Source of the DNA: Alphaproteobacteria bacterium | GTDB taxonomy: Bacteria; Pseudomonadota; Alphaproteobacteria; Bin65 | Direction: 5' to 3' | Length of the DNA stretch: 64,000 nucleotides | Assembly: GCA_965221645.1 (NCBI GenBank) | Contig: OZ244899.1 | Coordinates: 2,581,458-2,645,457 of the forward strand | Shown: positions 1 to 64,000 of the stretch, one piece after another | How the letters are laid out: the number at the start of each line of letters is the position of its first letter | Position numbering within the stretch: the first letter of the stretch is position 1 | Position numbers and translations under genes: made by a program | The notes under the pieces: generated by a model | Told to the model about the DNA's origin: nothing | Database searches by the model: none | The model's input: only the letters and a program-made list of their open reading frames with translations

Positions 1-328
1 TGCCATCCTTCAGGTAGACCACCGGATCGCCGATCATTTCCTTGTTCAGCGTGATCTGCTCGTAGGTTTCGCCATGCATGAAGGTTACGTCATCGCCATC
101 AATGAACAAGAACTGGTAAGCTTCCTCGTCCAGCCGCACCTTTTCGACGCTCTCTGCGGCGCGGAACCGCTCGTTGAGCTTGGTCCCGTCGCGAATGTCC
201 TTCATCTCTGCCTGGAGATAGGCGCCGCCCTTGCCGGGCTGCGTGTGCTGGATCTTGGCGACGCGCCACAGGCGACCGTCATGCTCGATAATGTTGCCAG
301 GGCGGATCGCATTGCCGTTGATTCGCAT
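1..328 (-). CDS. efp: Elongation factor P (runs off the window edge; not in ORF track)
   Basis: Manual translation from ATG at 328: MRINGNAIRPGNIIEHDGRLWRVAKIQHTQPGKGGAYLQAEMKDIRDGTKLNERFR; contains the EF-P PGKG loop. Confidence 0.95.
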   Translation of the reverse strand, partial: MRINGNAIRPGNIIEHDGRLWRVAKIQHTQPGKGGAYLQAEMKDIRDGTKLNERFRAAESVEKVRLDEEAYQFLFIDGDDVTFMHGETYEQITLNKEMIGDPVVYLKDG

Positions 329-777
329 AGCAAAGTGCTCTTGTCAGGAATCCGGTGAGTTGTCCGCAGGTGTCGGTCGCCTGCCTGTTACCGGTAACGC
401 ACTGATTCGATTTGTGCCAGTGTTTTCACAACGTGACGAATTCGCCTGAATTCCGGTCCCATTCGTTCAATACGCCGTCACGGCTCGGCCACCATTGACT
501 TGCAGCGGTACAAAGGCAGAGATTTGCAACCAGCATTTCCTTACTTTTATTGGAAAAAGACATCTTCTGTGCAACCAAGGAATTTGCTGGCACTGGTCGG
601 TCCTTTTCAAGGACAAGATCGAATCTGTGTCAGTGCAGGGTCTGGTGTTGTCTTCGCACAGGCTCCGATACCCTATGGCATTGCAGTTCTTCATCAGCCT
701 TGCCGACTACCGCGTATCGCAGGCGCTGCAGAAGTCCACGGATACTGTTTCCTGCCTTTGGCAGTTGTTCATCCCTG

Positions 778-899
778 GAGCCTGTTCCTGAAGTCGCGGG
801 TGGCCTCGGTCCAGGCCATGGTGTCCTCCATCGTCGGTGTCCAGACTCCCCGACAGGGTACCGCAGCGCGAGGCCTTGCGAGACTGCAGGAACAGGCTC
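778..899. mobile_element. MITE-like element, 122 bp
   Basis: Terminal inverted repeats GAGCCTGTTCCTGAAGTC (778-795) and GACTGCAGGAACAGGCTC (882-899) match at 17/18 positions; CTG flanks both sides (775-777, 900-902). Confidence 0.55.
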
Positions 900-973
900 C
901 TGAAGGTAAAGAGCCTTGTAGCTGCGGCCGATCTGCTTCGTGCCTGCATGGAATAAAATATCCGACCGATTGT

Positions 974-1879
974 TCACATGTCCTTAATAATCTTGCGTAT
1001 CTCTTCGGAGGCCATATTTCTTATGTGCTTGCCGAATATCCATCGATGTCCTTCCGGGTCCTCGGCCCTGTATTGCCGTTCACCGAAGGGCTGGTCGGTC
1101 GGTTCGGCGATGATCGTCGCACCGTTGTTCCGGGCGCGCTCGAAGTGCGCGTCCACATCGTCGACGTAACAGAAAACCTGACTGTAGTAGCCGCCATTCC
1201 CCGGTGGGGCCTGACTCATCTCGGTAAAGGCGCTGGCAAGCATGATGATATTGTCTCCAAAGCCCATTTCCGCATGGCCAATCCGGCCGTCCTTCATCGC
1301 GAAAGCATTACGCTTGTGAAATCCGAATGCCCTGGCGAGGAAATCCAGCGCAGCCGATGCGTCGCGATAGACCAGCATGGGGATAATCCGCTGCATGCCG
1401 GACGGCGGATTCTGGATTCCTGGCTCCGACAGGAAGGGCGTCATGCCATCCCGTGCGAGTCGATCTGCGCGCTCGTTGCCCTCGCTGCCGGCGTGGCCTT
1501 TCACCCATTTCCATGTGATGGTCCGGGCGGCCTGCAGCGTATCCAGTGCCTGCCAAAGATCCCGGTTTTTGACCTGTTTCTTGTCGGAGGTCTGCCAACC
1601 TTTGGCCTTCCACCCTGTAATCCACCGAGTGATGCCGTTCTTCACATAGCTGCTGTCAGTATAAAGCGTCGCGGAACCGCCCGGATTCACGTTGGTCAAC
1701 GCCTCAATCGCGGCTTGCAGTTCCATACGGTTGTTTGTGGTCTCCCGGGCGCCACCCTTCAGCGTTCTTTCGTTGTTGCCCTGCCGGATCAAAACACCCC
1801 AGCCTCCCGGACCCGGGTTGCCGCTGCAGGCGCCATCGGTGTAGAGATCAAGCGGCTCATCTGATGGATTGACGGTCAT
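974..1879 (-). CDS. rnhA: Ribonuclease HI fused to a C-terminal VOC/glyoxalase (PhnB-like) domain
   Basis: N-terminal [40 protein letters not shown]; C-terminal [23 protein letters not shown]...[22 protein letters not shown]; downstream of thrB. Confidence 0.9.
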
Positions 1880-1894
1880 GCGCGTTATTCCAAG

Positions 1895-2863
1895 CTAGAC
1901 CAGACCCAGTTCGCCCGGTCGTTTCGTGCCTTGATGAAAGCGAAGCTTGCGGTAGTATTCCAGAGGATCGTGCGGGATGACCAGCGCCCCTTGCGGATGG
2001 TGCAGCCAGTCGTGCATGCGGGTCAGCAGGAACCGCAGGGCGCTACCCCTGAGCAGGATCGGAATTGCTTCGAGTTCCTCCTGAGAAAAGGGACGCACCT
2101 TGCGATAAGAATTCAGCATGTGTCGCGCCTTGGTAACGTTGAAGCTGCCATCCTTCTCGAAACACCAGGCGTTGATGCAGATTGCCAAGTCGTAAGCCAG
2201 GAAGTCGCTGCAGGCGAAATAGAAGTCAATCAGTCCGGAAACATCTGCACCCAGAAAGAAGACATTGTCCGGGAACAGGTCGGCATGGATCACGCCGCGC
2301 GGCAGCGCTTCTTCTCCCAGCCAGTTTTCTTCCAAAAACTCCAATTCCCGTTCGATTTCGTTGGCCAGACCATTCTCTACCTCGTTGGCGCGAGGGCTGC
2401 AGTGGTCAAATAGCAGTCGCCAATCTGGAAGGCTGAGAGTGTTGGCCCGTGTCATTGTGAAGTCGTCTGTGGCCAGGTGCATGTTGGCCAACGCTTCGCC
2501 CAGCGGCGCACAATGCCTGACGTCGACCCGGCGCGGTGAAATGCCCTGGAGGAACGAAATGATCGCCGCCGGGCGTCCTGCAAGGGTGCGTAGCGCCTCG
2601 CCATCCTTGCCGTGAATCGGCGTGGGACAGGCAATGCCGACCGCCGCGAGATGATCCATCAAAGCCAGGAAGAAGGGCAGATCCGCCAGATCGACCCTTT
2701 TTTCATAAAGTGTCAAGATGAAGCTGTCTTGATCCGTCTGCAGGAAGTAATTCGAGTTTTCGACACCCTCTGCAATGCCTTTGCAAGAGGCCAGCGTGCC
2801 GATGTCGTATGCGCAGAGAAACGCCTCGAGTTCATCATCCGCAACCTGTGTATAGACCGCCAT
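1895..2863 (-). CDS. thrB: Homoserine kinase (type II, APH-like)
   Basis: MAVYT start, GIAEGVENSNY, LPRGVIHADLFPDNVFF, GLIDFYFAC. Confidence 0.95.
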   Translation of the reverse strand: MAVYTQVADDELEAFLCAYDIGTLASCKGIAEGVENSNYFLQTDQDSFILTLYEKRVDLADLPFFLALMDHLAAVGIACPTPIHGKDGEALRTLAGRPAAIISFLQGISPRRVDVRHCAPLGEALANMHLATDDFTMTRANTLSLPDWRLLFDHCSPRANEVENGLANEIERELEFLEENWLGEEALPRGVIHADLFPDNVFFLGADVSGLIDFYFACSDFLAYDLAICINAWCFEKDGSFNVTKARHMLNSYRKVRPFSQEELEAIPILLRGSALRFLLTRMHDWLHHPQGALVIPHDPLEYYRKLRFHQGTKRPGELGLV

Positions 2864-3230
2864 GACGGCTCCTTACGCTTCCGCTGACGGCGAGGCAACC
2901 AGGAGGCACCAAGCGCTTGATATCACGTCAATTTTCCCATGTCGCGAGTCTGGTTCCAGGTTCCCCTCGCTCTCAGAACGGACGTCTGGCATGACGATCC
3001 TTGCGACGGGTTGATGGAGCCGCTGCGGCATTGGCCGGTGCTGGTTGATCTGTCGATTGTCCGTGTTGTAGTGGGAAAGCCTCCTTTCTCGAAACGCTCT
3101 CGCAACGTGCCGATGGTGTTGGCCATGTCATGCGGTTCATTCAGTGAACTCTCCGTCCTCAGGGACATCCGCATGCCGTTGAATTGCATCTGGACACACT
3201 CGAAATCTACCGGTCTGTTCCCGGGGCTGC

Positions 3231-4841
3231 CTATACCGCCATCGCCATGCCATCGGTTGCCGGATCCGCCCCGCCGTCCCATCGGCCGTCCACGATCCGT
3301 ATCGCGTGCACCCAGGCCGAGGTATAGGGGTATGGCTGGCGGATCACCGGATAGCCCAGGGCGCACAGGTCGCGTTCGACTGTGCGCAGGATTCGGTTTG
3401 ACAGTTCGACAAAGTTTGAGGTGGCCGCGATCCGTGGGGCGATGATGGCTTCCTGTGCTGTCATGCCGAAGTCAATGACGTTCAGAATGACTTGCAGATT
3501 GCCCATGGTGATGTAGGTGGCGCCGGGAGCGCCGAGCACCAGAAAGGGTTCATCATTGTCGAACACGATAGTAGGGGACAGCGCGGTAAACCGGGCCTTG
3601 CCCGGCGCAAGAGACCCAGACCGTCCTGGCCGCGGATCAAAGACTGCCATACCACCGTTATACATGAACCCTAGGCCGTCCGTGACGACCCCGGACGGCT
3701 GCCCCAGCGTGTGAGTCATCGTCACACAATTGCCGTGTTCGTCGACGACGGATACTTGCGTCGTGTGCCTGCTTTCCTGACCGCCATTGTTGACCCTTGG
3801 CACATCTGCTTTCGCACCGTGCCGGATACGATCTGCCATTTCCGCCGCGTAGGCCTTTGACGTCAGTTCTTCAATGGGAATGCTGCAGAACTTCGGGTCA
3901 CCGACCTTCGTGTCCTTGTCGACCGTGGCAATCTTCATCGCTTCGGCCACAACCCGCACGTATTCGCTGCTGTTGTGTCCGATCGCCGCGAGATCAAAGT
4001 TTTCCAGGATATTCAGCATCTCGACAAGCATCACGCCACCGCCGGGCGGCTGGTTGGTCGTGATCCGGTAGCCTCTATACGTACCTTCCAGGACCGGATT
4101 CTCCTCCGGTCTGCAGGTCGATAGATCATCCTGAACAATCAGGCCGTCATTTGCCTCCATGTCCGCAAGGATCATGGAGGCAATGTCGCCTTCGTAGAAC
4201 TCAGCGATGCCTTGATCGGCAATCCGGCGTAACGTCCATCCCATGTCCGGGTTGCGCAGAATCTCGCCAACCTCGTGAAGCTTTCCGTCCTCACGACAAT
4301 AGATCTTTCGGGTTGCCGGCAGCTTGGTCACCATGCTGATATTGGCGTCGCGGCCCTTGACCGGCGGCAGGTTCCAGTACTGGCTCATGTGCGGGCGGAC
4401 CATGACGCCGTCTTCACACCAGGCGATGGCCGGTTCAAGCAGGCGCGCCAGATCAATCGTTCCCCAGCGGCGCAGGGCCTCGTCAAAAGCTGCCAGGCTG
4501 CGCGGCGTGGTGATGGATTTGTACCCAAATTCGTTCACACGATCCTTCAGGATGAATCCCCACCCATCAAGCGCTTCGTGTTCGATCAGGTTCTCCCACA
4601 TGTCCGGTCTGGTGGCGAGTGGAGAGCGGCCGTGGAAATCGAGCGTGGTGTGTACGCGCCGGGATGGCAGATAGACCTGCATGTTGCCAAAGCCGGCGAC
4701 CCCGCACATTTGCGGATCCACAACAGTCTGTACAAGGGCGCAAGCGATGGCTGCATCAATGGCGTTACCGCCAGCCCTGAAAGCGTCGAGCCCTGCTTCA
4801 ACCGCCTCAGGCTGCGGCGCAGATATCATCCCGTGGGTCAT
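3231..4841 (-). CDS. Gamma-glutamyltransferase family protein
   Basis: GGNAIDAAIA, HTTQVSVVDEHGN (nucleophile Thr), GAPGATYI, DGGADP; start moved to MTHG at 4841. Confidence 0.9.
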   Translation of the reverse strand: MTHGMISAPQPEAVEAGLDAFRAGGNAIDAAIACALVQTVVDPQMCGVAGFGNMQVYLPSRRVHTTLDFHGRSPLATRPDMWENLIEHEALDGWGFILKDRVNEFGYKSITTPRSLAAFDEALRRWGTIDLARLLEPAIAWCEDGVMVRPHMSQYWNLPPVKGRDANISMVTKLPATRKIYCREDGKLHEVGEILRNPDMGWTLRRIADQGIAEFYEGDIASMILADMEANDGLIVQDDLSTCRPEENPVLEGTYRGYRITTNQPPGGGVMLVEMLNILENFDLAAIGHNSSEYVRVVAEAMKIATVDKDTKVGDPKFCSIPIEELTSKAYAAEMADRIRHGAKADVPRVNNGGQESRHTTQVSVVDEHGNCVTMTHTLGQPSGVVTDGLGFMYNGGMAVFDPRPGRSGSLAPGKARFTALSPTIVFDNDEPFLVLGAPGATYITMGNLQVILNVIDFGMTAQEAIIAPRIAATSNFVELSNRILRTVERDLCALGYPVIRQPYPYTSAWVHAIRIVDGRWDGGADPATDGMAMAV

Positions 4842-5208
4842 GGTGAGGACTTCATTTTTCCTTGTTGGAGATGCAGTCAGCGTCAAGCGGGTTGAGATGC
4901 GTCGCCAGGGAGCATTTCGTCGGTGCGCGGCGCTCGAAGGCCGAAATGCGTCTCGCAGCGCTGTTGATTGCGGACGGATTGCATGAACGACCCGTTCCTC
5001 GGTGTGGTTCCGTCCACAGAAAGGCCATTGTGGCGTCCCGTCGATTGCCGGTCAGGCTCCGTGTGTCGGGCGAAACGCTGCCTTGTCGCGGGGCCGCCTT
5101 GCTGTGGAAAGAGGGAGGCAGTGGTCTCCAGCCGTTTTCCAGCCTGCTCTCAAGCTGCTCAAAGCGCCCTGCGGGCGTAGCTGTTTGATGCAGGTCCATG
5201 ACGTTGTT

Positions 5209-5808
5209 CTAAGCGGTTACCTGGTTCTTGACCGGGATCCGGTTCCGTAAAGCCGCGACAGTGGCATCAGAAGTTGAAACAAGGCCGAAATGCGTGCCGA
5301 TATCGTAAAGGCTCGATTCCTGTTCGCGAGGGCCGGTGGCGGCCACCGCGTCTTTCGGCACGATCACGCGATAGCCGTGAAAGAAGGCATCATGGACCGT
5401 GGAGCGGACGCAGATGTTGGTGACAACGCCTGCCACGATCACTGTGTCAACCTGCATGTCTTTCAGCGACAGGTCGAGGTCTGTGTTGAAGAAGCCGGAA
5501 TAGCGCCGCTTGACGATGTGCAAGTCGCCTTCTTGCTGGTCCAGTTCTTCGATTACCCTGGCGCCCCATGTACCCTCGACGCAGTGCGGTGTCCGTTTCA
5601 GGAATTCCCGCTCCCGACGCGCCTCCGGGCGGTGGCTGTCGATGACGAACGCAACAACCCCGCCGTTTTCCCGAACTGCTCCGATCAGCGCGTTTTGCGG
5701 TTCGAGCAGCGCCTCGTGTCCCGGCAGGACCATGGCGCCGCCTTCGCTGCAAAAGTCGTTCAGCATGTCCACGATGAGGACAGCCGTGTTGGGCGGCGAC
5801 AGCATCAT
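5209..5808 (-). CDS. Isochorismatase-family cysteine hydrolase
   Basis: LIVDMLNDF, KRRYSGFFNTDLD, GVVTNICVRSTVHDA. Confidence 0.9.
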   Translation of the reverse strand: MMLSPPNTAVLIVDMLNDFCSEGGAMVLPGHEALLEPQNALIGAVRENGGVVAFVIDSHRPEARREREFLKRTPHCVEGTWGARVIEELDQQEGDLHIVKRRYSGFFNTDLDLSLKDMQVDTVIVAGVVTNICVRSTVHDAFFHGYRVIVPKDAVAATGPREQESSLYDIGTHFGLVSTSDATVAALRNRIPVKNQVTA

Positions 5809-5880
5809 GCTGTCGTCATTGTATCGATGGGCGGAAAACGTATCGAGAATCTCGACCTCCGTCCGCTGAGTCAGGCGATC

Positions 5881-7659
5881 CTATTGTCCTGCAGCCAGCA
5901 TCTCGACCATTCGGTCCCGCATGACAAATTTTTGCGGTTTGCCGGTGACTGTCATGGGTAATTCGTCGACGAAACGCACATGGCGCGGGATCTTGTAGTG
6001 AGCGATCTGACCGTGACAGAATTCCCGGATCGAGTCTTCAGTCTCGCTGGTGCCGTCCCTCAAGACGATCCAGGCGCAGACGATTTCTCCGAGCTTTGCA
6101 TCCGGCACGCCGAACACCTGCACCTGTTGAATGCTTTGGTTTTGCAGCAGGAATTCCTCCACTTCCCGAGGATAGATGTTTTCGCCGCCACGGATCAACA
6201 TGTCCTTCACCCGCCCGACAATATTGCAGTAGCCTTCGGCATCAATGATCGCCAGATCACCCGTGTGCATCCAGCCGTCGGTATCCACGGCTTCTTTCGT
6301 ACGATCCAGATCGTCCCAGTAGCCCCGCATGACAGAATAGCCGCGGGTACACAATTCGCCACGCTCGCCAACCGGGAGGACATTGCCGTTCGCGTCGATT
6401 ACCTTGCACTCCACATGGGGCTGGATGCGGCCGACGGTAGATACGCGCTTTTCGATCGGGTCGTCGGTGCCGCTCTGAAAGGATACCGGACTCGTCTCGG
6501 TCATGCCGTAGGCGATGGTAATTTCGGACATGTTCATGTCTTTGACAACCTGCTTCATCGTTTCGATGGGGCAGGGGGCGCCGGCCATGATACCGGTACG
6601 GAGCACACTCAGGTCGGCATCTTCAAAAGAAGGATGAGCGAGTATGGCAACAAACATGGTCGGTACGCCGTAAAGACCGGTGCACTGTTCGTCGTGCAGG
6701 GCTTTCAGGGTTTCTCCGGGATCGAATCCCTCACCGGGGAAAACCATCGTCGCCCCCTTTGTCACGCAGCCCAGCGTGCCCATCACCATGCCGAAGCAAT
6801 GGTACAGAGGGACCGGTATGCACAGCCGGTCTTCATCCGTCAATCGGATGGCATCCGTGACGAACCGCCCGTTGTTGACGATGTTCCGATGCGTAAGGGT
6901 CGCGCCCTTGGGAGCACCCGTGGTACCGCTTGTAAACTGGATGTTGATCGAATCGTCCGGGGCAAGCGATGCGCCGATATCGTCCACCATGCGCAGCGAC
7001 GCCGGACCACCCATGCCCTCGATGTCCCAGAAATTGAACATGCCCGGTGATGTTTCTGCGCCCATGCGAATCACGGTTGTCAAGTGTGGAAGTTTCTCCG
7101 CCTTCAGCTTGCCGGGCTCCGCCAGATCGAGCTCCGGCGCCAGAGCCTGCAGCATTTCGAGATAGTGACTGGTCTTGAATGACTCGGCGAGTATCAGTCC
7201 TTTGCAACCGACCTTGTTGAGCGCGTATTCGAGTTCCGCCAAGCGATAGGCAGGATTGATGTTGACCATTATCAGGCCGATCTCGGCAGTGGCGAACTGT
7301 GTGAGCAGCCATTCCGCCCGGTTCGTGGACCAGATGCCGATCCGGTCTCCCTTTTCGAAACCCAGCGACAGCAGTCCGGCGGCCAATTGACGGCTCTTCT
7401 CCTTGAGTTCGCCGTAGCTCCAGCGCAGGCCCGAATCGCAAAATACAGCTGCGGTGGTCGATGGATGTTGCCGGGCGGTTTTTGCGAGCAGATTGCCGAT
7501 GGTCAGATCGAGCAGCGGCGGGTTCAGCGCGCCGACCACATGGGATTGGCCCTCGCGCGGTGTCTGGTCGCCAACTTCGCCTGTTTTCCCCACTGATGCT
7601 GTCGTTCTGTCGAGGGAGGTGATCGGTCTGCTCAGGTCAACGGTCCATTCGGTGGGCAT
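5881..7659 (-). CDS. Acyl-CoA synthetase (AMP-binding)
   Basis: [44 protein letters not shown]. Confidence 0.92.
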
Positions 7660-7661
7660 GG

Positions 7662-10094
7662 TTACAAGGTCCGCCAGTCTTCGTCCTGTTCAAATGCGTG
7701 CGCTGCTCGATAGATCGTCGATTCGTCATAATGCTTGCCCGTCAGCATGAGGCCGACTGGCAGACCGTCGCTCAGCCCGCACGGCACGCTCATGGACGGG
7801 TGGCCTGTAATGTCGAATGGCGACGTGTTGTTTACCATTTCAAAGGCGCGTTGCAAAATCAAGTCCAGCGGCGCGTCGTGGCCTGGAATCGGCGGGGCAA
7901 CCATCGGCAGGGTCGGCATCAGCAACAGATCGTAACGGCGCAATGCGTCGTCGTACTCCGCACTCAGGCGGCGGGTCAGGTTCTGGGACTTGGCATAGTA
8001 AAGTCCCCGATGATGCTTCAGCATGTATTCGCCGATCATCATCGTGATCTTCAGGCTGTGAGACAACTCGTTGGCCCGGGACCGCCAGTTGGAATGGGCA
8101 TCCAGGAGACTTGTGATGTAGAGCCCCTTCCAACTTGTGCCAAATGCGTTGCCGTGCATCATCATGTTGGTTGCGCCTTCGATGGCGATCGGCGTCCAGA
8201 TGGACACCCCATCCAGATGCATCGGGATGGAAATATCCTCAACTGTCGCACCCATCGCGCGATACCGCTCGGCTGCCGCCCTGACCTTGGCAGTCACGCC
8301 TGGTTCGCTGTTTTCCCAGTTGAAGCCTTCCCGAACAACGCCGATCCGCATGCCGCCGACGCCGCGGCCCAGCGCTTGGGTGTAGACGTCCACGCATGGT
8401 TTGTATTGCCGTGGGTCGAGCCCGTCTTCGCCGGCGATCACTTCCAGCGTCAGGGCATTGTCATACACATTCTGGGTCATCGGACCCGTGTGATCGATGG
8501 TCGGTTCAATGGGCATGATGCCGGTGTATGGCACCAAGCCGTGGGTCGGCTTCATGCCGTAACAACCGCTGAAAGACGCCGGGATGCGAATGGATCCTCC
8601 CTGATCGCCGCCAATGGCTATGTCGACTTCGCCAGCCCCGACAAGCGCGCCGGAGCCGGAGGACGAGCCTCCGGCCGTGTGTCCGGTTTTCCAGGGATTG
8701 TGCACGGGTCCGGTCGCATTTGTGTGACTGCCGCCGGACAGGCAGAAATATTCGCAATGGGCCTTGCCGGCGATCGTTGCGCCGGCATCCAGCAATCGGG
8801 TTACGATGGTGGCATCCAATTCCGGCGTATAACCCTCCAGCGTCGAAGATCCGTTCATCATCGGTACGCCGGCGAGACAGACATTGTCTTTCAGCGCAAC
8901 CCTCTTGCCCTCCAGTCTGCCACTCGTCGCGCCGGACACCTCGCATTTGTAGTACCAGGCGTTCATCGGGTTTTCTTTCTCGCTTGGGCGATGGCCCGGC
9001 GTACGCGGATACTTCACCTTGGGCGGTGTGTCGGGGATGGAGTCGACCCTGTCATAAGCTGCCAGGGTCGGCTCCATGTTATCGAGGAAGAGCTGGGTCT
9101 CGTTATCGCTCATGCTCATCCCAAACGAACGGACGATCTCCCGCATCTGTTCCAGGGTCGGTCGTCTAACAGTCATGTAGTTTCCTATCAGGTTGGCTAA
9201 CGCAGCGTGCGGCTGGGGTACAGTCGGCAGGATGGCAGCAACGCGGTTTTCATGAGGCGTTGCCGGCATGGTTTGGGTCGATGGACGAGCCGAGGTTGCC
9301 GGGGGTGCTGTCATTTGCGATCGACCGGTGTCGGCATGGGAGGATGTGCTGCCAAGCCCGGCAAATTCCTCGATCAACCCGGTGGCTCCGAACTGGTCGC
9401 GCTGGATTTCGGCCTTCACCGCACCCCGCTCCAGGACCAGGATCCGATCCGACAGCCGGGTCAGGAATTCAAGATTCTGCTCGACCAGCAACAGCGTGAT
9501 CCCCCGGCTGGCGCGAATGGTTGCGAGCGTTTCGGCCATCTCCTCGATAATCGACGGCTGAATTCCTTCTGTCGGTTCGTCCAGCAGCACCAGGATCGGG
9601 TCGGCGATCAGACATCGGGCCACCGCGAGAATCTGCTGTTCGCCGCCGCTCAAAACGCCTCCCTGACGGTCCAGGATGGGCGCCAGGCGCGGAAATTCGG
9701 CGACGATACGGTCGATTCCGGCTTCTACTGCACCGTCGCCGGTTTCTTCACTCCATGCAAACTTCAGGTTTTCCCGGGCCGTCAGGTTGGCAAAGATTCC
9801 ACGGCCCTGTGGCACGTAGCCAAAGCCAAGCCGACTGCGCTTCCAGGTCGGCATTCGGGTAACAGGCGCGCCATCGAACGTGATCTGTCCTCCCGTCGCA
9901 GGAAGGAGACCCATGAGGGTCTTGAGCAATGTGGATTTGCCCATGCCGTTGTGGCCCAGCAAACCGAGCACCTCGTTTTCCGCCAGATCCATGGACACGC
10001 CGCGCAGAACCGGAATATCGCCGTATCCGGCGCGCAATTTCTCGATCGTCAGGAGGGCGTCGCGCCTTGATGCTGTTTCCGGGGTGCTGCTCAT
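7662..10094 (-). CDS. ABC ATP-binding subunit (UrtE/LivF-like) fused in frame to an amidase-signature amidase
   Basis: From MSSTPET (10094): [24 protein letters not shown]; ~60 aa Pro/Thr-rich linker; then MTVRRPT (9176) with [21 protein letters not shown]. Confidence 0.85.
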
Positions 10095-10135
10095 TGCGCT
10101 GCCGCCGGCCGGGCCATTCCGGAACGCAACTGCCG

Positions 10136-10855
10136 TCATTGCGATTTGCCCAGATAAACATCGCGGACCACGGGGTCGCGCAGGACGGTGTCGACGTGGC
10201 CTTCCGTGAGAATCCGACCCTGATGCAGGACCGTGACCGTATTCGCAAGCTGACGAATGAAATGCATATCGTGCTCGACAACGATTATGGCCGCTCGTTC
10301 GTTCATCTCGCGGATTACTGCGACGGCGCGCTCGGCTTCGTCTGCAGTCAGTCCGGCGGCCGGCTCGTCCAGGAGTATCAGCCATGGATTGCCTGCCAGA
10401 ACGGTACCGAATTCTACCAACTGGCGGCGGCCGTGGGCAAGATTTCCGACCAGATCACCGGCGCTGTCTGCGATACCGATCCGCTCCAGCGTTTCCGAAA
10501 CAATCCGGTTGGCGCTCCGTGTCGTATTCAGTCGCCGGGCTGCGATCCAGATATTTTCTCGTACCGACAATCCGTTCATCACGCTTGGCACCTGAGTCTT
10601 GATGCCGACGCCAAGTCCAGCGATCTGATGCGGATGTGCGCCGATGCAATCGATTCCGCGAATCCGGATGTCACCTTCAGTGGGTCGAAGCATCCCGGTC
10701 AGGCATTTGAAGAAGGTGCTCTTTCCGGCACCGTTCGGACCGATGAGGCAACGCAGTTCCTTGTCCGCCAGAGTAAAGTCCACGGATTCGAGCGCGGATA
10801 CGCCGCCGAAACGGACGCAGACGCCCCTTGCTTCGACGACTCCGTCACGCACCAT
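10136..10855 (-). CDS. ABC transporter ATP-binding subunit (UrtD/LivG-like)
   Basis: GPNGAGKST, LAHGRRQ, LLDEPAAG, VEHDM; start at MVRDG. Confidence 0.9.
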   Translation of the reverse strand: MVRDGVVEARGVCVRFGGVSALESVDFTLADKELRCLIGPNGAGKSTFFKCLTGMLRPTEGDIRIRGIDCIGAHPHQIAGLGVGIKTQVPSVMNGLSVRENIWIAARRLNTTRSANRIVSETLERIGIADSAGDLVGNLAHGRRQLVEFGTVLAGNPWLILLDEPAAGLTADEAERAVAVIREMNERAAIIVVEHDMHFIRQLANTVTVLHQGRILTEGHVDTVLRDPVVRDVYLGKSQ

Positions 10856-11903
10856 TGCGAGCCCTTTCGGACCTCGTGCGTCGCCGCATGCCGCCGCCGC
10901 TCTTGAAGCGACCGACAAGGGATCTGCCAAACCACCCCTGAATGGACGGAACCACTCCGCGCGGCAGGAACAGGACAAACAGGACAAGGATTATCCCGAA
11001 GACCAGGGTGGCTTCCAGAGGATTTTCCTTTCCAAAAACCTGCTTGATCGACTGCAGACCGAGCACGAATTTGAGGTGGCCTAGAACAGCCGCGCCGATC
11101 ATGGGGCCGATCAGGGTTCCTGCGCCTCCAACGATGACCCAGATGATTGCTTCCGCAGCAAGACCCAGGCTGAACAACTCGGGCGTCACGATCTCGGCGG
11201 CGTTGGCGTAGAGACAACCTGCGAGCCCGGCGAGACCGCCGCCAAAGGCAAAGGCTGCTGTCTTGCGGGCTCGAACGTCGTAACCCAACAGCTCAATTCT
11301 CTGTTCGTTCTCGCGCAGTCCTACCAGAACGCGGCCGAACGGGCTGCCCAGCAGCCATCGCGTCAGCAGATAGCAAACAACGAGTATGATGAAAGTGAAG
11401 TAGTACAACTCCTCATCATAGATGCCGGCGTCCGGGTCCCCGGGGGCGTGGAGCGTCGGAAACCCGGGAATGCCATTGTATCCGCCCATTCTCGCTTCGC
11501 CGATGACGTATTCGGCTCCAGCGGTGGTATTCATGAACCGGAACAGCAGAAGAGTGACGACGAGCGTCACGACTGCCAGATACACATCGCTCAGACGACC
11601 ATAGAACATCATCGCGCCCAAGATGGCGGCAAAGATGGCCGGGATGAAGATGGCGAGGAAAAAGCCGCCCCAGGCTTCGCCCAGGTTGATGGCGGTCATG
11701 GCGTACACGTAGGCACCCAGACCATAAAAGGCTGTTTGTCCGAAACACAGAATACCGCCATAGCCCCAGACAAATCCGAGGCTGAGAGCGAGAAGCGCGT
11801 AGGCGGCATAGGTGGTCAGGTTCAGAACGTCAAAGAAGGCAGGCAGCACGAACATGACGATCGCGGCGATGACTGCAGACAGGATCAGTTGACGTGGAGT
11901 CAT
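10845..11903 (-). CDS. Branched-chain/urea-type ABC permease (UrtC/LivM-like)
   Basis: WGYGGILCFGQTAFYGLGAY, SPFGRVLVGLRENE, multiple TM segments. Confidence 0.9.
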   Translation of the reverse strand: MTPRQLILSAVIAAIVMFVLPAFFDVLNLTTYAAYALLALSLGFVWGYGGILCFGQTAFYGLGAYVYAMTAINLGEAWGGFFLAIFIPAIFAAILGAMMFYGRLSDVYLAVVTLVVTLLLFRFMNTTAGAEYVIGEARMGGYNGIPGFPTLHAPGDPDAGIYDEELYYFTFIILVVCYLLTRWLLGSPFGRVLVGLRENEQRIELLGYDVRARKTAAFAFGGGLAGLAGCLYANAAEIVTPELFSLGLAAEAIIWVIVGGAGTLIGPMIGAAVLGHLKFVLGLQSIKQVFGKENPLEATLVFGIILVLFVLFLPRGVVPSIQGWFGRSLVGRFKSGGGMRRRTRSERARNGA

Positions 11904-11915
11904 CGAAGCTTCCGC

Positions 11916-12785
11916 CTACAAGCGGTTCTTGAAGAAGCGGCCGGAAATGCCCGTCGGCAAGAGTCGCAACAAGATGATTGCGGCGACCAGCAAACCGAGT
12001 TCACCGACGACCGAATTTGTCAGGAAGGTCACGATCTGTGTGACAAAACCGAAGAAACCGGAACTTGTAATCAGGCCAGAGACGACGGAGGCGCCGCCTG
12101 AAATAACGGTGATGAAGGCCTTGGCGATGTACAGACTACCTGCATTGGGCCCGATTCCGACCAAGGGCGCCAGGATGCCGCCGGCGAGCCCGGCCAACGC
12201 AGCGCCGGCCGCGAATGTCACCATGTATATCCGGGACGCGTCATAGCCAAATGCGGTAGCCATGTCGGCGTTCTGCATTGCTCCACGGGCAACAAGGCCG
12301 GCGCGGGTGAATCGCAGTATCGCAAAGATCAAGGCAATGACGCCGATCGCCGAAGCGATAATGAAGATGTTGTAGCCGCTGATGTTGAACGCGCCGACGG
12401 AAATGCTTCCGATCGGTGCCTTCACACTGGTCGTTGTGGTGCCGAAAATCAGGGAAAAGGAGCCGATCATGGCGAGGCTCAGCCCCCATGTCGCCAGCAT
12501 GGTGTTGATCAGACGGCCGTAGAGAAACCGCACGATCAGCCGCTCGACAACTACCCCGAACACAGCGACGACCACAGGCGCCATGACGAGCATCGAGACG
12601 AACAGGTTGATACCCAGATTGTTGTGGGCGACGATTGCGGTGTACCCGCCGAGCAGGATGAATTCGCCATGCGCCAGATTGACCACGCGCATCATCCCGA
12701 ACACGACCGCGAGCCCGGCGCTGATCAGCGCCAGAAACGCGATCGTGTAAAGTATCTCGTAGGCGACGACTACAGCGAGATCCAT
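11916..12785 (-). CDS. Branched-chain/urea-type ABC permease (UrtB/LivH-like)
   Basis: GLAVVFGMMRVVNLAHGEF motif; hydrophobic. Confidence 0.9.
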   Translation of the reverse strand: MDLAVVVAYEILYTIAFLALISAGLAVVFGMMRVVNLAHGEFILLGGYTAIVAHNNLGINLFVSMLVMAPVVVAVFGVVVERLIVRFLYGRLINTMLATWGLSLAMIGSFSLIFGTTTTSVKAPIGSISVGAFNISGYNIFIIASAIGVIALIFAILRFTRAGLVARGAMQNADMATAFGYDASRIYMVTFAAGAALAGLAGGILAPLVGIGPNAGSLYIAKAFITVISGGASVVSGLITSSGFFGFVTQIVTFLTNSVVGELGLLVAAIILLRLLPTGISGRFFKNRL

Positions 12786-12841
12786 CGGGCGGACGCTGTC
12801 CTTTTCCGAGGATCCAGCAAACACTCTTCAGTCGATCAGGC

Positions 12842-14062
12842 TCAGATCTTTATCTCGTACTGCTTCGTGTCGTTCGGATTCTTCTGAAGGTCGCACACGG
12901 CCTGTGTATCCGACGGCGGGATCTGGCTGTAGCTCTTGATGACGTTGAGTTTCTGGTTCCTGATCTCGATCAGATGCATGTCGTGCGTCACGTGATGCGT
13001 CTTCGGGTCAATGGTGACCTTGCCCGTCGGTCCGGTGTAGCTGATGCCGGTCTCGAGCGCTTCAATCACCTTGATCCGGTCCAGCGTTCCTGCCTTCTTG
13101 ACGCCTTCAGCCCACAGACGGACGCCATCGTAGCTGGAAGCGGCAATCTCGTGGAGGTCATCCGTGTTGCCGAACTTCTTCTCGTAGGCCGTCAGGAATG
13201 ACTTTACCGACGGGATGTCCGCTTCCGGCGAAAAGCTCTGGCAGACCATGATACCGTCACCTTCGCTTGCCGTCAGGATCCTGTGATCGTTGCCGGAGGA
13301 CATGGTTGTCGAGGCGACGGGGATCTTCCTGTTCATGCCTGCCGCTGCCCATTGGCGATAGAACGACAGGTGTGCCGCGCCGACCAGCACGGCCATCACC
13401 ATGTCCGGCTTGGCCTTCTGGATCTTGGCGATCGTCGAGCCAAAGTCGGAGACGTTCAACGGAAAGAAATCGGCCTGGATGACATCGCCGCCCGCGTTCT
13501 TCGCATAGTGCTTGATCCAGTTCGTCGTGATCTGACCGTAGTTGTAGTCGGCGGCCAGAACGTAGATCTTCTTGCCCCATTTCTTGATCGTTTCGGGTAC
13601 GAGAATTGCCGACTGCTGGGCCGGTGTGGTGCCTGTGCAGAAAACGTTGCGATCGCATACGCCGCCTTCATAGGTCGTGTTGTAGAAATACAGCGTGTTG
13701 GCCTTTCGAAGCGTTGGCCGGATGGCTTCGCGCGACGCCGACAGGATTCCGCCGTGAATGACATCCACCTTGTCCCGGCGTGTCATGCGGCGGGCATACT
13801 GGGTGTACAGCGCCATGTTGGACTGGGTGTCATAAGGGATCATCTCGATCTGCCTGCCCAACAGGCCGCCGGCTGCATTGAGTTCCTCAACCGCCAGTTG
13901 ATGCGCCTTTTCCATCGGTTTGCCGTAGGCTTCGAAGATGCCTGACGTGTCGAGGATGCTGCCGAACTTGATGGTGTCGGCCGAATGGGCGGCGGACGGC
14001 ATGGCGGCGACCGCTCCGACCGCTGTCGCTCCCTGCATGAACTGTCTGCGATTGATGGTCAT
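12842..14062 (-). CDS. Urea/amide-type ABC substrate-binding protein with Tat-like signal
   Basis: NRRQFM twin-arginine, GGLLGRQIE, YEGG, DYNYG (UrtA/AmiC-like fold). Confidence 0.9.
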   Translation of the reverse strand: MTINRRQFMQGATAVGAVAAMPSAAHSADTIKFGSILDTSGIFEAYGKPMEKAHQLAVEELNAAGGLLGRQIEMIPYDTQSNMALYTQYARRMTRRDKVDVIHGGILSASREAIRPTLRKANTLYFYNTTYEGGVCDRNVFCTGTTPAQQSAILVPETIKKWGKKIYVLAADYNYGQITTNWIKHYAKNAGGDVIQADFFPLNVSDFGSTIAKIQKAKPDMVMAVLVGAAHLSFYRQWAAAGMNRKIPVASTTMSSGNDHRILTASEGDGIMVCQSFSPEADIPSVKSFLTAYEKKFGNTDDLHEIAASSYDGVRLWAEGVKKAGTLDRIKVIEALETGISYTGPTGKVTIDPKTHHVTHDMHLIEIRNQKLNVIKSYSQIPPSDTQAVCDLQKNPNDTKQYEIKI

Positions 14063-14095
14063 GGTTTCACTCCTCCCGGGTTGATGTCGTTGGGT

Positions 14096-15673
14096 TCAAG
14101 ATTTGTCATCTCCGGCGTCGTCTTCCCCGTCGCCGGCTAGTTGCAAATTCATGCCCAGCTGGTTGCCCAGCTTTTGCATGGCGGGAAGCTGCACCGCCAT
14201 GTTCAGGACTCCGTCCACAGCCTGGTTGAATGGCGAGACCGGAGTACTGGCGTTATCGTCTCCGTGCACGCCGGTGCCCAGGCCATTCACCTGGCTGATG
14301 CGGATCGATTCGATCTTCTCGGCAGGTTTGACCATCTGCTCGATGATCGCCGGCATCTTGTCGATGCGATGTTGCTCCAGCTTCGTGCGCAACACCGTGT
14401 CGCTGGTGTCATTTTCTGCCGCGATCAGTGCAGCTTTGCCTTCGGCCTCCGACTTCAGTTCGTGGCGCCGGGCTTCTGCCTTGACCGATGTCGCCTTTGC
14501 CTCCGCCTGGACCTTGTCGAGCAGCGTCTTGACCTCCGATTTGGTCACTTCTTCGGAGATATCGGAATCGCGCTTGGCGCGCATCAGCGCCGTTTCGGCT
14601 TCGCGTCGGGCTGCCAGCTTTTCCTTTTCCAGCCGCACCTTTTCCTGCGCCGCGACAATTCCCGCCCGGCGCAACTCCATTTCGGCCTCGGCATCGAACT
14701 CTTCGGCACGCTTGCGGCTGAGAGCGATCTGGCTGTCGATCTTGGTCGATTCGGCGGCCAGAAGCGCTTCTGATTCCTCCTGACGCAATTTCAGGTCGCG
14801 CTGGATTTCCGCCAGTCGGGTCTTGCGTTCAGCGTCGATGCGCGCGCGGATTGCTTCCTGCTGCGCATGTTGACGCGCAGATTCTTCTGCGGCGCCGCTG
14901 GCCGCCCGAATTTCTTCAACGGTCTGACGCTGCGCGATTTCCGCCTCTTGCTGCTCGCGATCGATCTGCAATTTGCGTTTCAGTGATTCGAGCCCAGTCT
15001 GCCGGACCGATACGTCAGCGTCCGCTTCGATTGTAGCACGCTGTTTCTTGTTGGCCGAGATGACTTCGGCAAGTTTGCGCATTCCGACGGCGTTGAACGC
15101 GTTGTTCTCGTCCAGGGTCGCAAAGGATGCCTGATCGAATCGGGTAAGCGATGCCGATTCCAGCTTGAGGCCGTTCTGCTCAAGGTTTTCCGCAAGTTGT
15201 GCTTCAACTTCTTTCACGAACGAGGCCCGGTTTTCGTGGAGCTGATCCATCGTCTTGGTGGCGACCACTCCCTGCATGGCACCGATCAGCCGCCCGCCCA
15301 GTAACTCGTGCAGACCTTCGGCCCGAAGCGACCGGGCGCCGATGGCCTGGGCCGCTGTGGCGACGCCTGCGGGCGTCGGCAGGACACGCAGATTGTATTC
15401 CATCTCCACGTCCAGGCGCAGCCTGTCTTCTGTCATCAGCGACTTGTTGCCGGTGCGGGCGATCTCCAGCGGCATGGCCCGCATGTTGATTTCCTCGATC
15501 CGGTGCAGGAAGGGCAGCGCGATGGAGCCGCCATCCATCACCACCTTTTGGCCTCCGAAGCCAGTTCGGATCAGCGCCGTTTCGCGCGTGGCCTTGCGAT
15601 AGAAGCGCTGCATGAACGCAATGAGGATTGCCAGCGCCACGACAATGATGACAATGGTGATGAAGGTCGCCAT
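14096..15673 (-). CDS. Flotillin/SPFH (YqiK-like) protein
   Basis: N-terminal TM, RTGFGGQKVVMDGG, Ala/Glu-rich coiled coil, C-terminal KPAEKIESIRI. Confidence 0.88.
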   Translation of the reverse strand: MATFITIVIIVVALAILIAFMQRFYRKATRETALIRTGFGGQKVVMDGGSIALPFLHRIEEINMRAMPLEIARTGNKSLMTEDRLRLDVEMEYNLRVLPTPAGVATAAQAIGARSLRAEGLHELLGGRLIGAMQGVVATKTMDQLHENRASFVKEVEAQLAENLEQNGLKLESASLTRFDQASFATLDENNAFNAVGMRKLAEVISANKKQRATIEADADVSVRQTGLESLKRKLQIDREQQEAEIAQRQTVEEIRAASGAAEESARQHAQQEAIRARIDAERKTRLAEIQRDLKLRQEESEALLAAESTKIDSQIALSRKRAEEFDAEAEMELRRAGIVAAQEKVRLEKEKLAARREAETALMRAKRDSDISEEVTKSEVKTLLDKVQAEAKATSVKAEARRHELKSEAEGKAALIAAENDTSDTVLRTKLEQHRIDKMPAIIEQMVKPAEKIESIRISQVNGLGTGVHGDDNASTPVSPFNQAVDGVLNMAVQLPAMQKLGNQLGMNLQLAGDGEDDAGDDKS

Positions 15674-15732
15674 GTGACTCGCCTCTCTCCTGGAACTATC
15701 GCAATTCCGACCGCCTGCCCTTGCGACTCGCA

Positions 15733-15764
15733 ATTATCCTTGCGTTATTTTCCATGTCAAATAA
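15733..15764 (-). promoter_or_regulatory. Sigma70-type promoter with overlapping inverted repeat, upstream of the flotillin/ABC/amidase operon
   Basis: Minus strand TTGACA (15755-15760)-N16-GATAAT (15733-15738); inverted repeat TTATTT-N8-AAATAA at 15745-15764. Confidence 0.65.
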
Positions 15765-15802
15765 ATTGTCGCGTGGATCGGGGACATTCTTCACAACACC
15801 TG

Positions 15803-16819
15803 TCAGGCCAGTTTTTGAACTATGTGGAAGTCGAATCCATGCGTCTCCGCCAGATAAACGGGAAGTGTCGACGGCCCGGCTTCAGCGCGGACACCCATGC
15901 AATCCTGCCCGGCAATATGCGTAGCCAGCCTGCCCATCCCTTCATAGATCGACTGGCCCAGATTGTTCAGCACCGGGGCGCGTTCGCCAAACCGGCCATA
16001 ATACCGTTCCCGAAACGCGCCGTTGCGGCGCGTGTCCAGTGCCCCGAAGTAACCCGCGCTGACAAACAGCCCGTCCGTGGCTTCAGAGCCGATAGCCAGC
16101 AGCATGTTTTCTTCAATCGCACAGGACAGCCGCAAGACGCGCTGCGACAGGCCGGCGGCGTTGAAGTCGCGATTGAAAAGAACCGAATCCTGGCCGATGA
16201 GGGACAGCAGCACGATGTCCGGGCGGCGCTCCTTGATGCAGTCAAGAGTGCGACCGAACCGGTTTGCGTCGGTCGCGCCAGGGTCAAATCCGAAGAAGTC
16301 ATTGCCGATGACATGATGGCCTTGCTGTTTCAAGGCCCTGGCCGCAAGCGCGTGCGTGACCCGCGGCCAGACATAATCGTTGCCGACGAAATACCAGCGT
16401 CGCAACCGGTAGCGGCTGCTCAGCCACTCCAATGCCGGCAAGAGCTGCCGATCCGGCGTCGCGCCGATGCAATGCGCCCCGTTGGCTGCACGGCCTTCGT
16501 GCAGGGGCGTATAGATGTAGGGAATACGATGAGCGACCGCAGCGACGACGGTATCGCGGACGTCGCTTGTGTGCATGCCGACGATCGAGTCGATTGCGCC
16601 AGCGGCGATCAGGCGGGTCGCTTTCCGGGCGACGGTATCGGGATTGCCGCCGGCGTCGACAAATCGCAGCCGAAACTGACGATTGCCGGAACACCGGTCG
16701 TTCATTTCTGCCCCGGCAAGTTCGGCGCTCGCGCGACAGGATGGTCCCCAGATACCCGCCGCGCCGCTGGTCGGGATGAAAACCCCGACCGTATGTATCT
16801 GTGTCTTGCTGCTTGTCAT
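15803..16819 (-). CDS. AmiC-like cytoplasmic amide-binding regulator
   Basis: GIWGPSC, VGMHTSDVR, YTPLHEG, GNDYVWPR; no signal peptide from MTSSK. Confidence 0.8.
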   Translation of the reverse strand: MTSSKTQIHTVGVFIPTSGAAGIWGPSCRASAELAGAEMNDRCSGNRQFRLRFVDAGGNPDTVARKATRLIAAGAIDSIVGMHTSDVRDTVVAAVAHRIPYIYTPLHEGRAANGAHCIGATPDRQLLPALEWLSSRYRLRRWYFVGNDYVWPRVTHALAARALKQQGHHVIGNDFFGFDPGATDANRFGRTLDCIKERRPDIVLLSLIGQDSVLFNRDFNAAGLSQRVLRLSCAIEENMLLAIGSEATDGLFVSAGYFGALDTRRNGAFRERYYGRFGERAPVLNNLGQSIYEGMGRLATHIAGQDCMGVRAEAGPSTLPVYLAETHGFDFHIVQKLA

Positions 16820-16921
16820 GTCTGGTGTCTCAAGCCAATCCTGTATCTTCTGGCAAATTGTGCGACAGTGTCCGCGGCTGCGGAAAGGAGCATCTTCCAT
16901 CGATCGACCCGGGAGGGGTAG

Positions 16922-17359
16922 ATGGCATTTGCAGACGGAACCGCCGATACCCTGATACAGGTCGGTCAGTCGATTGCAGTAACTCTGGAATCGATCGTGG
17001 GGCGCTATGGGCTGACGCTTGCACAGTGGCGCGTCCTTGATTGTCTGCAGGACGGGCGTGGAAAGACCATGTCCAGCCTGTCGTCAGCGTGCGGTATCCG
17101 CCTCTCGGCGCTGTCGAGGTTGGTGGATCGAATGGTTGTCCGATCCCTGGTGCTGCGCAAACGGGACGAGCATGACCAGAGGGTCATCATCGTGATGGCA
17201 TCCGATTTCGGTCTTGAATACCACGTCCGCAGCGCAACGGCTGTTGCTGCTTTCGATGCCTGGCTGGCAGAGCGGGTCGGCGATTTCGAGCTTGATGATC
17301 TCAATGTTCTGGTGACGGGATCGGAAGACATTCGATCAAATCCCCCGGGCACGAGGTGA
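16922..17359 (+). CDS. MarR family regulator
   Basis: GLTLAQWRVL...LSRLVDRMVVRSLVLRKRDEHDQR winged HTH. Confidence 0.88.
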   Translation: MAFADGTADTLIQVGQSIAVTLESIVGRYGLTLAQWRVLDCLQDGRGKTMSSLSSACGIRLSALSRLVDRMVVRSLVLRKRDEHDQRVIIVMASDFGLEYHVRSATAVAAFDAWLAERVGDFELDDLNVLVTGSEDIRSNPPGTR

Positions 17360-17408
17360 GGCTTCAAATGGCGCCGAGAGATTGGCCGGGCATCACGTGC
17401 GTGCTGAA

Positions 17409-18191
17409 CTATTCGAACCCGACGTTGACGACGCCAAGATCACCGAAGTCGGCACGCAGCGTGTCGCCGGGGCGTGCCCAGACCGGGCGCACGAAAGATC
17501 CCGAGAGGACAACATGGCCGGGCTCCAGACTGGCGTCGTGTTCGCCCAGTTTGTTTGCCAGCCAGGCGATTCCCATTGCTGGATGGCCGAGGACGCCGAT
17601 GGCTACTCCTGTCTCTTCGATTTCGGTATTCCGGTACAGCGCGCCTGGCACCCAGCGGAGGTCGATATCATGCGGGCCGATGGGATGGCCACCCATGATG
17701 ATCCCGGCAGCAGCGCCGTTGTCCGAGATTGTATCAAAGATTTTACGCGGGTTCTCGACGCGGGCGTCGATGATCTCCATGGATGGAACGACATATTCCG
17801 TTGCCCGCAATACCTCCAGAAGGCCGACGCCGGGCCCGGACAGCGATTGGCCCAGAACAAAGGCAAGCTCCAGTTCGACCCGCGGTATGCAGTAATCCGC
17901 ATGCTGGACGATCGCGCCATCGGCAACGATCATGTTGTCCATCAGATGGCCGTAATCCGGCTCATCGATTTCCGATGACCGCTGCATGGCCTTGGAGGTG
18001 AGGCCGACCTTGTGACCGATGACACGGGCCCCGCCGGCTACCTTGTGGGCCGCGACTTGTGCCTGGATGGCATAAGCGTCTTCAAACGTGATGTCCGGCC
18101 AGGTTTTCGAAAGTTGCAGCACGGGTGTGCGGGTTTCCTCAGCCTTGATCAGCAGTGCGGCGGCTTTCTTGCGATCGTCTTCAGAGAGCAT
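17409..18191 (-). CDS. 2-oxo-acid hydratase, FAA hydrolase family (HpaH/MhpD-like)
   Basis: DAYAIQ, GHKVGLTSKAMQ, EPDYG, ELELAFVL, SDNGAAAG, LSGSF. Confidence 0.88.
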   Translation of the reverse strand: MLSEDDRKKAAALLIKAEETRTPVLQLSKTWPDITFEDAYAIQAQVAAHKVAGGARVIGHKVGLTSKAMQRSSEIDEPDYGHLMDNMIVADGAIVQHADYCIPRVELELAFVLGQSLSGPGVGLLEVLRATEYVVPSMEIIDARVENPRKIFDTISDNGAAAGIIMGGHPIGPHDIDLRWVPGALYRNTEIEETGVAIGVLGHPAMGIAWLANKLGEHDASLEPGHVVLSGSFVRPVWARPGDTLRADFGDLGVVNVGFE

Positions 18192-19041
18192 GGCGTTTTC
18201 TGCTATGTGAGTTGCGACAGGGACTTCCCTATAGGGAAGGAGCATGACGAAGTCCAACTGGCAACCGACAAGCTGTCCGCATCAGGGATTCACGGGAGAC
18301 TGCTGCTGTCGTAAACTTCTGTCATCAAGGAGCCTGGCACAGGGTCGGGGACCGGAAGGCAACCGCGAAAGCGGGGTGCGAGCATGATCATTTGCAGAAG
18401 CAGCCTGCAGTTCTTCCACCAGATGGCCCTTTTCCGGAATGCTGCCGGGAAACAGGGTGATCGGTGCGCCGGCAAGACGCCTCTTGCCGACCGTCGGCAA
18501 GAAGCATGATGGCGGTTCGCGCCTGAAGCGGGTGTGCTGTCGGCATCATAGGGCCGGGACGTGGTTTTTCATGATGCCGTTGAGGATTCAGACCGGACAC
18601 GCGATCGACGAACACGGTCGGGAACGGAAGCGGATTCTGGCATTGGCCGCATCCGGGATCGTGACATCCCTTTACAAGGGCCGCAAAAGTTTGAATTCCG
18701 GCAACCCCGAACGGCAGCATGAACTTCACCAGGGCGTTGCGGCTCGAGAAGGACGATCAGGCTGGAACCGTCGGATTTTGACGGCCATGCCTGACCGAAG
18801 CACCTCATCACGGAAGGCTAGAAAAACCCGTCAAATCAGCCAGGGGGCAGACAGGGTCTCAGACGGCGACGCGAGAACAAGTCGCAATGGCAGGCAACAA
18901 GCACGCATATTATCTGATCGCGGGCAGCCGTGTGAACAACAGAATGGTCCTGAAACACGAAATTGCCTTGCGAGGCGTGGATGGTCTTTTTGACATCGGG
19001 AGATGCCGCGGCGCGTCTTTGAGAGACGGCTTGGGGAGTTG

Positions 19042-20043
19042 ATGATCAAGACACCATATCTGCTGTTTCTCGGTGATGCGCCGGATCAGCTGGCCGCCAA
19101 GGTTGCGCAGGGGATCAAGGACTGGCGGCCAGAAAATGTGCTCGGCCAGCTACGCCTGGAGGGATGTCAGGCTGACGTCGGCGTGGCCGACATGACGCTG
19201 GAAGAAGCCCGGCAAGCCGGTGCCAAGACGCTGGTGATCGGCGTGGCCAACCGCGGCGGCGTGATCTCCCATCACTGGAAGGACGTTTTGATCCGTGCTT
19301 TGGAAATGGGCTATGACTTGGCGTCCGGCCTCCACAGCCTGCTGAAGGACGAAGCTGACCTGGCGAAGGCCGCGCAAGAGCATGGCGGCGTCTTGCACGA
19401 CGTGCGGGTGCCGGGGGACGATTACCCCATCGCAAAGGGCAAGTCGCGGACCGGAAAGCGCTGCCTGGCCGTCGGCACGGATTGTTCGGTCGGCAAGATG
19501 TATACCGGACTCGCCATGGATGCCGAAATGCGTCGCCGAGGTCAGAGGTCGACGTTTCGTCCCACCGGTCAGACAGGGATCCTGATTGCCGGTGAAGGGG
19601 TTCCCCTGGATGCCGTTGTCGCCGACTTCATGGCTGGTGCTGTCGAGATTCTGACGCCGGAAAACGATGCTGATCATTGGGATCATATCGAAGGCCAGGG
19701 CAGCCTGTTCCACATTTCCTATTCAGGTGTAACGATGGCCCTGATCCATGGCGGCCGGCCCGACGCCTTGATCTTGTCTCACGAACCAACCCGCAAACAC
19801 CTGCGCGGCTTGCCAGACTGCCCCGTGCCGTCGCTGGAAGCGCTGCGTGACCTGGCGCTGCCGTTGGCGCGTATCGCCAATCCGTCGTGCGTTGTGGCGG
19901 GTGTCTCCATCAACACCCAGCATCTTGGCGCATCGGCTGCCGACGCTCTTTGCCGGGAGACGGAGCATCGTCTGGGTCTGCCGACAGTGGATCCGTACCG
20001 CCATGGCGCCGGTCGCCTGGTCGATGCGCTCGCCGCACCATGA
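19042..20043 (+). CDS. dgcN: DUF1611 / DgcN-type D-glutamate N-acetyltransferase
   Basis: PYLLFLGDA, GTDCSVGKMYT, TGQTGILIAG, EGQGSLFH; ATGA overlap with next gene. Confidence 0.85.
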   Translation: MIKTPYLLFLGDAPDQLAAKVAQGIKDWRPENVLGQLRLEGCQADVGVADMTLEEARQAGAKTLVIGVANRGGVISHHWKDVLIRALEMGYDLASGLHSLLKDEADLAKAAQEHGGVLHDVRVPGDDYPIAKGKSRTGKRCLAVGTDCSVGKMYTGLAMDAEMRRRGQRSTFRPTGQTGILIAGEGVPLDAVVADFMAGAVEILTPENDADHWDHIEGQGSLFHISYSGVTMALIHGGRPDALILSHEPTRKHLRGLPDCPVPSLEALRDLALPLARIANPSCVVAGVSINTQHLGASAADALCRETEHRLGLPTVDPYRHGAGRLVDALAAP

Positions 20044-21002
20044 TCGAGGTGACGCCGCAATCATTTCGGCTGGTCAGGACCTTTGCGATTTCCCGTGGAT
20101 CACGCCTCGAGGCGCACGTGCTGACGGTCCGGATTTTCCGGGAGGGCGTGACCGGCTGGGGCGAATGTGTTCCTTGCGCGCGGTATCAGGAGACCCTGGA
20201 AAGCGTGGCGGCGCAGATTGAAAGCCTGCCCCACGATATTGGTCGTGCGGCGCTTCAGGAGGCCTTGCCGGCAGGCGCGGCGCGCAACGCCGTAGACTGT
20301 GCCTTGTGGGATTGGGAAGCCAAGAAAACCGGTGCGCGGGCCTGGAGCGTCGCCCGGCTTCGATCGCCGAGACCAATACCTGTCGCGTTCACCTTGTCCC
20401 TCGATACGCCGGAGCAGATGGAACACGAAGCGCGGCAACATTCCGGACGGCACCTGCTGAAGGTCAAGCTCGGCACGCCGGATGACATTCCCCGCCTGGA
20501 GGCGGTTCGCCGGGGAGCGCCAGAGGTGAAAATCATTGTCGACGCCAATGAAGGCTGGTCGGCAGCGGAATATCAGGAACTCGTGCCGTATCTTGTCGAT
20601 CTTGGCGTTTTGATGGTCGAACAGCCGGTGCCGGCGGGCGAGGACGGGCTGTTGGCGGAGATCGATCGCCTCCTGCCGGTCTGCGCCGACGAAGCCGTGC
20701 ATGATCGTCGGTCGCTGCCGACTCTGGCCGGAAAGTATGACATGATCAACATCAAGCTGGACAAGACCGGGGGATTGACGGAGGCCCTGGCACTGCGCCG
20801 GGAGGCGGAAGCCCTGGGCTATCGCATCATGGCCGGTTGCATGGTTGGTTCGTCGCTGGCGATGGCCCCGGCGACGTTGATTGCCCAAGGTGCGGCATTC
20901 GCCGATCTGGACGGGCCGCTGCTTTTGGCCGAAGACCGCGACCATCCGTTGCATTACGACGCCGCAGGGGTTCATCCCCCGACTGCGGCCTTGTGGGGAT
21001 AG
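20040..21002 (+). CDS. dgcA: N-acetyl-D-Glu racemase / dipeptide epimerase (enolase superfamily)
   Basis: FAISRG, KVKLG, VDANEGW, EQP, CADE, NIKLDKTGGL, DLDGPLLL; ATG at 20040. Confidence 0.85.
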   Translation: MIEVTPQSFRLVRTFAISRGSRLEAHVLTVRIFREGVTGWGECVPCARYQETLESVAAQIESLPHDIGRAALQEALPAGAARNAVDCALWDWEAKKTGARAWSVARLRSPRPIPVAFTLSLDTPEQMEHEARQHSGRHLLKVKLGTPDDIPRLEAVRRGAPEVKIIVDANEGWSAAEYQELVPYLVDLGVLMVEQPVPAGEDGLLAEIDRLLPVCADEAVHDRRSLPTLAGKYDMINIKLDKTGGLTEALALRREAEALGYRIMAGCMVGSSLAMAPATLIAQGAAFADLDGPLLLAEDRDHPLHYDAAGVHPPTAALWG

Positions 21003-21006
21003 GTAC

Positions 21007-21861
21007 ATGATCCGGACCGTCTACGTCAATGGCGACTATCTGCCGGAAAGTGATGCAAAGGTTTCCGTCTTCGATCGGGGTTTCCTGTTCGCTGACGGCG
21101 TTTACGAAGTCACTTCGGTGCTGAACCGCAAGCTCGTCGATTTCGATGGGCACACTGCGCGCCTGCGCCGGTCCCTGGATGCCCTGGACATGAAGTCCCC
21201 GGTGAACCGGGATGACATTCTGGAAATTCATCGGCAGCTTGTGACCAGGAACCACATCGAGGATGGCCTCGTCTACCTCCAGATCACGCGCGGACCCGCG
21301 GACCGGGATTTTGTCTACCCCAAAGACGCCACGCCGTCATTGGTGATGTTTACCCAATCGAAACCGGGGTTCGCAAATAGTCCTCAAGCCAGGAAAGGCT
21401 GGACGATCGTCACGGTCGAGGATCGGCGCTGGGGCCGGCGGGACATCAAGACGATTCAGTTGCTATATCCGTCAATGGCGAAGATGATGGCCAAGGCCGC
21501 CGGCGCGGACGATGCCTGGCTCGTGGAAGACGGGAAGATTACCGAGGGCACGTCCAATAACGCCTATATCGTAAAGAATGGAGTCATCGTCACGCGTGAA
21601 CTGTCGAATGACATTCTGCACGGGATCACTCGATCGGCCGTCCTGCGAATGGCGGCATCCGCCAAGATGCGCATCGATGAGCGGCCGTTTACGCCAGTCG
21701 AGGCGCAAGCCGCCGACGAGGCATTCATTACCTCAGCGTCCAACTTTGTCATGCCGGTGGTGGAAATCGATGGCGAGAAGATCGGTGACGGCGTGCCGGG
21801 TCCGGTCGCGCGCCGCCTGCGCGAAATTTATATTGACGAAAGCCGGAGGACCGCGATCTGA
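21007..21861 (+). CDS. dat: D-amino acid transaminase (class IV)
   Basis: DRGFLFADGVYEV, RDIKTIQLL, EGTSNN, ILHGITR. Confidence 0.88.
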   Translation: MIRTVYVNGDYLPESDAKVSVFDRGFLFADGVYEVTSVLNRKLVDFDGHTARLRRSLDALDMKSPVNRDDILEIHRQLVTRNHIEDGLVYLQITRGPADRDFVYPKDATPSLVMFTQSKPGFANSPQARKGWTIVTVEDRRWGRRDIKTIQLLYPSMAKMMAKAAGADDAWLVEDGKITEGTSNNAYIVKNGVIVTRELSNDILHGITRSAVLRMAASAKMRIDERPFTPVEAQAADEAFITSASNFVMPVVEIDGEKIGDGVPGPVARRLREIYIDESRRTAI

Positions 21862-22016
21862 CCCGGCAATGTGATGAAGAGGGTCTCACCGGATTCCATC
21901 TCGTATGGCCACCGATCTGACTCCGGCGAATCGGATACAGGAGAGCGCAGGCCTTTCAGATCCGCCGGGCGAGGCGGATCTTGACATGTCGGAACCAGCT
22001 CCTGTCAGGTCGCCTG

Positions 22017-22958
22017 ATGAACATCCGTAACGGGATGCAAGCCTCTATCCCCGTGACCGTGATCGGCGGCTACCTGGGCGCCGGCAAGACCACTTGCCTG
22101 AACCACTTGCTGCGTGGTGATCACGGCTTGCGCCTTGCCGTCCTGGTCAACGATTTCGGCGCCATCAACGTTGATGCGCGTCTGATCGAACAGCAAGCCG
22201 CGGACACGATCGCACTGATGAATGGCTGCGTCTGCTGTTCGATAGCCGATGATCTGGGTGCTGCATTGACGGCGCAGGTCGACCGGCTCGATCCTCCGGA
22301 GCACATTCTGATCGAGGCAAGCGGTGTTGCCACGCCGGCCAAGATCGGCCGCCTGGCAGGAAATTGGCCGGGCTGCGTCATGGCGGAAATCGTCGTGCTG
22401 GCCGACGCCGTCGCCATACGAGCCCGATCTGCAGACAAGTTCGTCGGTCGCTTGGTCGTGCAGCAAATACGTGATGCCGATCTTGTTGTCGTCAACAAGG
22501 TCGACCTGGTGGACGACGCGAAGCGTCAGGCGACCGTGGACTGGATCAGGACGGTCGCGCCGCATGCCTGCCTGATGGAAACGCGCCGTGGCGCCTTGCC
22601 GACTGAAATTCTTGCTCGCCGCTCAGCGACGGGTGAACGGCAAGAAGGGGGTCTGTCGGATCGACATCCGCTGCTGTCGATGGTCTGGGTTCCGGAACTT
22701 CCGGTCATTCCCGAGGTCCTGCATCGGGTTCTCGGCAGCTTCGCGGACATCCATCGCGCCAAGGGGATCATCGCGACCGCTCACGGATTGCGCCTGATCC
22801 AGTGGAGCAGCGGCAGATTTGCCTGTACCGTATCATCGGGCCCGGCAACAGGATTGGTCGTGATCGGCCCTTTTGCCACTAGCCGGAAAGCAGTCTTGCA
22901 GAGAGCCTTGGCCGGCAGCATGGTGGCGGCGCTTTCCGCGAGCAAGACGGTTGATTGA
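22017..22958 (+). CDS. CobW/COG0523 family GTPase metallochaperone
   Basis: GGYLGAGKTT, VNDFG, GCVCCS, EASG, NKVD. Confidence 0.88.
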   Translation: MNIRNGMQASIPVTVIGGYLGAGKTTCLNHLLRGDHGLRLAVLVNDFGAINVDARLIEQQAADTIALMNGCVCCSIADDLGAALTAQVDRLDPPEHILIEASGVATPAKIGRLAGNWPGCVMAEIVVLADAVAIRARSADKFVGRLVVQQIRDADLVVVNKVDLVDDAKRQATVDWIRTVAPHACLMETRRGALPTEILARRSATGERQEGGLSDRHPLLSMVWVPELPVIPEVLHRVLGSFADIHRAKGIIATAHGLRLIQWSSGRFACTVSSGPATGLVVIGPFATSRKAVLQRALAGSMVAALSASKTVD

Positions 22959-24259
22959 AAGGCGCCGTGGCAATCGCCGGCCGAGACTCCGAAATCGGGA
23001 AGCTGCTGCCCGACGGTGAAGCCGAAGGGACCCGCGGCCTGCTGTTGGTGTTGGCGGCGGCCTTCATGGTCAGCCAGTTCTATCGCACGGCCCCGGCAGT
23101 CATCGGCCCGGAATTGCGCGCCGGACTGGCGCTGAATTCAGTCCAGTTGGGTCTGGCGGCGAGCGCCTTCTTCGTTTCCTTTTCGCTCATGCATGTGCCG
23201 ATCGGGGTCCTGTTGGATCGTTACGGTCCGCGACGCGTCATGAGCGCCATGCTGTTGATCGCCAGCGTCGGCGCCGTTGTTTTTTCGCAGACCGGCAGCG
23301 CGACAGGCCTGGTCATTGCCCAACTCCTGATCGGGGCCGGGTGTTCGGCGATGTTTGTGGGCGGGCTTGTCGTGGTGTCCCAGCGCTACCCGTCCGAGCG
23401 CTTTGGCGGTCTGGCCGCGATGTTGACCTCCGCCAGCGGCATCGGCATGATCGCTTCCGGCACGCCGTTCGCGGCACTGACGAAGGAAGTCGGCTGGTCG
23501 GCGGCCTTTCTGATAGTGGCCGGGTTCTCCGTTGCGCTGGCGGCGGCCATCTTTTGGGCTGTGCCGCGGCGCGGCGAGCCAAAGCCCGCTGCCGAGACAG
23601 AGACCTTTGCGCAATCGGTCGTGGGCTTGGGCCAGATCTTTCGGCATGGCCCGGTATGGGGAGTCATTGCACTCGCCATGGTGACCTATCCGTCAGTCAT
23701 TGCCATCCGAGGTTTCTGGGGCGGCCCCTACCTTTCTGACGTGCAGGCGGCCGATACGATGGAACGCGGCAACATCCTGCTGCTGATGAGCTTGGCGAGC
23801 ATGGTCGGCGCGGCTGCTTATGCAATTTTCGAAAAACGCACAAGGCGGCGGATGCCTTTCATCTATCTGTCCGCCGGGGTGAGTTGCCTGGGCTTCCTGA
23901 TGCTGGCCATCCTGCCACTCGCTTCTTCAGCGCAGGCAGCGTTGATATTCTGCTTGATTGGCACCTTCAGCTTCGGTTCCGTACTGCTTCTTGCCCATGC
24001 TCGGGAGATGTTTCCCGGTCACCTGACCGGCAGGGCGATCACCTCGGTCAACTTCACCGCTTTCCTGGGTGCCGGCTTGATGCAGTTGATCCCTGGCGTC
24101 ATCCTGAGCCTGTGGCAGCCGGTGAATGGTCATCCTCCAGAAGAGGCCTACCGCGCGGTCTTCGCGGGCATTGCCGGAATCCTGATCTTTTCGATGGGCA
24201 TCTTCACGTTGGTCTTCTGGCGCGATATTCTCCGGGGGCTGCGCAGCGACCGGAACTAA
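22955..24259 (+). CDS. MFS transporter
   Basis: GVLLDRYGPRR motif A; about 12 TM segments. Confidence 0.88.
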   Translation: MKGAVAIAGRDSEIGKLLPDGEAEGTRGLLLVLAAAFMVSQFYRTAPAVIGPELRAGLALNSVQLGLAASAFFVSFSLMHVPIGVLLDRYGPRRVMSAMLLIASVGAVVFSQTGSATGLVIAQLLIGAGCSAMFVGGLVVVSQRYPSERFGGLAAMLTSASGIGMIASGTPFAALTKEVGWSAAFLIVAGFSVALAAAIFWAVPRRGEPKPAAETETFAQSVVGLGQIFRHGPVWGVIALAMVTYPSVIAIRGFWGGPYLSDVQAADTMERGNILLLMSLASMVGAAAYAIFEKRTRRRMPFIYLSAGVSCLGFLMLAILPLASSAQAALIFCLIGTFSFGSVLLLAHAREMFPGHLTGRAITSVNFTAFLGAGLMQLIPGVILSLWQPVNGHPPEEAYRAVFAGIAGILIFSMGIFTLVFWRDILRGLRSDRN

Positions 24260-24295
24260 GCAACATCTTCAGAGACAGATTGGAGGAGTACGCCG

Positions 24296-24709
24296 ATGGC
24301 CTATTGGCTGGTGAAGTCCGAACCGGGTACTTGGTCGTGGGACGATCACGTAAAGGCCGGCGTGGCCGAGTGGGACGGGGTGCGTAACCATCAGGCAGCC
24401 AACAACATGCGCGCCATGAAGATTGGCGAGCGCGTTTTTTTCTACCATTCGGTTACCGAGAAACGGATCGTTGGCGTGATGGAGGTGGTCAAGGAGGCCT
24501 ATCCTGATCCTACCGATGAATCTGGCACGTTCATCATGGTGGACTTCAAGGCCTTGTTCCCCGTCGTTCGCCCGGTCACGTTGTCGGAAATCAAGGACGA
24601 ACCGAAGCTGAGGAACCTTCCTTTGGTCCGTCACACCCGTCTGTCCGTGCTGCCGGTCAGCGACGAGGAATGGAAGCTTCTGTGCGCGATGACCGAAACA
24701 TCAGCATGA
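24296..24709 (+). CDS. EVE domain protein
   Basis: YWLVKSEP, WDGVRNHQA, FFYHS, RLSVLPV. Confidence 0.93.
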   Translation: MAYWLVKSEPGTWSWDDHVKAGVAEWDGVRNHQAANNMRAMKIGERVFFYHSVTEKRIVGVMEVVKEAYPDPTDESGTFIMVDFKALFPVVRPVTLSEIKDEPKLRNLPLVRHTRLSVLPVSDEEWKLLCAMTETSA

Positions 24710-24840
24710 CGCTTTCTTGTCTTGAGGGGTTTTTGATGTTTGTGTGTCTGTCGCGTTGAGTTGCGTTCTGTTTGGGGAACAAGGTCTTGGCAGTTGGTGC
24801 CTGTCAGTCCGGCGGTTGTTTTTGTGCTGATCTGGAGGGG

Positions 24841-26793
24841 ATGATGTCGGGTTATGCTGTGAGTGACTGGTGGTCTCGTCGAGCGCATGTGGACCATGCG
24901 GGCTATCTGTCGATGTACGCTGATTCGGTTCGCGATCCGGAGTCGTTCTGGGCAAGAGAGGCGGACCGTATTGACTGGTTTCGGCGGCCGACGGTGATCA
25001 AGAACGTGAGCTACGCCTATCCGGACGTATCGATCCGGTGGTACGAGGACGGCGCGCTGAACATGGCGTACAACTGTCTGGACCGTCATCTGTCGCTGCG
25101 CGGGGATCAGACGGCGCTTATCTGGGAGGGCGACGATCCGGGCGCGGCGCGGCGGATCACCTATCGCGAGTTGCACGAGGAGGTCTGCAAGTTTGCCAAC
25201 GCGCTGAAGGGTCTGGGTGTCAAGAAGGGGGATCGGGTGACGCTGTATCTTCCGATGATCCCGGAGGCAGCCGTTGCGATGCTGGCGTGTGCGCGGATCG
25301 GGGCGATCCACTCGGTAGTGTTCGGGGGCTTTTCTCCGGAGGCGCTTGCGGGTCGGATTTCGGATTGCGATTCGGCGTGGGTGGTGACGGCGGACGAAGG
25401 AGTTCGCGGCGGCCGGACAATTCCGTTGAAGGCGAACGTGGACGCGGCGCTTGCGCTTTGCCCGGGCGTGCGCAAGACGATCGTGGTCCGGCGGACCGGC
25501 GGGACCGTCGGCTGGGTGGAGGGTCGCGACGTCTGGTACGCGGACCTTCTGGCCGACGCTTCTTCGGACTGTCCGGCGGCAGTGATGAATGCGGAGGATC
25601 CGCTGTTCATCCTGTACACCTCCGGTTCGACCGGGAAGCCGAAGGGGGTTCTGCACACGACCGGGGGATATGCGGTCTACACGGCGATGACCCACGCGCT
25701 GGTGTTCGACTACCACGAGGGCGACGTGTACTGGTGCACGGCGGATGTCGGCTGGGTAACGGGTCACAGCTATCTGGTTTACGGTCCGCTGCAGAACGGC
25801 GCGGTGACGCTGATGTTCGAGGGTGTTCCGCACTATCCGGACCCTTCGCGTTTCTGGCGGGTGGTCGACAAGCACCAGGTAACGACGTTCTACACGGCGC
25901 CGACGGCGCTGCGCGCGCTGATGCGTGAGGGTGACGGACCGGTTCGGGCGACGGATCGGGGATCGCTTCGTCTTCTGGGCTCGGTGGGCGAGCCGATCAA
26001 TCCGGAGGCCTGGGAATGGTATTACCGGGTTGTCGGCGCCAGCCGGTGTCCGATCGTGGACACGTGGTGGCAGACGGAGACGGGGGGGATCATGATTGCG
26101 CCGCTGCCGGGCGCGACGCGCCTGAAGCCAGGCTCTGCGACGCGTCCGTTTTTCGGGATCCGTCCGGAGATCGTGGATGCGGAGGGTCGTGTGCTGGAGG
26201 GAGCGTGCGAGGGGAACCTGTGCATTGCCGACAGCTGGCCGGGTCAGATGCGGACGGTCTACCGGGATCATGCGCGGTTCGTGGAGACCTATTTCAGCGC
26301 CTACACGGGCCGGTATTTCACCGGGGACGGTTGCCGGAGGGACGCCGACGGGTACTACTGGATCACCGGTCGCGTGGACGACGTGATCAACGTCTCCGGC
26401 CACCGACTGGGGACGGCGGAGGTGGAGAGCGCTCTGGTGGCACACGCGCAGGTGGCCGAGGCCGCCGTCGTGGGGGCGCCGCATGCTGTCAAGGGTCAAG
26501 GCGTCTACGCCTATGTGACGCTGGTCGCCGACGCGACGCCGGACGAGGCCCTGCGCGCCGAACTGGTCGCATGGGTGCGCCAGCAGATCGGTCCGATCGC
26601 TGCGCCCGACTGGTTGCAATGGGCCCCCAGCCTTCCCAAGACGCGCTCCGGAAAGATCATGCGCCGCATCCTCAGAAAAATCGCCGAGGACGACTGCCAG
26701 AACCTCGGCGATACATCGACACTCGCGGAACCCGAAAACCTCCACCTCATCATCGAAGACAGACAAAATCAGACCCGGCCAACGCTGAACTGA
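24841..26793 (+). CDS. acs: Acetyl-CoA synthetase
   Basis: [50 protein letters not shown]; start moved to MMSGY at 24841. Confidence 0.95.
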
Positions 26794-26998
26794 ACTCAAG
26801 CGCGATCCTGTCCCGAAGATCGACGACGACTTTCATCCCGCGCGCCAGGACCCGAAGCCCGGGTCGTCTGCTTCGGGGAAGGCCAGTGTCCGAAAGCCGA
26901 TGGGTCAAGGCGATCAGGCTCGGAGAGTTGAAGGCCGAGGACATCAATGAGCAGGTCGCGGGCTGGCAACGCTGGTCTGAAGACCCGGCAATGATCAG

Positions 26999-28204
26999 TC
27001 AGGGAAGAGAGTTTCCCTTGTCGGCGCTTGCGCCCTCGGACAGTATGGGCACGAGGCGTTCGACAGCGGTTTTCAGCTTGTCGAGAGACACTCCGAAACA
27101 CAGACGCATATAGCGCTTCGAATCTTCACCGAAAGCCGAACCCGGGGCGAGACCGACATTGGCTTCGTCGACAAGACGGTAGGCCAGCGCGCGGCCGTCC
27201 GTTTCTCCGTCGACGGACAGGAGCATGTAGAAGCTGCCGCCCGGCCGTGCAAAATGAACGTTCGGCAAGGACTCCAGCCCGTCACAGACGATATCTCGCC
27301 CCTGCTTGCATCGGGCGATCATTTCCCCCACGTGGTGTTCGCCTTTTTCCAGGGCCGCCACCGCTCCATATTGCAAAAAGGTCGGGACGCCCGACGTGTT
27401 GAACTGCACCAGGTTCTCGTAGACCTGACCCAGAACCTCCGGCATGACCAGCCATCCGATGCGCCAGCCGGTCATTGACCAGTTTTTGGAGAAGGTATTG
27501 ATGACGACCAACCTGTCATCCGGTTCGCAGATCTGCAGAAAAGACGGGGCGACGTCCATTTCGTAAACCAGGCGGCCGTAGACTTCGTCTGCGATGATCC
27601 ACAGGCCATGTTCCCGCGCGAAATCCCGAATCGACACCTGATCTTCCCGCGTCATGATCCAGGCCGTCGGGTTGCTGGGCGAGTTGAGAAAGAAGGCCTT
27701 GGTCCTGTCGCTGCAGGAGTCGAAGAGGCGATCGAGATCAAGCGTCCAGCCGGCGTTGCCGTTCTGCAGCGGCACGTTGATGACCTGACCGCCGACAATA
27801 TCCACGGCTGCCTTGATATTGGGCCAGACTGGAGACGGTGCCACGATCTCGTCGCCCGGCCCCAGCAGCATCTGCACGGTTTCCATGGTCGCCTGCATGC
27901 CGCCGATTGTCACGATCGTCCGTTCCGGCGAGATATTCACGCCGTAGATTTTTGTCAGGTACTCGCCGAGTGCCCGGCGCAGCAGCGGAATGCCTCGCTG
28001 GTAGGTATAGAAGGTCTGTCCGTCACGCAGCGCTTCGATCGCGGCATCGCTGATGAAATCTGGCGTGGCGAGGTCACCTTCGCCAACCCACAAGGGGATC
28101 AGGCCGGGTATTTCCCTGCCATAGTTGACCAGTTCGACGATCCCGCTCTCGGGCAAGGAAGCGATTCTGGGGTTGATGGAGGCGAGCAAATCAATGGCGC
28201 CCAT
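26999..28204 (-). CDS. Class I/II PLP-dependent aminotransferase
   Basis: NSPSNPT, DEVY, SKNWSMTGWRIG. Confidence 0.92.
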   Translation of the reverse strand: MGAIDLLASINPRIASLPESGIVELVNYGREIPGLIPLWVGEGDLATPDFISDAAIEALRDGQTFYTYQRGIPLLRRALGEYLTKIYGVNISPERTIVTIGGMQATMETVQMLLGPGDEIVAPSPVWPNIKAAVDIVGGQVINVPLQNGNAGWTLDLDRLFDSCSDRTKAFFLNSPSNPTAWIMTREDQVSIRDFAREHGLWIIADEVYGRLVYEMDVAPSFLQICEPDDRLVVINTFSKNWSMTGWRIGWLVMPEVLGQVYENLVQFNTSGVPTFLQYGAVAALEKGEHHVGEMIARCKQGRDIVCDGLESLPNVHFARPGGSFYMLLSVDGETDGRALAYRLVDEANVGLAPGSAFGEDSKRYMRLCFGVSLDKLKTAVERLVPILSEGASADKGNSLP

Positions 28205-28770
28205 ACGCGGTCTCCATGGTGAAGCGAGATTTGGGATGAGCCTCGCTTTCCCTATCGCGCGCCTCGTCGTGACGATACCCTGAAGAATGACACAGTGCAT
28301 GCACCGAGGGTGCCCTTCCGGCCGGCACCTGCCGTCGCGTGAACGGACGGAAACGCTTGCAAACGCGGGCTGTTACGGCCCGTCCCGTCCCGCGCCACCG
28401 CGCGGCTTCCGCCATGAAACGCCACCGCGGGCGCTTCCCGAGTTGCCGTTGCGCGCCGCCAGGGCCGCGGGACCGCAGGCATGAGATCCGCGACGACGTC
28501 GTGAGCGGCCTCGGGCCGGCCGTCCAGCCCTCTGGCGTCCGTACGTTCTTCGTCGACTCTTGCGCGGTTTGTCTCTCGGTTGATCCGGTGCGCGGAAATG
28601 GACTCCAAGGATGTATTCGATCTGCACCAGGGACCTCAGGGACACCGGTCGAACCACCAGACTGCGTTCTTCCGCACAATTTCTGCATCCTCACCAATCG
28701 CGCGATTTGCCAATTGATGCACGCGACCGTGGCCCATAGACCGCCCGTGGGAAAACAGGAAGGAGCCGGG

Positions 28771-29538
28771 ATGGCCAATCCATTCGACCTTGCCGACCGT
28801 ACGGCGCTGGTCACTGGCGCGTCCAGTGGGCTGGGCAGGCATTTTGGCTTAACTCTGGCGGCTGCCGGCGCCAAGGTGGCGGTGACTGCGCGCCGTACCG
28901 ATCTTTTGGCATCCGTGGCGGAAGAGGCTCTGGTCGCCGGGGGCACGGCTGTGCCGATCGGTATGGATGTGACCGATCCGGACAACGTCCGCGCAGCAAT
29001 CGTGGAAGCCGAAGCGGAACTGGGCAGTGTCGATATCCTGGTCAACAACGCCGGTACAGTGATCACCGAGCCGGCGGTTGATGTGACGGAGGACAACTGG
29101 AACGCCGTGATATCGACAAACCTGACCGGAGCCTGGAACGTCGCGCAAGAGATCGCGCGCACCGCAATAGCGCATCGTCGATCGGCCAGCATCATAAACA
29201 TCGCTTCCATCACCGGCCTCCGCGCGGCTGGTCAGATCGCTCCCTACGCCGCCACCAAATCGGCATTGTTGCATCTGACCCGGGTATTGGCCCTGGAATG
29301 GGCACGACATGACATCCGCGTCAATGCCATCGCGCCGGGATATATCCGTACTGACCTGAACGAGGATTTCTTCGCCTCCCCCGCTGGCCAGCGGATGATT
29401 GACCGAATCCCCCAGCGCCGCCTGGGTGAACAGCGCGAGTTGGATGGTGCGCTTCTGTTGCTGGCCTCGGATGCGTCTTCCTACATGACCGGCAGTGTCA
29501 TTCAGATCGACGGCGGGCATTTGCAATCCACGCTGTAG
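28771..29538 (+). CDS. SDR family oxidoreductase
   Basis: TGASSGLG, NNAG, YAATK; AGGAG upstream of MANPF. Confidence 0.92.
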   Translation: MANPFDLADRTALVTGASSGLGRHFGLTLAAAGAKVAVTARRTDLLASVAEEALVAGGTAVPIGMDVTDPDNVRAAIVEAEAELGSVDILVNNAGTVITEPAVDVTEDNWNAVISTNLTGAWNVAQEIARTAIAHRRSASIINIASITGLRAAGQIAPYAATKSALLHLTRVLALEWARHDIRVNAIAPGYIRTDLNEDFFASPAGQRMIDRIPQRRLGEQRELDGALLLLASDASSYMTGSVIQIDGGHLQSTL

Positions 29539-29833
29539 GATCGCCGCTCTTCATCGGGTAATTTCTTGTGCCGTCCGGCATGGAGACGGTATTGTGACCT
29601 GTTCGTCTTCCGCACTTGAGGCCAGCATCTGGTGGGGATATCCGCGGCGGCGACTGCATCGGGGACGAAATTGCAGTATGATCTTTGGTCTGCTCGGCGG
29701 GGCCGGAGGCTGCGGATCTTCCCGATCATCCGGACATCGACCGGGACAGCATGGCGATCCTGCTCTTCACATTGAGCCCTGAGGTTGCATTGTCGTTGAG
29801 ACATGCAGACTCCGTCAGGATGGTATCCGACAT

Positions 29834-30718
29834 TCAGCGTGCAAAAAAACTGAGCAGGGCGTTGCACAGATAATCCGGGGCTTCCTCCGGAATGAAGTGG
29901 CCACAGTCCGGAACAACGCCACCGATCACGTTGTTCGCAACGCGACGCAGGGATTCTGCCGGCTCCATACCGCGACCGCGACCGTGAGGGTAGCTCACCG
30001 CTCCGCCAAGGGCCAAAACCGGCATGGAAAGCTTGAAGTCCTTGATGATCGCCGCATTATTCGCTGCGTCCTCAGGGATCAGGCGATAGTAGGCAAAACC
30101 CGCACGCAGCGCGCCGGGTTGGGTGTAGGTGCGCAGATACTCCGCCATATCCCCGGTCCCGATCGCGTCCGGCCTGTACGAGAAAGTGCGATAGAACCAA
30201 CCGAGATACTCTGCTTCCCGACCCGTCACCAGGGTTTCCGGCAAGTCCGGTGTCATGTGGAACTGGTGATGCCACCGGCGCCCGCCCTGGGAGAAGTCGC
30301 CCCCGCATCCCGGCACTACAACATCAAGCACGACCAGCTTCCCGACTGCGTCGGGATGCGCGGCAGCGAGGGCGTAGGCGACCGGACCTCCCCAGTCGTG
30401 ACCAACCAGCAGGAAGGATTCATACCCCAGACGTTCGTGAGCCAGTTGCCAAATGTCCGCAGCGATCGTCTTCTTGTCATAACCGTCCAGCGGTCTGGAA
30501 CTGTCCCCCAGCCCACGCATATCCGGCGTGATGACGGTATAATGGTCTGCCAGCACTGGAATGACGTGCCGCCATTCCCACCATGTTTGCGGCCAGCCAT
30601 GGAGCAATATCACAGGCGGGCCACTGCCGGCTGTCACGTAGTGGAGAACGACCTCGCCAACATCGGCGAAATGGTGGGTGACGCGCGGGTCGTCAGGAGA
30701 TGCAAGGCTATTGGCCAA
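29834..30718 (-). CDS. Alpha/beta hydrolase (epoxide hydrolase/dehalogenase-like); start uncertain
   Basis: LLHGWPQTW, GHDWGG, CGHFIPEE. Confidence 0.88.
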   Translation of the reverse strand: MANSLASPDDPRVTHHFADVGEVVLHYVTAGSGPPVILLHGWPQTWWEWRHVIPVLADHYTVITPDMRGLGDSSRPLDGYDKKTIAADIWQLAHERLGYESFLLVGHDWGGPVAYALAAAHPDAVGKLVVLDVVVPGCGGDFSQGGRRWHHQFHMTPDLPETLVTGREAEYLGWFYRTFSYRPDAIGTGDMAEYLRTYTQPGALRAGFAYYRLIPEDAANNAAIIKDFKLSMPVLALGGAVSYPHGRGRGMEPAESLRRVANNVIGGVVPDCGHFIPEEAPDYLCNALLSFFAR

Positions 30719-30937
30719 TATGTCTTCTCGGTATGATCGACATGAGGGTGACTGACCGGCCCTGCGAAATTTTCGAGAGCTGACCATGATCTTTGCCGCT
30801 GCCATACTGCGGCGTCTGCAAACGAGGCGGGGTGGCGTTTCCTTCGACTGCTTCCAGTGCCCGACATGGCGCGGTCGTCCGCGCTCTGGTCCGTCTGATC
30901 GCGCCAGCCCCGTTGCGGACGCTGTCTCTTCCTTTCC

Positions 30938-32140
30938 TCACGCGTCGTAGCGGCCTACGATGGAGACGCTGGAGACATTCTGGTGAGGGAATCCGCCCAG
31001 GTTGTGGGTCATGCCGATCCTGGGATCGGCCAGCTGACGCGCACCGGCACGACCCTGGAACTGCAGGTACATCTCGTACAGCATGCGCAGACCTGACGCG
31101 CCGATCGGGTGACCAAAGCATTTCAGGCCCCCATCGATCTGACACGGGATCCGGCCGTCCGAGTTGTAGAAACCGTCCAGGATATCTCTCCACGCAGTGC
31201 CTTCCTCGCTGAGATAGAGATCTTCCATCGTCACCAGTTCCGTGACGGAGAAGCAGTCATGCACCTCGAACATGCTGACTTCGTCGCGGGGCTTCCTGAT
31301 TTCTGCCTCCTTGTAAGCCCGCTCAGCTGCGCGGCGGGTCGTCATGAAATAACTCCCGTCCCAGCTATTGTGGCTGGCTTCCTGGCCATTGGACACGGCT
31401 AGCTGCAATGCCTTGACTGACACGATGTCCTTCTTGCCCATGCTTTTGGCTATTTGCGGCGTAGTTACGATCGCGGCGGCAGAGCCGTCCGATACACCGC
31501 AGCAATCGAACAGGCCCAGCGGCTCGGCTACCATCGGCGCGTTGAGAACCGTCTCGACAGTGATTTCCTTCTGAAGGTGTGCTTTCGGGTTCCTGGCACC
31601 GTTCTCGTGGCTCTTCACCGAGACCTGGGCCATTGCCAGTTTGAGATCATCGGCCTTCACGCCGTGCTTGGCTGAATAGGCTGTGGCGAGTTGGGCAAAG
31701 CTGCCTGGCGCCGACGCGTTAGGCCAGTACATGTCGGCCACGGCGCCGCGCATGCGCTGCGGCAGACCACCGTAGCCCGTGTCTTTCAGCTTCTCCACCC
31801 CAACGGCGATCGCCATGTCTGCCGCGCCGGACGCTACGGCGTAACAAGCGCCGCGGAAGGCTTCGGTCCCCGACGCGCAGTAGTTCTCGACCCGGGTGAC
31901 CGGTATGTAGGGGAGGCGCAAGCTGACTGCGAGTGGCACGCCGGACTTGCCGACATGCTGTTCTTCGATGGCTGTGGAAAACCAGGCTGCATCAATCTGG
32001 CTGCGTTCGATGCCCGCATCGTTCAGGCATTCCTCGACCGCTTCGACGATCAGGTCTTCGGCATTCATGTCCCACCGCTCGCCGAACTTCGAGCAGCCCA
32101 TACCCAGGATCGCCACTTCGTCCTTGATGCCACGGGGCAT
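30938..32140 (-). CDS. SCP-x-type thiolase
   Basis: VENYCASG (catalytic Cys), FEVHDCF, GHPIGASG, HNLGG. Confidence 0.9.
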   Translation of the reverse strand: MPRGIKDEVAILGMGCSKFGERWDMNAEDLIVEAVEECLNDAGIERSQIDAAWFSTAIEEQHVGKSGVPLAVSLRLPYIPVTRVENYCASGTEAFRGACYAVASGAADMAIAVGVEKLKDTGYGGLPQRMRGAVADMYWPNASAPGSFAQLATAYSAKHGVKADDLKLAMAQVSVKSHENGARNPKAHLQKEITVETVLNAPMVAEPLGLFDCCGVSDGSAAAIVTTPQIAKSMGKKDIVSVKALQLAVSNGQEASHNSWDGSYFMTTRRAAERAYKEAEIRKPRDEVSMFEVHDCFSVTELVTMEDLYLSEEGTAWRDILDGFYNSDGRIPCQIDGGLKCFGHPIGASGLRMLYEMYLQFQGRAGARQLADPRIGMTHNLGGFPHQNVSSVSIVGRYDA

Positions 32141-32610
32141 GTCAATGTCCTCGCATTCGTGTCTTTGTACCCAATCTATGTTTTGCGGAGTGTCAGGTGA
32201 AGCATTCTCGGACCTTTCGGGACAGATATCCTTGCCATCGGGATTTTCACAGTCGATCAGCGCTGTTTTCGTTGATTGACGTCAATCCTTCAGGCGACCC
32301 TTCCGGGAACCGGCATCGCGGTCGCGGTTACCGAATTCATCGCGGAGCAGCTTGCAGACACGGCGTCCGTTGCTGAAAATCAGGACAGACCTCAGATTTG
32401 TGCTCTCCGGTTTCTGCCACTCAGAGCGTTGGTGACGCAAGTCAAGGTTGCAGCCTGGCACATGCGACAACAGCCTTGATTGCTCGAAACGCGTCCCCTT
32501 CATCTTGACGTGCCGCGCTCCGAAGAAACCTGAATGACTGCTGCGTTTGAACCCGAAGGCCTGCAACTCTTTCCGCTTGCCCGGAATCACGTCCACGGAC
32601 GGATGAAATA

Positions 32611-33333
32611 TCAAACCGGCACGCCCAACGCTTCAGCCAGTTCCGGAAAGCTGTCCACTATGATGTCACAATCCGGATTTGCCGACGGATCGGGCGGGCC
32701 AGCTGGGCCCCATTCGTGAGGCCTGCGAACGAAAGCGGTTCTGAATCCGACAGCTCGAGCAGCATCCAGATCAAAGTTGTGGCAAGCCACCATGCAGCAT
32801 TCGCTGACGTCCATCTGCAGGTATTTTGCTACTGTCTGATAGCTTTCCGGAAGTATCTTGTATTTGCGGATTCCTTCGCAACTGAATACCGCATCCCACG
32901 ACAGGCCGTTCTTCTTCGCTGTATCCAGGATCAGCCGGTAAGACAGGATGGTGAAGCTGCAGACAAGATATTGCTCGCGCAGTTTCGGCTGGGTTGCCGG
33001 AAAGTCCGGCCAGCAGGTGAAATCATGGGGCGCTTCGTAGGCAATGGCGTGGATGTCCTCCGCCGTAAAGGCGTCCAGGTCATGTTCCTTGACCAGCGTT
33101 TCCAGGGTAAATCGGTGGGCGTCATCGAAAGTATAGGCAGGTGGCTCGTTCTCGCCGAGGTTGAGCATCGCGCCCAGGCTGCGCCGACGCAGGTCATTGG
33201 TGATTTCGGTCCAGTCCTTGTTGATTCCGTGCCGGGCACCGGCGCTGGCCAGTGCTGTCTTGAAGCCGGTGTGCCAGTCCAGGATGGTGCCTCCGGTATC
33301 AAAAGTGAGTGCCTTCACGCCAGAAAGGCTCAT
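32611..33333 (-). CDS. HAD-family hydrolase, haloacid dehalogenase type II-like
   Basis: LTFDTGGTILDW, MVACHNFDLDAA; ATG at 33333 overlaps upstream stop. Confidence 0.85.
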   Translation of the reverse strand: MSLSGVKALTFDTGGTILDWHTGFKTALASAGARHGINKDWTEITNDLRRRSLGAMLNLGENEPPAYTFDDAHRFTLETLVKEHDLDAFTAEDIHAIAYEAPHDFTCWPDFPATQPKLREQYLVCSFTILSYRLILDTAKKNGLSWDAVFSCEGIRKYKILPESYQTVAKYLQMDVSECCMVACHNFDLDAARAVGFRTAFVRRPHEWGPAGPPDPSANPDCDIIVDSFPELAEALGVPV

Positions 33334-34805
33334 GCGTTTTCTCCTGCAGTGTGGTCCGGTGTCGCTTTCCAGAAATACTTGATGAAGCCGCGTTTGTCGT
33401 CGACGCCACGGCGACGGAAGACCATTTTTACGGACATGCCGACTTCGACTTCGCCGGGTGAAACATCCGTCATGTCGGCCATCAGCCGTCCGCCTTCGTC
33501 GAACACCACCATGCCGAAATGGGCCGGTGGGTCTGGCGTATAGGTGAGGTTGTCCGCGGTCCAGCTTTGCACTGTTGCCGGGATCTCGGCGAAAGGGTGG
33601 GGGTCCTGGCTGTTGAACGCCCCGCAGTTCGGGCTGACGCATGCCCGGGTCTTGGGATATTGCACTGTCCCGCATGTTCGACATTTGCCGCCAACGAACC
33701 CCAGCACCATGTCACGATTGCGATAGAGTGCGCTGAGCGCCGTCGGTGCATCCAGCTCGGCCCGGATGCCGCGATCCTGGTCCAGCAGATTGTTGAAACT
33801 GAGATAACGGTTGTAGTTCGTTTCTTCCTTGCGTCGCGCCAGATAGCCCTTGACGCCCTGACGGGGCGACAGGGACAAGAGCGCTTCGGTTGTCCGAAAG
33901 ACCAGCACATCGCAGCCTTGGCCCCAGCCGATCACCACAATCGTCTGGCCCGGATCGGCGTCCTGCAGGCAATCTGCAAGCATCAGCAGCGGGTGAGCGG
34001 TTCCGGCGTGGCCTACCTGCGCCTGCAGGTTGTCACGCACAGTCCCGCTCGCGATTCCGGCGGCGGCAGCCACTTTTTGCGGCACGCCGCGAATGAGCGC
34101 CGGCATGATGAAGTGATCGACGGAGCCGCTGTCGATGCCGGTATCCTCCATCGCCGCCCGGATGGCGCGCGGGGCGATCTTGAAATAGCCTTCGTCCCGG
34201 ATCCAGCGTTCTTCCCAGTTGTAGTCATACTTGCTGTCGCTGCCACGGTAATGATCCACGAAGTCGATCGATAGCTGCGACCCGCCCAGATATTCGGCGA
34301 TCAGATCATTGCTGCCCACGGTGAAGGCTGCCGCCGCGTCTCCGAATTGCAGTTCCTGAGGGCCGGAGGTCTGCGTTCTCCGCTTGTCGGCAGTCACAAA
34401 CAGGGAGTCACCATTGGCGGCATTGCGCAGGGAATTCAGCACGCCGGACGTACCGGCGCGTTGCGATGCGGCAAAATCCATGGTGATGGTGGATTCGTCC
34501 AGATTCAGGGCTGTTGCCAAGATACCCGCATTTTGACGGTCGTCGAATGGCAAGGTGGTCGATGCAAACGTGACCCCGGCAATGGACGATGCCGAACCCT
34601 TGTCCAGACGCGCCGGCGTCAGGCAGTCCCGTGCAGCTTCCACCGCCATGGTCAGGCTGTCCTCGTCCCAGTTGCAGATCGCGCGCTCGCCCCTGGCCAG
34701 ACCCATGATCGCCGGATTGAACCATGCATTGGCTTCGGCTATCGCCTTTCGGCTCAGGCGGAGGCGTGGAATGTAGGCGCCGTAAGCTTTCAGTCCGACT
34801 GTCAT
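33330..34805 (-). CDS. HMG-CoA-synthase-like domain fused to DUF35 (Zn-ribbon/OB-fold)
   Basis: YGAYIPRLRL, DEDSLTMAVEAA, GDAAAA, GHAGTAH; C-terminal CRTC...CVSPNC and OB fold; SQRAG at the expected catalytic Cys position. Confidence 0.85.
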   Translation of the reverse strand: MTVGLKAYGAYIPRLRLSRKAIAEANAWFNPAIMGLARGERAICNWDEDSLTMAVEAARDCLTPARLDKGSASSIAGVTFASTTLPFDDRQNAGILATALNLDESTITMDFAASQRAGTSGVLNSLRNAANGDSLFVTADKRRTQTSGPQELQFGDAAAAFTVGSNDLIAEYLGGSQLSIDFVDHYRGSDSKYDYNWEERWIRDEGYFKIAPRAIRAAMEDTGIDSGSVDHFIMPALIRGVPQKVAAAAGIASGTVRDNLQAQVGHAGTAHPLLMLADCLQDADPGQTIVVIGWGQGCDVLVFRTTEALLSLSPRQGVKGYLARRKEETNYNRYLSFNNLLDQDRGIRAELDAPTALSALYRNRDMVLGFVGGKCRTCGTVQYPKTRACVSPNCGAFNSQDPHPFAEIPATVQSWTADNLTYTPDPPAHFGMVVFDEGGRLMADMTDVSPGEVEVGMSVKMVFRRRGVDDKRGFIKYFWKATPDHTAGENA

Positions 34806-34908
34806 GGTGTTCGTCTTGCTCCTCCGACGCGATCTGTTCTGTCTGATTTGGGCTGTCATTTCCCTTCTGGCACAGGGCCGGGTCAGGCTGCCGTGACCGG
34901 GCAAGTGG

Positions 34909-35703
34909 CTAGCCGCCGCTAGCCTTGCGAAAAACCGGCTTCTGCTTGTTCAGGAAGGCCTCGAATCCGATCCTGGTTTCTTCATCCCGGAAAGATTCGG
35001 TGATGAACCCGGCCTCCATGTCAAGTTGCTCTCCGAAGCTGTTGCCAGGTGCGGCTTCGATCAGTTTCTTGATCCGGCGGATAGCGTTCTGTGGCCCGTC
35101 GGCCAGGCGGCTTGCAATTGCCATTGCATCCTCCAGCGCGCTCCCGGGTTCGCTCAGGCGGTTGATCACGCCATGGCGATGCAAGGTTTGAGCTTCCACC
35201 GGATCGCCGAACAGGCACATCTCTGTTACCATCTGGCGAGGCAACAGGCGCATCAGCGAGGCTGTCGCACCGCCATCGGGGCTAAGCCCGATCTTGACGT
35301 AGGCGACCACAAACCGCGCTTCGCGCGAGGATATGATCAGGTCGCACGAAAGCGCCAGCGAGACGCCGGCGCCGGCGGCCACCTTCTCGACCGCTGCAAT
35401 GACAGGCTTGGGGCAGGCGCGGATCGCCTTGATCCAGTTGTGCAGTTGACCGATCGAGGCCATCGAGACCGAACAGGGTTGGGTGCGGCGGCGTGGAAAA
35501 TTGCCCACGTTGCCGCCGGAACAGAAGACGCCGTTGGCTCCGGTCAGAATGATCGCCCGGATGTCGGGGGCCGATCCGGCGTCGATGATGGCTGGCGTCG
35601 CCTTTTCATAGATATCTTTGGTTATGGCGTTCCGGGTTTCCGGGTCGTCGAGAGTCAGGACCATGACATCGTCCTGACGGTCGATATGGATGTCAGCGGG
35701 CAT
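34909..35703 (-). CDS. Enoyl-CoA hydratase/isomerase family protein
   Basis: FCSGGNV, KPVIAAVEKVAAGAG, GLSPDGG. Confidence 0.9.
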   Translation of the reverse strand: MPADIHIDRQDDVMVLTLDDPETRNAITKDIYEKATPAIIDAGSAPDIRAIILTGANGVFCSGGNVGNFPRRRTQPCSVSMASIGQLHNWIKAIRACPKPVIAAVEKVAAGAGVSLALSCDLIISSREARFVVAYVKIGLSPDGGATASLMRLLPRQMVTEMCLFGDPVEAQTLHRHGVINRLSEPGSALEDAMAIASRLADGPQNAIRRIKKLIEAAPGNSFGEQLDMEAGFITESFRDEETRIGFEAFLNKQKPVFRKASGG

Positions 35704-35876
35704 GAGTGTTTCTGCGTTCTTTGGACATGAGTCAGGTATGTCAGGATTTATCGTGGAAGGCCATGTTCTAAAGTCAGGGACTTATATACCGAAATGGCCC
35801 TCACGCAGCCAACCTGATATCGATTTCGCGGATCGTTGGAGTCTTTGGTGAGAACGCTTCTCGCCGTGCAGTCCGA

Positions 35877-36977
35877 TCAGATGCGACCTTCGGCAGACGG
35901 ATAGTCGTTGATACCCAGATCCTCGCGGAAATCAGATGACATTTCGGCCTTGGCTTCTTCCAGGGGTATGCCGGTTGCATCGGCGATCTTCACGACGGCA
36001 TCGTAGATCGCCAGCACACCCGCGGCATCGACCAGCGCGGCGTTGCCAATTTCCCGTCGCAGCGCCTCGCGGGCCATCGGAAAAGCCGCTCGCTCCGCAA
36101 AGAAAGTGTCGGCGAAACATGCCAGCGCCGCGCCGGCAACGACCCCGGCAGAACTGCCGTCGCCCTCCACGATAGCGGTCAGGTCATAGTCATTCCCAGT
36201 ATGTTCGCCGCTCCCACGGAGCAAAACCGCATGACTGGTGGTTCAGTAGACGCATTGGTTTATGGCGGATACACGCGCCGCCAGGAATTCCGTTTGGGCA
36301 TGGGTCAAGTCACGGTATTCGACCCCGAAATCCCTCAGTTTGGTGTCGGGAAGGTACTGGACCTTGTCCAGATCGAAGAAGCCGACCACCTCGCCTGGTA
36401 CCAGGCTCAGCGCCCGGTGGATGTTGACGCCGGCAAGACCATCGTACATCCCGGCTTCGGCTTCAGTGACGTCTTCCGGCGCCACGGTCGGGACCCATGC
36501 CAGACCGTCCCTTGCGCCCTCGGGTCGATGCCGCGATGGCGCGCCGTCGACGGGTTCAGGCAGGTCATGACGCGGAAGTCCCATCGCATCGCAGAAACTG
36601 TCGACGGCGACTACTGTCGCAAGGACACCAATGGCTTCGACGTAGTGGCCGTCTGTCACGCCATCGGCGATGGCGTCGTCAAAGAACTTGCGGGTCAGGC
36701 GACCGGCATCAGTACGGGTCCGGTGGACGACCTCAATCAGCGCCGCCGGAAGATCCGTGACCGAGGTATGCTCTCCGGAAACCGCATATGGAGACAGGGC
36801 GGCTTTTCGTTCCATGCACAACGTGCAGGTTGGCGCAGCCCGGGCTTCCTGCGCCATGGCGACGCGCTCGGCGCCCGTGAACCAGGTGCCTGGCCGCGCA
36901 AGTCGCCGCCAGGCGCGCTGATGGGCATCAGCGAGATCGGCACGAACTGGCATGGGGCTGTGGTCATATCCAATCAT
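35877..36977 (-). CDS. AhpD-like alkylhydroperoxidase-related protein, probable selenoprotein (UGA at 36243-36245 read as Sec; 366 aa)
   Basis: ORFs 36243..36977 and 35877..36224 are in the same frame; junction reads VSAINQ-C-V-Y-[TGA]-T-T-S-H-AVLLRGS, matching the AhpD CxxCxxxH motif. Confidence 0.8.
36203..36227 (-). ncRNA. Candidate bacterial SECIS hairpin
   Basis: mRNA GUU-UU-GCUCC-GUG-GGAGC-GGCG-AAC; G-first apical loop begins 25 nt after the UGA. Confidence 0.6.
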
Positions 36978-37090
36978 GGTCGGTGCCTTCTCTCCATCGC
37001 GGCGGGTTACGAGTTGCCGTTATACGGATGCTTAATCGGGTTCATGCCCATGTCGGAAGGATTTTGCTCCAGCAGTCGCTGTCAAGCTGT

Positions 37091-38449
37091 TTATGCCGCG
37101 GTCAGCCATTCGTCAAAATCCGTCAGTGCTCGTGTCGCCAGGGCGTGCCTGCGGTCGCGTCCCTTCAGGCGCTTGCCGCTGGATTCCGGTGGTGGCATGA
37201 GGCCGAAATTGATGTTCATCGGCTGGAATGTCTCGGCGTCTGCCCCGCCGGTTATGTGGCGCAGCAAGGCGCCCAGCGCCGTCGTTTCCGGTGGCGAAGT
37301 GAATGTCTCCTTCAACCGTTCCGCTGACGCCATGCGGCCGGCGAGAAGGCCGATGGCAGCGCTCTCCACGTAACCCTCGACGCCAGTGATCTGCCCTGCA
37401 AAGCGAAGCCGCGGGTCGGCGCGAAGGCGCAGCTGTCCGTCCAGAAGCTTCGGGCTGTTCAAAAAAGTATTGCGGTGGATGCCGCCAAGCCGGGCGAACC
37501 GTGCGTGTTCCAGGCCCGGAATCGTTCTGAAGACTGCAGCCTGTGCGGCGTATTTCAGTTTGGTCTGGAAACCGACCATGTTGAACAGCGTGCCCAGGGC
37601 GTTGTCCTGGCGCAGTTGCACCACCGCATGCGCCTTTCCGCCTGTATGAGGGTTGGTCAGACCGACCGGTTTCATGGGGCCATAACGCAAGGTTTCCCGG
37701 CCGCGGGCCGCCATCGCCTCGATCGGCAGGCAACCTTCGAAAAAAGGTGTGTCTTTCTCCCAGTCCCTGAAGTCGGTCTTGTCACCGGCGAGCAGTGCGT
37801 CGATGAAGGTGTTGTACTGCGCTCCGTTCATGGGGCAGTTGATGTAGGCCTTGGCGTTGCCCCCAGGACCGGGCTTGTCGTAGCGCGATTGCCGCCAGGC
37901 AATGCTTTCGTCGATCGAGTCAGCGTGGACAATGGGCGCGATGGCGTCGAAGAAGGCCAGCGCATCTTCACCAGTGAGTTCCAGAACGGCCTTCGACAGG
38001 GCCGGCGACGTCAGCGGGCCGGTAGCCACGATCACACTGTCCCAATCTGGCGGGGGACGGCCGGCCACTTCGCGACGTTCGATCGTGACCAGCGGATGGG
38101 CCTCCAATGCCCTTTGGACTGCTTCTGCGAAGCCGGTCCGGTCCACGGCCAGCGCGCCGCCAGCCGGCACCTTGTGAGCGTCGGCTGCGGCGAGAATCAG
38201 GGAACCTGCGCGCCGCATCTCCGCATGCAGGACGCCGACTGCATTGTATCCGGCATCGTCCGATCGGAAGGAATTGGAGCATACCAGCTCCGCCAGGATC
38301 TCGGTCTGATGGGCATCCGTTCCGCGAACCGGACGCATTTCATGAAGGACGACCGATACGCCGGCCTGCACGGATTGCCACGCCGCCTCGCAACCGGCCA
38401 GGCCACCCCCCACGACGTGAATGGGCGGCAGAGCGGAAAACGTGTTCAC
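37091..38449 (-). CDS. trmFO: tRNA m5U54 methyltransferase TrmFO
   Basis: [56 protein letters not shown]. Confidence 0.95.
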
Positions 38450-38459
38450 CGGCTCGGAT

Positions 38460-40565
38460 TCAGGCCGCCAGCGCGGCGACATCCTGTACCGGCGGCGGTG
38501 CGAAGCGCGCGCCGTGAGCGTCTGCCAGGGCCGCGCATTCGTCGGCAAAGGACTCGACGCCGACCTGATTTACCCAAGAAAGCACACCACCGGTATACAT
38601 CGGGAATCCCCAGCCCAGAATCGATCCGACATCGGCGTCGGCCCGGTCCGTCACAACGCCTTCCTCCCGACAGCGCAAGGCTTCCAGCGCCTGGATATGC
38701 AGCAGCCGGCGTTTGATGTCGCCGGCTTCCGGTTGGATGGCGGCGCGGTCGAAGTGTTCGGACAAGCCTGGCCACAGGCGTTTCCGGTCGTCTTCCGGCC
38801 AGTCATAGAAACCCTTGCCCGCCTTTCGTCCCGGGCGATTCAGGGTCTCGACGAACAGTTCGATGACGTCTTCGGCGGGGTGCCCTTCGTAGGCGTCGCC
38901 CAGATCCTCCTGCCACTGGCGGCGGACGCTCAGCAAGAGGCTGAGGCTGGTATTGTCCACGACCTCCAGCGGGCCGACCGGCATGCCGGCAATCCTGGCC
39001 ACGTTCTCGATCAGGGCGGGCGTCACGCCCTGCTTCAACATGGCGATGCCTTCCATCACGAAGGAGGCGAATACGCGACTGGTGAAGAAGCCGCGTCCGT
39101 CGTTGACGACGATGGGCGTCTTGCCGATCGCCTGGACGTAATCCAGGGCCTTTGCGACGGTTTCGTCGCTGGTTTTGTCGCCCCGGATGATTTCGACCAG
39201 TGGCATCTTTTCAACCGGCGAGAAGAAATGAAGGCCGACGAAGTTCGCAGGACGGGTGCTGGCTTCCGCCAGACCGGTGATCGGAAGGGTTGACGTGTTG
39301 GAAGCGAAAACGGCGTCGTCGGCAATCCTGGCTTGAGCCTTTGCCGTGACGTCGGCCTTGAGCGCGCGGTCTTCGAACACCGCTTCGATAATCAGGTCGC
39401 TTCCGTCCAGCGTGTCATAATCGGCCGAAGCCGTGATGCGGTTCATCCGGGCAGCCAGGGTCTCTTTCGTCATCCGTCCCTGCCCGACCCGTTTTTCCAG
39501 CGGCGCGGCTGCGCGGAGTTTTCCTGCCTCGGCGCTTTCCCGATCCACGTCCATGAGGACAACGTCCATGCCCGCGCCGGACGAGACTCCGGCGATTCCG
39601 GCCCCCATCATGCCAGCACCCAGAATGCCCAGTTTGCCGACCCTGGATTTCGGCACGCCATCGGGCCGGGTCTTGAGCTTGCGGGCGTTGGCCATTTCGA
39701 AAAAACCGGTGCGCACCATCGCCTTGGTCACCGGGCTCCGGATCATGTTGACGAGATACTTGCTCTCCACGCGCAGCCCGACGTCGATGCTGGTCTGGCA
39801 GCCTTCGTAGACGCAGGACAGGATCGCCTGCACCGCAGGATAGTTTCCGAAGGATTTCTCGCGGCCCATGGCATTGGCGGCGGGAAACAGCTGCAAGCCT
39901 GCGGGGCCTTGCACCGCCCCACCCGGAATTCGGAACCCTTTCCGGTCCCATGGCTGGGTTGCATCCGGATTGTCGAGCGCCCATTGCCTGGCCACCGCCA
40001 TCGACTCGCCCGCGGGCGCGATCTGGTCGATCAGGCCCATCTTGTGAGCAGCGTCTACCGTGTATTTCCTCCCGTCCAGCAGCATTTTCAGCCCGGCCTG
40101 GAGGCCCAGCATCCGCGGCACCCGTTGTGTTCCGCCGCCGCCGGGCAAGACGCCAAGCGTGACTTCGGGCAGACCGACTCGTGTCTTCGGATTGTCTACC
40201 GCGACCCTGTAGTGACAGCACAGGGCTGTTTCGAAACCGCCGCCCAGCGCGTGTCCGTTGATCAGCGCCACGAATGGCTTGCCGCCGGTTTCCATGAGCC
40301 GGCCCAGCCTGTCGAACATCAGGAACTGGGGCAGGATCTCGTCGACCGTGCGATCTTCCAGGAACGTGTCGAGATCCGCACCAGCGATGAAATCGTCCTT
40401 GCCCGACGTCACGATCACACCCCTTGCCGCGTCATCGGCCACGGCTTTCTCCACTTCCTGCCGGAACAGGTCCATGGTCGTTTCGTTCATGACGTTGACC
40501 GGTCGGTCGGGAATATTCCATGTGATCGTGGCGATGCCGTCAGCATCAAGGGTGGTTTCGATCAT
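38460..40565 (-). CDS. Fatty-acid oxidation multifunctional enzyme (ECH + 3-hydroxyacyl-CoA dehydrogenase; FadB/FadJ-like)
   Basis: [38 protein letters not shown]. Confidence 0.93.
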
Positions 40566-40699
40566 CTTCGGGTGTCTCTTGCGCGATGGGGCAATTCAGC
40601 CGAAGACTATAGAACACGGGACTTGAAAGACGAACAGGCCGGGTGTCACATTCACTGGCGGACGACAAACGCAACAGCAGCAGAGAAAGGGACCCCGCC

Positions 40700-41506
40700 A
40701 TGAACGAAGTGGCCGGCATTCGAAGTAGATACGAGGGAATGGGCCGGATCGTCACCGAGCGGCGGGAGCATCTGTTTCTGATCAGCATTGACCGACCGGA
40801 AAAATACAATGGCTTTACACCGAAGATGTGTCTCGAACTGGCCGAGGCGTATCACGAGTACGAAGCCGACCCGACACTTCGCTGTGCCGTCCTGTCGGCG
40901 GAGGGCGACAACTTTACCGCCGGTCTCCAGCTTGGCGAATTCGACATCACGGAACCGGACTTCTTCCCGAGGGAACTGGTTGATCCGCTGAACCTCCGTG
41001 AGCCCTTTCGGAAAAAGCCCGTGATCGCGGCGGTAAAGGGCATATGCTTCACGATCGGGATCGAACTGATGCTCGCCGCCGACATCGTGATCGCCGAAGC
41101 AGACACGCGCTTCGGCCAGATAGAGGTCAAACGGGGCTTGATGGCCTTCGGCGGCGCCACGATGCGCTTTGTCGAACGGGCCGGATGGGGGAACGCGATG
41201 AGTCTGCTGCTGACCGGCGATGAATTCGGTGTCACGACGGCGAGCCGCATGGGCTTCGTCCAGGAAATCGTGGACAGGGGTCAGGGCCGCGATCGGGCGA
41301 TGGAACTGGCCCGGACCATAGCCCGGCAGGCACCGCTGGCTGTCCAGGCGACCCGTGCCAATGCTGCGATCTACGAGCGTGAGGGACCGGTAGCGGCCGT
41401 GGCCGCCTTCGATCACCAGCTGAAGGAGATTGCCGCCACGGAGGATTTTGCCGAGGGCGTGCAGTCGTTCATCGAGCGGCGCGATGCCGTTTTTACCGGC
41501 CGCTGA
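40700..41506 (+). CDS. Crotonase/enoyl-CoA hydratase family protein
   Basis: FTAGLQL, KPVIAAVKG, EVKRG. Confidence 0.9.
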   Translation: MNEVAGIRSRYEGMGRIVTERREHLFLISIDRPEKYNGFTPKMCLELAEAYHEYEADPTLRCAVLSAEGDNFTAGLQLGEFDITEPDFFPRELVDPLNLREPFRKKPVIAAVKGICFTIGIELMLAADIVIAEADTRFGQIEVKRGLMAFGGATMRFVERAGWGNAMSLLLTGDEFGVTTASRMGFVQEIVDRGQGRDRAMELARTIARQAPLAVQATRANAAIYEREGPVAAVAAFDHQLKEIAATEDFAEGVQSFIERRDAVFTGR

Positions 41507-41517
41507 CGGAGGGGACG

Positions 41518-41832
41518 ATGAGTGACGACATCCGACGGCAACACGACATGGGTGGGCTGGACAAGGGGCCGGTCACGCTGGCCGAGCACGAAATCGAGCC
41601 GTGGGAAAAACGTATCGAGGCGATCATGCGTCTATGCTCGATGCGGGACGATCCGATCCTGACGGTCGACGAGTTGCGTCGCGGAATCGAGGAACTCCCT
41701 GAAGAACTCTACGATACGTTGACGTATTACGAACGATGGATCATGTCGCTGACGAATATTCTGGTGGAGAAGGGTGTCGTCAACCGCGACGAACTGGAGG
41801 AACGCGTCAGGGAACTGGAGGCGACGGCGTGA
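41518..41832 (+). CDS. Nitrile hydratase beta N-terminal half (thiocyanate hydrolase ScnB-like)
   Basis: HDMGG, EPWEKR, DELRRGIE, YYERW. Confidence 0.85.
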   Translation: MSDDIRRQHDMGGLDKGPVTLAEHEIEPWEKRIEAIMRLCSMRDDPILTVDELRRGIEELPEELYDTLTYYERWIMSLTNILVEKGVVNRDELEERVRELEATA

Positions 41833-42146
41833 CCGACGCGCGCTTTCAGGTCGGCGATCCCGTTCTTGTCACGCCCCGCCATCCTGCCGGACGGTGCCAT
41901 ATTCGCACGCCCTTCTATATCCGCGGCAAGATCGGCAGGATCGAGCGGATCTGTGGTGCTTTCAGGAATCCTGAGGATCTGGCTTTCGGAAAGTACGAGA
42001 CCATCCGCATCCCTCTGTACCGTGTTCGCTTCGATCAGGTTGAAGTCTGGGACGATTACGCCGGGAATCCTGACGACACGATCGAAGTCGAGATATTCGA
42101 GCACTGGCTGGAACCGGCCGAAGGAAACTCCACCGATGCCCCATGA
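41829..42146 (+). CDS. Nitrile hydratase beta C-terminal SH3-like half (ScnA-like)
   Basis: RFQVGDPV, HIRTPFYIRGKIG, LYRVRF, VEIFEHWLEPA; GTG start overlaps upstream TGA. Confidence 0.85.
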   Translation: MTDARFQVGDPVLVTPRHPAGRCHIRTPFYIRGKIGRIERICGAFRNPEDLAFGKYETIRIPLYRVRFDQVEVWDDYAGNPDDTIEVEIFEHWLEPAEGNSTDAP

Positions 42147-42774
42147 ACAGCACGAACACGCGCACGATCATTCTCATGCGCCGGTCCAGGCGGACGAACC
42201 GCAGGGCCACTACCAGCGCCTGGCCGATGCGACGCGCAGCCTGCTGATCGAGAAGGGTGTTTTCACCGCCGGCGACATGCGCGCGGTCATCGAGAAAATA
42301 GATGGCCGTTCCCCGGCGCTCGGTGCCAGGATCGTGGTGCGCGCCTGGACGGACCCGGCGTTCAAGAAGCGTCTTCTTGCCCGTGGCAAGCAGACAATGC
42401 TGGAGGAAATGGACATCGACCCGGTGGTGGCCGATATCGTGGTCGTCGAGAATACGCCGGACGTCCACAACGTCGTCGTCTGCACGCTCTGTTCCTGCTA
42501 TCCGGTCTTCATCCTGGGCCGCCCCCCGGACTGGTACAAGAGCCATGCCTATCGCAGCCGGGTGGTGCGGAATCCCCGTGGCGTCCTGCAGGAATTCGGA
42601 ACGACCATCGATCCCGCGCGGGAGGTGCGCGTTCATGATTCGACCGCAGACATGCGCTATCTGGTGATTCCGATGCGGCCTGACGGAACTGACGGCTGGC
42701 CGGAAGACAGGCTCGCCGAGCTTGTCACACGCGACACGATGGTGGGGACAGCGGAAGTTTCCGCCGCAAGTTGA
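42136..42774 (+). CDS. Nitrile hydratase alpha subunit (ScnC-like), Co-type motif
   Basis: GARIVVRAWTDPAFK, VVCTLCSCYP, PPDWYKS, VHDST, MRPDGT. Confidence 0.92.
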   Translation: MPHEQHEHAHDHSHAPVQADEPQGHYQRLADATRSLLIEKGVFTAGDMRAVIEKIDGRSPALGARIVVRAWTDPAFKKRLLARGKQTMLEEMDIDPVVADIVVVENTPDVHNVVVCTLCSCYPVFILGRPPDWYKSHAYRSRVVRNPRGVLQEFGTTIDPAREVRVHDSTADMRYLVIPMRPDGTDGWPEDRLAELVTRDTMVGTAEVSAAS

Positions 42775-42834
42775 TGCCGGAAAACCGGGGCCTTCGCTTG
42801 TGCTCTTGCCGATCGCGTCGGCATGACTTAATGC

Positions 42835-42846
42835 TTGCAAATGCAA
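42835..42846. promoter_or_regulatory. Palindrome TTGCA-AA-TGCAA upstream of LLM gene (candidate operator)
   Basis: Perfect 5-bp inverted repeat 27 nt before the ATG at 42873. Confidence 0.4.
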
Positions 42847-42872
42847 ATATATGACTATCGGGAAGATTCATC

Positions 42873-43949
42873 ATGGAATTCGGCTACTTCACGCTGAGCG
42901 ACAATCATTATCCGAACAATCCGCGGACGCCGAACGATTTTGTCCTGGATATCCGCGAACAGACGATTCTGGCCGACAGGCTGGGTTACCATTCGGCCTG
43001 GATCGGCGAACACCATTTTGATTCCCTTGGCGTCAATTCCCGGCCGGACCTGTTGCTGGCAAGTGTCATCTCCGAAACCGCTCACATCCGCCTCGCGCCT
43101 GCAGTGGCGGTGTTGCCGCTGCACCATCCGGTTCACGTGGCCGAAACCTGGGCGACACTGGATCTGCTGTCCGGAGGGCGAGTCGATTTCGCGGCCGGAC
43201 GTGGTTACGACCGGCGGGAATACGCCCCCTTTGGTTCGGACTTCATGAAATCGGCTGAATATTTCGAAGATTCCATCGAGATCATCTTGAAGGCCTGGGG
43301 CGAGGGTCCGTGGAGCCACGAGAGCGAGTTTCACAGCATTCCCGAGATGGAGATCACGCCCAAGCCGGTGCAGAAGCCAATTCCGTTCTACACGGCGTCT
43401 TTCTCCACCACCTCCCTCGAGATCGCCGCCCGCCACGGCACGAACGTGATCTGGGCCCCGTTTGCCGCCGGCATGGTCTATGGCGGGCTGGACAAGGCGG
43501 TGGAAGCCTATCACGCGGCCTGCGACAGGGAAGGCACTGATCCCGGCCGCAAGATGTGCAGCTATTTCATCTATGTCGACGAAGACGATACCTACGGTCG
43601 GCAGACCCAGATGGACTATTTCAGGCATTGCGCCCTGCCGGCCTTCACCGGCGATCCGGCAAAGCTGCCGCCCACCATGCAATACTTCGTCAAGATCATC
43701 GAGATCCTGGAAGACATGCAGGCGCAGGACCTGTCCGACAAATCCATCCTGCTCGGATCGCCGCAGAAGGTGATCGATACCCTGAAGAAAATCGAGGAAA
43801 CCGGCATGGACGAGGTGATTCTCTACTTCAACGTCGGCAACAAGGACAAGAAGATCGTCGAGGAGCAGATGCACCTCTTCATGAATGAAATCGCTCCCCA
43901 TTTCGATGGCGAGCACAACGCTCGGCGGGCACACTTGCAGGCGGCATGA
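42873..43949 (+). CDS. LLM-class flavin-dependent oxidoreductase
   Basis: GYHSAWIGEHHF, PLHHPVHVAE, GGRVDFAAGRG. Confidence 0.92.
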   Translation: MEFGYFTLSDNHYPNNPRTPNDFVLDIREQTILADRLGYHSAWIGEHHFDSLGVNSRPDLLLASVISETAHIRLAPAVAVLPLHHPVHVAETWATLDLLSGGRVDFAAGRGYDRREYAPFGSDFMKSAEYFEDSIEIILKAWGEGPWSHESEFHSIPEMEITPKPVQKPIPFYTASFSTTSLEIAARHGTNVIWAPFAAGMVYGGLDKAVEAYHAACDREGTDPGRKMCSYFIYVDEDDTYGRQTQMDYFRHCALPAFTGDPAKLPPTMQYFVKIIEILEDMQAQDLSDKSILLGSPQKVIDTLKKIEETGMDEVILYFNVGNKDKKIVEEQMHLFMNEIAPHFDGEHNARRAHLQAA

Positions 43950-44390
43950 GGCGGCGCCGGACGGCGACTGAGACCGGAGACGGCGGTCTGCATGACGAAC
44001 GTGGCTGATGTATTGCGCTGCAGCGACGGCAGATCCTGCTTCAGCAAGACCGACCCCCCGCTTGCGGATGGAATTCCCGGTCATCAGGCCGGCCCGAGCA
44101 GCAATTGCACGCGTCACCGCCGGCCCGCGATGGTTGCCTGGATCTGGTCTTGCGAGAATTCTTGCGATGCGTCAAGGGCCGCGCAAGTCCTTCATGCCTG
44201 ATCGCCCGATCAACTGGAGAAATTGCCGTGCGCCAGGGATATCCCGCCGGGAGACCTGCTCGCGGGCGCGACTCTTGTCTTGTCTCCTGCGCCGATGCCC
44301 GTGCTTGCCGAATTGCCGGTCTCACGGTCAACTGCGGCAGCCGACCGGGCAGGGCAGGCGGCTGTACCGTCGCTTGCGGGTTGGAAGCCG

Positions 44391-44873
44391 ATGACAAGCA
44401 AGGGTACGAATTTTGATCTGACGGCCTACCTGCCTTTCCTCGTCAATCGTACCGGCGTACGGCTTGCCTCAGCATTCTCGCAAGCGATCAGGCATCATGG
44501 CATCAGCCTGCAGATGTGGCGAGTCCTGGCCGCACTGCATCATCAGGACGATCTTCGGATCAGCTACCTGTCCAGCCTGACATCCATTGATATCTCTACC
44601 CTGTCTCGATTGATCGGCAAGTTGGAGGAGTTGGACCTTGCAGTGCGTCGCCGGAACAACGACGAGGACGCAAGGGTGGTTGCCGTCGAACGGACCGCCA
44701 GAGGTCGCGCCATGACAGAGGCCATCATTCCGTTAGCACAACATTATGAGGCTGTGGCGCTGGCTGGGTTCAGCCGACAAGAGGCCGGCGCGCTCAAGAC
44801 GATGCTGGCGCGCGTCCACGCCAATCTTGATCGAACCCGGCTCAAGGCGACTGATTCGGGGACGGCTGCCTAG
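44391..44873 (+). CDS. MarR family regulator
   Basis: YLPFLVNR, WRVLAAL, STLSRLI, EDAR; its TAG stop is the CTAG at the IS630 end. Confidence 0.88.
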   Translation: MTSKGTNFDLTAYLPFLVNRTGVRLASAFSQAIRHHGISLQMWRVLAALHHQDDLRISYLSSLTSIDISTLSRLIGKLEELDLAVRRRNNDEDARVVAVERTARGRAMTEAIIPLAQHYEAVALAGFSRQEAGALKTMLARVHANLDRTRLKATDSGTAA

Positions 44874-45682
44874 TGGTTTGATTCATGCATCCGGTGCCAT
44901 TTCCTGAAGTCTCCGGTGTCCTCCCTTGCACGCCTCGACGAGGTCCTCCGGCTTCCGGCTCCATCGGAACGGACGGGCGTGGTGGGCATCGTGGTGCGCG
45001 ATGCAGCCCTCGATCGCCGTGATGCATTCGTCGAGCGAGTCGAAGACCGCATCCTTCGGCCTCTGCCTCGACAGCCTCGGGAAGAACCCCTCGACGGCGT
45101 CCGTCCGGGACGCCGGGGTCGGGGTGAAGCGGAACGTCCGGTCGGGGCGGCCCTTCTGCCACGTGCGGACCTCGGCCGACCCGTGCGACGAGACGTTGTC
45201 GAGGATGACGTGCACCGGGTTTCCGGGTGCGATCCCCTCGGCGACAGGGTCGGGGAAGGCGAGGAACTCCTGCGAGCGATGCCGGTCGACCCGACCTTGC
45301 CGGTGGCGACGTCGAGGGCCGCGAGCAGGCAGGTCGTGCCGTGCCGCCTGCAGTCGTGCGTCCGCGTCCAGGCATGGCCCGGCTTCACGGGCAGGGGCCT
45401 CTTGCGTCCGCCAGAGCGCCTGTATCTGCGGCTTCTCGTCTACCGAAAGGACGACGGCATGGTCGGGCGGGTCGATGCAGAGGCCGACGACGTCGCGAGA
45501 TGCCCTGAAGGTCCTGACCCGGTGCGGCCCGAGGCCGTTCTCCTTCAGGATGCCGCGGAGACCATCCCCGGCTTCCCCGCCGGCGCCCGCACCGTCCGGT
45601 GTCGGGCATGCGGCGGGGGTGACGCTAGGAGAATGCCATGATCCATACAAGAAGAGAATATTTTGTTTCTGACAGAACACTA
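44871..45682 (-). mobile_element. Degenerate IS630-family element
   Basis: CTAG at both ends (44870-44873, 45680-45683), both ends begin TAGTG; frameshifted transposase pieces VLSVDEKPQIQAL, HVILDNVSSH, HFTPT-like RFTPT, RPFRWS, ending ESNH*. Confidence 0.85.
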
Positions 45683-45737
45683 GGGATATTCAGCTAGCGG
45701 GATTGGAAAATGGCAAGATTCGGCGCGTCCACGCAGT

Positions 45738-46268
45738 CTATTCCAACAAGTCGCCGAAGCTGTCGAGATTGAGGCGAAAGCGATGCTGATCAGACCATTC
45801 ATGCTTCATGCGATCGGCCTCCTCAACGTCAAGCAGATCTTGGCGGATCATCCATACGACCAGATCCTGCGTTGTCACGATGTGGAGCGACGGCGCGAAA
45901 CGACTTGCCAGCCGCTTGGCGACACGGTCATCAATGGCCAACGTGTATCTACGCTGGACTGCGACGGCGATCGCGGAACACTCACCTGCGCCGAGGCGTC
46001 CGGTGGCTGATAGGGAGGCGAAGAGGCGGAGTTCGTCAGCGGCGGCAACGGGAATGAGGGTCAGGGCCCCGGAATCGAGGGCGGAAACGAAGCGTCGCTG
46101 TTGATCGGGATATCGATCCGATACTTCGTTGGCAACATGGTCGGTGGCGAGGAAAGCATGGGAATGGCCGGCGATCAGATCGATCCTGTCGATGCGCAGA
46201 AAGTTGATCAGGACCGAGGCGTCGGTGACGATGATCCCCGACCGATCAAGTTCGGAGGAATCGCTCAA
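45738..46268 (-). CDS. PIN-like domain protein
   Basis: IVTDASVLINF, LGAGECSAIAVA, LAIDDR; overlaps upstream stop by 4 nt. Confidence 0.8.
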   Translation of the reverse strand: MSDSSELDRSGIIVTDASVLINFLRIDRIDLIAGHSHAFLATDHVANEVSDRYPDQQRRFVSALDSGALTLIPVAAADELRLFASLSATGRLGAGECSAIAVAVQRRYTLAIDDRVAKRLASRFAPSLHIVTTQDLVVWMIRQDLLDVEEADRMKHEWSDQHRFRLNLDSFGDLLE

Positions 46269-47497
46269 TTGCCCCGAGCCACTTCGGCAAGACTGAGTAG
46301 GCTGTCGCCGTCGATCCTCAGTATCTTGCCCATTTCGAGGACGCGTCCGCGCGAAATCTCCTCACGACGGTAAGCCTCGATGGCGAGATGGGCAATTTCA
46401 CTTCGGAGTTCGCGATCCCAGTATCTCTTCCTTTCCGGCTCCCCGACCTCGCTGTACATACAGAGAGCCTTCAGGTATTTGCGGCCGAAGTCTTCTTGAT
46501 CCAGGAGGCTCCGACATTCCCTGTTGGAGATATATCGGAGGCTCTTGAGACGGTAGGACGCGGCCTGATAGCTCACTCCGAAGTGGTGGGCGAGCATGGC
46601 GTTGTCCTTGTAGGTAATGCGTTGTGAACGTGCCGGAGGGCGCTGCGCCGCCTCGATGTGCCCCCCGCTCGCGGCGTCGAAGATGGCGTGATCAAGGCGG
46701 CTTGGCAGGCCCTTGTCGAGGGTTCTCAGGAAATCACGAAAGCCGCCCCTGGGCATCAGAAAGGCAGCGGCAAAGGCGTTCGCGCGCTTTTCGATCAGTT
46801 GGGAAGAGTTGTCGGTGCTGGAGATCGTTATGTCTCGATTCCGGTCGAGCAGAGCGTGCGCGTATTCATGCGCGTAGGAAAAGCGCTTTCGGCCTCTGGG
46901 ATGGGTCGAGTTGACAAAAACCGCAAGGCCGATACTGACATGACGGAGAAACAGGCCGGACATTCCATCCGGCAACGCAACCCCGGATGCCCAAATGCCC
47001 TGGGATGCGATGAGTTCGGAGACATCGGCTATGGGGGCGTTCCCCATGCCGAGGCGTCGCCGCTCTTGTTCCGCGGCCTGCTCGCCGTGGGAGATAGCTT
47101 CGCCTGGAGAACGTGGCATACGCGAATCGTATCTCGGCGGGCCGGAGCGGGGCTCAGCGCCGAGGAGACGTTCGAGGATGACGCCTTCCCGGCAAAGATG
47201 GACGCAGCGTGCCACCTGCTCCTGGGTGGCCGGATCCTGCTCAAGGCCGGGAGCCGCGCGATGCAAGGCAACGAGAACGTCGTCGTCTTCCGCTGGGTCC
47301 TGCAGGAAATCGGCGATGCGGCGCTGGTAGAGCTCCGATAGTGCGGTCAGTTCCAGCGTCGAGACCGACCGGTTGCCCGCTTCCAGTTGGGTGATGGCCG
47401 TTCGAGCAAGGCCCAATGCCTGGGCGGCATCCTGCTGACTGAGGCCGCGCGTTACGCGGGCCGTGCGCAATCGGCGTCCCAAGGTCTCCGCATCCAT
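46265..47497 (-). CDS. XRE-HTH fused to ImmA/IrrE-family metallopeptidase
   Basis: LGRRLRTARVTRGLSQQDAAQALGLARTAITQLEAG; RFSYAHEYAH (HExxH), EKRANAFAAAFLMP, HFGVSYQA; GAGG before MDAET. Confidence 0.92.
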   Translation of the reverse strand: MDAETLGRRLRTARVTRGLSQQDAAQALGLARTAITQLEAGNRSVSTLELTALSELYQRRIADFLQDPAEDDDVLVALHRAAPGLEQDPATQEQVARCVHLCREGVILERLLGAEPRSGPPRYDSRMPRSPGEAISHGEQAAEQERRRLGMGNAPIADVSELIASQGIWASGVALPDGMSGLFLRHVSIGLAVFVNSTHPRGRKRFSYAHEYAHALLDRNRDITISSTDNSSQLIEKRANAFAAAFLMPRGGFRDFLRTLDKGLPSRLDHAIFDAASGGHIEAAQRPPARSQRITYKDNAMLAHHFGVSYQAASYRLKSLRYISNRECRSLLDQEDFGRKYLKALCMYSEVGEPERKRYWDRELRSEIAHLAIEAYRREEISRGRVLEMGKILRIDGDSLLSLAEVARGN

Positions 47498-47569
47498 GGT
47501 TCGTTCCTCCCTCAGCAGAAACCGCGACAAGCGGCGTGAGAACGTAACTCTGCTATATCGAACGCCAAA

Positions 47570-47612
47570 TGTCAAAATAAAACATTGACAGATCGATGAT
47601 CGTACATATGAT
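47570..47612 (+). promoter_or_regulatory. Sigma70-type promoter of CBASS operon with palindromic TGTCAA-N9-TTGACA
   Basis: TTGACA (47585-47590)-N16-TATGAT (47607-47612); inverse copy TGTCAA at 47570-47575. Confidence 0.7.
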
Positions 47613-47687
47613 TAGCGCGATATGGCCTTAGAGTGCATACGGCGCGGCTCGGGTGCGGATGTCTCAAGCGGGACGCAGACAACGACG

Positions 47688-48812
47688 ATGAGCGAAGCCC
47701 CTCCACCCCCTCTCAGGGCTCTGAGCCTGAACGGCGGCGGTATGCGCGGCATCTACACAGCGGCCTTTCTGGACCATCTGCTGTCGCAGCACGCCAAACG
47801 CACCGGCTAGGGGCGGCTGGACCTGGGCCGCGGAATCGACCTGATTTGCGGGACAAGCACGGGTGCGATCGTTGCTTGTGCCGTGGCGGTCGGTTGTCCG
47901 CTTGATCGCGTGGTGGATCTCTATCGGCAACACGGGGCGGCGATATTTCCTCATCGCATCACCGGGTACCGGAGCATTGCATACCGCGCCTTCAGTGGAC
48001 GGCGGTTCGTACGGGCGGGAGACCAAGCCCTTCGATCCGCTTTGACCGAGGTGTTGGGCGAAATCACGGTGGCTGATGTATTCGACAAGCGTGGCATTTC
48101 CCTATCGGTGCCCGCGGTCGACATGTCGACGCATCGGTCCTGGGTCTTCAAGCGGACGCCGGTCAGCGGTGTGCGCGACGACGATTTCTCGCTGGTTGAT
48201 GTGTGCATGGCTTCGAGCGCCGCACCGATCTTTCGATCGTTGGCGGACGTTGGCGACCCGAACAGCGATCGAGGCGCCCGCAAGGTCTTCGCGGATGGAG
48301 GTCTGTGGGCAAACAACCCCGTGCTGGTGGCCCTGACTGACGCAATGGCGATGGCTGAAGAGGATCAGCCGATTGAAATATTCTCGTTGGGGACATGCCC
48401 CCGGCCCGTAGGTGAACACATTCGAGGCGATGACGTTCACAGGTCGCTCCTCGGGTGGAGGTTCGGCGCCGATATGGGTCCCCTTTCGATCTCGGCACAG
48501 GAGTTCGCGTACGACAATATCGCGCGGCTCTTGGGAAACGAGCTTTCCAAACAGGGGAGAAGCGTGCGGGCGATCAGGTTTCCCCGGAAGAATGTGCCGG
48601 CAAGCATGATGCCGTTCCTGGCGCTCGACGATACGCGGGAGGAGGCAATGGACCGCCTGGTTGAACAGGCAGGCTCGGATGCCGATTTGACGAAGAGCGC
48701 CTGTGACGATCCGGAATGCCGGGATGGCGGAACGATCAGGTCGCTTCTTGAAAGCCTTACGCCAGCTGACCCCGGCCGGCTTTTGTACAACCAGGGCGTA
48801 CAAGATGGATAG
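47688..48812 (+). pseudogene. capV: Patatin-like phospholipase (CapV-like CBASS effector) interrupted by in-frame TAG at 47808-47810
   Basis: One frame reads SLNGGGMRG...KRTG*GRLDLG...GTSTG...ADGGLWANNP; directly upstream of the CD-NTase. Confidence 0.85.
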
Positions 48813-48827
48813 CACACCAAGTGAACC

Positions 48828-49892
48828 TTGAACTGGAGAGAACAGATGATTGATTGCGGTGCGGACGTGAAGGCGTTTCATGACGAGAAGGTCACGTTGC
48901 CTGGTTCCGAACAGGACAGGATGAGAGAACGAAGAAACTCGAATCGCGACAGATTGAAGAGGAACCTCGAAAAGGACGAGAAGCCTGCGCCGTACGAGCA
49001 TGTGTCCCAAGGAAACTACCAAATGAAGACGACGCTTCGGGACGAGAACAACGACTACGACATTGATGATGGGGCATATTTCAAGAAGGGCATTCTCGTA
49101 GGAGATCGTGGTGCGGAAATGTCGTCGCTTGACACGCGCAAAATGGTCCGAGACGCGATGGATGACGGGAGCTTCAAGACGCCACCGGAGGTCAAGGCGA
49201 ACTGCGTCCGCATCCACTATTCCACAGGGTTCCATGTGGACATTCCAGTCTACCGCCAAATCGTCAATGAGGATACTGACGAAACGTATTATGAACTCGC
49301 GGCCAGTTCCGGATGGAAGCGTTCGGATGCGAGAGATGTGACCAAGTGGTACGAAGAGACGCGCAACGGAACTACGGATGCCGACCAACTCCGGCGCCTG
49401 AATCGGTATCTCAAGAAGCATGCGAGAAGCCGAACGAGCTGGAAGTCCCGCAATCTCAGTGAATTCTCGATCACGGTACTGCTCGGCGAGACTTGCGTTC
49501 TCAGCCCGGATCGGGATGACATAGCCCTGTATCGCACGATGGAGGCGATGAAGAGGCGTCTGGACGGCAATACCGTAATCGACCATCCGGTTACGCCAAA
49601 TGAAACCGTCACGACGGACGACCCTGACGCAAAGGCATGTTTTTTAAGGGAAAAGTTGAAGGAAGCGCTGGACCACCTCGCGCCGGTATACGCGGACGAT
49701 TGCAACAGGGAATCGGCGCTGAAATGCTGGGACAAGGTGTTCGATACAACCTTCTTTTCCGAACAATGCGAAGACGAGAAGGCGAAAAGTGCATCGCTTT
49801 CTGCCCCGGCAATCGGTTCGGCTGCGATACTCGGGTCGACGGTCGCATCTGCCTCTTCGGTGAGTGCGAGGGGCGGCGGACGGCATGCGTGA
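48828..49892 (+). CDS. cGAS/DncV-like nucleotidyltransferase (CD-NTase)
   Basis: SQGNYQMKT..DYDIDDGAYF, FHVDIPVY, WKRSD, C-terminal tail GGGRHA; true start may be MIDC at 48846. Confidence 0.9.
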   Translation: MNWREQMIDCGADVKAFHDEKVTLPGSEQDRMRERRNSNRDRLKRNLEKDEKPAPYEHVSQGNYQMKTTLRDENNDYDIDDGAYFKKGILVGDRGAEMSSLDTRKMVRDAMDDGSFKTPPEVKANCVRIHYSTGFHVDIPVYRQIVNEDTDETYYELAASSGWKRSDARDVTKWYEETRNGTTDADQLRRLNRYLKKHARSRTSWKSRNLSEFSITVLLGETCVLSPDRDDIALYRTMEAMKRRLDGNTVIDHPVTPNETVTTDDPDAKACFLREKLKEALDHLAPVYADDCNRESALKCWDKVFDTTFFSEQCEDEKAKSASLSAPAIGSAAILGSTVASASSVSARGGGRHA

Positions 49893-51738
49893 TGCGACAT
49901 TCCCTGTCGAGGGAATGGTGGAACACGAGCGTGCGATACTCGAGGTAACGCAACGTCTTCGGGAGCATACGGAAGGCACGGCGATCCGCATTGATAACGG
50001 GGCGATCGCAACGATCTATCGGACAAGGAATTTCGCCGATGGATGGCGGATCCCGGTTGCGTTCTCCGACGGCAAGACGCGGAACATCGACCTGCTCGTC
50101 TCGCTCTTTTTTCCGCGCTGCGCGCCCCGGGCGGCTCTCGTCGACCGTCCGGAGTACCTGATCTGGCCGCATATCGAGCGCGACGGCGTTCTGTGTCTTC
50201 TCCCCAATTCCAGCGAGATCGATCCGACGACGCCGGGTGAGGTGGCGCTCGCGATCCTGAACCGGGCCGTTCGACTGGTGGAAGAACTCATCGAGAGTTC
50301 GATTGTCGAGCGCGACTTCAAGCAGGAGTTTCTCACCTACTGGTTCTACGCGCGTCAAGAGGCCGGCAAGAACGTAGTAATTCTGTGCGAACCGGTGGGT
50401 CCGTCCCGAGTGCTCAAGCGCTTCACGTGGGAGGGGAAGGTTTACGTTGGCGAGAATGTGCCATCGCTTCGGCAGTGGACGGACCGGAGGTTTGGAGCGC
50501 GAGCGGCGGCAAAGGCTGCGAAGACCGCGAAGCCGGCGGCGTTCATTTGGTTGCAGGAGCCGCCCCTACCGAACGAGTATCCCGAGCACGGATCCGACAT
50601 CCTGGCGCTGGTGTCCGGGCGGGGCGAAGATGCGGTCGAAATCCTCGCCGAAGCGGCCTCAGCTGGTGATGACGAGTGTCTGGTGCTTCTCGGGGCGGAT
50701 GGGCGTGGCGGCGCGGGTGTGGTCGCGGTCCGCATTGACCGCAACCGTAGTCAGAGGACGGGAAACCCGCGAGCCAGGGACAAGATACACCGCGGCTTTC
50801 GCGCCGGCCACCTTCCGCCGGCAGTCGCCATGGAACCGACCTATGGGCGTAACGAGATCCGACGTGCTGAGGTCGAAAGGGCTGATGCGGCGTGGGTACA
50901 TGGGAGAGGACAAGAGGCTCGTAGTCGTATCCTGCTCGAAAAGTCTGTCACGGTCTTCGGCTGCGGCTCGGTCGGGTCGTTCGTGGCCCAAAGTCTGGCG
51001 CGAGCGGGTGTCGGAAGGCTGTGCCTAGTAGATTTCGATAAATTGAGCTGGGCGAACGTGGGGCGCCATGCGCTTGGCGCAGATTCTGTTGGGCATAAGA
51101 AAGCAGAGGCGCTGGCGGAGAGATTGCAGCGTGAGTTTCCGCATCTTCAGTTTGAAGGGCAGAACTCGACGATCGAAGCCGTTCTGTTTGCCGACAGAGC
51201 GCGGCTGCTCTGCAGCGACCTGATTGTGTGCTTGACGGGGAATTGGGTAGCCGAGTCTGGGTTGGACGACTGGCACGTGAAATCTGGTCTCGACAATGCG
51301 ATTCTGTACGGTTGGACGGAGGATCATGCCGTTGCCGGGTCAGCGGTCGTAATCGCGCCCAAGGGTAGGTGCCTCGCGTGCGGAATAGATCGCACAGGGA
51401 CGCCGCTGTTGACTGCGGTGGATTGGCCGGATGGACGCGAGGCGCGTACGGAGCCTTCCTGCGCGGATCATTACCAGCCGTATGGCGCGATCGAACTGTC
51501 CTATATCACCACGATGATTGCGAACACGGTGATCGACGAGCTGCTCAACGCGTCGGAGACGTCCTACCGAAGAATTTGGGTTTCTGGAAGGCAGGCCGAA
51601 TATGGGGGAACGATCGGCAAGACGTTTATGGAGGCTCTCGGCGGTAGAGAAATGGAGAACGGGATCGTGACTCTCGCCTGGGGGAACCAGGCATGTGCGT
51701 CATGCAAGGAGCGCGGAAGAAAGACAACACACGAATGA
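49885..51738 (+). CDS. cap2: CBASS Cap2 (E2-like + E1/ThiF-like)
   Basis: WPHIERDGVLCL (E2 Cys); GCGSVGS, VDFDKL..NVGRH, CLAC, EPSCADHYQPYG, C-terminal CASC. Confidence 0.88.
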   Translation: MRDATFPVEGMVEHERAILEVTQRLREHTEGTAIRIDNGAIATIYRTRNFADGWRIPVAFSDGKTRNIDLLVSLFFPRCAPRAALVDRPEYLIWPHIERDGVLCLLPNSSEIDPTTPGEVALAILNRAVRLVEELIESSIVERDFKQEFLTYWFYARQEAGKNVVILCEPVGPSRVLKRFTWEGKVYVGENVPSLRQWTDRRFGARAAAKAAKTAKPAAFIWLQEPPLPNEYPEHGSDILALVSGRGEDAVEILAEAASAGDDECLVLLGADGRGGAGVVAVRIDRNRSQRTGNPRARDKIHRGFRAGHLPPAVAMEPTYGRNEIRRAEVERADAAWVHGRGQEARSRILLEKSVTVFGCGSVGSFVAQSLARAGVGRLCLVDFDKLSWANVGRHALGADSVGHKKAEALAERLQREFPHLQFEGQNSTIEAVLFADRARLLCSDLIVCLTGNWVAESGLDDWHVKSGLDNAILYGWTEDHAVAGSAVVIAPKGRCLACGIDRTGTPLLTAVDWPDGREARTEPSCADHYQPYGAIELSYITTMIANTVIDELLNASETSYRRIWVSGRQAEYGGTIGKTFMEALGGREMENGIVTLAWGNQACASCKERGRKTTHE

Positions 51739-51834
51739 ACTGCGCCTTGTCGACAGGGCAAGCTTGCGGGAATGTGTGCTCGTCCATCTGACTTGCACTT
51801 GTCGAATCGAGGAAGGCAATGGCCATTGAAGGGC

Positions 51835-51939
51835 TCAATACTCGCCTTTCTCAAACAGCGCGCGAATCTCGCCTTCGCACGCCGCGAAAGACTCTCGGCC
51901 CACGTCGAAAATTGCTTTCAGTTTTTCTACATCGCTTTC
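51835..51939 (-). pseudogene. Orphan C-terminal fragment cut by IS630
   Basis: Open frame ESDVEKLKAIFDVGRESFAACEGEIRALFEKGEY* begins exactly at the IS end; family unknown. Confidence 0.35.
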
Positions 51940-52806
51940 TATTGTCCTGATTCCCAAGTTTTGCTGATTTTCTTTTGGCATTCTGCGGTATCCAGGGTAC
52001 GCAGGCAGAAGCGTTTGATGGTAGCGAGGATGTCGTCTGCCGACCTGGTCCAGCGAAAGGGTCTGGGGTTGGCGTTGACGGTGTCGATATGGTCTCGGAT
52101 GGCCTGTTCAAGTTCCCGGGTCGCGCGATGGACCCCGCGCCGGAGCTGCTTTTCGGTCAGGGCGGCGAAGAAGCGCTCGACCTGGCCAGGCCGCATGGGC
52201 AGCAACGGCTGGGTGCGGTCGCGCGCCTGGATCTGGCTCTTTTCGTCGACGCAGAGCACCAGCGTGCGTTCGGGCGGGTCGAGACAGAGGCCTGTGATGT
52301 CGCGTACCTTGTCGACGAACAGCGGGTCCGCCGACAGCCTGAAGGTCTCCGAGCGATGCGGCTGCAGGCCGAAGGCTTGCCAGATCCGGTGGATCGTCGA
52401 CGGCGCAGGCTCCAATGCGTGGCCCCGGGCGGCGTCTCTTCCAAGGTGCGGGCGATGATCTCCGCGATCTCCTCGTCGCCGATCTGGCGCGGCGCCCCGG
52501 AACGCGGCGCGTCGCAGAGCCCGTCGAGCCGGTGCTCGGCAAACCGCCGGCGCCATTTGCCGACCGTCGTCGGGTCGCTCCCCACAATCTCCACGATCGC
52601 CTTCTTCTCCAGACCTTCCGCAGCCGCCAGAACGATCCGGGCACGTCGCGCCAGACCCCGGGCCGTCTTGCGCCGGCCCGCCAGACCTTCCAACGCGCGC
52701 CGCGCCGCTTCCGACAAGCTGATCGCAACCGCTACCCTGCTCAACAGTCATCCCTCCAATACAACCAAACATACTTGTTCCAGCAAACCTCTCGATCAGG
52801 ATACTA
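51940..52806 (-). mobile_element. Degenerate IS630-family element (frameshift plus internal deletion)
   Basis: TA-terminated ends sharing TCCTGAT; N-terminal HTH RARIVL..VGKWRRRF..PRSG, then VLCVDEKSQIQA joined almost directly to VERFFAALT..RPFRWT. Confidence 0.88.
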
Positions 52807-52807
52807 T

Positions 52808-53963
52808 GGAACCTCTGATTAATTGGCCGTATCCGGGGATGATGTGACTGTCTGGATGGTCCGGCTTGGAGGGTTCATGGAGCAAGCGACGTTTGCGGAT
52901 CTGGCGCACGATGCGAAGAAGCGCAGGACGCGCCGTGAGTTGTTTCTTGCGAAGATGGACGGGCTGATTCCGTGGGACCGGCTGGCGCGGCGGATCGCGC
53001 CGTTTTACCCGAAGTCGGGTCGTGGCCGGCGGCCGTATCCCTTGCGCACGATGCTGCGGGTTCACGGCGTCCGGTTGTTCTGCAACCTGAGCGATCCGGG
53101 GATGGAGGACCTGCTCTGCGAGGTGGGGTCGGTGCGCCGGTTTGCGGCTGACGGGTCTCTTGCCGGACGAGACGACGATCCTGCACTTCCGGCCCCTGCT
53201 GGAGAGGCACGGCCTGGGCGAGGCGCTGTTCGGGGAGATCAACGCGCCCCTGGCTTCGCCGGGCCACCGCCTGAAGCGCGGGACGATCGTGGACGCGAGC
53301 ATCATCGACGCGCCGGGCTCGACCAGGAACAAGGCTGGGGAGCGGGATCCGGAGATGCGCCAGACGAAGAAGGGCAACCAATGGCACTTCGGGATGAAGG
53401 CGCCCATCGGCGTGGCCTCGGAGACGGGCCTGACGCACAGCCTGGAGACGACCTCGGCGAACGAGGCCGACGTGGCCACGGCGCACGCGGTGCTGCACGG
53501 CGGGGAGGAGCGGGCGTGGGCAAGCGCGAGGAGAACCGGGACATGGACGGGGACTGGCAGGGGGCGATGAAGCGCGGCAAGCGGCGGCAGCTGGATCCAT
53601 CAGGGCCGGAGGCGGCGGCGGAGCGGCGCAAGGGTTCGGTGCGGGCCAGGGTGGAGCACCCGTTCGGCTACGCCAAGGTGCGCTGCCGGGGCCTGGCGAA
53701 GAACACGCAACGCATCGCGCTGCTGCTCGGCTTCTCCAATCTGCTCATCGCCGGCCGCCATGCGCCCGCATGGCGCCGCGCCCGCAATCCGTCCGCGATC
53801 CGCAAAGGGCCGCGATGGGGCACCCGAAACCGCCCGTGGTGGCCCGTTCCGAGCAACCCTTGTAGCCCAGGCGCATATCGCCGAGGCGCGTCATGCCGAC
53901 CGAAGCCAAAGGATCGAAACCAACCGCGACTTGGCGGCAAATGCTCCCTTGTTCAGACCTTCC
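52808..53963 (+). mobile_element. Degenerate IS5-family element
   Basis: Ends GGAACCTCTGATTAA and (reverse complement) GGAAGGTCTGAACAA; frameshifted transposase RTRRELFL, GRRPYPL, IVDASII, WHFGMKA, VEHPF. Confidence 0.88.
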
Positions 53964-53983
53964 ATAGATCTGCGGCGCGCCGA

Positions 53984-55015
53984 TTACGCGTGCGCGGTCT
54001 CGAATCCTTCCAGGAAGGAGAACACGTTTTTTCCCAGGTCCGGCACGTTGTAGCCGCCTTCCTGGACTAACACCGTAGGCAACTCCAGGTTGCCGATGGC
54101 GCAGGCGATGCGATTGAAGCCGGGAGTGGTCAGGCTGATTCCCTGCAACGGATCCTTCTCGTAGCCGTCAACACCCAGTGCCACCAAAAGAATGTCAGGG
54201 CTCCACGCCGCGATCCGGTTCAGAGCCGTGTCAAGCGACGAAAGATAGCTGTTGTCGCCGGTGTTGCGGGCCAGCGGCAGGTTCAGATGGCAGCCGACGC
54301 CATCCGCCGCGCCGCGCTCGTGCCCATGACCGGCGAAGAACGGGTAAAAATCCGTCGGGTCGCAATGCAGCGAGACCGTCAGAACGTCCGGACGGCGGTA
54401 AAATATGCCTTGCGTGCCGTTACCGGCGTGAACATCCACATCCAGGATTGCCGGTCGCTTGCCTTGACGCACGGCGTACTGGGCGGCAATCGCGATATTG
54501 TTCAGGAAGCAGAATCCTCCCGCCATGTCGACGTAGGCATGGTGTCCCGGCGGTCGGCAGAGGGCATAGGCCGAACGGGCACCATCCAGCACCAGCTTCG
54601 TCGCATGCAGTGCCGTATTGGCGCTGTCACACGCGGCTTCCCAGGACATCGGGCCGATCGGCGTCGAGAGATCAGTCGTGTGATAGCCGATCTGTCCGAT
54701 CAGGTTTTCCGGTCTTGTCGCCATGTGGCGACCGGGGTGAACATTCGGAAAGACCTCGTCGCTGTCTTCACAGATGGTTCTCCATCGGTCATGCACTGTC
54801 GAAAGGAACTCCAGATATTCCGCAGAGTGGATGTCTGCTCGCGGTCCTGGCCCGAAGTCCGCCGGTGCAGTGATGACGCCACCTTGTGCCTTGAGTTCCG
54901 CGACGATCGCTTCGGCGCGCGCCGGCATTTCTGGATGCGTCTGAAAGGTCCCGGCCTTGAAGTAGAGTTTCGGATCGTGTCGTGCATGGCCCGGGTGGAA
55001 GACAATCGGAAGCAT
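53984..55015 (-). CDS. Histone-deacetylase-family amidohydrolase (acetylpolyamine amidohydrolase-like)
   Basis: HPEMPAR, RPPGHHA, GFCFLNN, LDVDVHAGNGTQ, VQEGGY. Confidence 0.92.
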   Translation of the reverse strand: MLPIVFHPGHARHDPKLYFKAGTFQTHPEMPARAEAIVAELKAQGGVITAPADFGPGPRADIHSAEYLEFLSTVHDRWRTICEDSDEVFPNVHPGRHMATRPENLIGQIGYHTTDLSTPIGPMSWEAACDSANTALHATKLVLDGARSAYALCRPPGHHAYVDMAGGFCFLNNIAIAAQYAVRQGKRPAILDVDVHAGNGTQGIFYRRPDVLTVSLHCDPTDFYPFFAGHGHERGAADGVGCHLNLPLARNTGDNSYLSSLDTALNRIAAWSPDILLVALGVDGYEKDPLQGISLTTPGFNRIACAIGNLELPTVLVQEGGYNVPDLGKNVFSFLEGFETAHA

Positions 55016-56222
55016 GGTACCTCGCAGGCAGGAAAGTGGCGATGGATACCGCCGATGTATCACGGCGCTCGCGCGCCGGCCATGCGCAGGCGCCGGACCA
55101 TCGGCCGTACAACAAGCGGGGACCGATCTGCATCATTGCATCATCGCCCCGTCTTCGCTAGACATCAGAGAGAATATCTGTCTTCGGCCTCCGCTCCGGG
55201 AATCCATTGGCCGCAGCGCCTTGCGTGCAGCGCGGGCGCGGCTCAGCGAGCAGACTGCCATTCCTCCTGTTCGACCATCGATCAGCGCCTCCGATTCCTC
55301 ACGGTCAGGAAAACGTGGTCAAGGCCTTGCCTGCGCGTTGCTGTTCGTTGCGCCCGTCTTGTTTGCCACCAACATGCTGGCGGCGAAGGCGACAGCCGAC
55401 CTGATGCCGCCGGTGGCGCTGGCCTTCTATCGCTGGCTCGGCGCCATGCTTCTGCTGGCTCCGGTCGTTTGGCCACGGTTCTGGCGCCAGCGCCGTCATT
55501 TGCGTCGGGAATGGCCCGATCTGCTGGTTTTCGGCGCTCTCGGCATGGGGGTGTGCGGCGCTTTCGTCTACGTCGGGGCCGACACGACCACGGCGACGAA
55601 CATCGGTCTGATCTACTCCAGTTCGCCGGTCCTGATCATCGCCATTTCGGTGCTTTTTCTGGATCAACGGATTGGGCGAAGTGCCTTGGCCGGCGTCTTT
55701 CTGGCGCTGTTCGGTGTGCTGCTGATCATCGCGCAAGGCAATCCTGATGTCCTGGTCCGGGTCGATTTCGTCGTCGGTGACCTGTGGATTCTCGCTGCAG
55801 CAATTGGCTGGGCGACCTACTCCGTGATGCTGAAACATCGGCCGACCGGATTCGACACACTTACCCGATTCTTCGCGATTTGCCTGGGTGGCGTCGTGAT
55901 CCTGCTCCCCTTCACTGCAGCCGAGCACCTGATGGGAGAACAGATGGCCTGGACCGGTGAAACCGTCGGCTGGCTTCTGCTGGTGGCGGTCGTGCCGGGC
56001 GTCGCGGCTTACGCAGCCTATTCCTTCATCGTGGACCGGCTGGGGCCGGACAGGGCCGGGCTCATTCTTTACCTCATCCCGCCGTACAACGCGGTGCTGG
56101 CCTGGTTCCTGCTTGGCGAAGCCCCGGCATGGCACCATTATGTCGGGGCCGTTCTTGTGATGTCCGGCATCTGGCTGACCAGTCGGAAGCCGCGTCAATC
56201 GGGGGGAGAGGGATCGCGATGA
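55014..56222 (+). CDS. DMT/EamA family transporter (true start probably ~250-350 nt downstream)
   Basis: Two EamA repeats, about 10 TM segments from ACALLFVAP onward. Confidence 0.85.
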   Translation: MVPRRQESGDGYRRCITALARRPCAGAGPSAVQQAGTDLHHCIIAPSSLDIRENICLRPPLRESIGRSALRAARARLSEQTAIPPVRPSISASDSSRSGKRGQGLACALLFVAPVLFATNMLAAKATADLMPPVALAFYRWLGAMLLLAPVVWPRFWRQRRHLRREWPDLLVFGALGMGVCGAFVYVGADTTTATNIGLIYSSSPVLIIAISVLFLDQRIGRSALAGVFLALFGVLLIIAQGNPDVLVRVDFVVGDLWILAAAIGWATYSVMLKHRPTGFDTLTRFFAICLGGVVILLPFTAAEHLMGEQMAWTGETVGWLLLVAVVPGVAAYAAYSFIVDRLGPDRAGLILYLIPPYNAVLAWFLLGEAPAWHHYVGAVLVMSGIWLTSRKPRQSGGEGSR

Positions 56223-56860
56223 AACAGATCGACTGGTATTTCGACTACGTCTCACCCTTTGCCTATCTCCAGTCCCGACGGTTGCAGGAGTTCCGCGGAG
56301 CTGCGGAAATTCGCATGATTCCGGTGCTGTTTGCCGGTCTGCTCGACGCCGTTGGCGGATCGGGTCCGGCGGAATTGCCGACCAAGCGGATCTGGACTTA
56401 CCGGATATGCCAGTTCAATGCCGAACAGTGGGGCATTCCTTTTCGCATGCCGCCGGCTCATCCTTTCAATCCGCTCCGTTTGCTGCGCCTCACCATCGCG
56501 CTGAACAACGATGCCGAGATCATCGATGCCATCTACCGGTTCATATGGGCGGATGGCCGCGATCCTGACACGGAATGGCCGGCGCTCATGAAGATGCTGG
56601 AGATCGATGACGCCGCCGAGCGGATCAGCGATGACAGCGTCAAGTTGGCGTTGAAGGCGAATACCGACGCTGCCATTGCAGCCGGCGTCTACGGAGTGCC
56701 GACGCTGATGATCGACGGTGAAGCTTTCTGGGGCGTCGACGGGACGGATTTCGCCAAGGCCTGCCTCGCCGATCCGTCCATTCTGGAATCTGACGCAATG
56801 ACGCGAATCGATACGCTTCCCAGCGCCGCGAATCGCCGACGCCGAGCGGGCGTTGCCTGA
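56219..56860 (+). CDS. 2-hydroxychromene-2-carboxylate isomerase / kappa-GST (DsbA-like)
   Basis: WYFDYVSPFAY, HPFNP, GVYGVPT, FWGVD. Confidence 0.9.
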   Translation: MKQIDWYFDYVSPFAYLQSRRLQEFRGAAEIRMIPVLFAGLLDAVGGSGPAELPTKRIWTYRICQFNAEQWGIPFRMPPAHPFNPLRLLRLTIALNNDAEIIDAIYRFIWADGRDPDTEWPALMKMLEIDDAAERISDDSVKLALKANTDAAIAAGVYGVPTLMIDGEAFWGVDGTDFAKACLADPSILESDAMTRIDTLPSAANRRRRAGVA

Positions 56861-57317
56861 TTTCTCCCTGTCGTCAACCGTCTTTCGGTGCATCGTGCCC
56901 GACCTGCATCTGGCACGTGTGGCGGTCCGACAGGCCGTCGTCGTCGATGTTTCGGCGGAATTATGGAGCCCGCCGGACGGTGCCCGCACGCTGGGTGTCG
57001 GCTTCTGGGCCGCGATTGATCGGGCGATTGTCCGGGAAACACCACCGGGTCGGGTGACGACCGTTCTGAACTGCGGCGATGCTGCCGGTCTTGTCCTGGC
57101 GGCCTTTGCCGAAGGGCTGCGTGTCGTCCACTTCACCGGTTATGCAGCGGCAGCGACCAAGCTGGCGGCGGTTGCCGAGGCGCATGACGCCGTCATCCAT
57201 CCCGGGCCGCCGCCGCACCTCGATCTTCGCGACCGCCTGGATCCTGCCGCCAGTTGTCGGGTCGCGCTGAAAGCGATTCCAGACCCTGACGGTCGGCACG
57301 CCAAAACGGCGCGTTGA
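56853..57317 (+). CDS. Hypothetical protein
   Basis: Protein-like composition (CGDAAGLVLAAFAEG); overlaps upstream stop and precedes the aldolase. Confidence 0.6.
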   Translation: MPDFSLSSTVFRCIVPDLHLARVAVRQAVVVDVSAELWSPPDGARTLGVGFWAAIDRAIVRETPPGRVTTVLNCGDAAGLVLAAFAEGLRVVHFTGYAAAATKLAAVAEAHDAVIHPGPPPHLDLRDRLDPAASCRVALKAIPDPDGRHAKTAR

Positions 57318-57408
57318 ATCGCAGCCGCGTGTCGTCTAATCAGATCATTCCGTTGACCACCATGGTGCGCGGCGCGGCAGCCGCCTCGAAGAGCCGGAGG
57401 GACGAGCC

Positions 57409-58329
57409 ATGAAGATGACGTCGAAGGTGCGTCAGATCCTCAGAAACTATGAAAGCGATTGCCCCGGCACGAAGGGGCAACTGGCCCGCATTCTCATGAC
57501 CGGCAGGCTGGCCGGTACGGGCAAGGTGGTGATCCTGCCGGTCGATCAGGGCTTTGAACATGGACCTGCGCGCAGTTTTGCGGCCAACCCGCCGGGGAAC
57601 GATCCGCATTATCATTACCAGCTGGCTATCGATGCCGGCCTGAACGCCTTCGCAGCGCCCCTCGGTCTCCTGGAGGCCGGCGCCGATACCTACGCCGGGC
57701 AGATCCCGACGATCATCAAGGTAAACAGCGCCAACAGTCACGCACGGGAAAAGGACCAGGCGGTCACCGGCTCGGTGGACGATGCCCTGCGGCTCGGGTG
57801 CTCGGCGATCGGCTTCACCATCTATCCAGCGTCCGACAACCAGTTCGAGATGATGGAAGAAATCCGGGAGATGGCGGCAGAAGCGAAATCCGTCGGTCTG
57901 GCGGTTGTGATCTGGTCCTACCCGCGCGGCGGCGGCCTGTCCAGGGAGGGCGAAACGGCCATTGATGTCTGCGCCTATGCGGCTCACATGGCGGCGCTTC
58001 TGGGCGCCCACATCATCAAGGTGAAGCCGCCTGCAGACCACATCGAGCAACAGGAGGCGCGCAAGGTCTACGAAGCGCAGAACATCGATATCTCGACCCT
58101 GGCGAAGCGGATCGAGCACGTGATGACGAGTTCGTTTGCCGGTCGCCGCCTGGTGGTCTTCTCCGGCGGCGCGGCCAAGGGCGACGCGGCCATTCTGGAC
58201 GAGATTCGCGCCCTGCGGGACGGAGGCGCGTCAGGCTCCATCATCGGCCGCAACAGCTTCCAGCGCCCACGCGCCGAAGCGCTGGAACTGCTGGACAAGG
58301 TCGTCAAGATCTACAAGGGACAACTGTAA
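57409..58329 (+). CDS. fbaB: Class I fructose-bisphosphate aldolase (DhnA type)
   Basis: ILPVDQGFEHGP, WSYPRG, AHIIKVK, FSGG, IIGRN. Confidence 0.92.
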   Translation: MKMTSKVRQILRNYESDCPGTKGQLARILMTGRLAGTGKVVILPVDQGFEHGPARSFAANPPGNDPHYHYQLAIDAGLNAFAAPLGLLEAGADTYAGQIPTIIKVNSANSHAREKDQAVTGSVDDALRLGCSAIGFTIYPASDNQFEMMEEIREMAAEAKSVGLAVVIWSYPRGGGLSREGETAIDVCAYAAHMAALLGAHIIKVKPPADHIEQQEARKVYEAQNIDISTLAKRIEHVMTSSFAGRRLVVFSGGAAKGDAAILDEIRALRDGGASGSIIGRNSFQRPRAEALELLDKVVKIYKGQL

Positions 58330-58359
58330 CGGGCGTCCGGCCGTCCATTGGTTGTCTCC

Positions 58360-58989
58360 ATGACCGATGAGAGATGTCAGCTTTACCTGATCACGCCGCC
58401 GGCCCTTGAACCGGTTGCTTTCGCCGCATGTCTGCAAGTTGCGCTGGATGGCGGGCCCGTTGCCTGTCTGCAACTCCGCCTGAAGGGTGCGTCGGATGAT
58501 GAGGTACGCCGCGCGGCTGAAGCCCTGATGCCTGTTTGCCATGCCCGCGACATTGCCTTTCTGGTGAACGACCGGCCGGACCTGGCGGCAGAAGTGGGCG
58601 CCGATGGAGTCCATGTCGGACAGAATGATGCGGCGTATGCCGACGCCCGGGCGACGGTAGGCGAGAACGCCACGGTGGGTGTCACCTGTCATGACTCCCT
58701 GCACCTGGCGATGGATGCGGCGAACGCCGGTGCCGACTATGTGGCGTTCGGCGCCTTCTTCGCCACCCGGACCAAGGAGCCCAGGACGCGTGCGCAGCTG
58801 GATACGCTGGGCAACTGGGCATTGGCGACGGTGGTGCCTTGCGTCGCGATAGGCGGGATTACGGTGGCGAATTGCCGATCCCTGGTCGAACGGGGGGCCG
58901 ATTTTCTGGCTGTGATCGGGGGCGTATGGGATCATCCGGACGGTCCGGCGGCAGCCATCCGAGCGTTCAACGCTGTATTTGATGGCTGA
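58360..58989 (+). CDS. thiE: Thiamine phosphate synthase
   Basis: LYLITP, LQLRLK, VNDR, DGVHVGQND, DYVAFG, AIGGI. Confidence 0.93.
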   Translation: MTDERCQLYLITPPALEPVAFAACLQVALDGGPVACLQLRLKGASDDEVRRAAEALMPVCHARDIAFLVNDRPDLAAEVGADGVHVGQNDAAYADARATVGENATVGVTCHDSLHLAMDAANAGADYVAFGAFFATRTKEPRTRAQLDTLGNWALATVVPCVAIGGITVANCRSLVERGADFLAVIGGVWDHPDGPAAAIRAFNAVFDG

Positions 58990-59202
58990 TCAGCCGAGGA
59001 ATGGACCAACGAGCGCAATGACGGCGGGAAGCAGGATGGCAAGGGCGGCCGCGAGCGCTCCGAGCTTCAACAGAATCGGGCCGATCCTTTCGATGACCGG
59101 GTCCCGATAGTCATAGACCATTTCCTCGATGGTTGTGCGCGGGGGCATCTTCCGGATATTTCTCTTGCCGATCCTTCTGACTTGGGGTTTCGGAAGCGCC
59201 AT
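58990..59202 (-). CDS. Possible small membrane protein (70 aa)
   Basis: MALPKPQ...C-terminal hydrophobic helix LGALAAALAILLPAVIALVGP; no clear RBS. Confidence 0.4.
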   Translation of the reverse strand: MALPKPQVRRIGKRNIRKMPPRTTIEEMVYDYRDPVIERIGPILLKLGALAAALAILLPAVIALVGPFLG

Positions 59203-59463
59203 GCAAGAGGTTGGCGGATGGAGCGGCGATATCTTCAGAACAGGAGCGTCCCGGACCTGCCGGCTTGCCAGACTTCCATCTTCGCCCACGACTGTCGGGA
59301 CCATCCTTGCGAGCTGGGACGGGGGTCCCGAAAAGGCCTTGCGACTGCAATCCGGTTGCCGTTGGGCGGGCCTGTCATCCAGACCGGCGCGTGTTTGGCC
59401 ATCGACCGGGGCAGGCAAATCTCCTAGCTTCGCATCCGAATCCAGCAACGAAAGGACAATGCC

Positions 59464-60339
59464 GTGGCGCGTATCGGATGGATCGGACTAGGGGTAATGG
59501 GCAGGCCGATGGCCGGCCATCTGGCGAAGGCCGGGCACGAAGTTGCCGTGTACAACCGCACGCGATCCAGGGCCAATGCCTGGGTCGAAGAGCATGCGAC
59601 CGGCAAGGTCGCAGAAACGCCCGGAGCAGCGGCGGCAGGCGCCGAGTTCGTCTTTTCCTGCGTGGGGGACGACAACGATGTTCGCGCCGTCACGGTTGGG
59701 GACGACGGTGCTTTTACTGCAATGACGTCCGGATCCATCTTCGTCGATTGCACCACCGCATCGGCGTCGGTCGCCAGGGAACTGGCGGGTGCGGCGAAGG
59801 TCAAGGGCATCGGCTTTCTGGACGCACCTGTCTCCGGAGGTCAGGCCGGCGCCGAAAACGGTGCTCTGACTGTCATGGTGGGCGGCGATCGGGCCGTTTT
59901 CGAAAGGGCGGTGCCCGTGGTCGACTGCTTTGCCCGCAAGGTCACCCGGATCGGTGACGCTGGTGCCGGGCAAACCGCCAAGATGGTCAATCAGATATGC
60001 ATTGCCGGCCTGGTGCAGGGGCTTGCCGAAGGCATCAATCTGGCCGCCAGGGCCGGGCTGGACGTACCGACAGTCATGGAAGCGATCAGTGAAGGTGCGG
60101 CGGGGTCTTGGCAGATGACCAACCGCTGGGAAACCATGTCGAAGGGTGAGTACGATTTCGGTTTTGCCGTGGACTGGATGCGCAAGGACCTCTCCATCGC
60201 AATTGCCGAAGCCCGACGGGTGGGCGCGGCAGTTCCGGTCGGCGCGCTGGTCGATCAATTCTACGGTGAGGTTCAGCAGATGGGCGGTGGGCGCTGGGAT
60301 ACATCCAGCCTGCTGAAACGGATAGCCAGCCGATCTTGA
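59464..60339 (+). CDS. NAD(P)-dependent beta-hydroxyacid dehydrogenase
   Basis: GLGVMGRPMA, DAPVSGG, KMVNQ, WMRKDL. Confidence 0.92.
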   Translation: MARIGWIGLGVMGRPMAGHLAKAGHEVAVYNRTRSRANAWVEEHATGKVAETPGAAAAGAEFVFSCVGDDNDVRAVTVGDDGAFTAMTSGSIFVDCTTASASVARELAGAAKVKGIGFLDAPVSGGQAGAENGALTVMVGGDRAVFERAVPVVDCFARKVTRIGDAGAGQTAKMVNQICIAGLVQGLAEGINLAARAGLDVPTVMEAISEGAAGSWQMTNRWETMSKGEYDFGFAVDWMRKDLSIAIAEARRVGAAVPVGALVDQFYGEVQQMGGGRWDTSSLLKRIASRS

Positions 60340-60460
60340 CTGTTGATGCCTTGGCCCGGGGAAAGTCTGGCCGCATGCTGCCTTCTCACGCGCAAGGGCG
60401 TTCAAAGGTCAAGTCCTTGATCAATCACGTCAAAGTGACTCATGCATCAGATCCTGACGG

Positions 60461-60490
60461 CACCCGCGACTTCAGGAACAGACTCCTGGG
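60461..60490 (+). repeat. Isolated copy of the MITE-like end seen at 773-802
   Basis: CACCCGCGACTTCAGGAACAGACTCCTGGG is 28/30 identical to the reverse complement of 773-802. Confidence 0.7.
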
Positions 60491-60630
60491 ACGCCGTCGC
60501 TACCATCGTCTACTGTGCAGCAGTCATGTTCATCCTGCTCAGTGTGCCGGACAAGCTGATGAGGCTCCGTGTCGACGAACCCGCCGAGATGCCCGGCCTC
60601 GACATCTCGCTCCACGGTGAGCCCGCCATG
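60487..60630 (+). pseudogene. C-terminal fragment of an ammonium transporter (Amt)
   Basis: IVYCAAVMFILL..DKLMRLRVDEPAEMPGLDISLHGE resembles the Amt C-terminal LRV..E..GLD...HGE motif. Confidence 0.65.
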
Positions 60631-60715
60631 ATCACTGAAATCCATGATCGAGCGCTTGAATTATCGTATTGGAATTTGCGCTACATCGGGCAATGTATTC
60701 GCAAGGAGCATGGCG

Positions 60716-60895
60716 ATGGCTACCCGTACCGAACGCAAGGAACATCCAATCTCAATGCGCCTGCCGGAGGCGGATGTCGCCATGATCGACCGTGCCGCTC
60801 GGCTACACGGCCGGTCGCGAACGGATTTCGTGCGTGTCGATGCAATTCGTGAGCACGTCCAGTCAAAACTACGAATCCCGAAGCCAACGTCGTGA
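60716..60895 (+). pseudogene. Truncated DUF1778 (TacA-like) antitoxin
   Basis: AAGGAG RBS; RKEHPISMRLPEADVAMIDRAARLHGRSRTDFVR then similarity stops; no GNAT toxin follows. Confidence 0.7.
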
Positions 60896-61205
60896 GATCG
60901 GAGACGGCAGACAGAAAAATGGCATCTGGAGACCCTCACGGCGAATAACAGGAAACGGAAGTGCCAAAACGGCAAAAAGAACAGACGCCGCGAGATCCGG
61001 CATGATCTTCACGGCGCGCATCGGCTACAGCATCATGATCTGTATGGACGTTGAGCAACAAGCCTCGGACGACCGTCCTTGATGGTCTCGAATGCAGCCA
61101 CCTCCGTCGGTGTCGCGCAACGCCCCGCGGCTACCGACTGCGCTTCGCTGCGGACACCGCCCGATTGCACTTCTACGGAAATGCAACTTCTGCCGTGGGC
61201 CGGCG

Positions 61206-64000
61206 TCACTGGAAGTCGCGCGACTTTGGGATCGTGCGCTGGTTGCGCGGATGGCGTGACGGGAAGGTGCGGAGGTCGGTCGACGAGACTACAGGGCTTT
61301 CCAAGCCTTCCGGCGTCAGCAGGTCAAGCCAGGCGGTCAGGTCGTCGAGACGGTCGGCGACGAGATGGACGATTGTGCCGACGCGCTGGACGCGGCCTCG
61401 GACAAGGGCGAGGCGCGCACCCAATACCGCCTTGCGGCAACGCTCCAGCACGTGTTTCCGAACCACGATGTTCACGATACCGGTTTCGTCCTCCAACGTC
61501 ATGAATATGATGCCGCCGGCGCTGCCGGGCCGTTGGCGGACCAATACGATGCCGGCTGCGACTACACGTGTGCCGTCACGCGCCGTGGCGATTGTCCCGG
61601 CTGCAAGCGCGCCACGTTTTTTCAGGCGCGGGCGCAGGAACTTGAGCGGATGGGCCCGGAGCGAGAGCCGAAGCATGCGGTAGTCCTCTACCACCTCTTC
61701 ACTCGGCCCCATCGGGGGCAGGGCGATGGATGGTACTGCTATCTTCACCGTATCTTCAACCGGTTCGCCCGTCGCCTTGAACAGCGGTAGCGGCGGCGTC
61801 CTTTCGAGCGCGCTGGCCTGCCAGAGCGCCTGACGCCTGTCGAGCCCCATGGAGCCGAAGGCGTCAGCGGCGGCCAGCGTCTTGATGGCCGCGACCTCAA
61901 GTCCGGTTCCGTGCTGCAGGGCGGCGATATCCGGCCATGGCCGCGCGGCGCGGCCGGCGATGAGACGTCTGGCATCTTCCCGTCTGAGGCCAGCGACTTG
62001 ACGGAGCCCGAGACGGAGTGCATGGGTCCCGTCCGCCATGCGTTCCAGCCGGTTGTTCCAGCCGCTCGCATGGACATCGACCGGTCGCACTTCCACCCCG
62101 TGCTCGCGGGCGTCGCGCACGATCTGAGCGGGGGCATAGAAACCCATCGGTTGCGCATTGAGCAGGGCACAGGCGAAGACCTCGGGGTGGCGGCACTTGA
62201 GCCAGGAGGATATCCAGACCAAAAGCGCAAAGCTTGCGGCATGGGATTCCGGGAAGCCGTAATCACCGAAACCTTCGATCTGGTGGAAACAGCGCGCCGC
62301 CAGTTCCGGATCGTAGCCGCGCGCGATCATCCGTCCCACCATCCGATCCCGGAGCTTGCCGAGCGTGCCGCGCTTGCGGAAGGTGGCCATGGCGTGGCGA
62401 AGCGCGTCGGCCTCATCCGGCGTGAACCTTGCCGCCACCATGGCGACGCGCATCGCCTGTTCCTGGAAGAGCGGCACGCCGAGTGTCTTCTCCAGCACCT
62501 GGCGCAACTCGTCTGGCGGTCCGTGCGCGGGCGCAGGTGCCGGATAGACCACCTTTTCCAGGCGGTCGCGACGGCGCAGATAGGGATGTACCATGTCACC
62601 CTGGATCGGGCCCGGCCGCACGATTGCCACCTCGATCACCAGATCGTAGAAGCAGCGCGGCTTCAGCCGCGGCAGCATGGTCATCTGCGCTCTGCTCTCG
62701 ATCTGGAAGACGCCCACCGTGTCGGCCCGGCATATCATGTTCCAGACCGCCGGATCCTCTGCCGGCACGGTGGCGAGCGTGAGGGTGCTGCCCTTGTGCG
62801 CCGCCAGCAGCTCGAACGCCTGACGGATGCAGGTCAGCATGCCGAGGCCGAGGACATCAACCTTCATCAGTCCTGCAGCCGCAAGATCGTCCTTGTCCCA
62901 TTCGATGAAGGTACGCTCCTTCATCGCTGCGTTGCCAACCGGCACGATTTCGTCGAGCCGGTTGCGAGTCAGCACGAATCCGCCGACATGCTGCGAGAGG
63001 TGGCGGGGAAAGCCTTGCAGTTCCCTCGCCAGCGCCAGGGTCCGGCGCAGCAGCGGGTCTCCGGGATCAAGCCCGGTCTCGCGGATCCGCTGGTCGGGAA
63101 TACGCTCCTGCCGGGTATGCCTTGCGGCGCCGGCAAGCGCGGCGACGGTATCTTCCGAAAGCCCCATTGCCTTGCCGACATCGCGCACGGCGCTGCGCGC
63201 GCGGTAGCAAATGACGGTAGCGGCGATCCCGGCGCGCTCACGCCCATAGCGCTTGTAGATATGCTGGATGACTTCTTCGCGCCGTTCGTGCTCGAAATCG
63301 ACATCGATATCGGGCGGTTCGCGACGCTCCCGGGAGACGAAGCGCTCGAACAGCAGGTCGATCCGTGCCGGATCGATGGCGGTGATGCCGAGGCAGTAGC
63401 AGACCGCCGAGTTTGCCGCCGAACCACGGCCCTGGCAGAGGATGCCCTTGCTGTCGGCGAAGCGCACGATGTCGTGGACAGTGAGGAAATAAGGCGCGTA
63501 GTCCAGCTCGCCGATCAGCCCGAGTTCGTGCCGGAGCGCGCCGCGGACCTTTTCCGGAATGCCGCCCGGATAGCGCCATGCCGCGCCCTTCCAGACAAGT
63601 GCCTCCAGATACTGCTGCGGCGTGCTGCCGGGAGGCGTCGGTTCGTCGGGATACTCGTGGGCGAACTCGTCCAGACTGAAGGTGCACAGGGCCGCCGCTT
63701 CGAGGCTCCGTGCGACGGCGTCCTCATGACCACGGAAGAGCCGCGCGATTTCGGTGCCGTCCTTGAGATGGCGCTCTGCATGAGCGGCGAGGCGCCAGCC
63801 CGCTTCCGCTACGGTGACACGTTCGCGGATGGCTGTCAGCACGTCCTGGAGAGGCCGACGTCCGGGGCGGTGATAGTGCACGTCATTGGTGGCGAGCAGC
63901 GGCGTCCCGACACGCGCTGCCAGTGTCGCCAAGCGACAAAGCCGGGCGCGATCGTGACCGCGGTACAGCATGTGTGCAGCGAGATAGAGCGGTCCCTCGT
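61206..64000 (-). CDS. dnaE2: Error-prone DNA polymerase III alpha, DnaE2/ImuC (5' part outside window)
   Basis: GRGSAANS, PPDIDVDFEHERREE, FPRHLSQHVGG, YGFPESHA, C-terminal SRDFQ. Confidence 0.95.
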   Translation of the reverse strand, partial: EGPLYLAAHMLYRGHDRARLCRLATLAARVGTPLLATNDVHYHRPGRRPLQDVLTAIRERVTVAEAGWRLAAHAERHLKDGTEIARLFRGHEDAVARSLEAAALCTFSLDEFAHEYPDEPTPPGSTPQQYLEALVWKGAAWRYPGGIPEKVRGALRHELGLIGELDYAPYFLTVHDIVRFADSKGILCQGRGSAANSAVCYCLGITAIDPARIDLLFERFVSRERREPPDIDVDFEHERREEVIQHIYKRYGRERAGIAATVICYRARSAVRDVGKAMGLSEDTVAALAGAARHTRQERIPDQRIRETGLDPGDPLLRRTLALARELQGFPRHLSQHVGGFVLTRNRLDEIVPVGNAAMKERTFIEWDKDDLAAAGLMKVDVLGLGMLTCIRQAFELLAAHKGSTLTLATVPAEDPAVWNMICRADTVGVFQIESRAQMTMLPRLKPRCFYDLVIEVAIVRPGPIQGDMVHPYLRRRDRLEKVVYPAPAPAHGPPDELRQVLEKTLGVPLFQEQAMRVAMVAARFTPDEADALRHAMATFRKRGTLGKLRDRMVGRMIARGYDPELAARCFHQIEGFGDYGFPESHAASFALLVWISSWLKCRHPEVFACALLNAQPMGFYAPAQIVRDAREHGVEVRPVDVHASGWNNRLERMADGTHALRLGLRQVAGLRREDARRLIAGRAARPWPDIAALQHGTGLEVAAIKTLAAADAFGSMGLDRRQALWQASALERTPPLPLFKATGEPVEDTVKIAVPSIALPPMGPSEEVVEDYRMLRLSLRAHPLKFLRPRLKKRGALAAGTIATARDGTRVVAAGIVLVRQRPGSAGGIIFMTLEDETGIVNIVVRKHVLERCRKAVLGARLALVRGRVQRVGTIVHLVADRLDDLTAWLDLLTPEGLESPVVSSTDLRTFPSRHPRNQRTIPKSRDFQ

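What the first reader, a model, noticed from the sequence alone, without database searches (positions are those of the whole stretch)
35877..36977. Hidden selenoprotein: AhpD-like gene with CxxU motif and SECIS-like hairpin
Seen: two track ORFs share a frame and are separated only by TGA at 36243-36245. The junction reads C-V-Y-[TGA]-T-T-S-H, and a stem-loop GCUCC-GUG-GGAGC with a G-first loop starts 25 nt downstream. Established: AhpD-like proteins use CxxCxxxH, bacterial SECIS elements lie just 3' of the UGA, and AhpD-like selenoproteins are known from marine bacteria. Inference: one 366-aa Sec enzyme that standard callers would split. An extra N-terminal CxxC (CTLC) suggests a second redox or metal site.
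Basis: partly seen in the sequence, partly recalled or inferred. Interest (0 to 1): 0.8.

Follow-up and report, generated by a model that had tools for sequence, protein, structure and literature searches.

The report
Known AhpD-related selenoprotein gene, split by callers

Summary
Observation confirmed. On the minus strand, 36977..35877 is one frame interrupted only by TGA at 36245-36243. The junction reads C-V-Y-[TGA]-T-T-S-H, and a GUG-loop hairpin lies 25 nt downstream.

Interpretation supported.
- The read-through protein matches NCBIfam NF041238, [quoted passage not shown], end to end (462 bits, cut-off 175).
- Of 83 related loci from several phyla, 81 carry TGA at this column and 2 carry Cys. 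Similarity continues to the C-terminus.
- dN/dS after the TGA (0.19) equals that before it (0.185).
- The hairpin meets the published bacterial SECIS rules, shows compensatory changes, and freezes synonymous codon choice at L253, R254 and S256.
- Four independent sequencing runs carry the identical TGA.

A 2026 review equates NF041238 with "hypothetical protein 1" of the 2005 Sargasso Sea selenoproteome, so this is not new.

Small additions:
- Sec forms far outnumber Cys forms.
- The N-terminal CxxC is present in 52 of 59 sequences. It aligns onto the CxxU motif, which suggests a tandem AhpD-like duplication.
- There is no conserved gene neighbour.

Not testable here: whether selA, selB, selC and selD exist elsewhere in the genome. 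None lies in the window.

The parts
35877..36977 (-). Complete selenoprotein CDS: 366 residues plus the terminal TGA at 35879-35877. ATG at 36977-36975.
   Evidence: NF041238 matches residues 11-360 to profile positions 1-356 of 357. tblastn matches residues 1-366 in 13 genomes.
36986..36995 (-). Shine-Dalgarno-like GGAGAGAAGG, 8 nt upstream of the ATG
   Evidence: Read directly from the sequence. No functional test.
36558..36950 (-). N-terminal helical domain (about residues 10-140), probably a degenerate second AhpD-like repeat
   Evidence: hhalign of residues 32-139 against 223-342 gives E=1.2e-3. The AF2 model of residues 1-244 has pLDDT 88.4. Foldseek top hits are AhpD-core structures but weak, with prob 0.97-0.66 and E 0.2-1.2. 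Pfam finds nothing in this domain.
36816..36827 (-). N-terminal CxxC (C51-T-L-C54)
   Evidence: CxxC in 52 of 59 distinct homologues, SxxC in 2, deleted in 5 divergent ones. It aligns with C242/U245 in the internal hhalign comparison.
35943..36410 (-). C-terminal AhpD/CMD-like domain (about residues 190-345), which carries the active site
   Evidence: Pfam CMD PF02627 scores 26.5 bits against a cut-off of 23, on residues 220-258. phmmer to PDB 6k40 (AhpD) and 2oyo covers residues 223-337. The Foldseek top hits for the model of Cys homologue P0241 are 2prr, 3c1l and 6k40.
36231..36290 (-). Active-site signature E230-x11-C242-V-Y-U245-T-T-S-H249
   Evidence: E230, C242, U/C245 and H249 are present in 59 of 59 sequences. 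The segment aligns to NRCVYCAVSH of PDB 6k40.
36243..36245 (-). UGA read as selenocysteine (residue 245)
   Evidence: TGA in 81 of 83 homologous loci and TGT/TGC in 2. Four runs carry the identical sequence.
36208..36224 (-). bSECIS upper stem-loop: 7-bp stem UUGCUCC/GGAGCGG with apical loop GUG, which starts 25 nt after the UGA
   Evidence: Covariation: 92.5% of cells paired, 4 pairs with changes on both sides, 0 of 500 shuffles reach this. Synonymous-codon entropy is 0.12, 0.42 and 0.59 bits at L253, R254 and S256, against 1.5-2.1 bits at other six-fold Leu/Arg/Ser sites.
36196..36238 (-). Extended, interrupted lower helix of the minimum-free-energy fold (CCAGU...ACUGG). Only weakly conserved.
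   Evidence: -16 kcal/mol for the 61-nt stretch. The lower pairing differs between clades.

Best explanation
Window 36977..35877 (minus strand) is a single gene for a 366-residue selenoprotein of the curated family NF041238. [quoted passage not shown]

During translation, the hairpin at 36224-36208 lies inside the coding sequence for L-L-R-G-S-G and has its G-U-containing apical loop 25 nt after the UGA. It is bound by the SelB-GTP-Sec-tRNA(Sec) complex, so UGA 245 is decoded as selenocysteine instead of stop. This step is inferred from the standard bacterial mechanism.

The product has two helical domains. The C-terminal domain is an AhpD/CMD fold with the signature E230-x11-C242-x-x-U245-x-x-x-H249. 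U245 takes the place of the second Cys of the AhpD CxxC. In M. tuberculosis AhpD that residue is the attacking nucleophile (my own knowledge, not tested here). The likely chemistry is that the selenolate attacks an oxidised substrate (a peroxide, or a protein or small-molecule disulfide or sulfenate), C242 resolves the intermediate to a selenenylsulfide, and a thiol reductant regenerates the enzyme. The N-terminal domain looks like a diverged copy of the same fold. Its CxxC (C51/C54) may pass electrons on or bind a metal.

Shown: one conserved reading frame, UGA/Cys correspondence, a conserved structured RNA, and family and fold assignment. Inferred: Sec insertion itself, the catalytic cycle, and the role of the N-terminal CxxC. 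Substrate and partner are unknown.
For: Family:
- NF041238 scores 462 bits against a cut-off of 175, full length.
- A 90%-identical relative is named '(seleno)protein' by NCBI.
- A review table maps NF041238 to hypothetical protein 1, motif CxxU, first described in the 2005 paper.

One gene:
- 13 of 13 genome loci and 81 of 83 loci in all have TGA at the same column, with similarity continuing to residue 366.
- Two loci and proteins P0241 and P0244 have Cys there and are full length.
- dN/dS after the UGA is 0.189, against 0.185 before it, for window versus L001. It is similar in other pairs.
- Both halves score as coding.

SECIS:
- The published rules are a loop of 3-9 nt, a stem of 4-16 bp, G in the first two loop positions, spacing of 16-37 nt, and MFE of -7.5 kcal/mol or lower.
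- Here the values are loop GUG, a 7-bp stem, spacing 25 nt, -7.9 kcal/mol for the 22-nt core and -16 kcal/mol for 61 nt.
- 70 of 72 distinct Sec homologues satisfy the geometric rules, at spacing 24-27 nt.
- Covariation is shown and synonymous-site freezing.
- One Cys form (L091) has lost both the hairpin and the LLR motif.

Not an error or a code change:
- Four runs carry the identical sequence.
- TGA is the stop codon of 34 of 51 ORFs in the window.

Fold:
Against: No selA, selB or selD, and no tRNA-Sec, lies in the 64-kb window or in any of the 94 loci held. The rest of the genome could not be read, so the host's ability to decode Sec is inferred, not shown.

No Rfam family matches the hairpin. 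Taken alone, the hairpin is neither unusually stable (z = -0.37) nor rare.

The covariation test is done on a coding region, where amino-acid constraint also limits variation. Two of the seven pairs never vary.

The AhpD-like nature of the N-terminal domain rests on weak scores: hhalign probability 19% with E = 1.2e-3, Foldseek E of 0.2 or more, and no Pfam hit.

No partner gene is conserved nearby, so substrate and reductant are guesses.
Confidence: 0.93

Rival explanations
1. Nonsense pseudogene: a former Cys codon (TGY) mutated to TGA and the gene is dead.
For: A single in-frame stop at a Cys position is what a TGY>TGA mutation would give. Gene callers report two fragments.
Against: The same TGA is present in 81 of 83 homologues from Alpha- and Gammaproteobacteria, Gemmatimonadetes and others, at 34-90% identity. 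The downstream part is under the same purifying selection as the upstream part. It has no further stops or frameshifts in any locus.
Confidence: 0.01
2. Two separate genes: a 244-aa protein that ends at TGA and a 115-aa protein that starts at TTG 36224.
For: The ORF list and public gene calls give exactly these two products.
Against: Residues 246-251 (TTSHAV) lie between the TGA and the first possible start. They are among the most conserved in the family and include the invariant H249 of the CxxCxxxH motif. Cys-containing relatives are single 380- and 434-aa proteins. PDB AhpD domains align across the junction. The TTG lies inside the hairpin and has no ribosome-binding site.
Confidence: 0.01
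3. UGA is read through by something other than Sec, either near-cognate Trp/Cys insertion or a reassigned genetic code.
For: The Sec machinery was not observed.
Against: TGA terminates 34 of 51 ORFs in the window, so the code is standard. The position aligns with a catalytic Cys. A hairpin with SECIS geometry is conserved precisely here and is lost in Cys form L091. The family is already catalogued as a selenoprotein.
Confidence: 0.03
4. Assembly or sequencing error created the TGA.
For: None specific.
Against: Contigs from four runs of at least three studies match 36100-36400 with zero differences. The TGA is shared by 81 other loci.
Confidence: 0.005

Closest known systems
NCBIfam NF041238, AhpD_rel_CFYUT, 'alkylhydroperoxidase-related (seleno)protein'. 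This is 'hypothetical protein 1' of the Sargasso Sea selenoproteome (Zhang, Fomenko & Gladyshev 2005, PMC1088965; mapping in PMC13188914).
   Same: Full-length HMM match far above the cut-off. Same C-x-Y-U-T motif, same length (about 357-366 aa), a CxxU redox motif, and a SECIS directly after the UGA.
   Different: Nothing of substance. The window has CVYUT rather than CFYUT, and both occur in the family. It is an ordinary member.
AhpD-like selenoproteins (AhpD-like 1, COG2128/TIGR01926; AhpD-like 2/CMD, PF02627) of marine metagenomes (PMC1088965, PMC2398784)
   Same: AhpD/CMD fold, a CxxU motif with Sec at the second position, and occurrence in marine bacteria.
   Different: Those families are listed under single AhpD/CMD-domain models (COG2128/TIGR01926, PF02627), and solved peroxidase-related proteins of that type are about 190 aa. 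They have many Cys homologues (299 Sec against 902 Cys in GOS). This protein is about 366 aa with an extra N-terminal domain, scores only 30 bits on TIGR01926 against a cut-off of 81.8, and is almost always the Sec form (81 of 83 loci).
Mycobacterium tuberculosis AhpD (TIGR00777) and structurally solved AhpD-core proteins (PDB 6k40, 2prr, 3c1l, 2oyo)
   Same: E-x11-CxxCxxxH signature and helical fold.
   Different: TIGR00777 scores 16.8 bits against a cut-off of 192. No ahpC or any other conserved partner is nearby. Sec replaces the second Cys. There is an additional N-terminal domain.
Sestrin2 (PDB 5dj4, 5t0n), a eukaryotic protein built from two AhpD-like halves
   Same: Two helical AhpD-like halves in one chain of about 360-390 residues. 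Weak whole-length Foldseek hits (TM about 0.4, prob up to 0.92).
   Different: RMSD is about 16 A and E is 0.17 or more. There is no sequence similarity. Sestrin has no Sec and no CxxC pair of this kind. This is a resemblance of architecture only.

Membership tests
Bacterial selenoprotein gene (UGA-Sec plus bSECIS) | In-frame UGA at a position occupied by Cys in homologues | tested here: met
   L065 (TGT), L091 (TGC), P0241 and P0244 have Cys. PDB 6k40 has CVYC at the aligned position.
Bacterial selenoprotein gene (UGA-Sec plus bSECIS) | The reading frame continues past the UGA and is conserved as protein | tested here: met
   Similarity runs to residue 366 in 13 genomes. dN/dS is 0.19 downstream and 0.185 upstream.
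Bacterial selenoprotein gene (UGA-Sec plus bSECIS) | bSECIS model: loop of 3-9 nt, upper stem of 4-16 bp, G in the first two loop positions, 16-37 nt from the UGA, MFE of -7.5 kcal/mol or lower (PMC13188914) | tested here: met
   Loop GUG (or C-GUG-G), 7-bp stem, spacing 25 nt, -7.9 kcal/mol for the core and -16 kcal/mol for 61 nt. 70 of 72 homologues meet the geometric rules. Covariation is shown.
Bacterial selenoprotein gene (UGA-Sec plus bSECIS) | The genome encodes selA, selB, selC (tRNA-Sec) and selD | not testable with these tools
   None is in the window or in the loci held. The rest of the roughly 4-Mb genome could not be fetched.
Bacterial selenoprotein gene (UGA-Sec plus bSECIS) | Selenium demonstrably incorporated (75Se labelling or mass spectrometry) | not testable with these tools
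   Requires an experiment.
NCBIfam NF041238 (AhpD_rel_CFYUT) | Whole-protein HMM score above the curated cut-off, over the full length | tested here: met
   462 bits against 175. Residues 11-360 match profile positions 1-356 of 357.
NCBIfam NF041238 (AhpD_rel_CFYUT) | C-[FVL]-Y-U-T motif | tested here: met
   CVYUT in the window. CVY, CFY, CLY and others occur across the loci.
AhpD/CMD superfamily (PF02627) | Pfam CMD domain above the gathering score | tested here: met
   26.5 bits against 23, residues 220-258.
AhpD/CMD superfamily (PF02627) | Core signature E-x11-C-x-x-C-x-x-x-H | tested here: met
   E230, C242, U245 and H249 are present in 59 of 59 sequences. The TIGR00778 core-domain model scores just below its cut-off, 26.5 against 27.8.
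AhpD/CMD superfamily (PF02627) | All-helical AhpD fold | tested here: met
   The AF2 model of Cys homologue P0241 has pLDDT 88. The top PDB matches are 2prr, 3c1l and 6k40, with target TM 0.65-0.73 and prob 1.0.
Bona fide AhpD (TIGR00777; reductant of AhpC) | Equivalog-level HMM score and genomic association with ahpC | tested here: not met
   TIGR00777 scores 16.8 bits against 191.95. No conserved neighbour was found in 85 loci. The window neighbours are TrmFO and beta-oxidation genes.
Tandem AhpD-like (sestrin-type) architecture | Both halves recognisably AhpD-fold | tested here: inconclusive
   The C-terminal half is clear. For the N-terminal half, hhalign gives E = 1.2e-3 with probability 19%, Foldseek gives prob 0.66-0.97 but E of 0.2 or more, and Pfam gives no hit.

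The most novel reading that the evidence does not exclude
This family is an almost obligately Sec-dependent enzyme built from two AhpD-like domains. The diverged N-terminal copy keeps its own CxxC and acts as a built-in redox relay or metal site for the CxxU centre, so no separate partner gene is needed. This architecture and this degree of Sec dominance are not described in any paper I searched or read in the held library.
Probability: 0.3. Interest if true: 0.4.

Novelty: already known. Interest (0 to 1): 0.2.

Why it matters
For annotation: the window's public gene calls split this gene into two 'hypothetical' fragments with no Pfam hit. Several hundred relatives listed in the three protein searches are truncated in the same way. 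Correct annotation restores one selenoenzyme and marks the organism as a Sec user. The organism is probably a sponge-associated alphaproteobacterium.

For biology: it adds nothing new in kind. The family, its CxxU motif and its SECIS were reported in 2005 and are curated as NF041238. The modest additions here could guide a first biochemical study of a family whose function is still unknown. They are near-exclusive Sec use, a likely internal duplication with a second CxxC, strong RNA-level constraint on the LLR-x-S codons, and the absence of a conserved partner.

Tried and rejected
- Rfam scans found nothing, either at gathering score over the whole window or at E up to 10 on 36150-36300. None of the 4227 Rfam families matched this hairpin.
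- Single-sequence folding of the hairpin is not significant (z = -0.37). I therefore relied on comparative evidence.
I modelled Cys homologue P0241 and the window's own residues 1-244 instead.
- A first MAFFT alignment that mixed N- and C-terminal fragments (A4) placed the C-terminal fragments on the N-terminal domain. I discarded it for structure prediction, but it prompted the internal-repeat test.
- The search for conserved neighbours found none. Only an enoyl-CoA hydratase is shared, and only among close relatives.
- Regex and ARAGORN searches for SelD, SelB, SelA and tRNA-Sec in the window and in 94 loci found nothing.
- A scan for other in-frame TGAs with coding signal on both sides found only this gene as a credible case. 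The other four hits are antisense or overlap artefacts within 14.1-18.0 kb and were not pursued.
- Literature searches for 'CFYUT' and 'alkylhydroperoxidase-related' returned no papers.

Full report
**1. What is in the sequence**

The feature lies on the minus strand. The ORF listing gives two ORFs in the same frame, 36243..36977(-) of 244 aa and 35877..36224(-) of 115 aa. Translating 36977..35877 gives 366 residues plus the terminal stop, with one internal stop. That stop is TGA at 36245-36243, and the junction reads ...RVSAINQCVY-TGA-TTSHAVLLRGSGEH.

After the TGA come 20 nt, then GCUCC-GUG-GGAGC. With two G-U pairs the stem reaches 7 contiguous pairs (36224-36208). The apical loop starts 25 nt after the UGA.

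**2. Is the hairpin more than chance?**

Taken alone, it is not. The 61-nt fold is no more stable than shuffled sequence (z = -0.37). 37% of all TGA triplets in this 61%-GC window are followed by a hairpin of at least 5 bp with SECIS-like geometry, and 8.8% by one of at least 7 bp. The case therefore rests on comparison with relatives.

**3. Family**

With U written as C, the read-through protein matches NCBIfam NF041238, 'AhpD_rel_CFYUT, alkylhydroperoxidase-related (seleno)protein'. This is an equivalog model. The score is 462 bits against a cut-off of 175 (E = 1.4e-138), over profile positions 1-356 of 357.

Pfam sees only a short CMD match (PF02627, residues 220-258, 26.5 bits against 23). 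Against PDB sequences, residues 223-337 align with AhpD-type proteins 6k40 and 2oyo. There, NRCVYCAVSH aligns with NQCVY-U-TTSH, so U245 sits at the second Cys of the CxxCxxxH motif.

**4. Relatives**

- A search of 5.8 billion proteins with the full-length query returned 120 listed hits that cover only 57-67% of the query. Nearly all are 244-269 aa long and stop at ...C-x-Y.
- A profile of the post-UGA part returned hits that are nearly all fragments of 83-132 aa. One of them (P0215, 90% identical) is named 'alkylhydroperoxidase-related (seleno)protein, partial' by NCBI.
- Thirteen loci from GTDB genomes match residues 1-366 or nearly so. They are MAGs of Alphaproteobacteria, Gammaproteobacteria, Immundisolibacterales and Gemmatimonadetes, several with sponge-type isolate names. 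All thirteen have TGA at the same column.
- Eighty metagenome loci at 34-69% identity extend this. Of the 83 loci that contain the motif region, 81 have TGA and 2 have Cys (L065 TGT, L091 TGC).
- A search with Cys form L065 found two full-length Cys proteins (P0241, 380 aa; P0244, 434 aa). The other 118 listed hits were again truncated Sec forms.

That criterion is not met, so the hypothesis survives it.

**5. The region after the UGA is translated**

- By the Nei-Gojobori method, window versus L001 gives dN/dS of 0.185 for residues 10-244 and 0.189 for residues 260-360. Other pairs behave alike.
- Both halves have positive codon-usage scores.
- This is the only credible TGA in the window with a coding signal on both sides.
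- TTSH, including the invariant H249, lies between the TGA and the first possible restart codon.

**6. SECIS**

A gapless alignment of 67 distinct UGA+45 nt sequences (A3) has an invariant core, CUC-CGU-G-N-GAG. For the 7-bp helix (columns 21-27 with 33-39):

- 92.5% of cells are paired, against 35-57% when the partner is slid by 1-3 columns.
- Four pairs show changes on both sides, for example C-G to A-U or G-C, and G-C to A-U.
- None of 500 shuffles reaches the observed covariation.

Because this is coding sequence, I also measured synonymous codon choice at conserved residues. Six-fold-degenerate Leu, Arg and Ser elsewhere in the gene have 1.5-2.1 bits of codon entropy. L253, R254 and S256 have 0.12, 0.42 and 0.59 bits, being CUC in 58 of 59 sequences, CGU in 54 of 59, and AGC or AGU only. 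That is an RNA-level constraint exactly on the hairpin.

The published bSECIS model is quoted from PMC13188914. Its rules are a loop of 3-9 nt, a stem of 4-16 bp, G in the first two loop positions (typically N1-G-[G/U]-N-N2), 16-37 nt from the UGA, and MFE of -7.5 kcal/mol or lower. The window meets them with C-GUG-G, 7 bp, 25 nt, and -7.9 kcal/mol for the core or -16 kcal/mol for 61 nt. 70 of 72 distinct Sec homologues meet the geometric rules, at spacing 24-27 nt.

Cys form L091 has neither the hairpin nor the LLR motif. L065 keeps a remnant.

**7. Not an artefact**

Contigs from four public runs match 36100-36400 without a single difference. TGA is the stop codon of 34 of 51 ORFs in the window, so the genetic code is standard.

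**8. Architecture**

- AlphaFold2 on Cys homologue P0241 gave pLDDT 88.3 and pTM 0.89, all helical.
- Its best PDB matches are AhpD-core proteins 2prr, 3c1l, 6k40 and 2pfx (target TM 0.54-0.73). There are weak whole-length matches to the two-domain Sestrin2.
- A profile-profile comparison of the family's N-terminal part (residues 32-139) with its C-terminal part (223-342) gives E = 1.2e-3. It places C51-x-x-C54 on C242-x-x-U245.
- A model of the window's own residues 1-244 (pLDDT 88.4) again finds AhpD-core structures first, but weakly (prob 0.97-0.66, E of 0.2 or more).
- Pfam sees nothing in the N-terminal domain.

A tandem duplication of the AhpD fold is therefore likely but not proven.

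The N-terminal CxxC is present in 52 of 59 distinct sequences, is SxxC in 2, and is deleted in 5 of the most divergent. E230, C242, U/C245 and H249 are present in all 59.

**9. Context**

- No neighbour is conserved across 85 loci.
- In the window the gene sits between trmFO (GIDA family) with a FadB-like gene on one side, and an enoyl-CoA hydratase, a ChsH2-like gene and a thiolase on the other.
- No tRNA of any kind lies in the window, and none of the ORFs looks like SelA, SelB or SelD.
- None of the related loci carries tRNA-Sec.
- The rest of the genome could not be reached, so the Sec machinery remains untested.

**10. Mechanism**

Shown:

- one reading frame
- a UGA at a catalytic-Cys position
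- a conserved, structured element at SECIS distance
- an AhpD-type active-site signature

Inferred from the established bacterial pathway (SelA, SelB, SelC and SelD; PMC13188914):

- SelB-GTP-Sec-tRNA(Sec) binds the apical loop and delivers Sec to UGA 245.

Inferred from AhpD chemistry (my own knowledge of M. tuberculosis AhpD, where the second Cys of CxxC is the nucleophile and Glu and His form a proton relay):

- U245 attacks the oxidised substrate.
- C242 resolves the intermediate to a selenenylsulfide.
- A thiol donor, possibly the N-terminal CxxC, recycles the enzyme.

Substrate and partner are unknown.

**11. Comparison with what is known, and novelty**

AhpD-like CxxU selenoproteins were described in the Sargasso Sea and GOS metagenomes (PMC1088965, PMC2398784). 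[quoted passage not shown] The 2005 paper reports that family with four Sec sequences, a CxxU motif and a predicted SECIS.

The window gene is an ordinary member of that family. It is not a bona fide AhpD: TIGR00777 scores 16.8 bits against 192, and there is no ahpC nearby. It is also not the single-domain AhpD-like 1 type: TIGR01926 scores 30 bits against 81.8.

**Verdict**

Interest is low. What remains is a mis-annotation worth fixing, and a family whose function is still unstudied.

Noticed in passing
window 47883-51738 (+), with 46265-47575 (-) beside it: A CBASS-type anti-phage cluster. It has a patatin-like phospholipase (47883-48812), a DncV-like CD-NTase (48828-49892) and a Cap2-like fusion of a prokaryotic E2 domain with ThiF/E1 (49864-51738). 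An HTH plus IrrE/M78 peptidase regulator gene lies next to it on the other strand.
   Followed up: partly
window 30938-35703 and 37091-40565 (-): The selenoprotein gene sits inside a run of lipid and beta-oxidation-type genes: a thiolase, a ChsH2-like OB/zinc-ribbon protein, an enoyl-CoA hydratase and a FadB-like hydratase/dehydrogenase. trmFO is also there. Only the enoyl-CoA hydratase neighbour is shared, and only with close relatives.
   Followed up: partly
window 36201-36269: In three of the runs that hold the window sequence, a second, different contig (8.6-22.5 kb) matches only these 69 nt, with 8 differences. It is probably the homologous gene of another organism in the same samples. 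Nucleotide-level similarity between the two is confined to the CxxU codons and the SECIS core.
   Followed up: no
loci L075, L080, L082, L085, L088: A divergent clade (34-38% identity) keeps the UGA, the SECIS and E-x11-CxxUxxxH but has lost the N-terminal CxxC segment. The second redox site is therefore dispensable in some members.
   Followed up: partly
locus L065:1561 and locus L091:3740: These are the only two Cys-codon members among 83 loci. L065 still has a 5-bp hairpin remnant at SECIS spacing, which may indicate a recent change from Sec to Cys. L091 has none, and the LLR motif is replaced by MYQ.
   Followed up: partly
loci L002, L003, L004, L008 (about 130-200 nt upstream of the gene) and L005 (about 1.7 kb upstream): A tRNA-Pro(TGG) gene lies on the opposite strand upstream of the selenoprotein gene in this alphaproteobacterial clade. 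It is absent from the window.
   Followed up: no
window 53142-53570 (+) and 51939-52772 (-): ORF translations here look like transposase fragments, with IS5-like wording in the 142-aa ORF. Together with the CBASS cluster, this part of the window may be a mobile or defence island. It was not checked against any library.
   Followed up: no

What the first reader, a model, noticed from the sequence alone, without database searches (positions are those of the whole stretch)
45738..47612. HTH-ImmA/IrrE peptidase fusion plus PIN gene transcribed divergently from CBASS: candidate regulatory and effector module
Seen: an XRE-HTH/HExxH metallopeptidase fusion coupled (4-nt overlap) to a PIN-like gene lies head-to-head with the CBASS operon, with about 190 bp between start codons. 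Established: CBASS can be controlled by the CapH repressor and the IrrE-family peptidase CapP, encoded as two divergent genes; HTH-peptidase/PIN pairs occur as TA-like modules. Inference: this is a single-chain, possibly self-cleaving CapH/CapP analogue that co-controls CBASS and a PIN nuclease, an arrangement I do not recognise as described.
Basis: partly seen in the sequence, partly recalled or inferred. Interest (0 to 1): 0.75.

Follow-up and report, generated by a model that had tools for sequence, protein, structure and literature searches.

The report
Self-cleaving repressor–antitoxin with PIN beside CBASS
A fused DNA-binding/protease protein and its PIN nuclease partner form a portable toxin–antitoxin-like cassette that sits back-to-back with anti-phage CBASS operons in many bacteria and probably switches them on after DNA damage; parts of this idea are already published.

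Summary
A 410-aa XRE-HTH/M78 (HExxH) fusion (46265-47497, true ATG 47497) overlaps by 4 nt (TTGA) a 176-aa PIN gene (45738-46268). It lies 190 bp head-to-head with capV–CD-NTase–cap2.

In 80 related loci from other species, the PIN follows the fusion in 72 of 76. A CD-NTase lies on the divergent side in 17 of 76 and never downstream. These belong to at least six unrelated CBASS architectures. Another 11 loci keep only CBASS fragments there. Other cargoes include SIR2/pAgo, AbiE and TIR genes.

The intergenic region carries conserved back-to-back promoters. A palindrome (consensus GTTCGAT-N-ATCGAAC) sits in the spacer of the cargo-facing promoter.

The fusion is a collinear homologue of M. tuberculosis VapB52 (PDB 9vzy), an ssDNA-activated self-cleaving antitoxin of a PIN toxin. 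It has no GAF domain and no cysteine switch.

Best reading: one self-cleaving protein both represses the divergent defence operon and neutralises the PIN. None of this is tested experimentally.

CapH-CapP fusions beside CBASS, a vapC-like gene plus fusion beside DISARM, and VapBC52 are all published.

In this window capV carries a real nonsense allele (Q41*).

The parts
45738..46268 (-). PIN-domain gene (176 aa, COG2405/DUF3368 type), putative toxin/effector RNase. TTG start overlaps the fusion's TGA stop.
   Evidence: ORF. AF2 model pLDDT 87.5. Foldseek top hits are VapC/PIN toxins. D16, E48, E96, D113/D114 and D135 are conserved in 24 homologues. PADLOC PDC-S70 3.9e-11. Homologues carry PF11848. 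Present directly downstream of the fusion in 72 of 76 loci.
46265..47497 (-). XRE-HTH / M78 (ImmA/IrrE) metallopeptidase fusion, 410 aa, VapB52/RmrA-like. Putative self-cleaving repressor-antitoxin.
   Evidence: Pfam HTH_3 and Peptidase_M78. PADLOC RmrA 3e-25, capP 1.7e-17, capH 5.4e-8. Start fixed by alignment A1. Profile vs PDB 9vzy_A (VapB52) E 8.4e-15, collinear.
47303..47497 (-). N-terminal XRE helix-turn-helix domain (residues 1-65).
   Evidence: Pfam HTH_3 residues 10-63. This is the only well-predicted part of the AF2 model (pLDDT 84-93). Near-invariant across homologues.
47258..47266 (-). Codons L78-H79-R80 in the HTH-peptidase linker, the candidate autocleavage site.
   Evidence: In the profile alignment H79-R80 aligns with the F-R of VapB52, the proposed cleavage motif (PMC13273310). 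L78 and R80 are invariant and position 79 is H or Y. Cleavage is inferred, not shown.
46856..46870 (-). HExxH zinc-binding motif (H210-E211-Y-A-H214).
   Evidence: Invariant in 20 homologues, with invariant E236 as third ligand. No Cys between H214 and E236, so no cysteine switch.
47547..47575 (-). Promoter of the fusion-PIN operon: -35 TTGACA (47575..47570), weak -10 CAGAGT (47552..47547), with operator half-site GTTCGAT (plus strand ATCGAAC, 47557-47563) in the spacer.
   Evidence: Read from the sequence. The TTGACA and the ATGTTCGAT half-site are conserved at a fixed distance (74-89 nt) from the ATG in most of the 58 anchored loci. Half-site with at most 1 mismatch in 36 of 71 loci.
47585..47612 (+). 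Cargo-facing (capV) sigma-70-like promoter: TTGACA (47585-90), 16-nt spacer, TATGAT (47607-12). The spacer holds the palindromic operator GATCGATGATCGTAC (47591-47605).
   Evidence: The only promoter-like site found in 45600-47800, matching 11 of 12. The palindrome has a unique exact match in the window. The consensus palindrome GTTCGATNATCGAAC is matched with at most 3 mismatches in 47 of 71 loci, against 0.7% of shuffles. It lies in the leftward promoter spacer in most loci with intact CBASS.
47688..48812 (+). capV, the patatin-like phospholipase effector. In this window it is a nonsense allele (Q41*, TAG at 47808-47810), upstream of the GTSTG catalytic serine.
   Evidence: Translation. PADLOC phospholipase effector 2e-93. 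Relatives L001-L003 and L081 have CAG. The T allele is present in contigs of three independent runs and the C allele in a fourth.
48828..49892 (+). CD-NTase (cyclic oligonucleotide synthase).
   Evidence: Pfam DncV-like_NTFase 1.9e-18. PADLOC Cyclase PDLC00783 6e-128.
49864..51738 (+). Cap2 (E2-E1 fusion). No Cap3/JAB gene follows.
   Evidence: Pfam Prok-E2_B and ThiF. PADLOC E1-E2 4e-200. No JAB ORF after cap2 in L001 either.
45680..51826 (.). The 6.15-kb conserved block (PIN, fusion, capV, CD-NTase, cap2) shared with locus L001. It is flanked by IS630-like transposase fragments.
   Evidence: blastn gives 91% identity over 6154 bp to L001, and the PIN-side boundary at 45680 is shared with L002-L004. 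DDE_3 fragment at 44883-45680. Short-read contigs of about 6.4 kb break just outside the block.

Best explanation
The two genes form a VapBC52-type toxin-antitoxin-like cassette whose antitoxin doubles as the repressor of the divergent defence operon.

**Resting state (inferred).**
- The fusion protein binds through its N-terminal XRE HTH to GTTCGAT-type sites. One is a palindrome in the spacer of the capV-facing promoter (47591-47605). The other is a half-site in its own promoter (47557-47563). Both promoters are kept low.
- By analogy with VapB52, the fusion also holds the PIN nuclease inactive.

**Trigger (inferred by homology).**
- ssDNA from DNA damage or phage replication activates the M78 peptidase.
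- The peptidase cuts its own chain in the HTH-peptidase linker, at L78-H79-R80, the counterpart of the VapB52 FR motif.
- This detaches the HTH, de-represses the CBASS operon and frees the PIN RNase.

**Shown here.** Gene anatomy, domain homology, PIN fold and catalytic residues, tight pair conservation, one-sided association with diverse CBASS and other defence operons, and conserved operator/promoter geometry.

**Inferred.** DNA binding, repression, ssDNA sensing, autocleavage, PIN toxicity and PIN neutralisation.

In this window's haplotype capV is Q41*, so the PIN is probably the only remaining killing output.
For: **Pair linkage.**
- 4-nt overlap.
- The PIN lies directly downstream in 72 of 76 loci.

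**Homology.**
- The A1 profile hits VapB52 (9vzy_A) at E 8.4e-15, collinearly over residues 9-257 and 298-325.
- VapB52 is an ssDNA-activated self-cleaving antitoxin of a PIN toxin (PMC13273310).
- PADLOC RmrA 3e-25, capP 1.7e-17, capH 5.4e-8.
- The PIN fold and acidic residues are intact.

**Association with defence cargo.**
- A CD-NTase HMM finds cyclases in 17 loci. All are on the divergent strand, between -87 and -3419 of the fusion start, and none lies downstream.
- These belong to unrelated operon types:
  - capV-CDN-cap2;
  - patatin-CDN-E2;
  - CDN-HORMA-TRIP13-NucC;
  - a SAVED effector with CDN and cap2;
  - a CDN-first variant.
- Other cargoes are SIR2/short pAgo, AbiEi, a TIR protein and an E2-E1-JAB operon.

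**Operator and promoters.**
- The core TGTTCGATnATCGAAC..TGTCAA-N9-TTGACA..ATGTTCGAT is conserved at a fixed distance from the ATG.
- The palindrome is matched with at most 3 mismatches in 47 of 71 loci, against 0.7% of shuffles.
- In the window it fills the spacer of an 11-of-12 sigma-70 promoter aimed at capV.
- The cargo-facing promoter scores at least 9 of 12 in 13 of 15 loci with intact CBASS, against 20 of 54 others (Fisher p 0.0009). The regulator's own promoter persists in all groups.

**Precedent.** CapH+CapP repress CBASS and respond to ssDNA. Fifteen CBASS systems have CapH-CapP fusions, and a DISARM system has a vapC-like gene plus a fusion.
Against: - There is no experimental evidence for any step in this family.
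- The association is clade-structured. Each cargo type goes with one clade of the fusion, so the number of independent events is perhaps 6-10, and the statistics are inflated by shared ancestry.
- About 40 of 76 loci show no recognisable defence gene on the divergent side, so the cassette can exist without cargo.
- The fusion lacks the GAF domain that CapP and IrrE carry, and it lacks the cysteine switch of VapB52.
- The AlphaFold2 model of the fusion is poor (pLDDT 49.9), so the C-terminal PIN-blocking helices are only guessed.
- The sequence similarity to VapB52 does not extend detectably to its toxin-binding CTD.
- The fusion's own -10 hexamer in the window is weak (CAGAGT).
- In this window capV is a null allele, so control of CBASS cannot matter for immunity in this strain.
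Confidence: 0.55

Rival explanations
1. The pair is an autonomous toxin-antitoxin or stand-alone defence module (VapBC52- or RosmerTA-like). It regulates only itself. It travels with defence islands and stabilises them by addiction, and CBASS expression does not depend on it.
For: - The pair outlives its neighbours. At least 11 loci keep only fragments of capV, patatin or CD-NTase next to a mostly intact pair.
- In the source sample a second haplotype (L082) has lost most of the CBASS while keeping an identical fusion.
- About half of the loci have no recognisable defence cargo.
- PADLOC's best match is the RosmerTA antitoxin RmrA, not CapP.
- VapBC52 in M. tuberculosis is described as a TA system with no role in CBASS.
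Against: - Simple island co-localisation does not explain why all 17 CD-NTases lie on the divergent side, with the first cargo gene starting 75-390 bp from the fusion start, and none downstream.
- It does not explain why a conserved palindrome sits inside a cargo-facing promoter.
- It does not explain why that promoter decays when the cargo is lost while the pair's own promoter stays.
Confidence: 0.27
2. The fusion is purely a CapH-CapP-type transcriptional regulator. The PIN is not a toxin held by the fusion but a co-induced accessory effector, or a non-toxic RNA-processing factor, controlled only at the level of transcription.
For: - The PIN is co-transcribed behind the regulator and would be induced on de-repression.
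- No detectable similarity to the VapB52 toxin-binding C-terminal domain.
- PADLOC lists the PIN family as a single-gene defence candidate, PDC-S70.
Against: - A 4-nt overlap and 72 of 76 co-occurrence are typical of type II TA pairs.
- The antitoxin-first gene order matches Rv2515c-Rv2514c.
- The pair is retained after cargo loss, which suggests addiction.
- The fusion's C-terminal helical region (residues 340-410) is strongly conserved without a known regulatory role.
Confidence: 0.13
3. The head-to-head position beside CBASS in this window is a chance product of IS-mediated rearrangement in a defence island.
For: IS630-like fragments flank the block on both sides.
Against: The same geometry recurs in L001 (91% DNA identity over the whole 6.15-kb block) and with unrelated CBASS operons in many other species.
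Confidence: 0.02

Closest known systems
VapBC52 (Rv2515c/Rv2514c) of Mycobacterium tuberculosis (NAR 2026, PMC13273310; PDB 9vzy)
   Same: - The antitoxin has an N-terminal XRE HTH, an M78 HExxH peptidase, an internal HTH and a helical C-terminus.
- A PIN toxin gene lies directly downstream.
- The window fusion matches it collinearly (E 8.4e-15).
- An aromatic-Arg motif sits in the linker at the aligned position.
   Different: - Only distant sequence similarity.
- No cysteine-switch Cys between the zinc ligands.
- The PIN belongs to the COG2405/DUF3368 branch and shows no sequence match to any PDB chain.
- The family here sits divergently beside defence operons with a conserved cargo-facing promoter. 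In the passages I retrieved, I saw no such role reported for VapBC52.
CapH + CapP regulators of CBASS, including CapH-CapP fusions (Lau et al. 2022, bioRxiv 10.1101/2022.04.27.489752)
   Same: - XRE HTH repressor plus IrrE-family peptidase, encoded upstream of and divergent from CBASS and other defence operons.
- ssDNA/DNA-damage logic.
- Fifteen fused versions are listed.
- One DISARM locus is drawn with a vapC-like gene plus a fusion.
   Different: - No GAF domain: the capP model matches only its peptidase part, positions 5-124 of 242.
- Single chain, so cleavage would be in cis.
- An obligatory PIN partner.
- None of the six cultured or named genera I searched for (Thiocystis, Amorphus, Sneathiella, Jannaschia, Blastomonas, Contendobacter) appears as a fusion in their Table S1. 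Jannaschia seosinensis is listed there, but with separate capH and capP genes.
RosmerTA (RmrT/RmrA) anti-phage toxin-antitoxin (Millman et al. 2022; NetFlax, PMC10440598)
   Same: The antitoxin carries a Zn-peptidase (ImmA/IrrE) with an HTH. RmrA is the best PADLOC match (3e-25). The family shows the mobile, promiscuous partner swapping typical of defence systems.
   Different: The toxin here is a PIN that matches PDC-S70, not any RmrT model. The RosmerTA passages I retrieved say nothing about control of a neighbouring operon.
ImmR/ImmA (ICEBs1) and DdrO/IrrE (Deinococcus)
   Same: An XRE repressor is inactivated by an M78 peptidase after DNA damage, de-repressing a target regulon. (Named from established knowledge and.)
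   Different: They are two separate proteins, have no toxin partner, and their targets are a mobile element or repair genes, not immune operons.
Xre-COG2856-PIN 'three-component TA' predictions (Makarova 2009, PMC2701414; Matelska 2017, PMC5499597)
   Same: Exactly this gene pair type, an HTH-DUF955 fusion upstream of a COG2405/DUF3368 PIN, was predicted as a TA-like regulatory system.
   Different: These were predictions only. The passages I retrieved do not mention a link to CBASS or to a divergent cargo promoter.
CapK/CapS regulators and the derived VapKSC toxin-antitoxin (EMBO J 2026, PMC13373217)
   Same: An ssDNA-sensing regulator module of immune operons is also found wired to a VapC-like PIN toxin.
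   Different: The chemistry is unrelated (kinase/STAS). There the regulator role and the TA role are in separate systems. Here both seem combined in one cassette.

Membership tests
VapBC52-type HTH-M78 antitoxin / PIN toxin | Antitoxin architecture: N-terminal XRE HTH, M78 HExxH peptidase, internal HTH, helical C-terminal domain | tested here: met
   Profile A1 vs 9vzy_A gives E 8.4e-15, collinear over 9-257 and 298-325. 9vzy is confirmed as VapBC52. Predicted secondary structure has helices at 357-407 (low confidence).
VapBC52-type HTH-M78 antitoxin / PIN toxin | PIN/VapC gene directly downstream in the same operon, with intact acidic active site | tested here: met
   4-nt overlap. Present in 72 of 76 loci. 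Foldseek hits VapC toxins at probability 1.0. D16, E48, D113/D114 and D135 are conserved.
VapBC52-type HTH-M78 antitoxin / PIN toxin | Aromatic-Arg ('FR') autocleavage motif in the NTD-peptidase linker | tested here: inconclusive
   H79-R80 aligns with F-R of VapB52. R80 and L78 are invariant and position 79 is H or Y. Cleavage itself was not tested.
VapBC52-type HTH-M78 antitoxin / PIN toxin | Cysteine-switch loop between the HExxH and the third zinc ligand | tested here: not met
   No Cys between H214 and E236 in any of 20 homologues.
VapBC52-type HTH-M78 antitoxin / PIN toxin | Toxin arrests growth, antitoxin neutralises it, ssDNA triggers self-cleavage | not testable with these tools
   Needs expression and biochemical assays.
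CapH + CapP (CBASS-associated regulators) | XRE HTH repressor domain | tested here: met
   Pfam HTH_3 1.6e-9. PADLOC capH 5.4e-8, residues 3-89.
CapH + CapP (CBASS-associated regulators) | IrrE/M78 zinc peptidase with HExxH | tested here: met
   Pfam Peptidase_M78 2.8e-19. PADLOC capP 1.7e-17. Motif invariant.
CapH + CapP (CBASS-associated regulators) | CapP C-terminal GAF domain | tested here: not met
   The capP model is matched only at positions 5-124 of 242. There is no GAF Pfam hit. The C-terminal third is predicted all-helical (low confidence).
CapH + CapP (CBASS-associated regulators) | Encoded upstream of and on the opposite strand to the defence operon | tested here: met
   In the window there are 190 bp between starts. 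All 17 CD-NTase loci have the cyclase on the divergent side.
CapH + CapP (CBASS-associated regulators) | Repressor binds the operon promoter and is cleaved by the peptidase on ssDNA or DNA damage | not testable with these tools
   Only indirect support: a conserved palindrome in the cargo promoter spacer.
RosmerTA | RmrA antitoxin with Zn-peptidase (and HTH) | tested here: met
   PADLOC RmrA models, best 3e-25 over residues 5-255.
RosmerTA | RmrT toxin partner | tested here: not met
   The PIN matches only PDC-S70 models in PADLOC and no RmrT model.
Type II CBASS (the neighbouring operon) | CD-NTase, effector, Cap2 (E1/E2) and Cap3 (JAB) | tested here: not met
   CD-NTase, patatin and Cap2 are present. 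No JAB gene follows cap2 here or in L001. capV is Q41* in this window.

The most novel reading that the evidence does not exclude
The cassette is a portable, cargo-agnostic 'sentinel' with two outputs.

- One ssDNA-triggered self-cleaving protein de-represses whichever defence operon is plugged in at its left-hand promoter. The cargoes seen are several CBASS types, short pAgo/SIR2, AbiE, a TIR protein and an E2-E1-JAB system.
- The same cleavage releases a PIN toxin as a built-in second line.
- Addiction to the PIN keeps the cassette in the genome after the costly cargo has decayed. This leaves a ready-made regulated landing pad for new defence genes.

This dual-output and cargo-turnover behaviour has not been shown for CapH/CapP or for VapBC52.
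Probability: 0.35. Interest if true: 0.7.

Novelty: new member of a known kind. Interest (0 to 1): 0.5.

Why it matters
**Biological significance, if the dual role holds.** This family would link two fields that have been treated separately: type II toxin-antitoxin modules and transcriptional control of abortive-infection immune systems. A single DNA-damage sensor would gate an expensive suicide pathway (CBASS). It would also carry its own back-up nuclease and its own addiction mechanism.

**What the survey adds.**
- A natural series of intact, decaying and lost cargoes next to a conserved regulator.
- A polymorphic capV nonsense allele and a deletion haplotype within one sponge-associated population.

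Both are useful material for asking how costly CBASS effectors are purged while their regulators persist.

**Limits.** The concept is largely anticipated by published work on CapH-CapP fusions, the vapC-like gene beside DISARM, and VapBC52. The gain is a well-defined, widespread and testable family rather than a new principle.

Tried and rejected
- **Pfam and NCBIfam on the PIN:** no hit even at E 10. The family assignment rests on precomputed PF11848 in homologues, PADLOC PDC-S70 and the fold search.
- **PDB sequence search with the PIN profile:** no match.
- **AlphaFold2 of the fusion:** the 20-sequence alignment gave pLDDT 49.9.
- **Greedy ORF calling in the high-GC loci:** it often picked the wrong strand. 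I replaced it with targeted tblastn, first-divergent-ORF extraction and a local CD-NTase HMM.
- **Exact search for TGTCAA-N10-TTGACA in the loci:** nothing found, because the real spacing is 9 nt and variable. The anchored alignment was used instead.
- **Cap3:** looked for after cap2 and absent here and in L001.
- **IS630 fragments:** I considered that the two flanking fragments are halves of one element split by the block. I did not pursue this. The upstream copy looks internally deleted and the two ORFs are not complementary halves.
- **Assembly error at the capV stop:** rejected. Three independent runs carry the T allele.
- **RNA evidence:** the listed metatranscriptome runs hold none of the sequence, so no transcription data could be obtained.
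- **Class D 405-aa protein:** it is not recognised as a CD-NTase by PADLOC, Pfam or my HMM, so class D was not counted as CBASS.
Full report
**1. What is in the window**

On the minus strand there are two overlapping ORFs.
- The upstream ORF is listed as 46265-47575. An alignment of 20 homologues (68-91% identical) shows that all begin at the MDA/MEA corresponding to ATG 47497, so the protein has 410 aa.
- It carries an XRE HTH (Pfam HTH_3 1.6e-9, residues 10-63) and an M78/IrrE peptidase domain (2.8e-19, residues 192-261).
- H210-E211-x-x-H214 and E236 are invariant.
- The downstream ORF (45738-46268, 176 aa) starts with a TTG that overlaps the TGA stop of the fusion (aaTTGAgc).
- Pfam and NCBIfam do not recognise the downstream ORF. 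Its homologues carry PF11848/DUF3368 and it matches the PADLOC candidate family PDC-S70 (3.9e-11).
- An AlphaFold2 model (pLDDT 87.5) is most similar to VapC/PIN toxins in the PDB (5h4g, 3zvk, 5x3t and others; probability 1.00, TM up to 0.67 on the target).
- The PIN acidic residues D16, E48, E96, D113, D114 and D135 are conserved in 24 homologues.

On the plus strand, 190 bp from the fusion start, begins a CBASS operon:
- capV, a patatin (47688-48812);
- a CD-NTase (48828-49892);
- cap2, an E2/E1 fusion (49864-51738).

No cap3 follows.

**2.

- capV has an in-frame TAG at 47808-47810 (Q41*), upstream of the GTSTG catalytic serine.
- Relatives L001-L003 read CAG there.
- The source assembly is an ENA metagenome contig of 4.0 Mb, fetched as locus L081. 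It is about 99.3-99.9% identical to the window and also reads CAG.
- The stop is not an assembly error. Contigs of three independent public runs carry the T allele, and a fourth carries the C allele together with the same three linked differences.
- A second haplotype in the same sample (L082) has a 10-bp deletion in capV. It has also lost window 49261-53432, which holds the 3' part of the cyclase gene, cap2 and flanking DNA.
- L082 keeps a fusion protein identical to the window's. Its PIN gene has one base difference and no indel.
- The organisms are from sponge metagenomes.

**3. Related loci**

A scan of one genome per species found 282 genomes with a relative of the fusion, and the best 80 were fetched. 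Hits with 51-92% identity to the window fusion come from Alpha- and Gammaproteobacteria, Spirochaetia, Latescibacterota, Gemmatimonadota, Binatia and Nitrospinaceae. This implies horizontal spread.

*The PIN.* It lies directly downstream on the same strand in 72 of 76 loci with enough sequence.

*Recurrent divergent operons* (tblastn and PADLOC/Pfam annotation):

| Class | Operon | Loci |
|---|---|---|
| A | capV-CDN-cap2, as in the window | L001 intact; L002 and L003 keep capV fragments of 132 and 61 aa |
| B | patatin-CDN-E2, type II short | L006, L007, L010, L012, L014, L017, L034, L056 (L012 lacks an E2 hit; L014 and L017 have partial E2); fragments only in L011, L013, L016, L018, L020, L021, L052, L058; L009 cut by contig end |
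| C | CDN-HORMA-TRIP13-NucC, type III | L026, L027, L029; L023 degraded |
| Variants | TRIP13-like AAA ATPase first | L041 (the CD-NTase lies further upstream in both L041 and L043) |
| Variants | SAVED effector, CDN, cap2-like | L064 |
| Variants | CDN first, then patatin | L079 |
| D | a 405-aa unknown protein plus an E2-E1-JAB fusion | L039, L054; fragments in L035-L038 |

*Non-CBASS neighbours.* These include SIR2/short-pAgo (L022, 1.9e-117), AbiEi (L008), a 1275-aa TIR protein (L057), an AAA_5 ATPase (L048), a Ser/Thr kinase (L059), PDC-M36A (L049) and a GDSL lipase (L030-L032, L040, L063).

*Side specificity.* A local HMM built from nine of the cyclases found CD-NTase ORFs in 17 loci. 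All are on the divergent strand, between -87 and -3419 of the fusion start. None lies downstream of the PIN or anywhere else in the 10-kb flanks.

*Caveat.* Each cargo class goes with its own clade of the fusion, at roughly 87-92%, 59-81%, 69-71% and 58-68% identity to the window. The number of independent associations is therefore perhaps six to ten, not 28.

**4. The intergenic region**

- Upstream regions anchored on the fusion's -35 hexamer align in 58 of 71 loci, and most of these show a conserved core 74-89 nt from the ATG. The core reads taTGTTCGATtaTCgAACtgTcAA-N9-TTGACAtt.tATGTTCGATat.
- TTGACA is the -35 of the fusion promoter. TGTCAA is the reverse complement of a second TTGACA that points the other way.
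- In the window that second promoter is TTGACA (47585-90), a 16-nt spacer, then TATGAT (47607-12). It matches 11 of 12 and is the only promoter-like site between 45600 and 47800.
- Its spacer is the palindrome GATCGATGATCGTAC (47591-47605), which has a single exact match in the window.
- The consensus palindrome GTTCGATNATCGAAC is matched with at most 3 mismatches in 47 of 71 loci, against 0.7% of shuffled sequences.
- In most loci with an intact CBASS the palindrome lies in the spacer of a good cargo-facing promoter.
- That promoter scores at least 9 of 12 in 13 of 15 intact-CBASS loci but in only 20 of 54 others (Fisher p 0.0009, not corrected for relatedness).
- The regulator's own promoter is kept in 14 of 15 and 42 of 54 loci (p 0.27).
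- DNA comparison agrees. L004, which has no CBASS, keeps homology to the window exactly up to 47700, and L005 only up to 47510.

This geometry is what one expects of a repressor that controls both divergent promoters, and of a cargo promoter that decays once the cargo is gone.

**5. What the proteins are related to**

- *Fusion.* PADLOC's best match is RmrA, the Zn-peptidase antitoxin of RosmerTA (3e-25 over residues 5-255). The capP model matches only through its peptidase part (1.7e-17, model positions 5-124 of 242). capH matches the HTH (5.4e-8).
- *Closest solved structure.* This is 9vzy_A (profile E 8.4e-15; collinear over 9-257 and 298-325). The data-availability statement of PMC13273310 identifies 9vzy as the VapBC52 complex of M. 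tuberculosis.
- *What that paper shows.* VapB52 has an HTH NTD, a peptidase plus HTH middle domain and a helical CTD. It binds the PIN toxin VapC52 with 1:2 stoichiometry. [quoted passage not shown]
- *Comparison.* In the profile alignment the window's H79-R80 aligns with that F-R. R80 and L78 are invariant and position 79 is H or Y. The cysteine switch of VapB52 and some CapPs is absent, as is a GAF domain.
- *Fusion model.* The AlphaFold2 model was too poor (pLDDT 49.9) to say more.

**6. What is already published**

- Lau et al. 2022 showed that CapH represses CBASS and is cleaved by CapP on ssDNA or DNA damage.
- They list 15 CBASS systems with an apparent CapH-CapP fusion, mostly type II short with a phospholipase in Actinobacteria.
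- They depict a DISARM locus with a vapC-like gene plus a CapH-CapP fusion.
- Makarova et al. 2009 and Matelska et al. 2017 predicted HTH-COG2856 fusions with PIN (COG2405/DUF3368) as three-component TA-like regulators.
- RosmerTA is a validated defence TA with a Zn-peptidase antitoxin.
- A parallel case is CapK/CapS, an ssDNA-sensing regulator pair that was also co-opted to control a VapC-like toxin, VapKSC.
- I searched Lau's Table S1 for six cultured or named genera of the present family. None appears there as a fusion.

**7. Most likely mechanism**

The fusion is a single-chain repressor-antitoxin.
- At rest it occupies the GTTCGAT-type sites in both divergent promoters and holds the PIN inactive.
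- ssDNA produced by DNA damage or phage replication activates the peptidase.
- The peptidase cuts the linker after the HTH.
- The defence operon and the cassette itself are then de-repressed, and the PIN is released.

I put about 0.55 on this dual role.

The main rival, at about 0.27, is that the pair is an autonomous TA or defence module that merely travels with defence islands and stabilises them. The many loci where the pair outlives its cargo favour this rival. The strict side-specificity and the operator inside the cargo promoter argue against it.

A pure-regulator reading, with the PIN as a co-induced effector, gets about 0.13. Chance adjacency is excluded.

In this particular window the CBASS effector is a null allele, so only the PIN output is likely to be functional.

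**8. Verdict**

It is a new member of kinds that are already described (CapH-CapP fusion regulators; VapBC52- and Rosmer-type HTH-peptidase/PIN modules), not an undescribed arrangement.

What is new here:
- the definition of a widespread, highly conserved family with a common operator;
- its association with many different defence cargoes;
- the evidence that the cassette persists while the cargo decays.

Interest is moderate (0.5).

Noticed in passing
window 47808-47810: capV carries a premature TAG (Q41*; CAG in relatives). The allele is real and polymorphic. Contigs of three public runs have T, and a fourth has C together with three linked differences (46795, 48920, 49211).
   Followed up: yes
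L082 (second contig of the same sample) vs window 48246-48255 and 49261-53432: A co-occurring haplotype has a 10-bp deletion in capV and a 4.2-kb deletion removing the 3' part of the cyclase gene, cap2 and flanking DNA. Its fusion protein is identical to the window's, and its PIN gene shows one base difference and no indel. This is independent inactivation of the same CBASS.
   Followed up: partly
window 44883-45680 (-) and 51939-52772 (-): Degenerate IS630-type transposase fragments flank the 6.15-kb block. Most differences between the window and L081 fall in these flanks (74 of 78). Short-read contigs of about 6.4 kb end just outside the block, as expected for repeats.
   Followed up: partly
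L039:6402-9925 (-), also L054; fragments in L035-L038: A different divergent cargo: a 405-aa protein with no confident family match, followed by a 769-aa E2 (Prok-E2_A)-E1 (ThiF)-JAB fusion. It looks like a ubiquitin-like conjugation defence operon without a recognisable cyclase.
   Followed up: partly
L022:8800-9912 (-): Here the cassette faces a SIR2 domain protein that matches the N-terminal part of a PADLOC short-pAgo model (1.9e-117). This is a non-CBASS cargo behind the same operator-bearing intergenic region.
   Followed up: partly
window 49864-51826; L001:1888-3830: This CBASS has cap2 (E1/E2) but no cap3 (JAB) gene, both here and in the closest relative. The conserved block ends about 90 bp after cap2.
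   Followed up: partly
L023, L024, L028, L030-L034, L036, L040, L063, L069: The fusion is 54-72% identical across distant phyla (Binatia, Spirochaetia, Latescibacterota, Gemmatimonadota, Nitrospinaceae). Many of these genomes are metagenome-assembled with similarly formatted isolate names, which suggests horizontal spread of the cassette within a shared habitat. The habitat of these genomes was not checked.
   Followed up: no
window 42599-42613 and 55269-55283: There are two further one-mismatch matches to the relaxed operator pattern GWWCGATNATCGWWC. In total 3 matches were found against 0.31 expected. Both extra sites lie where long ORFs are listed (the 302-aa ORF 41866-42774 and the 402-aa ORF 55014-56222). 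They may be chance.
   Followed up: no
window 41518-43949: The flanking host genes are a nitrile hydratase cluster (beta and alpha subunits), a luciferase-like monooxygenase and a MarR regulator (about 44390-44873). The island sits between these and a histone-deacetylase-family gene (53984-55063). The same flanks occur in L082.
   Followed up: no
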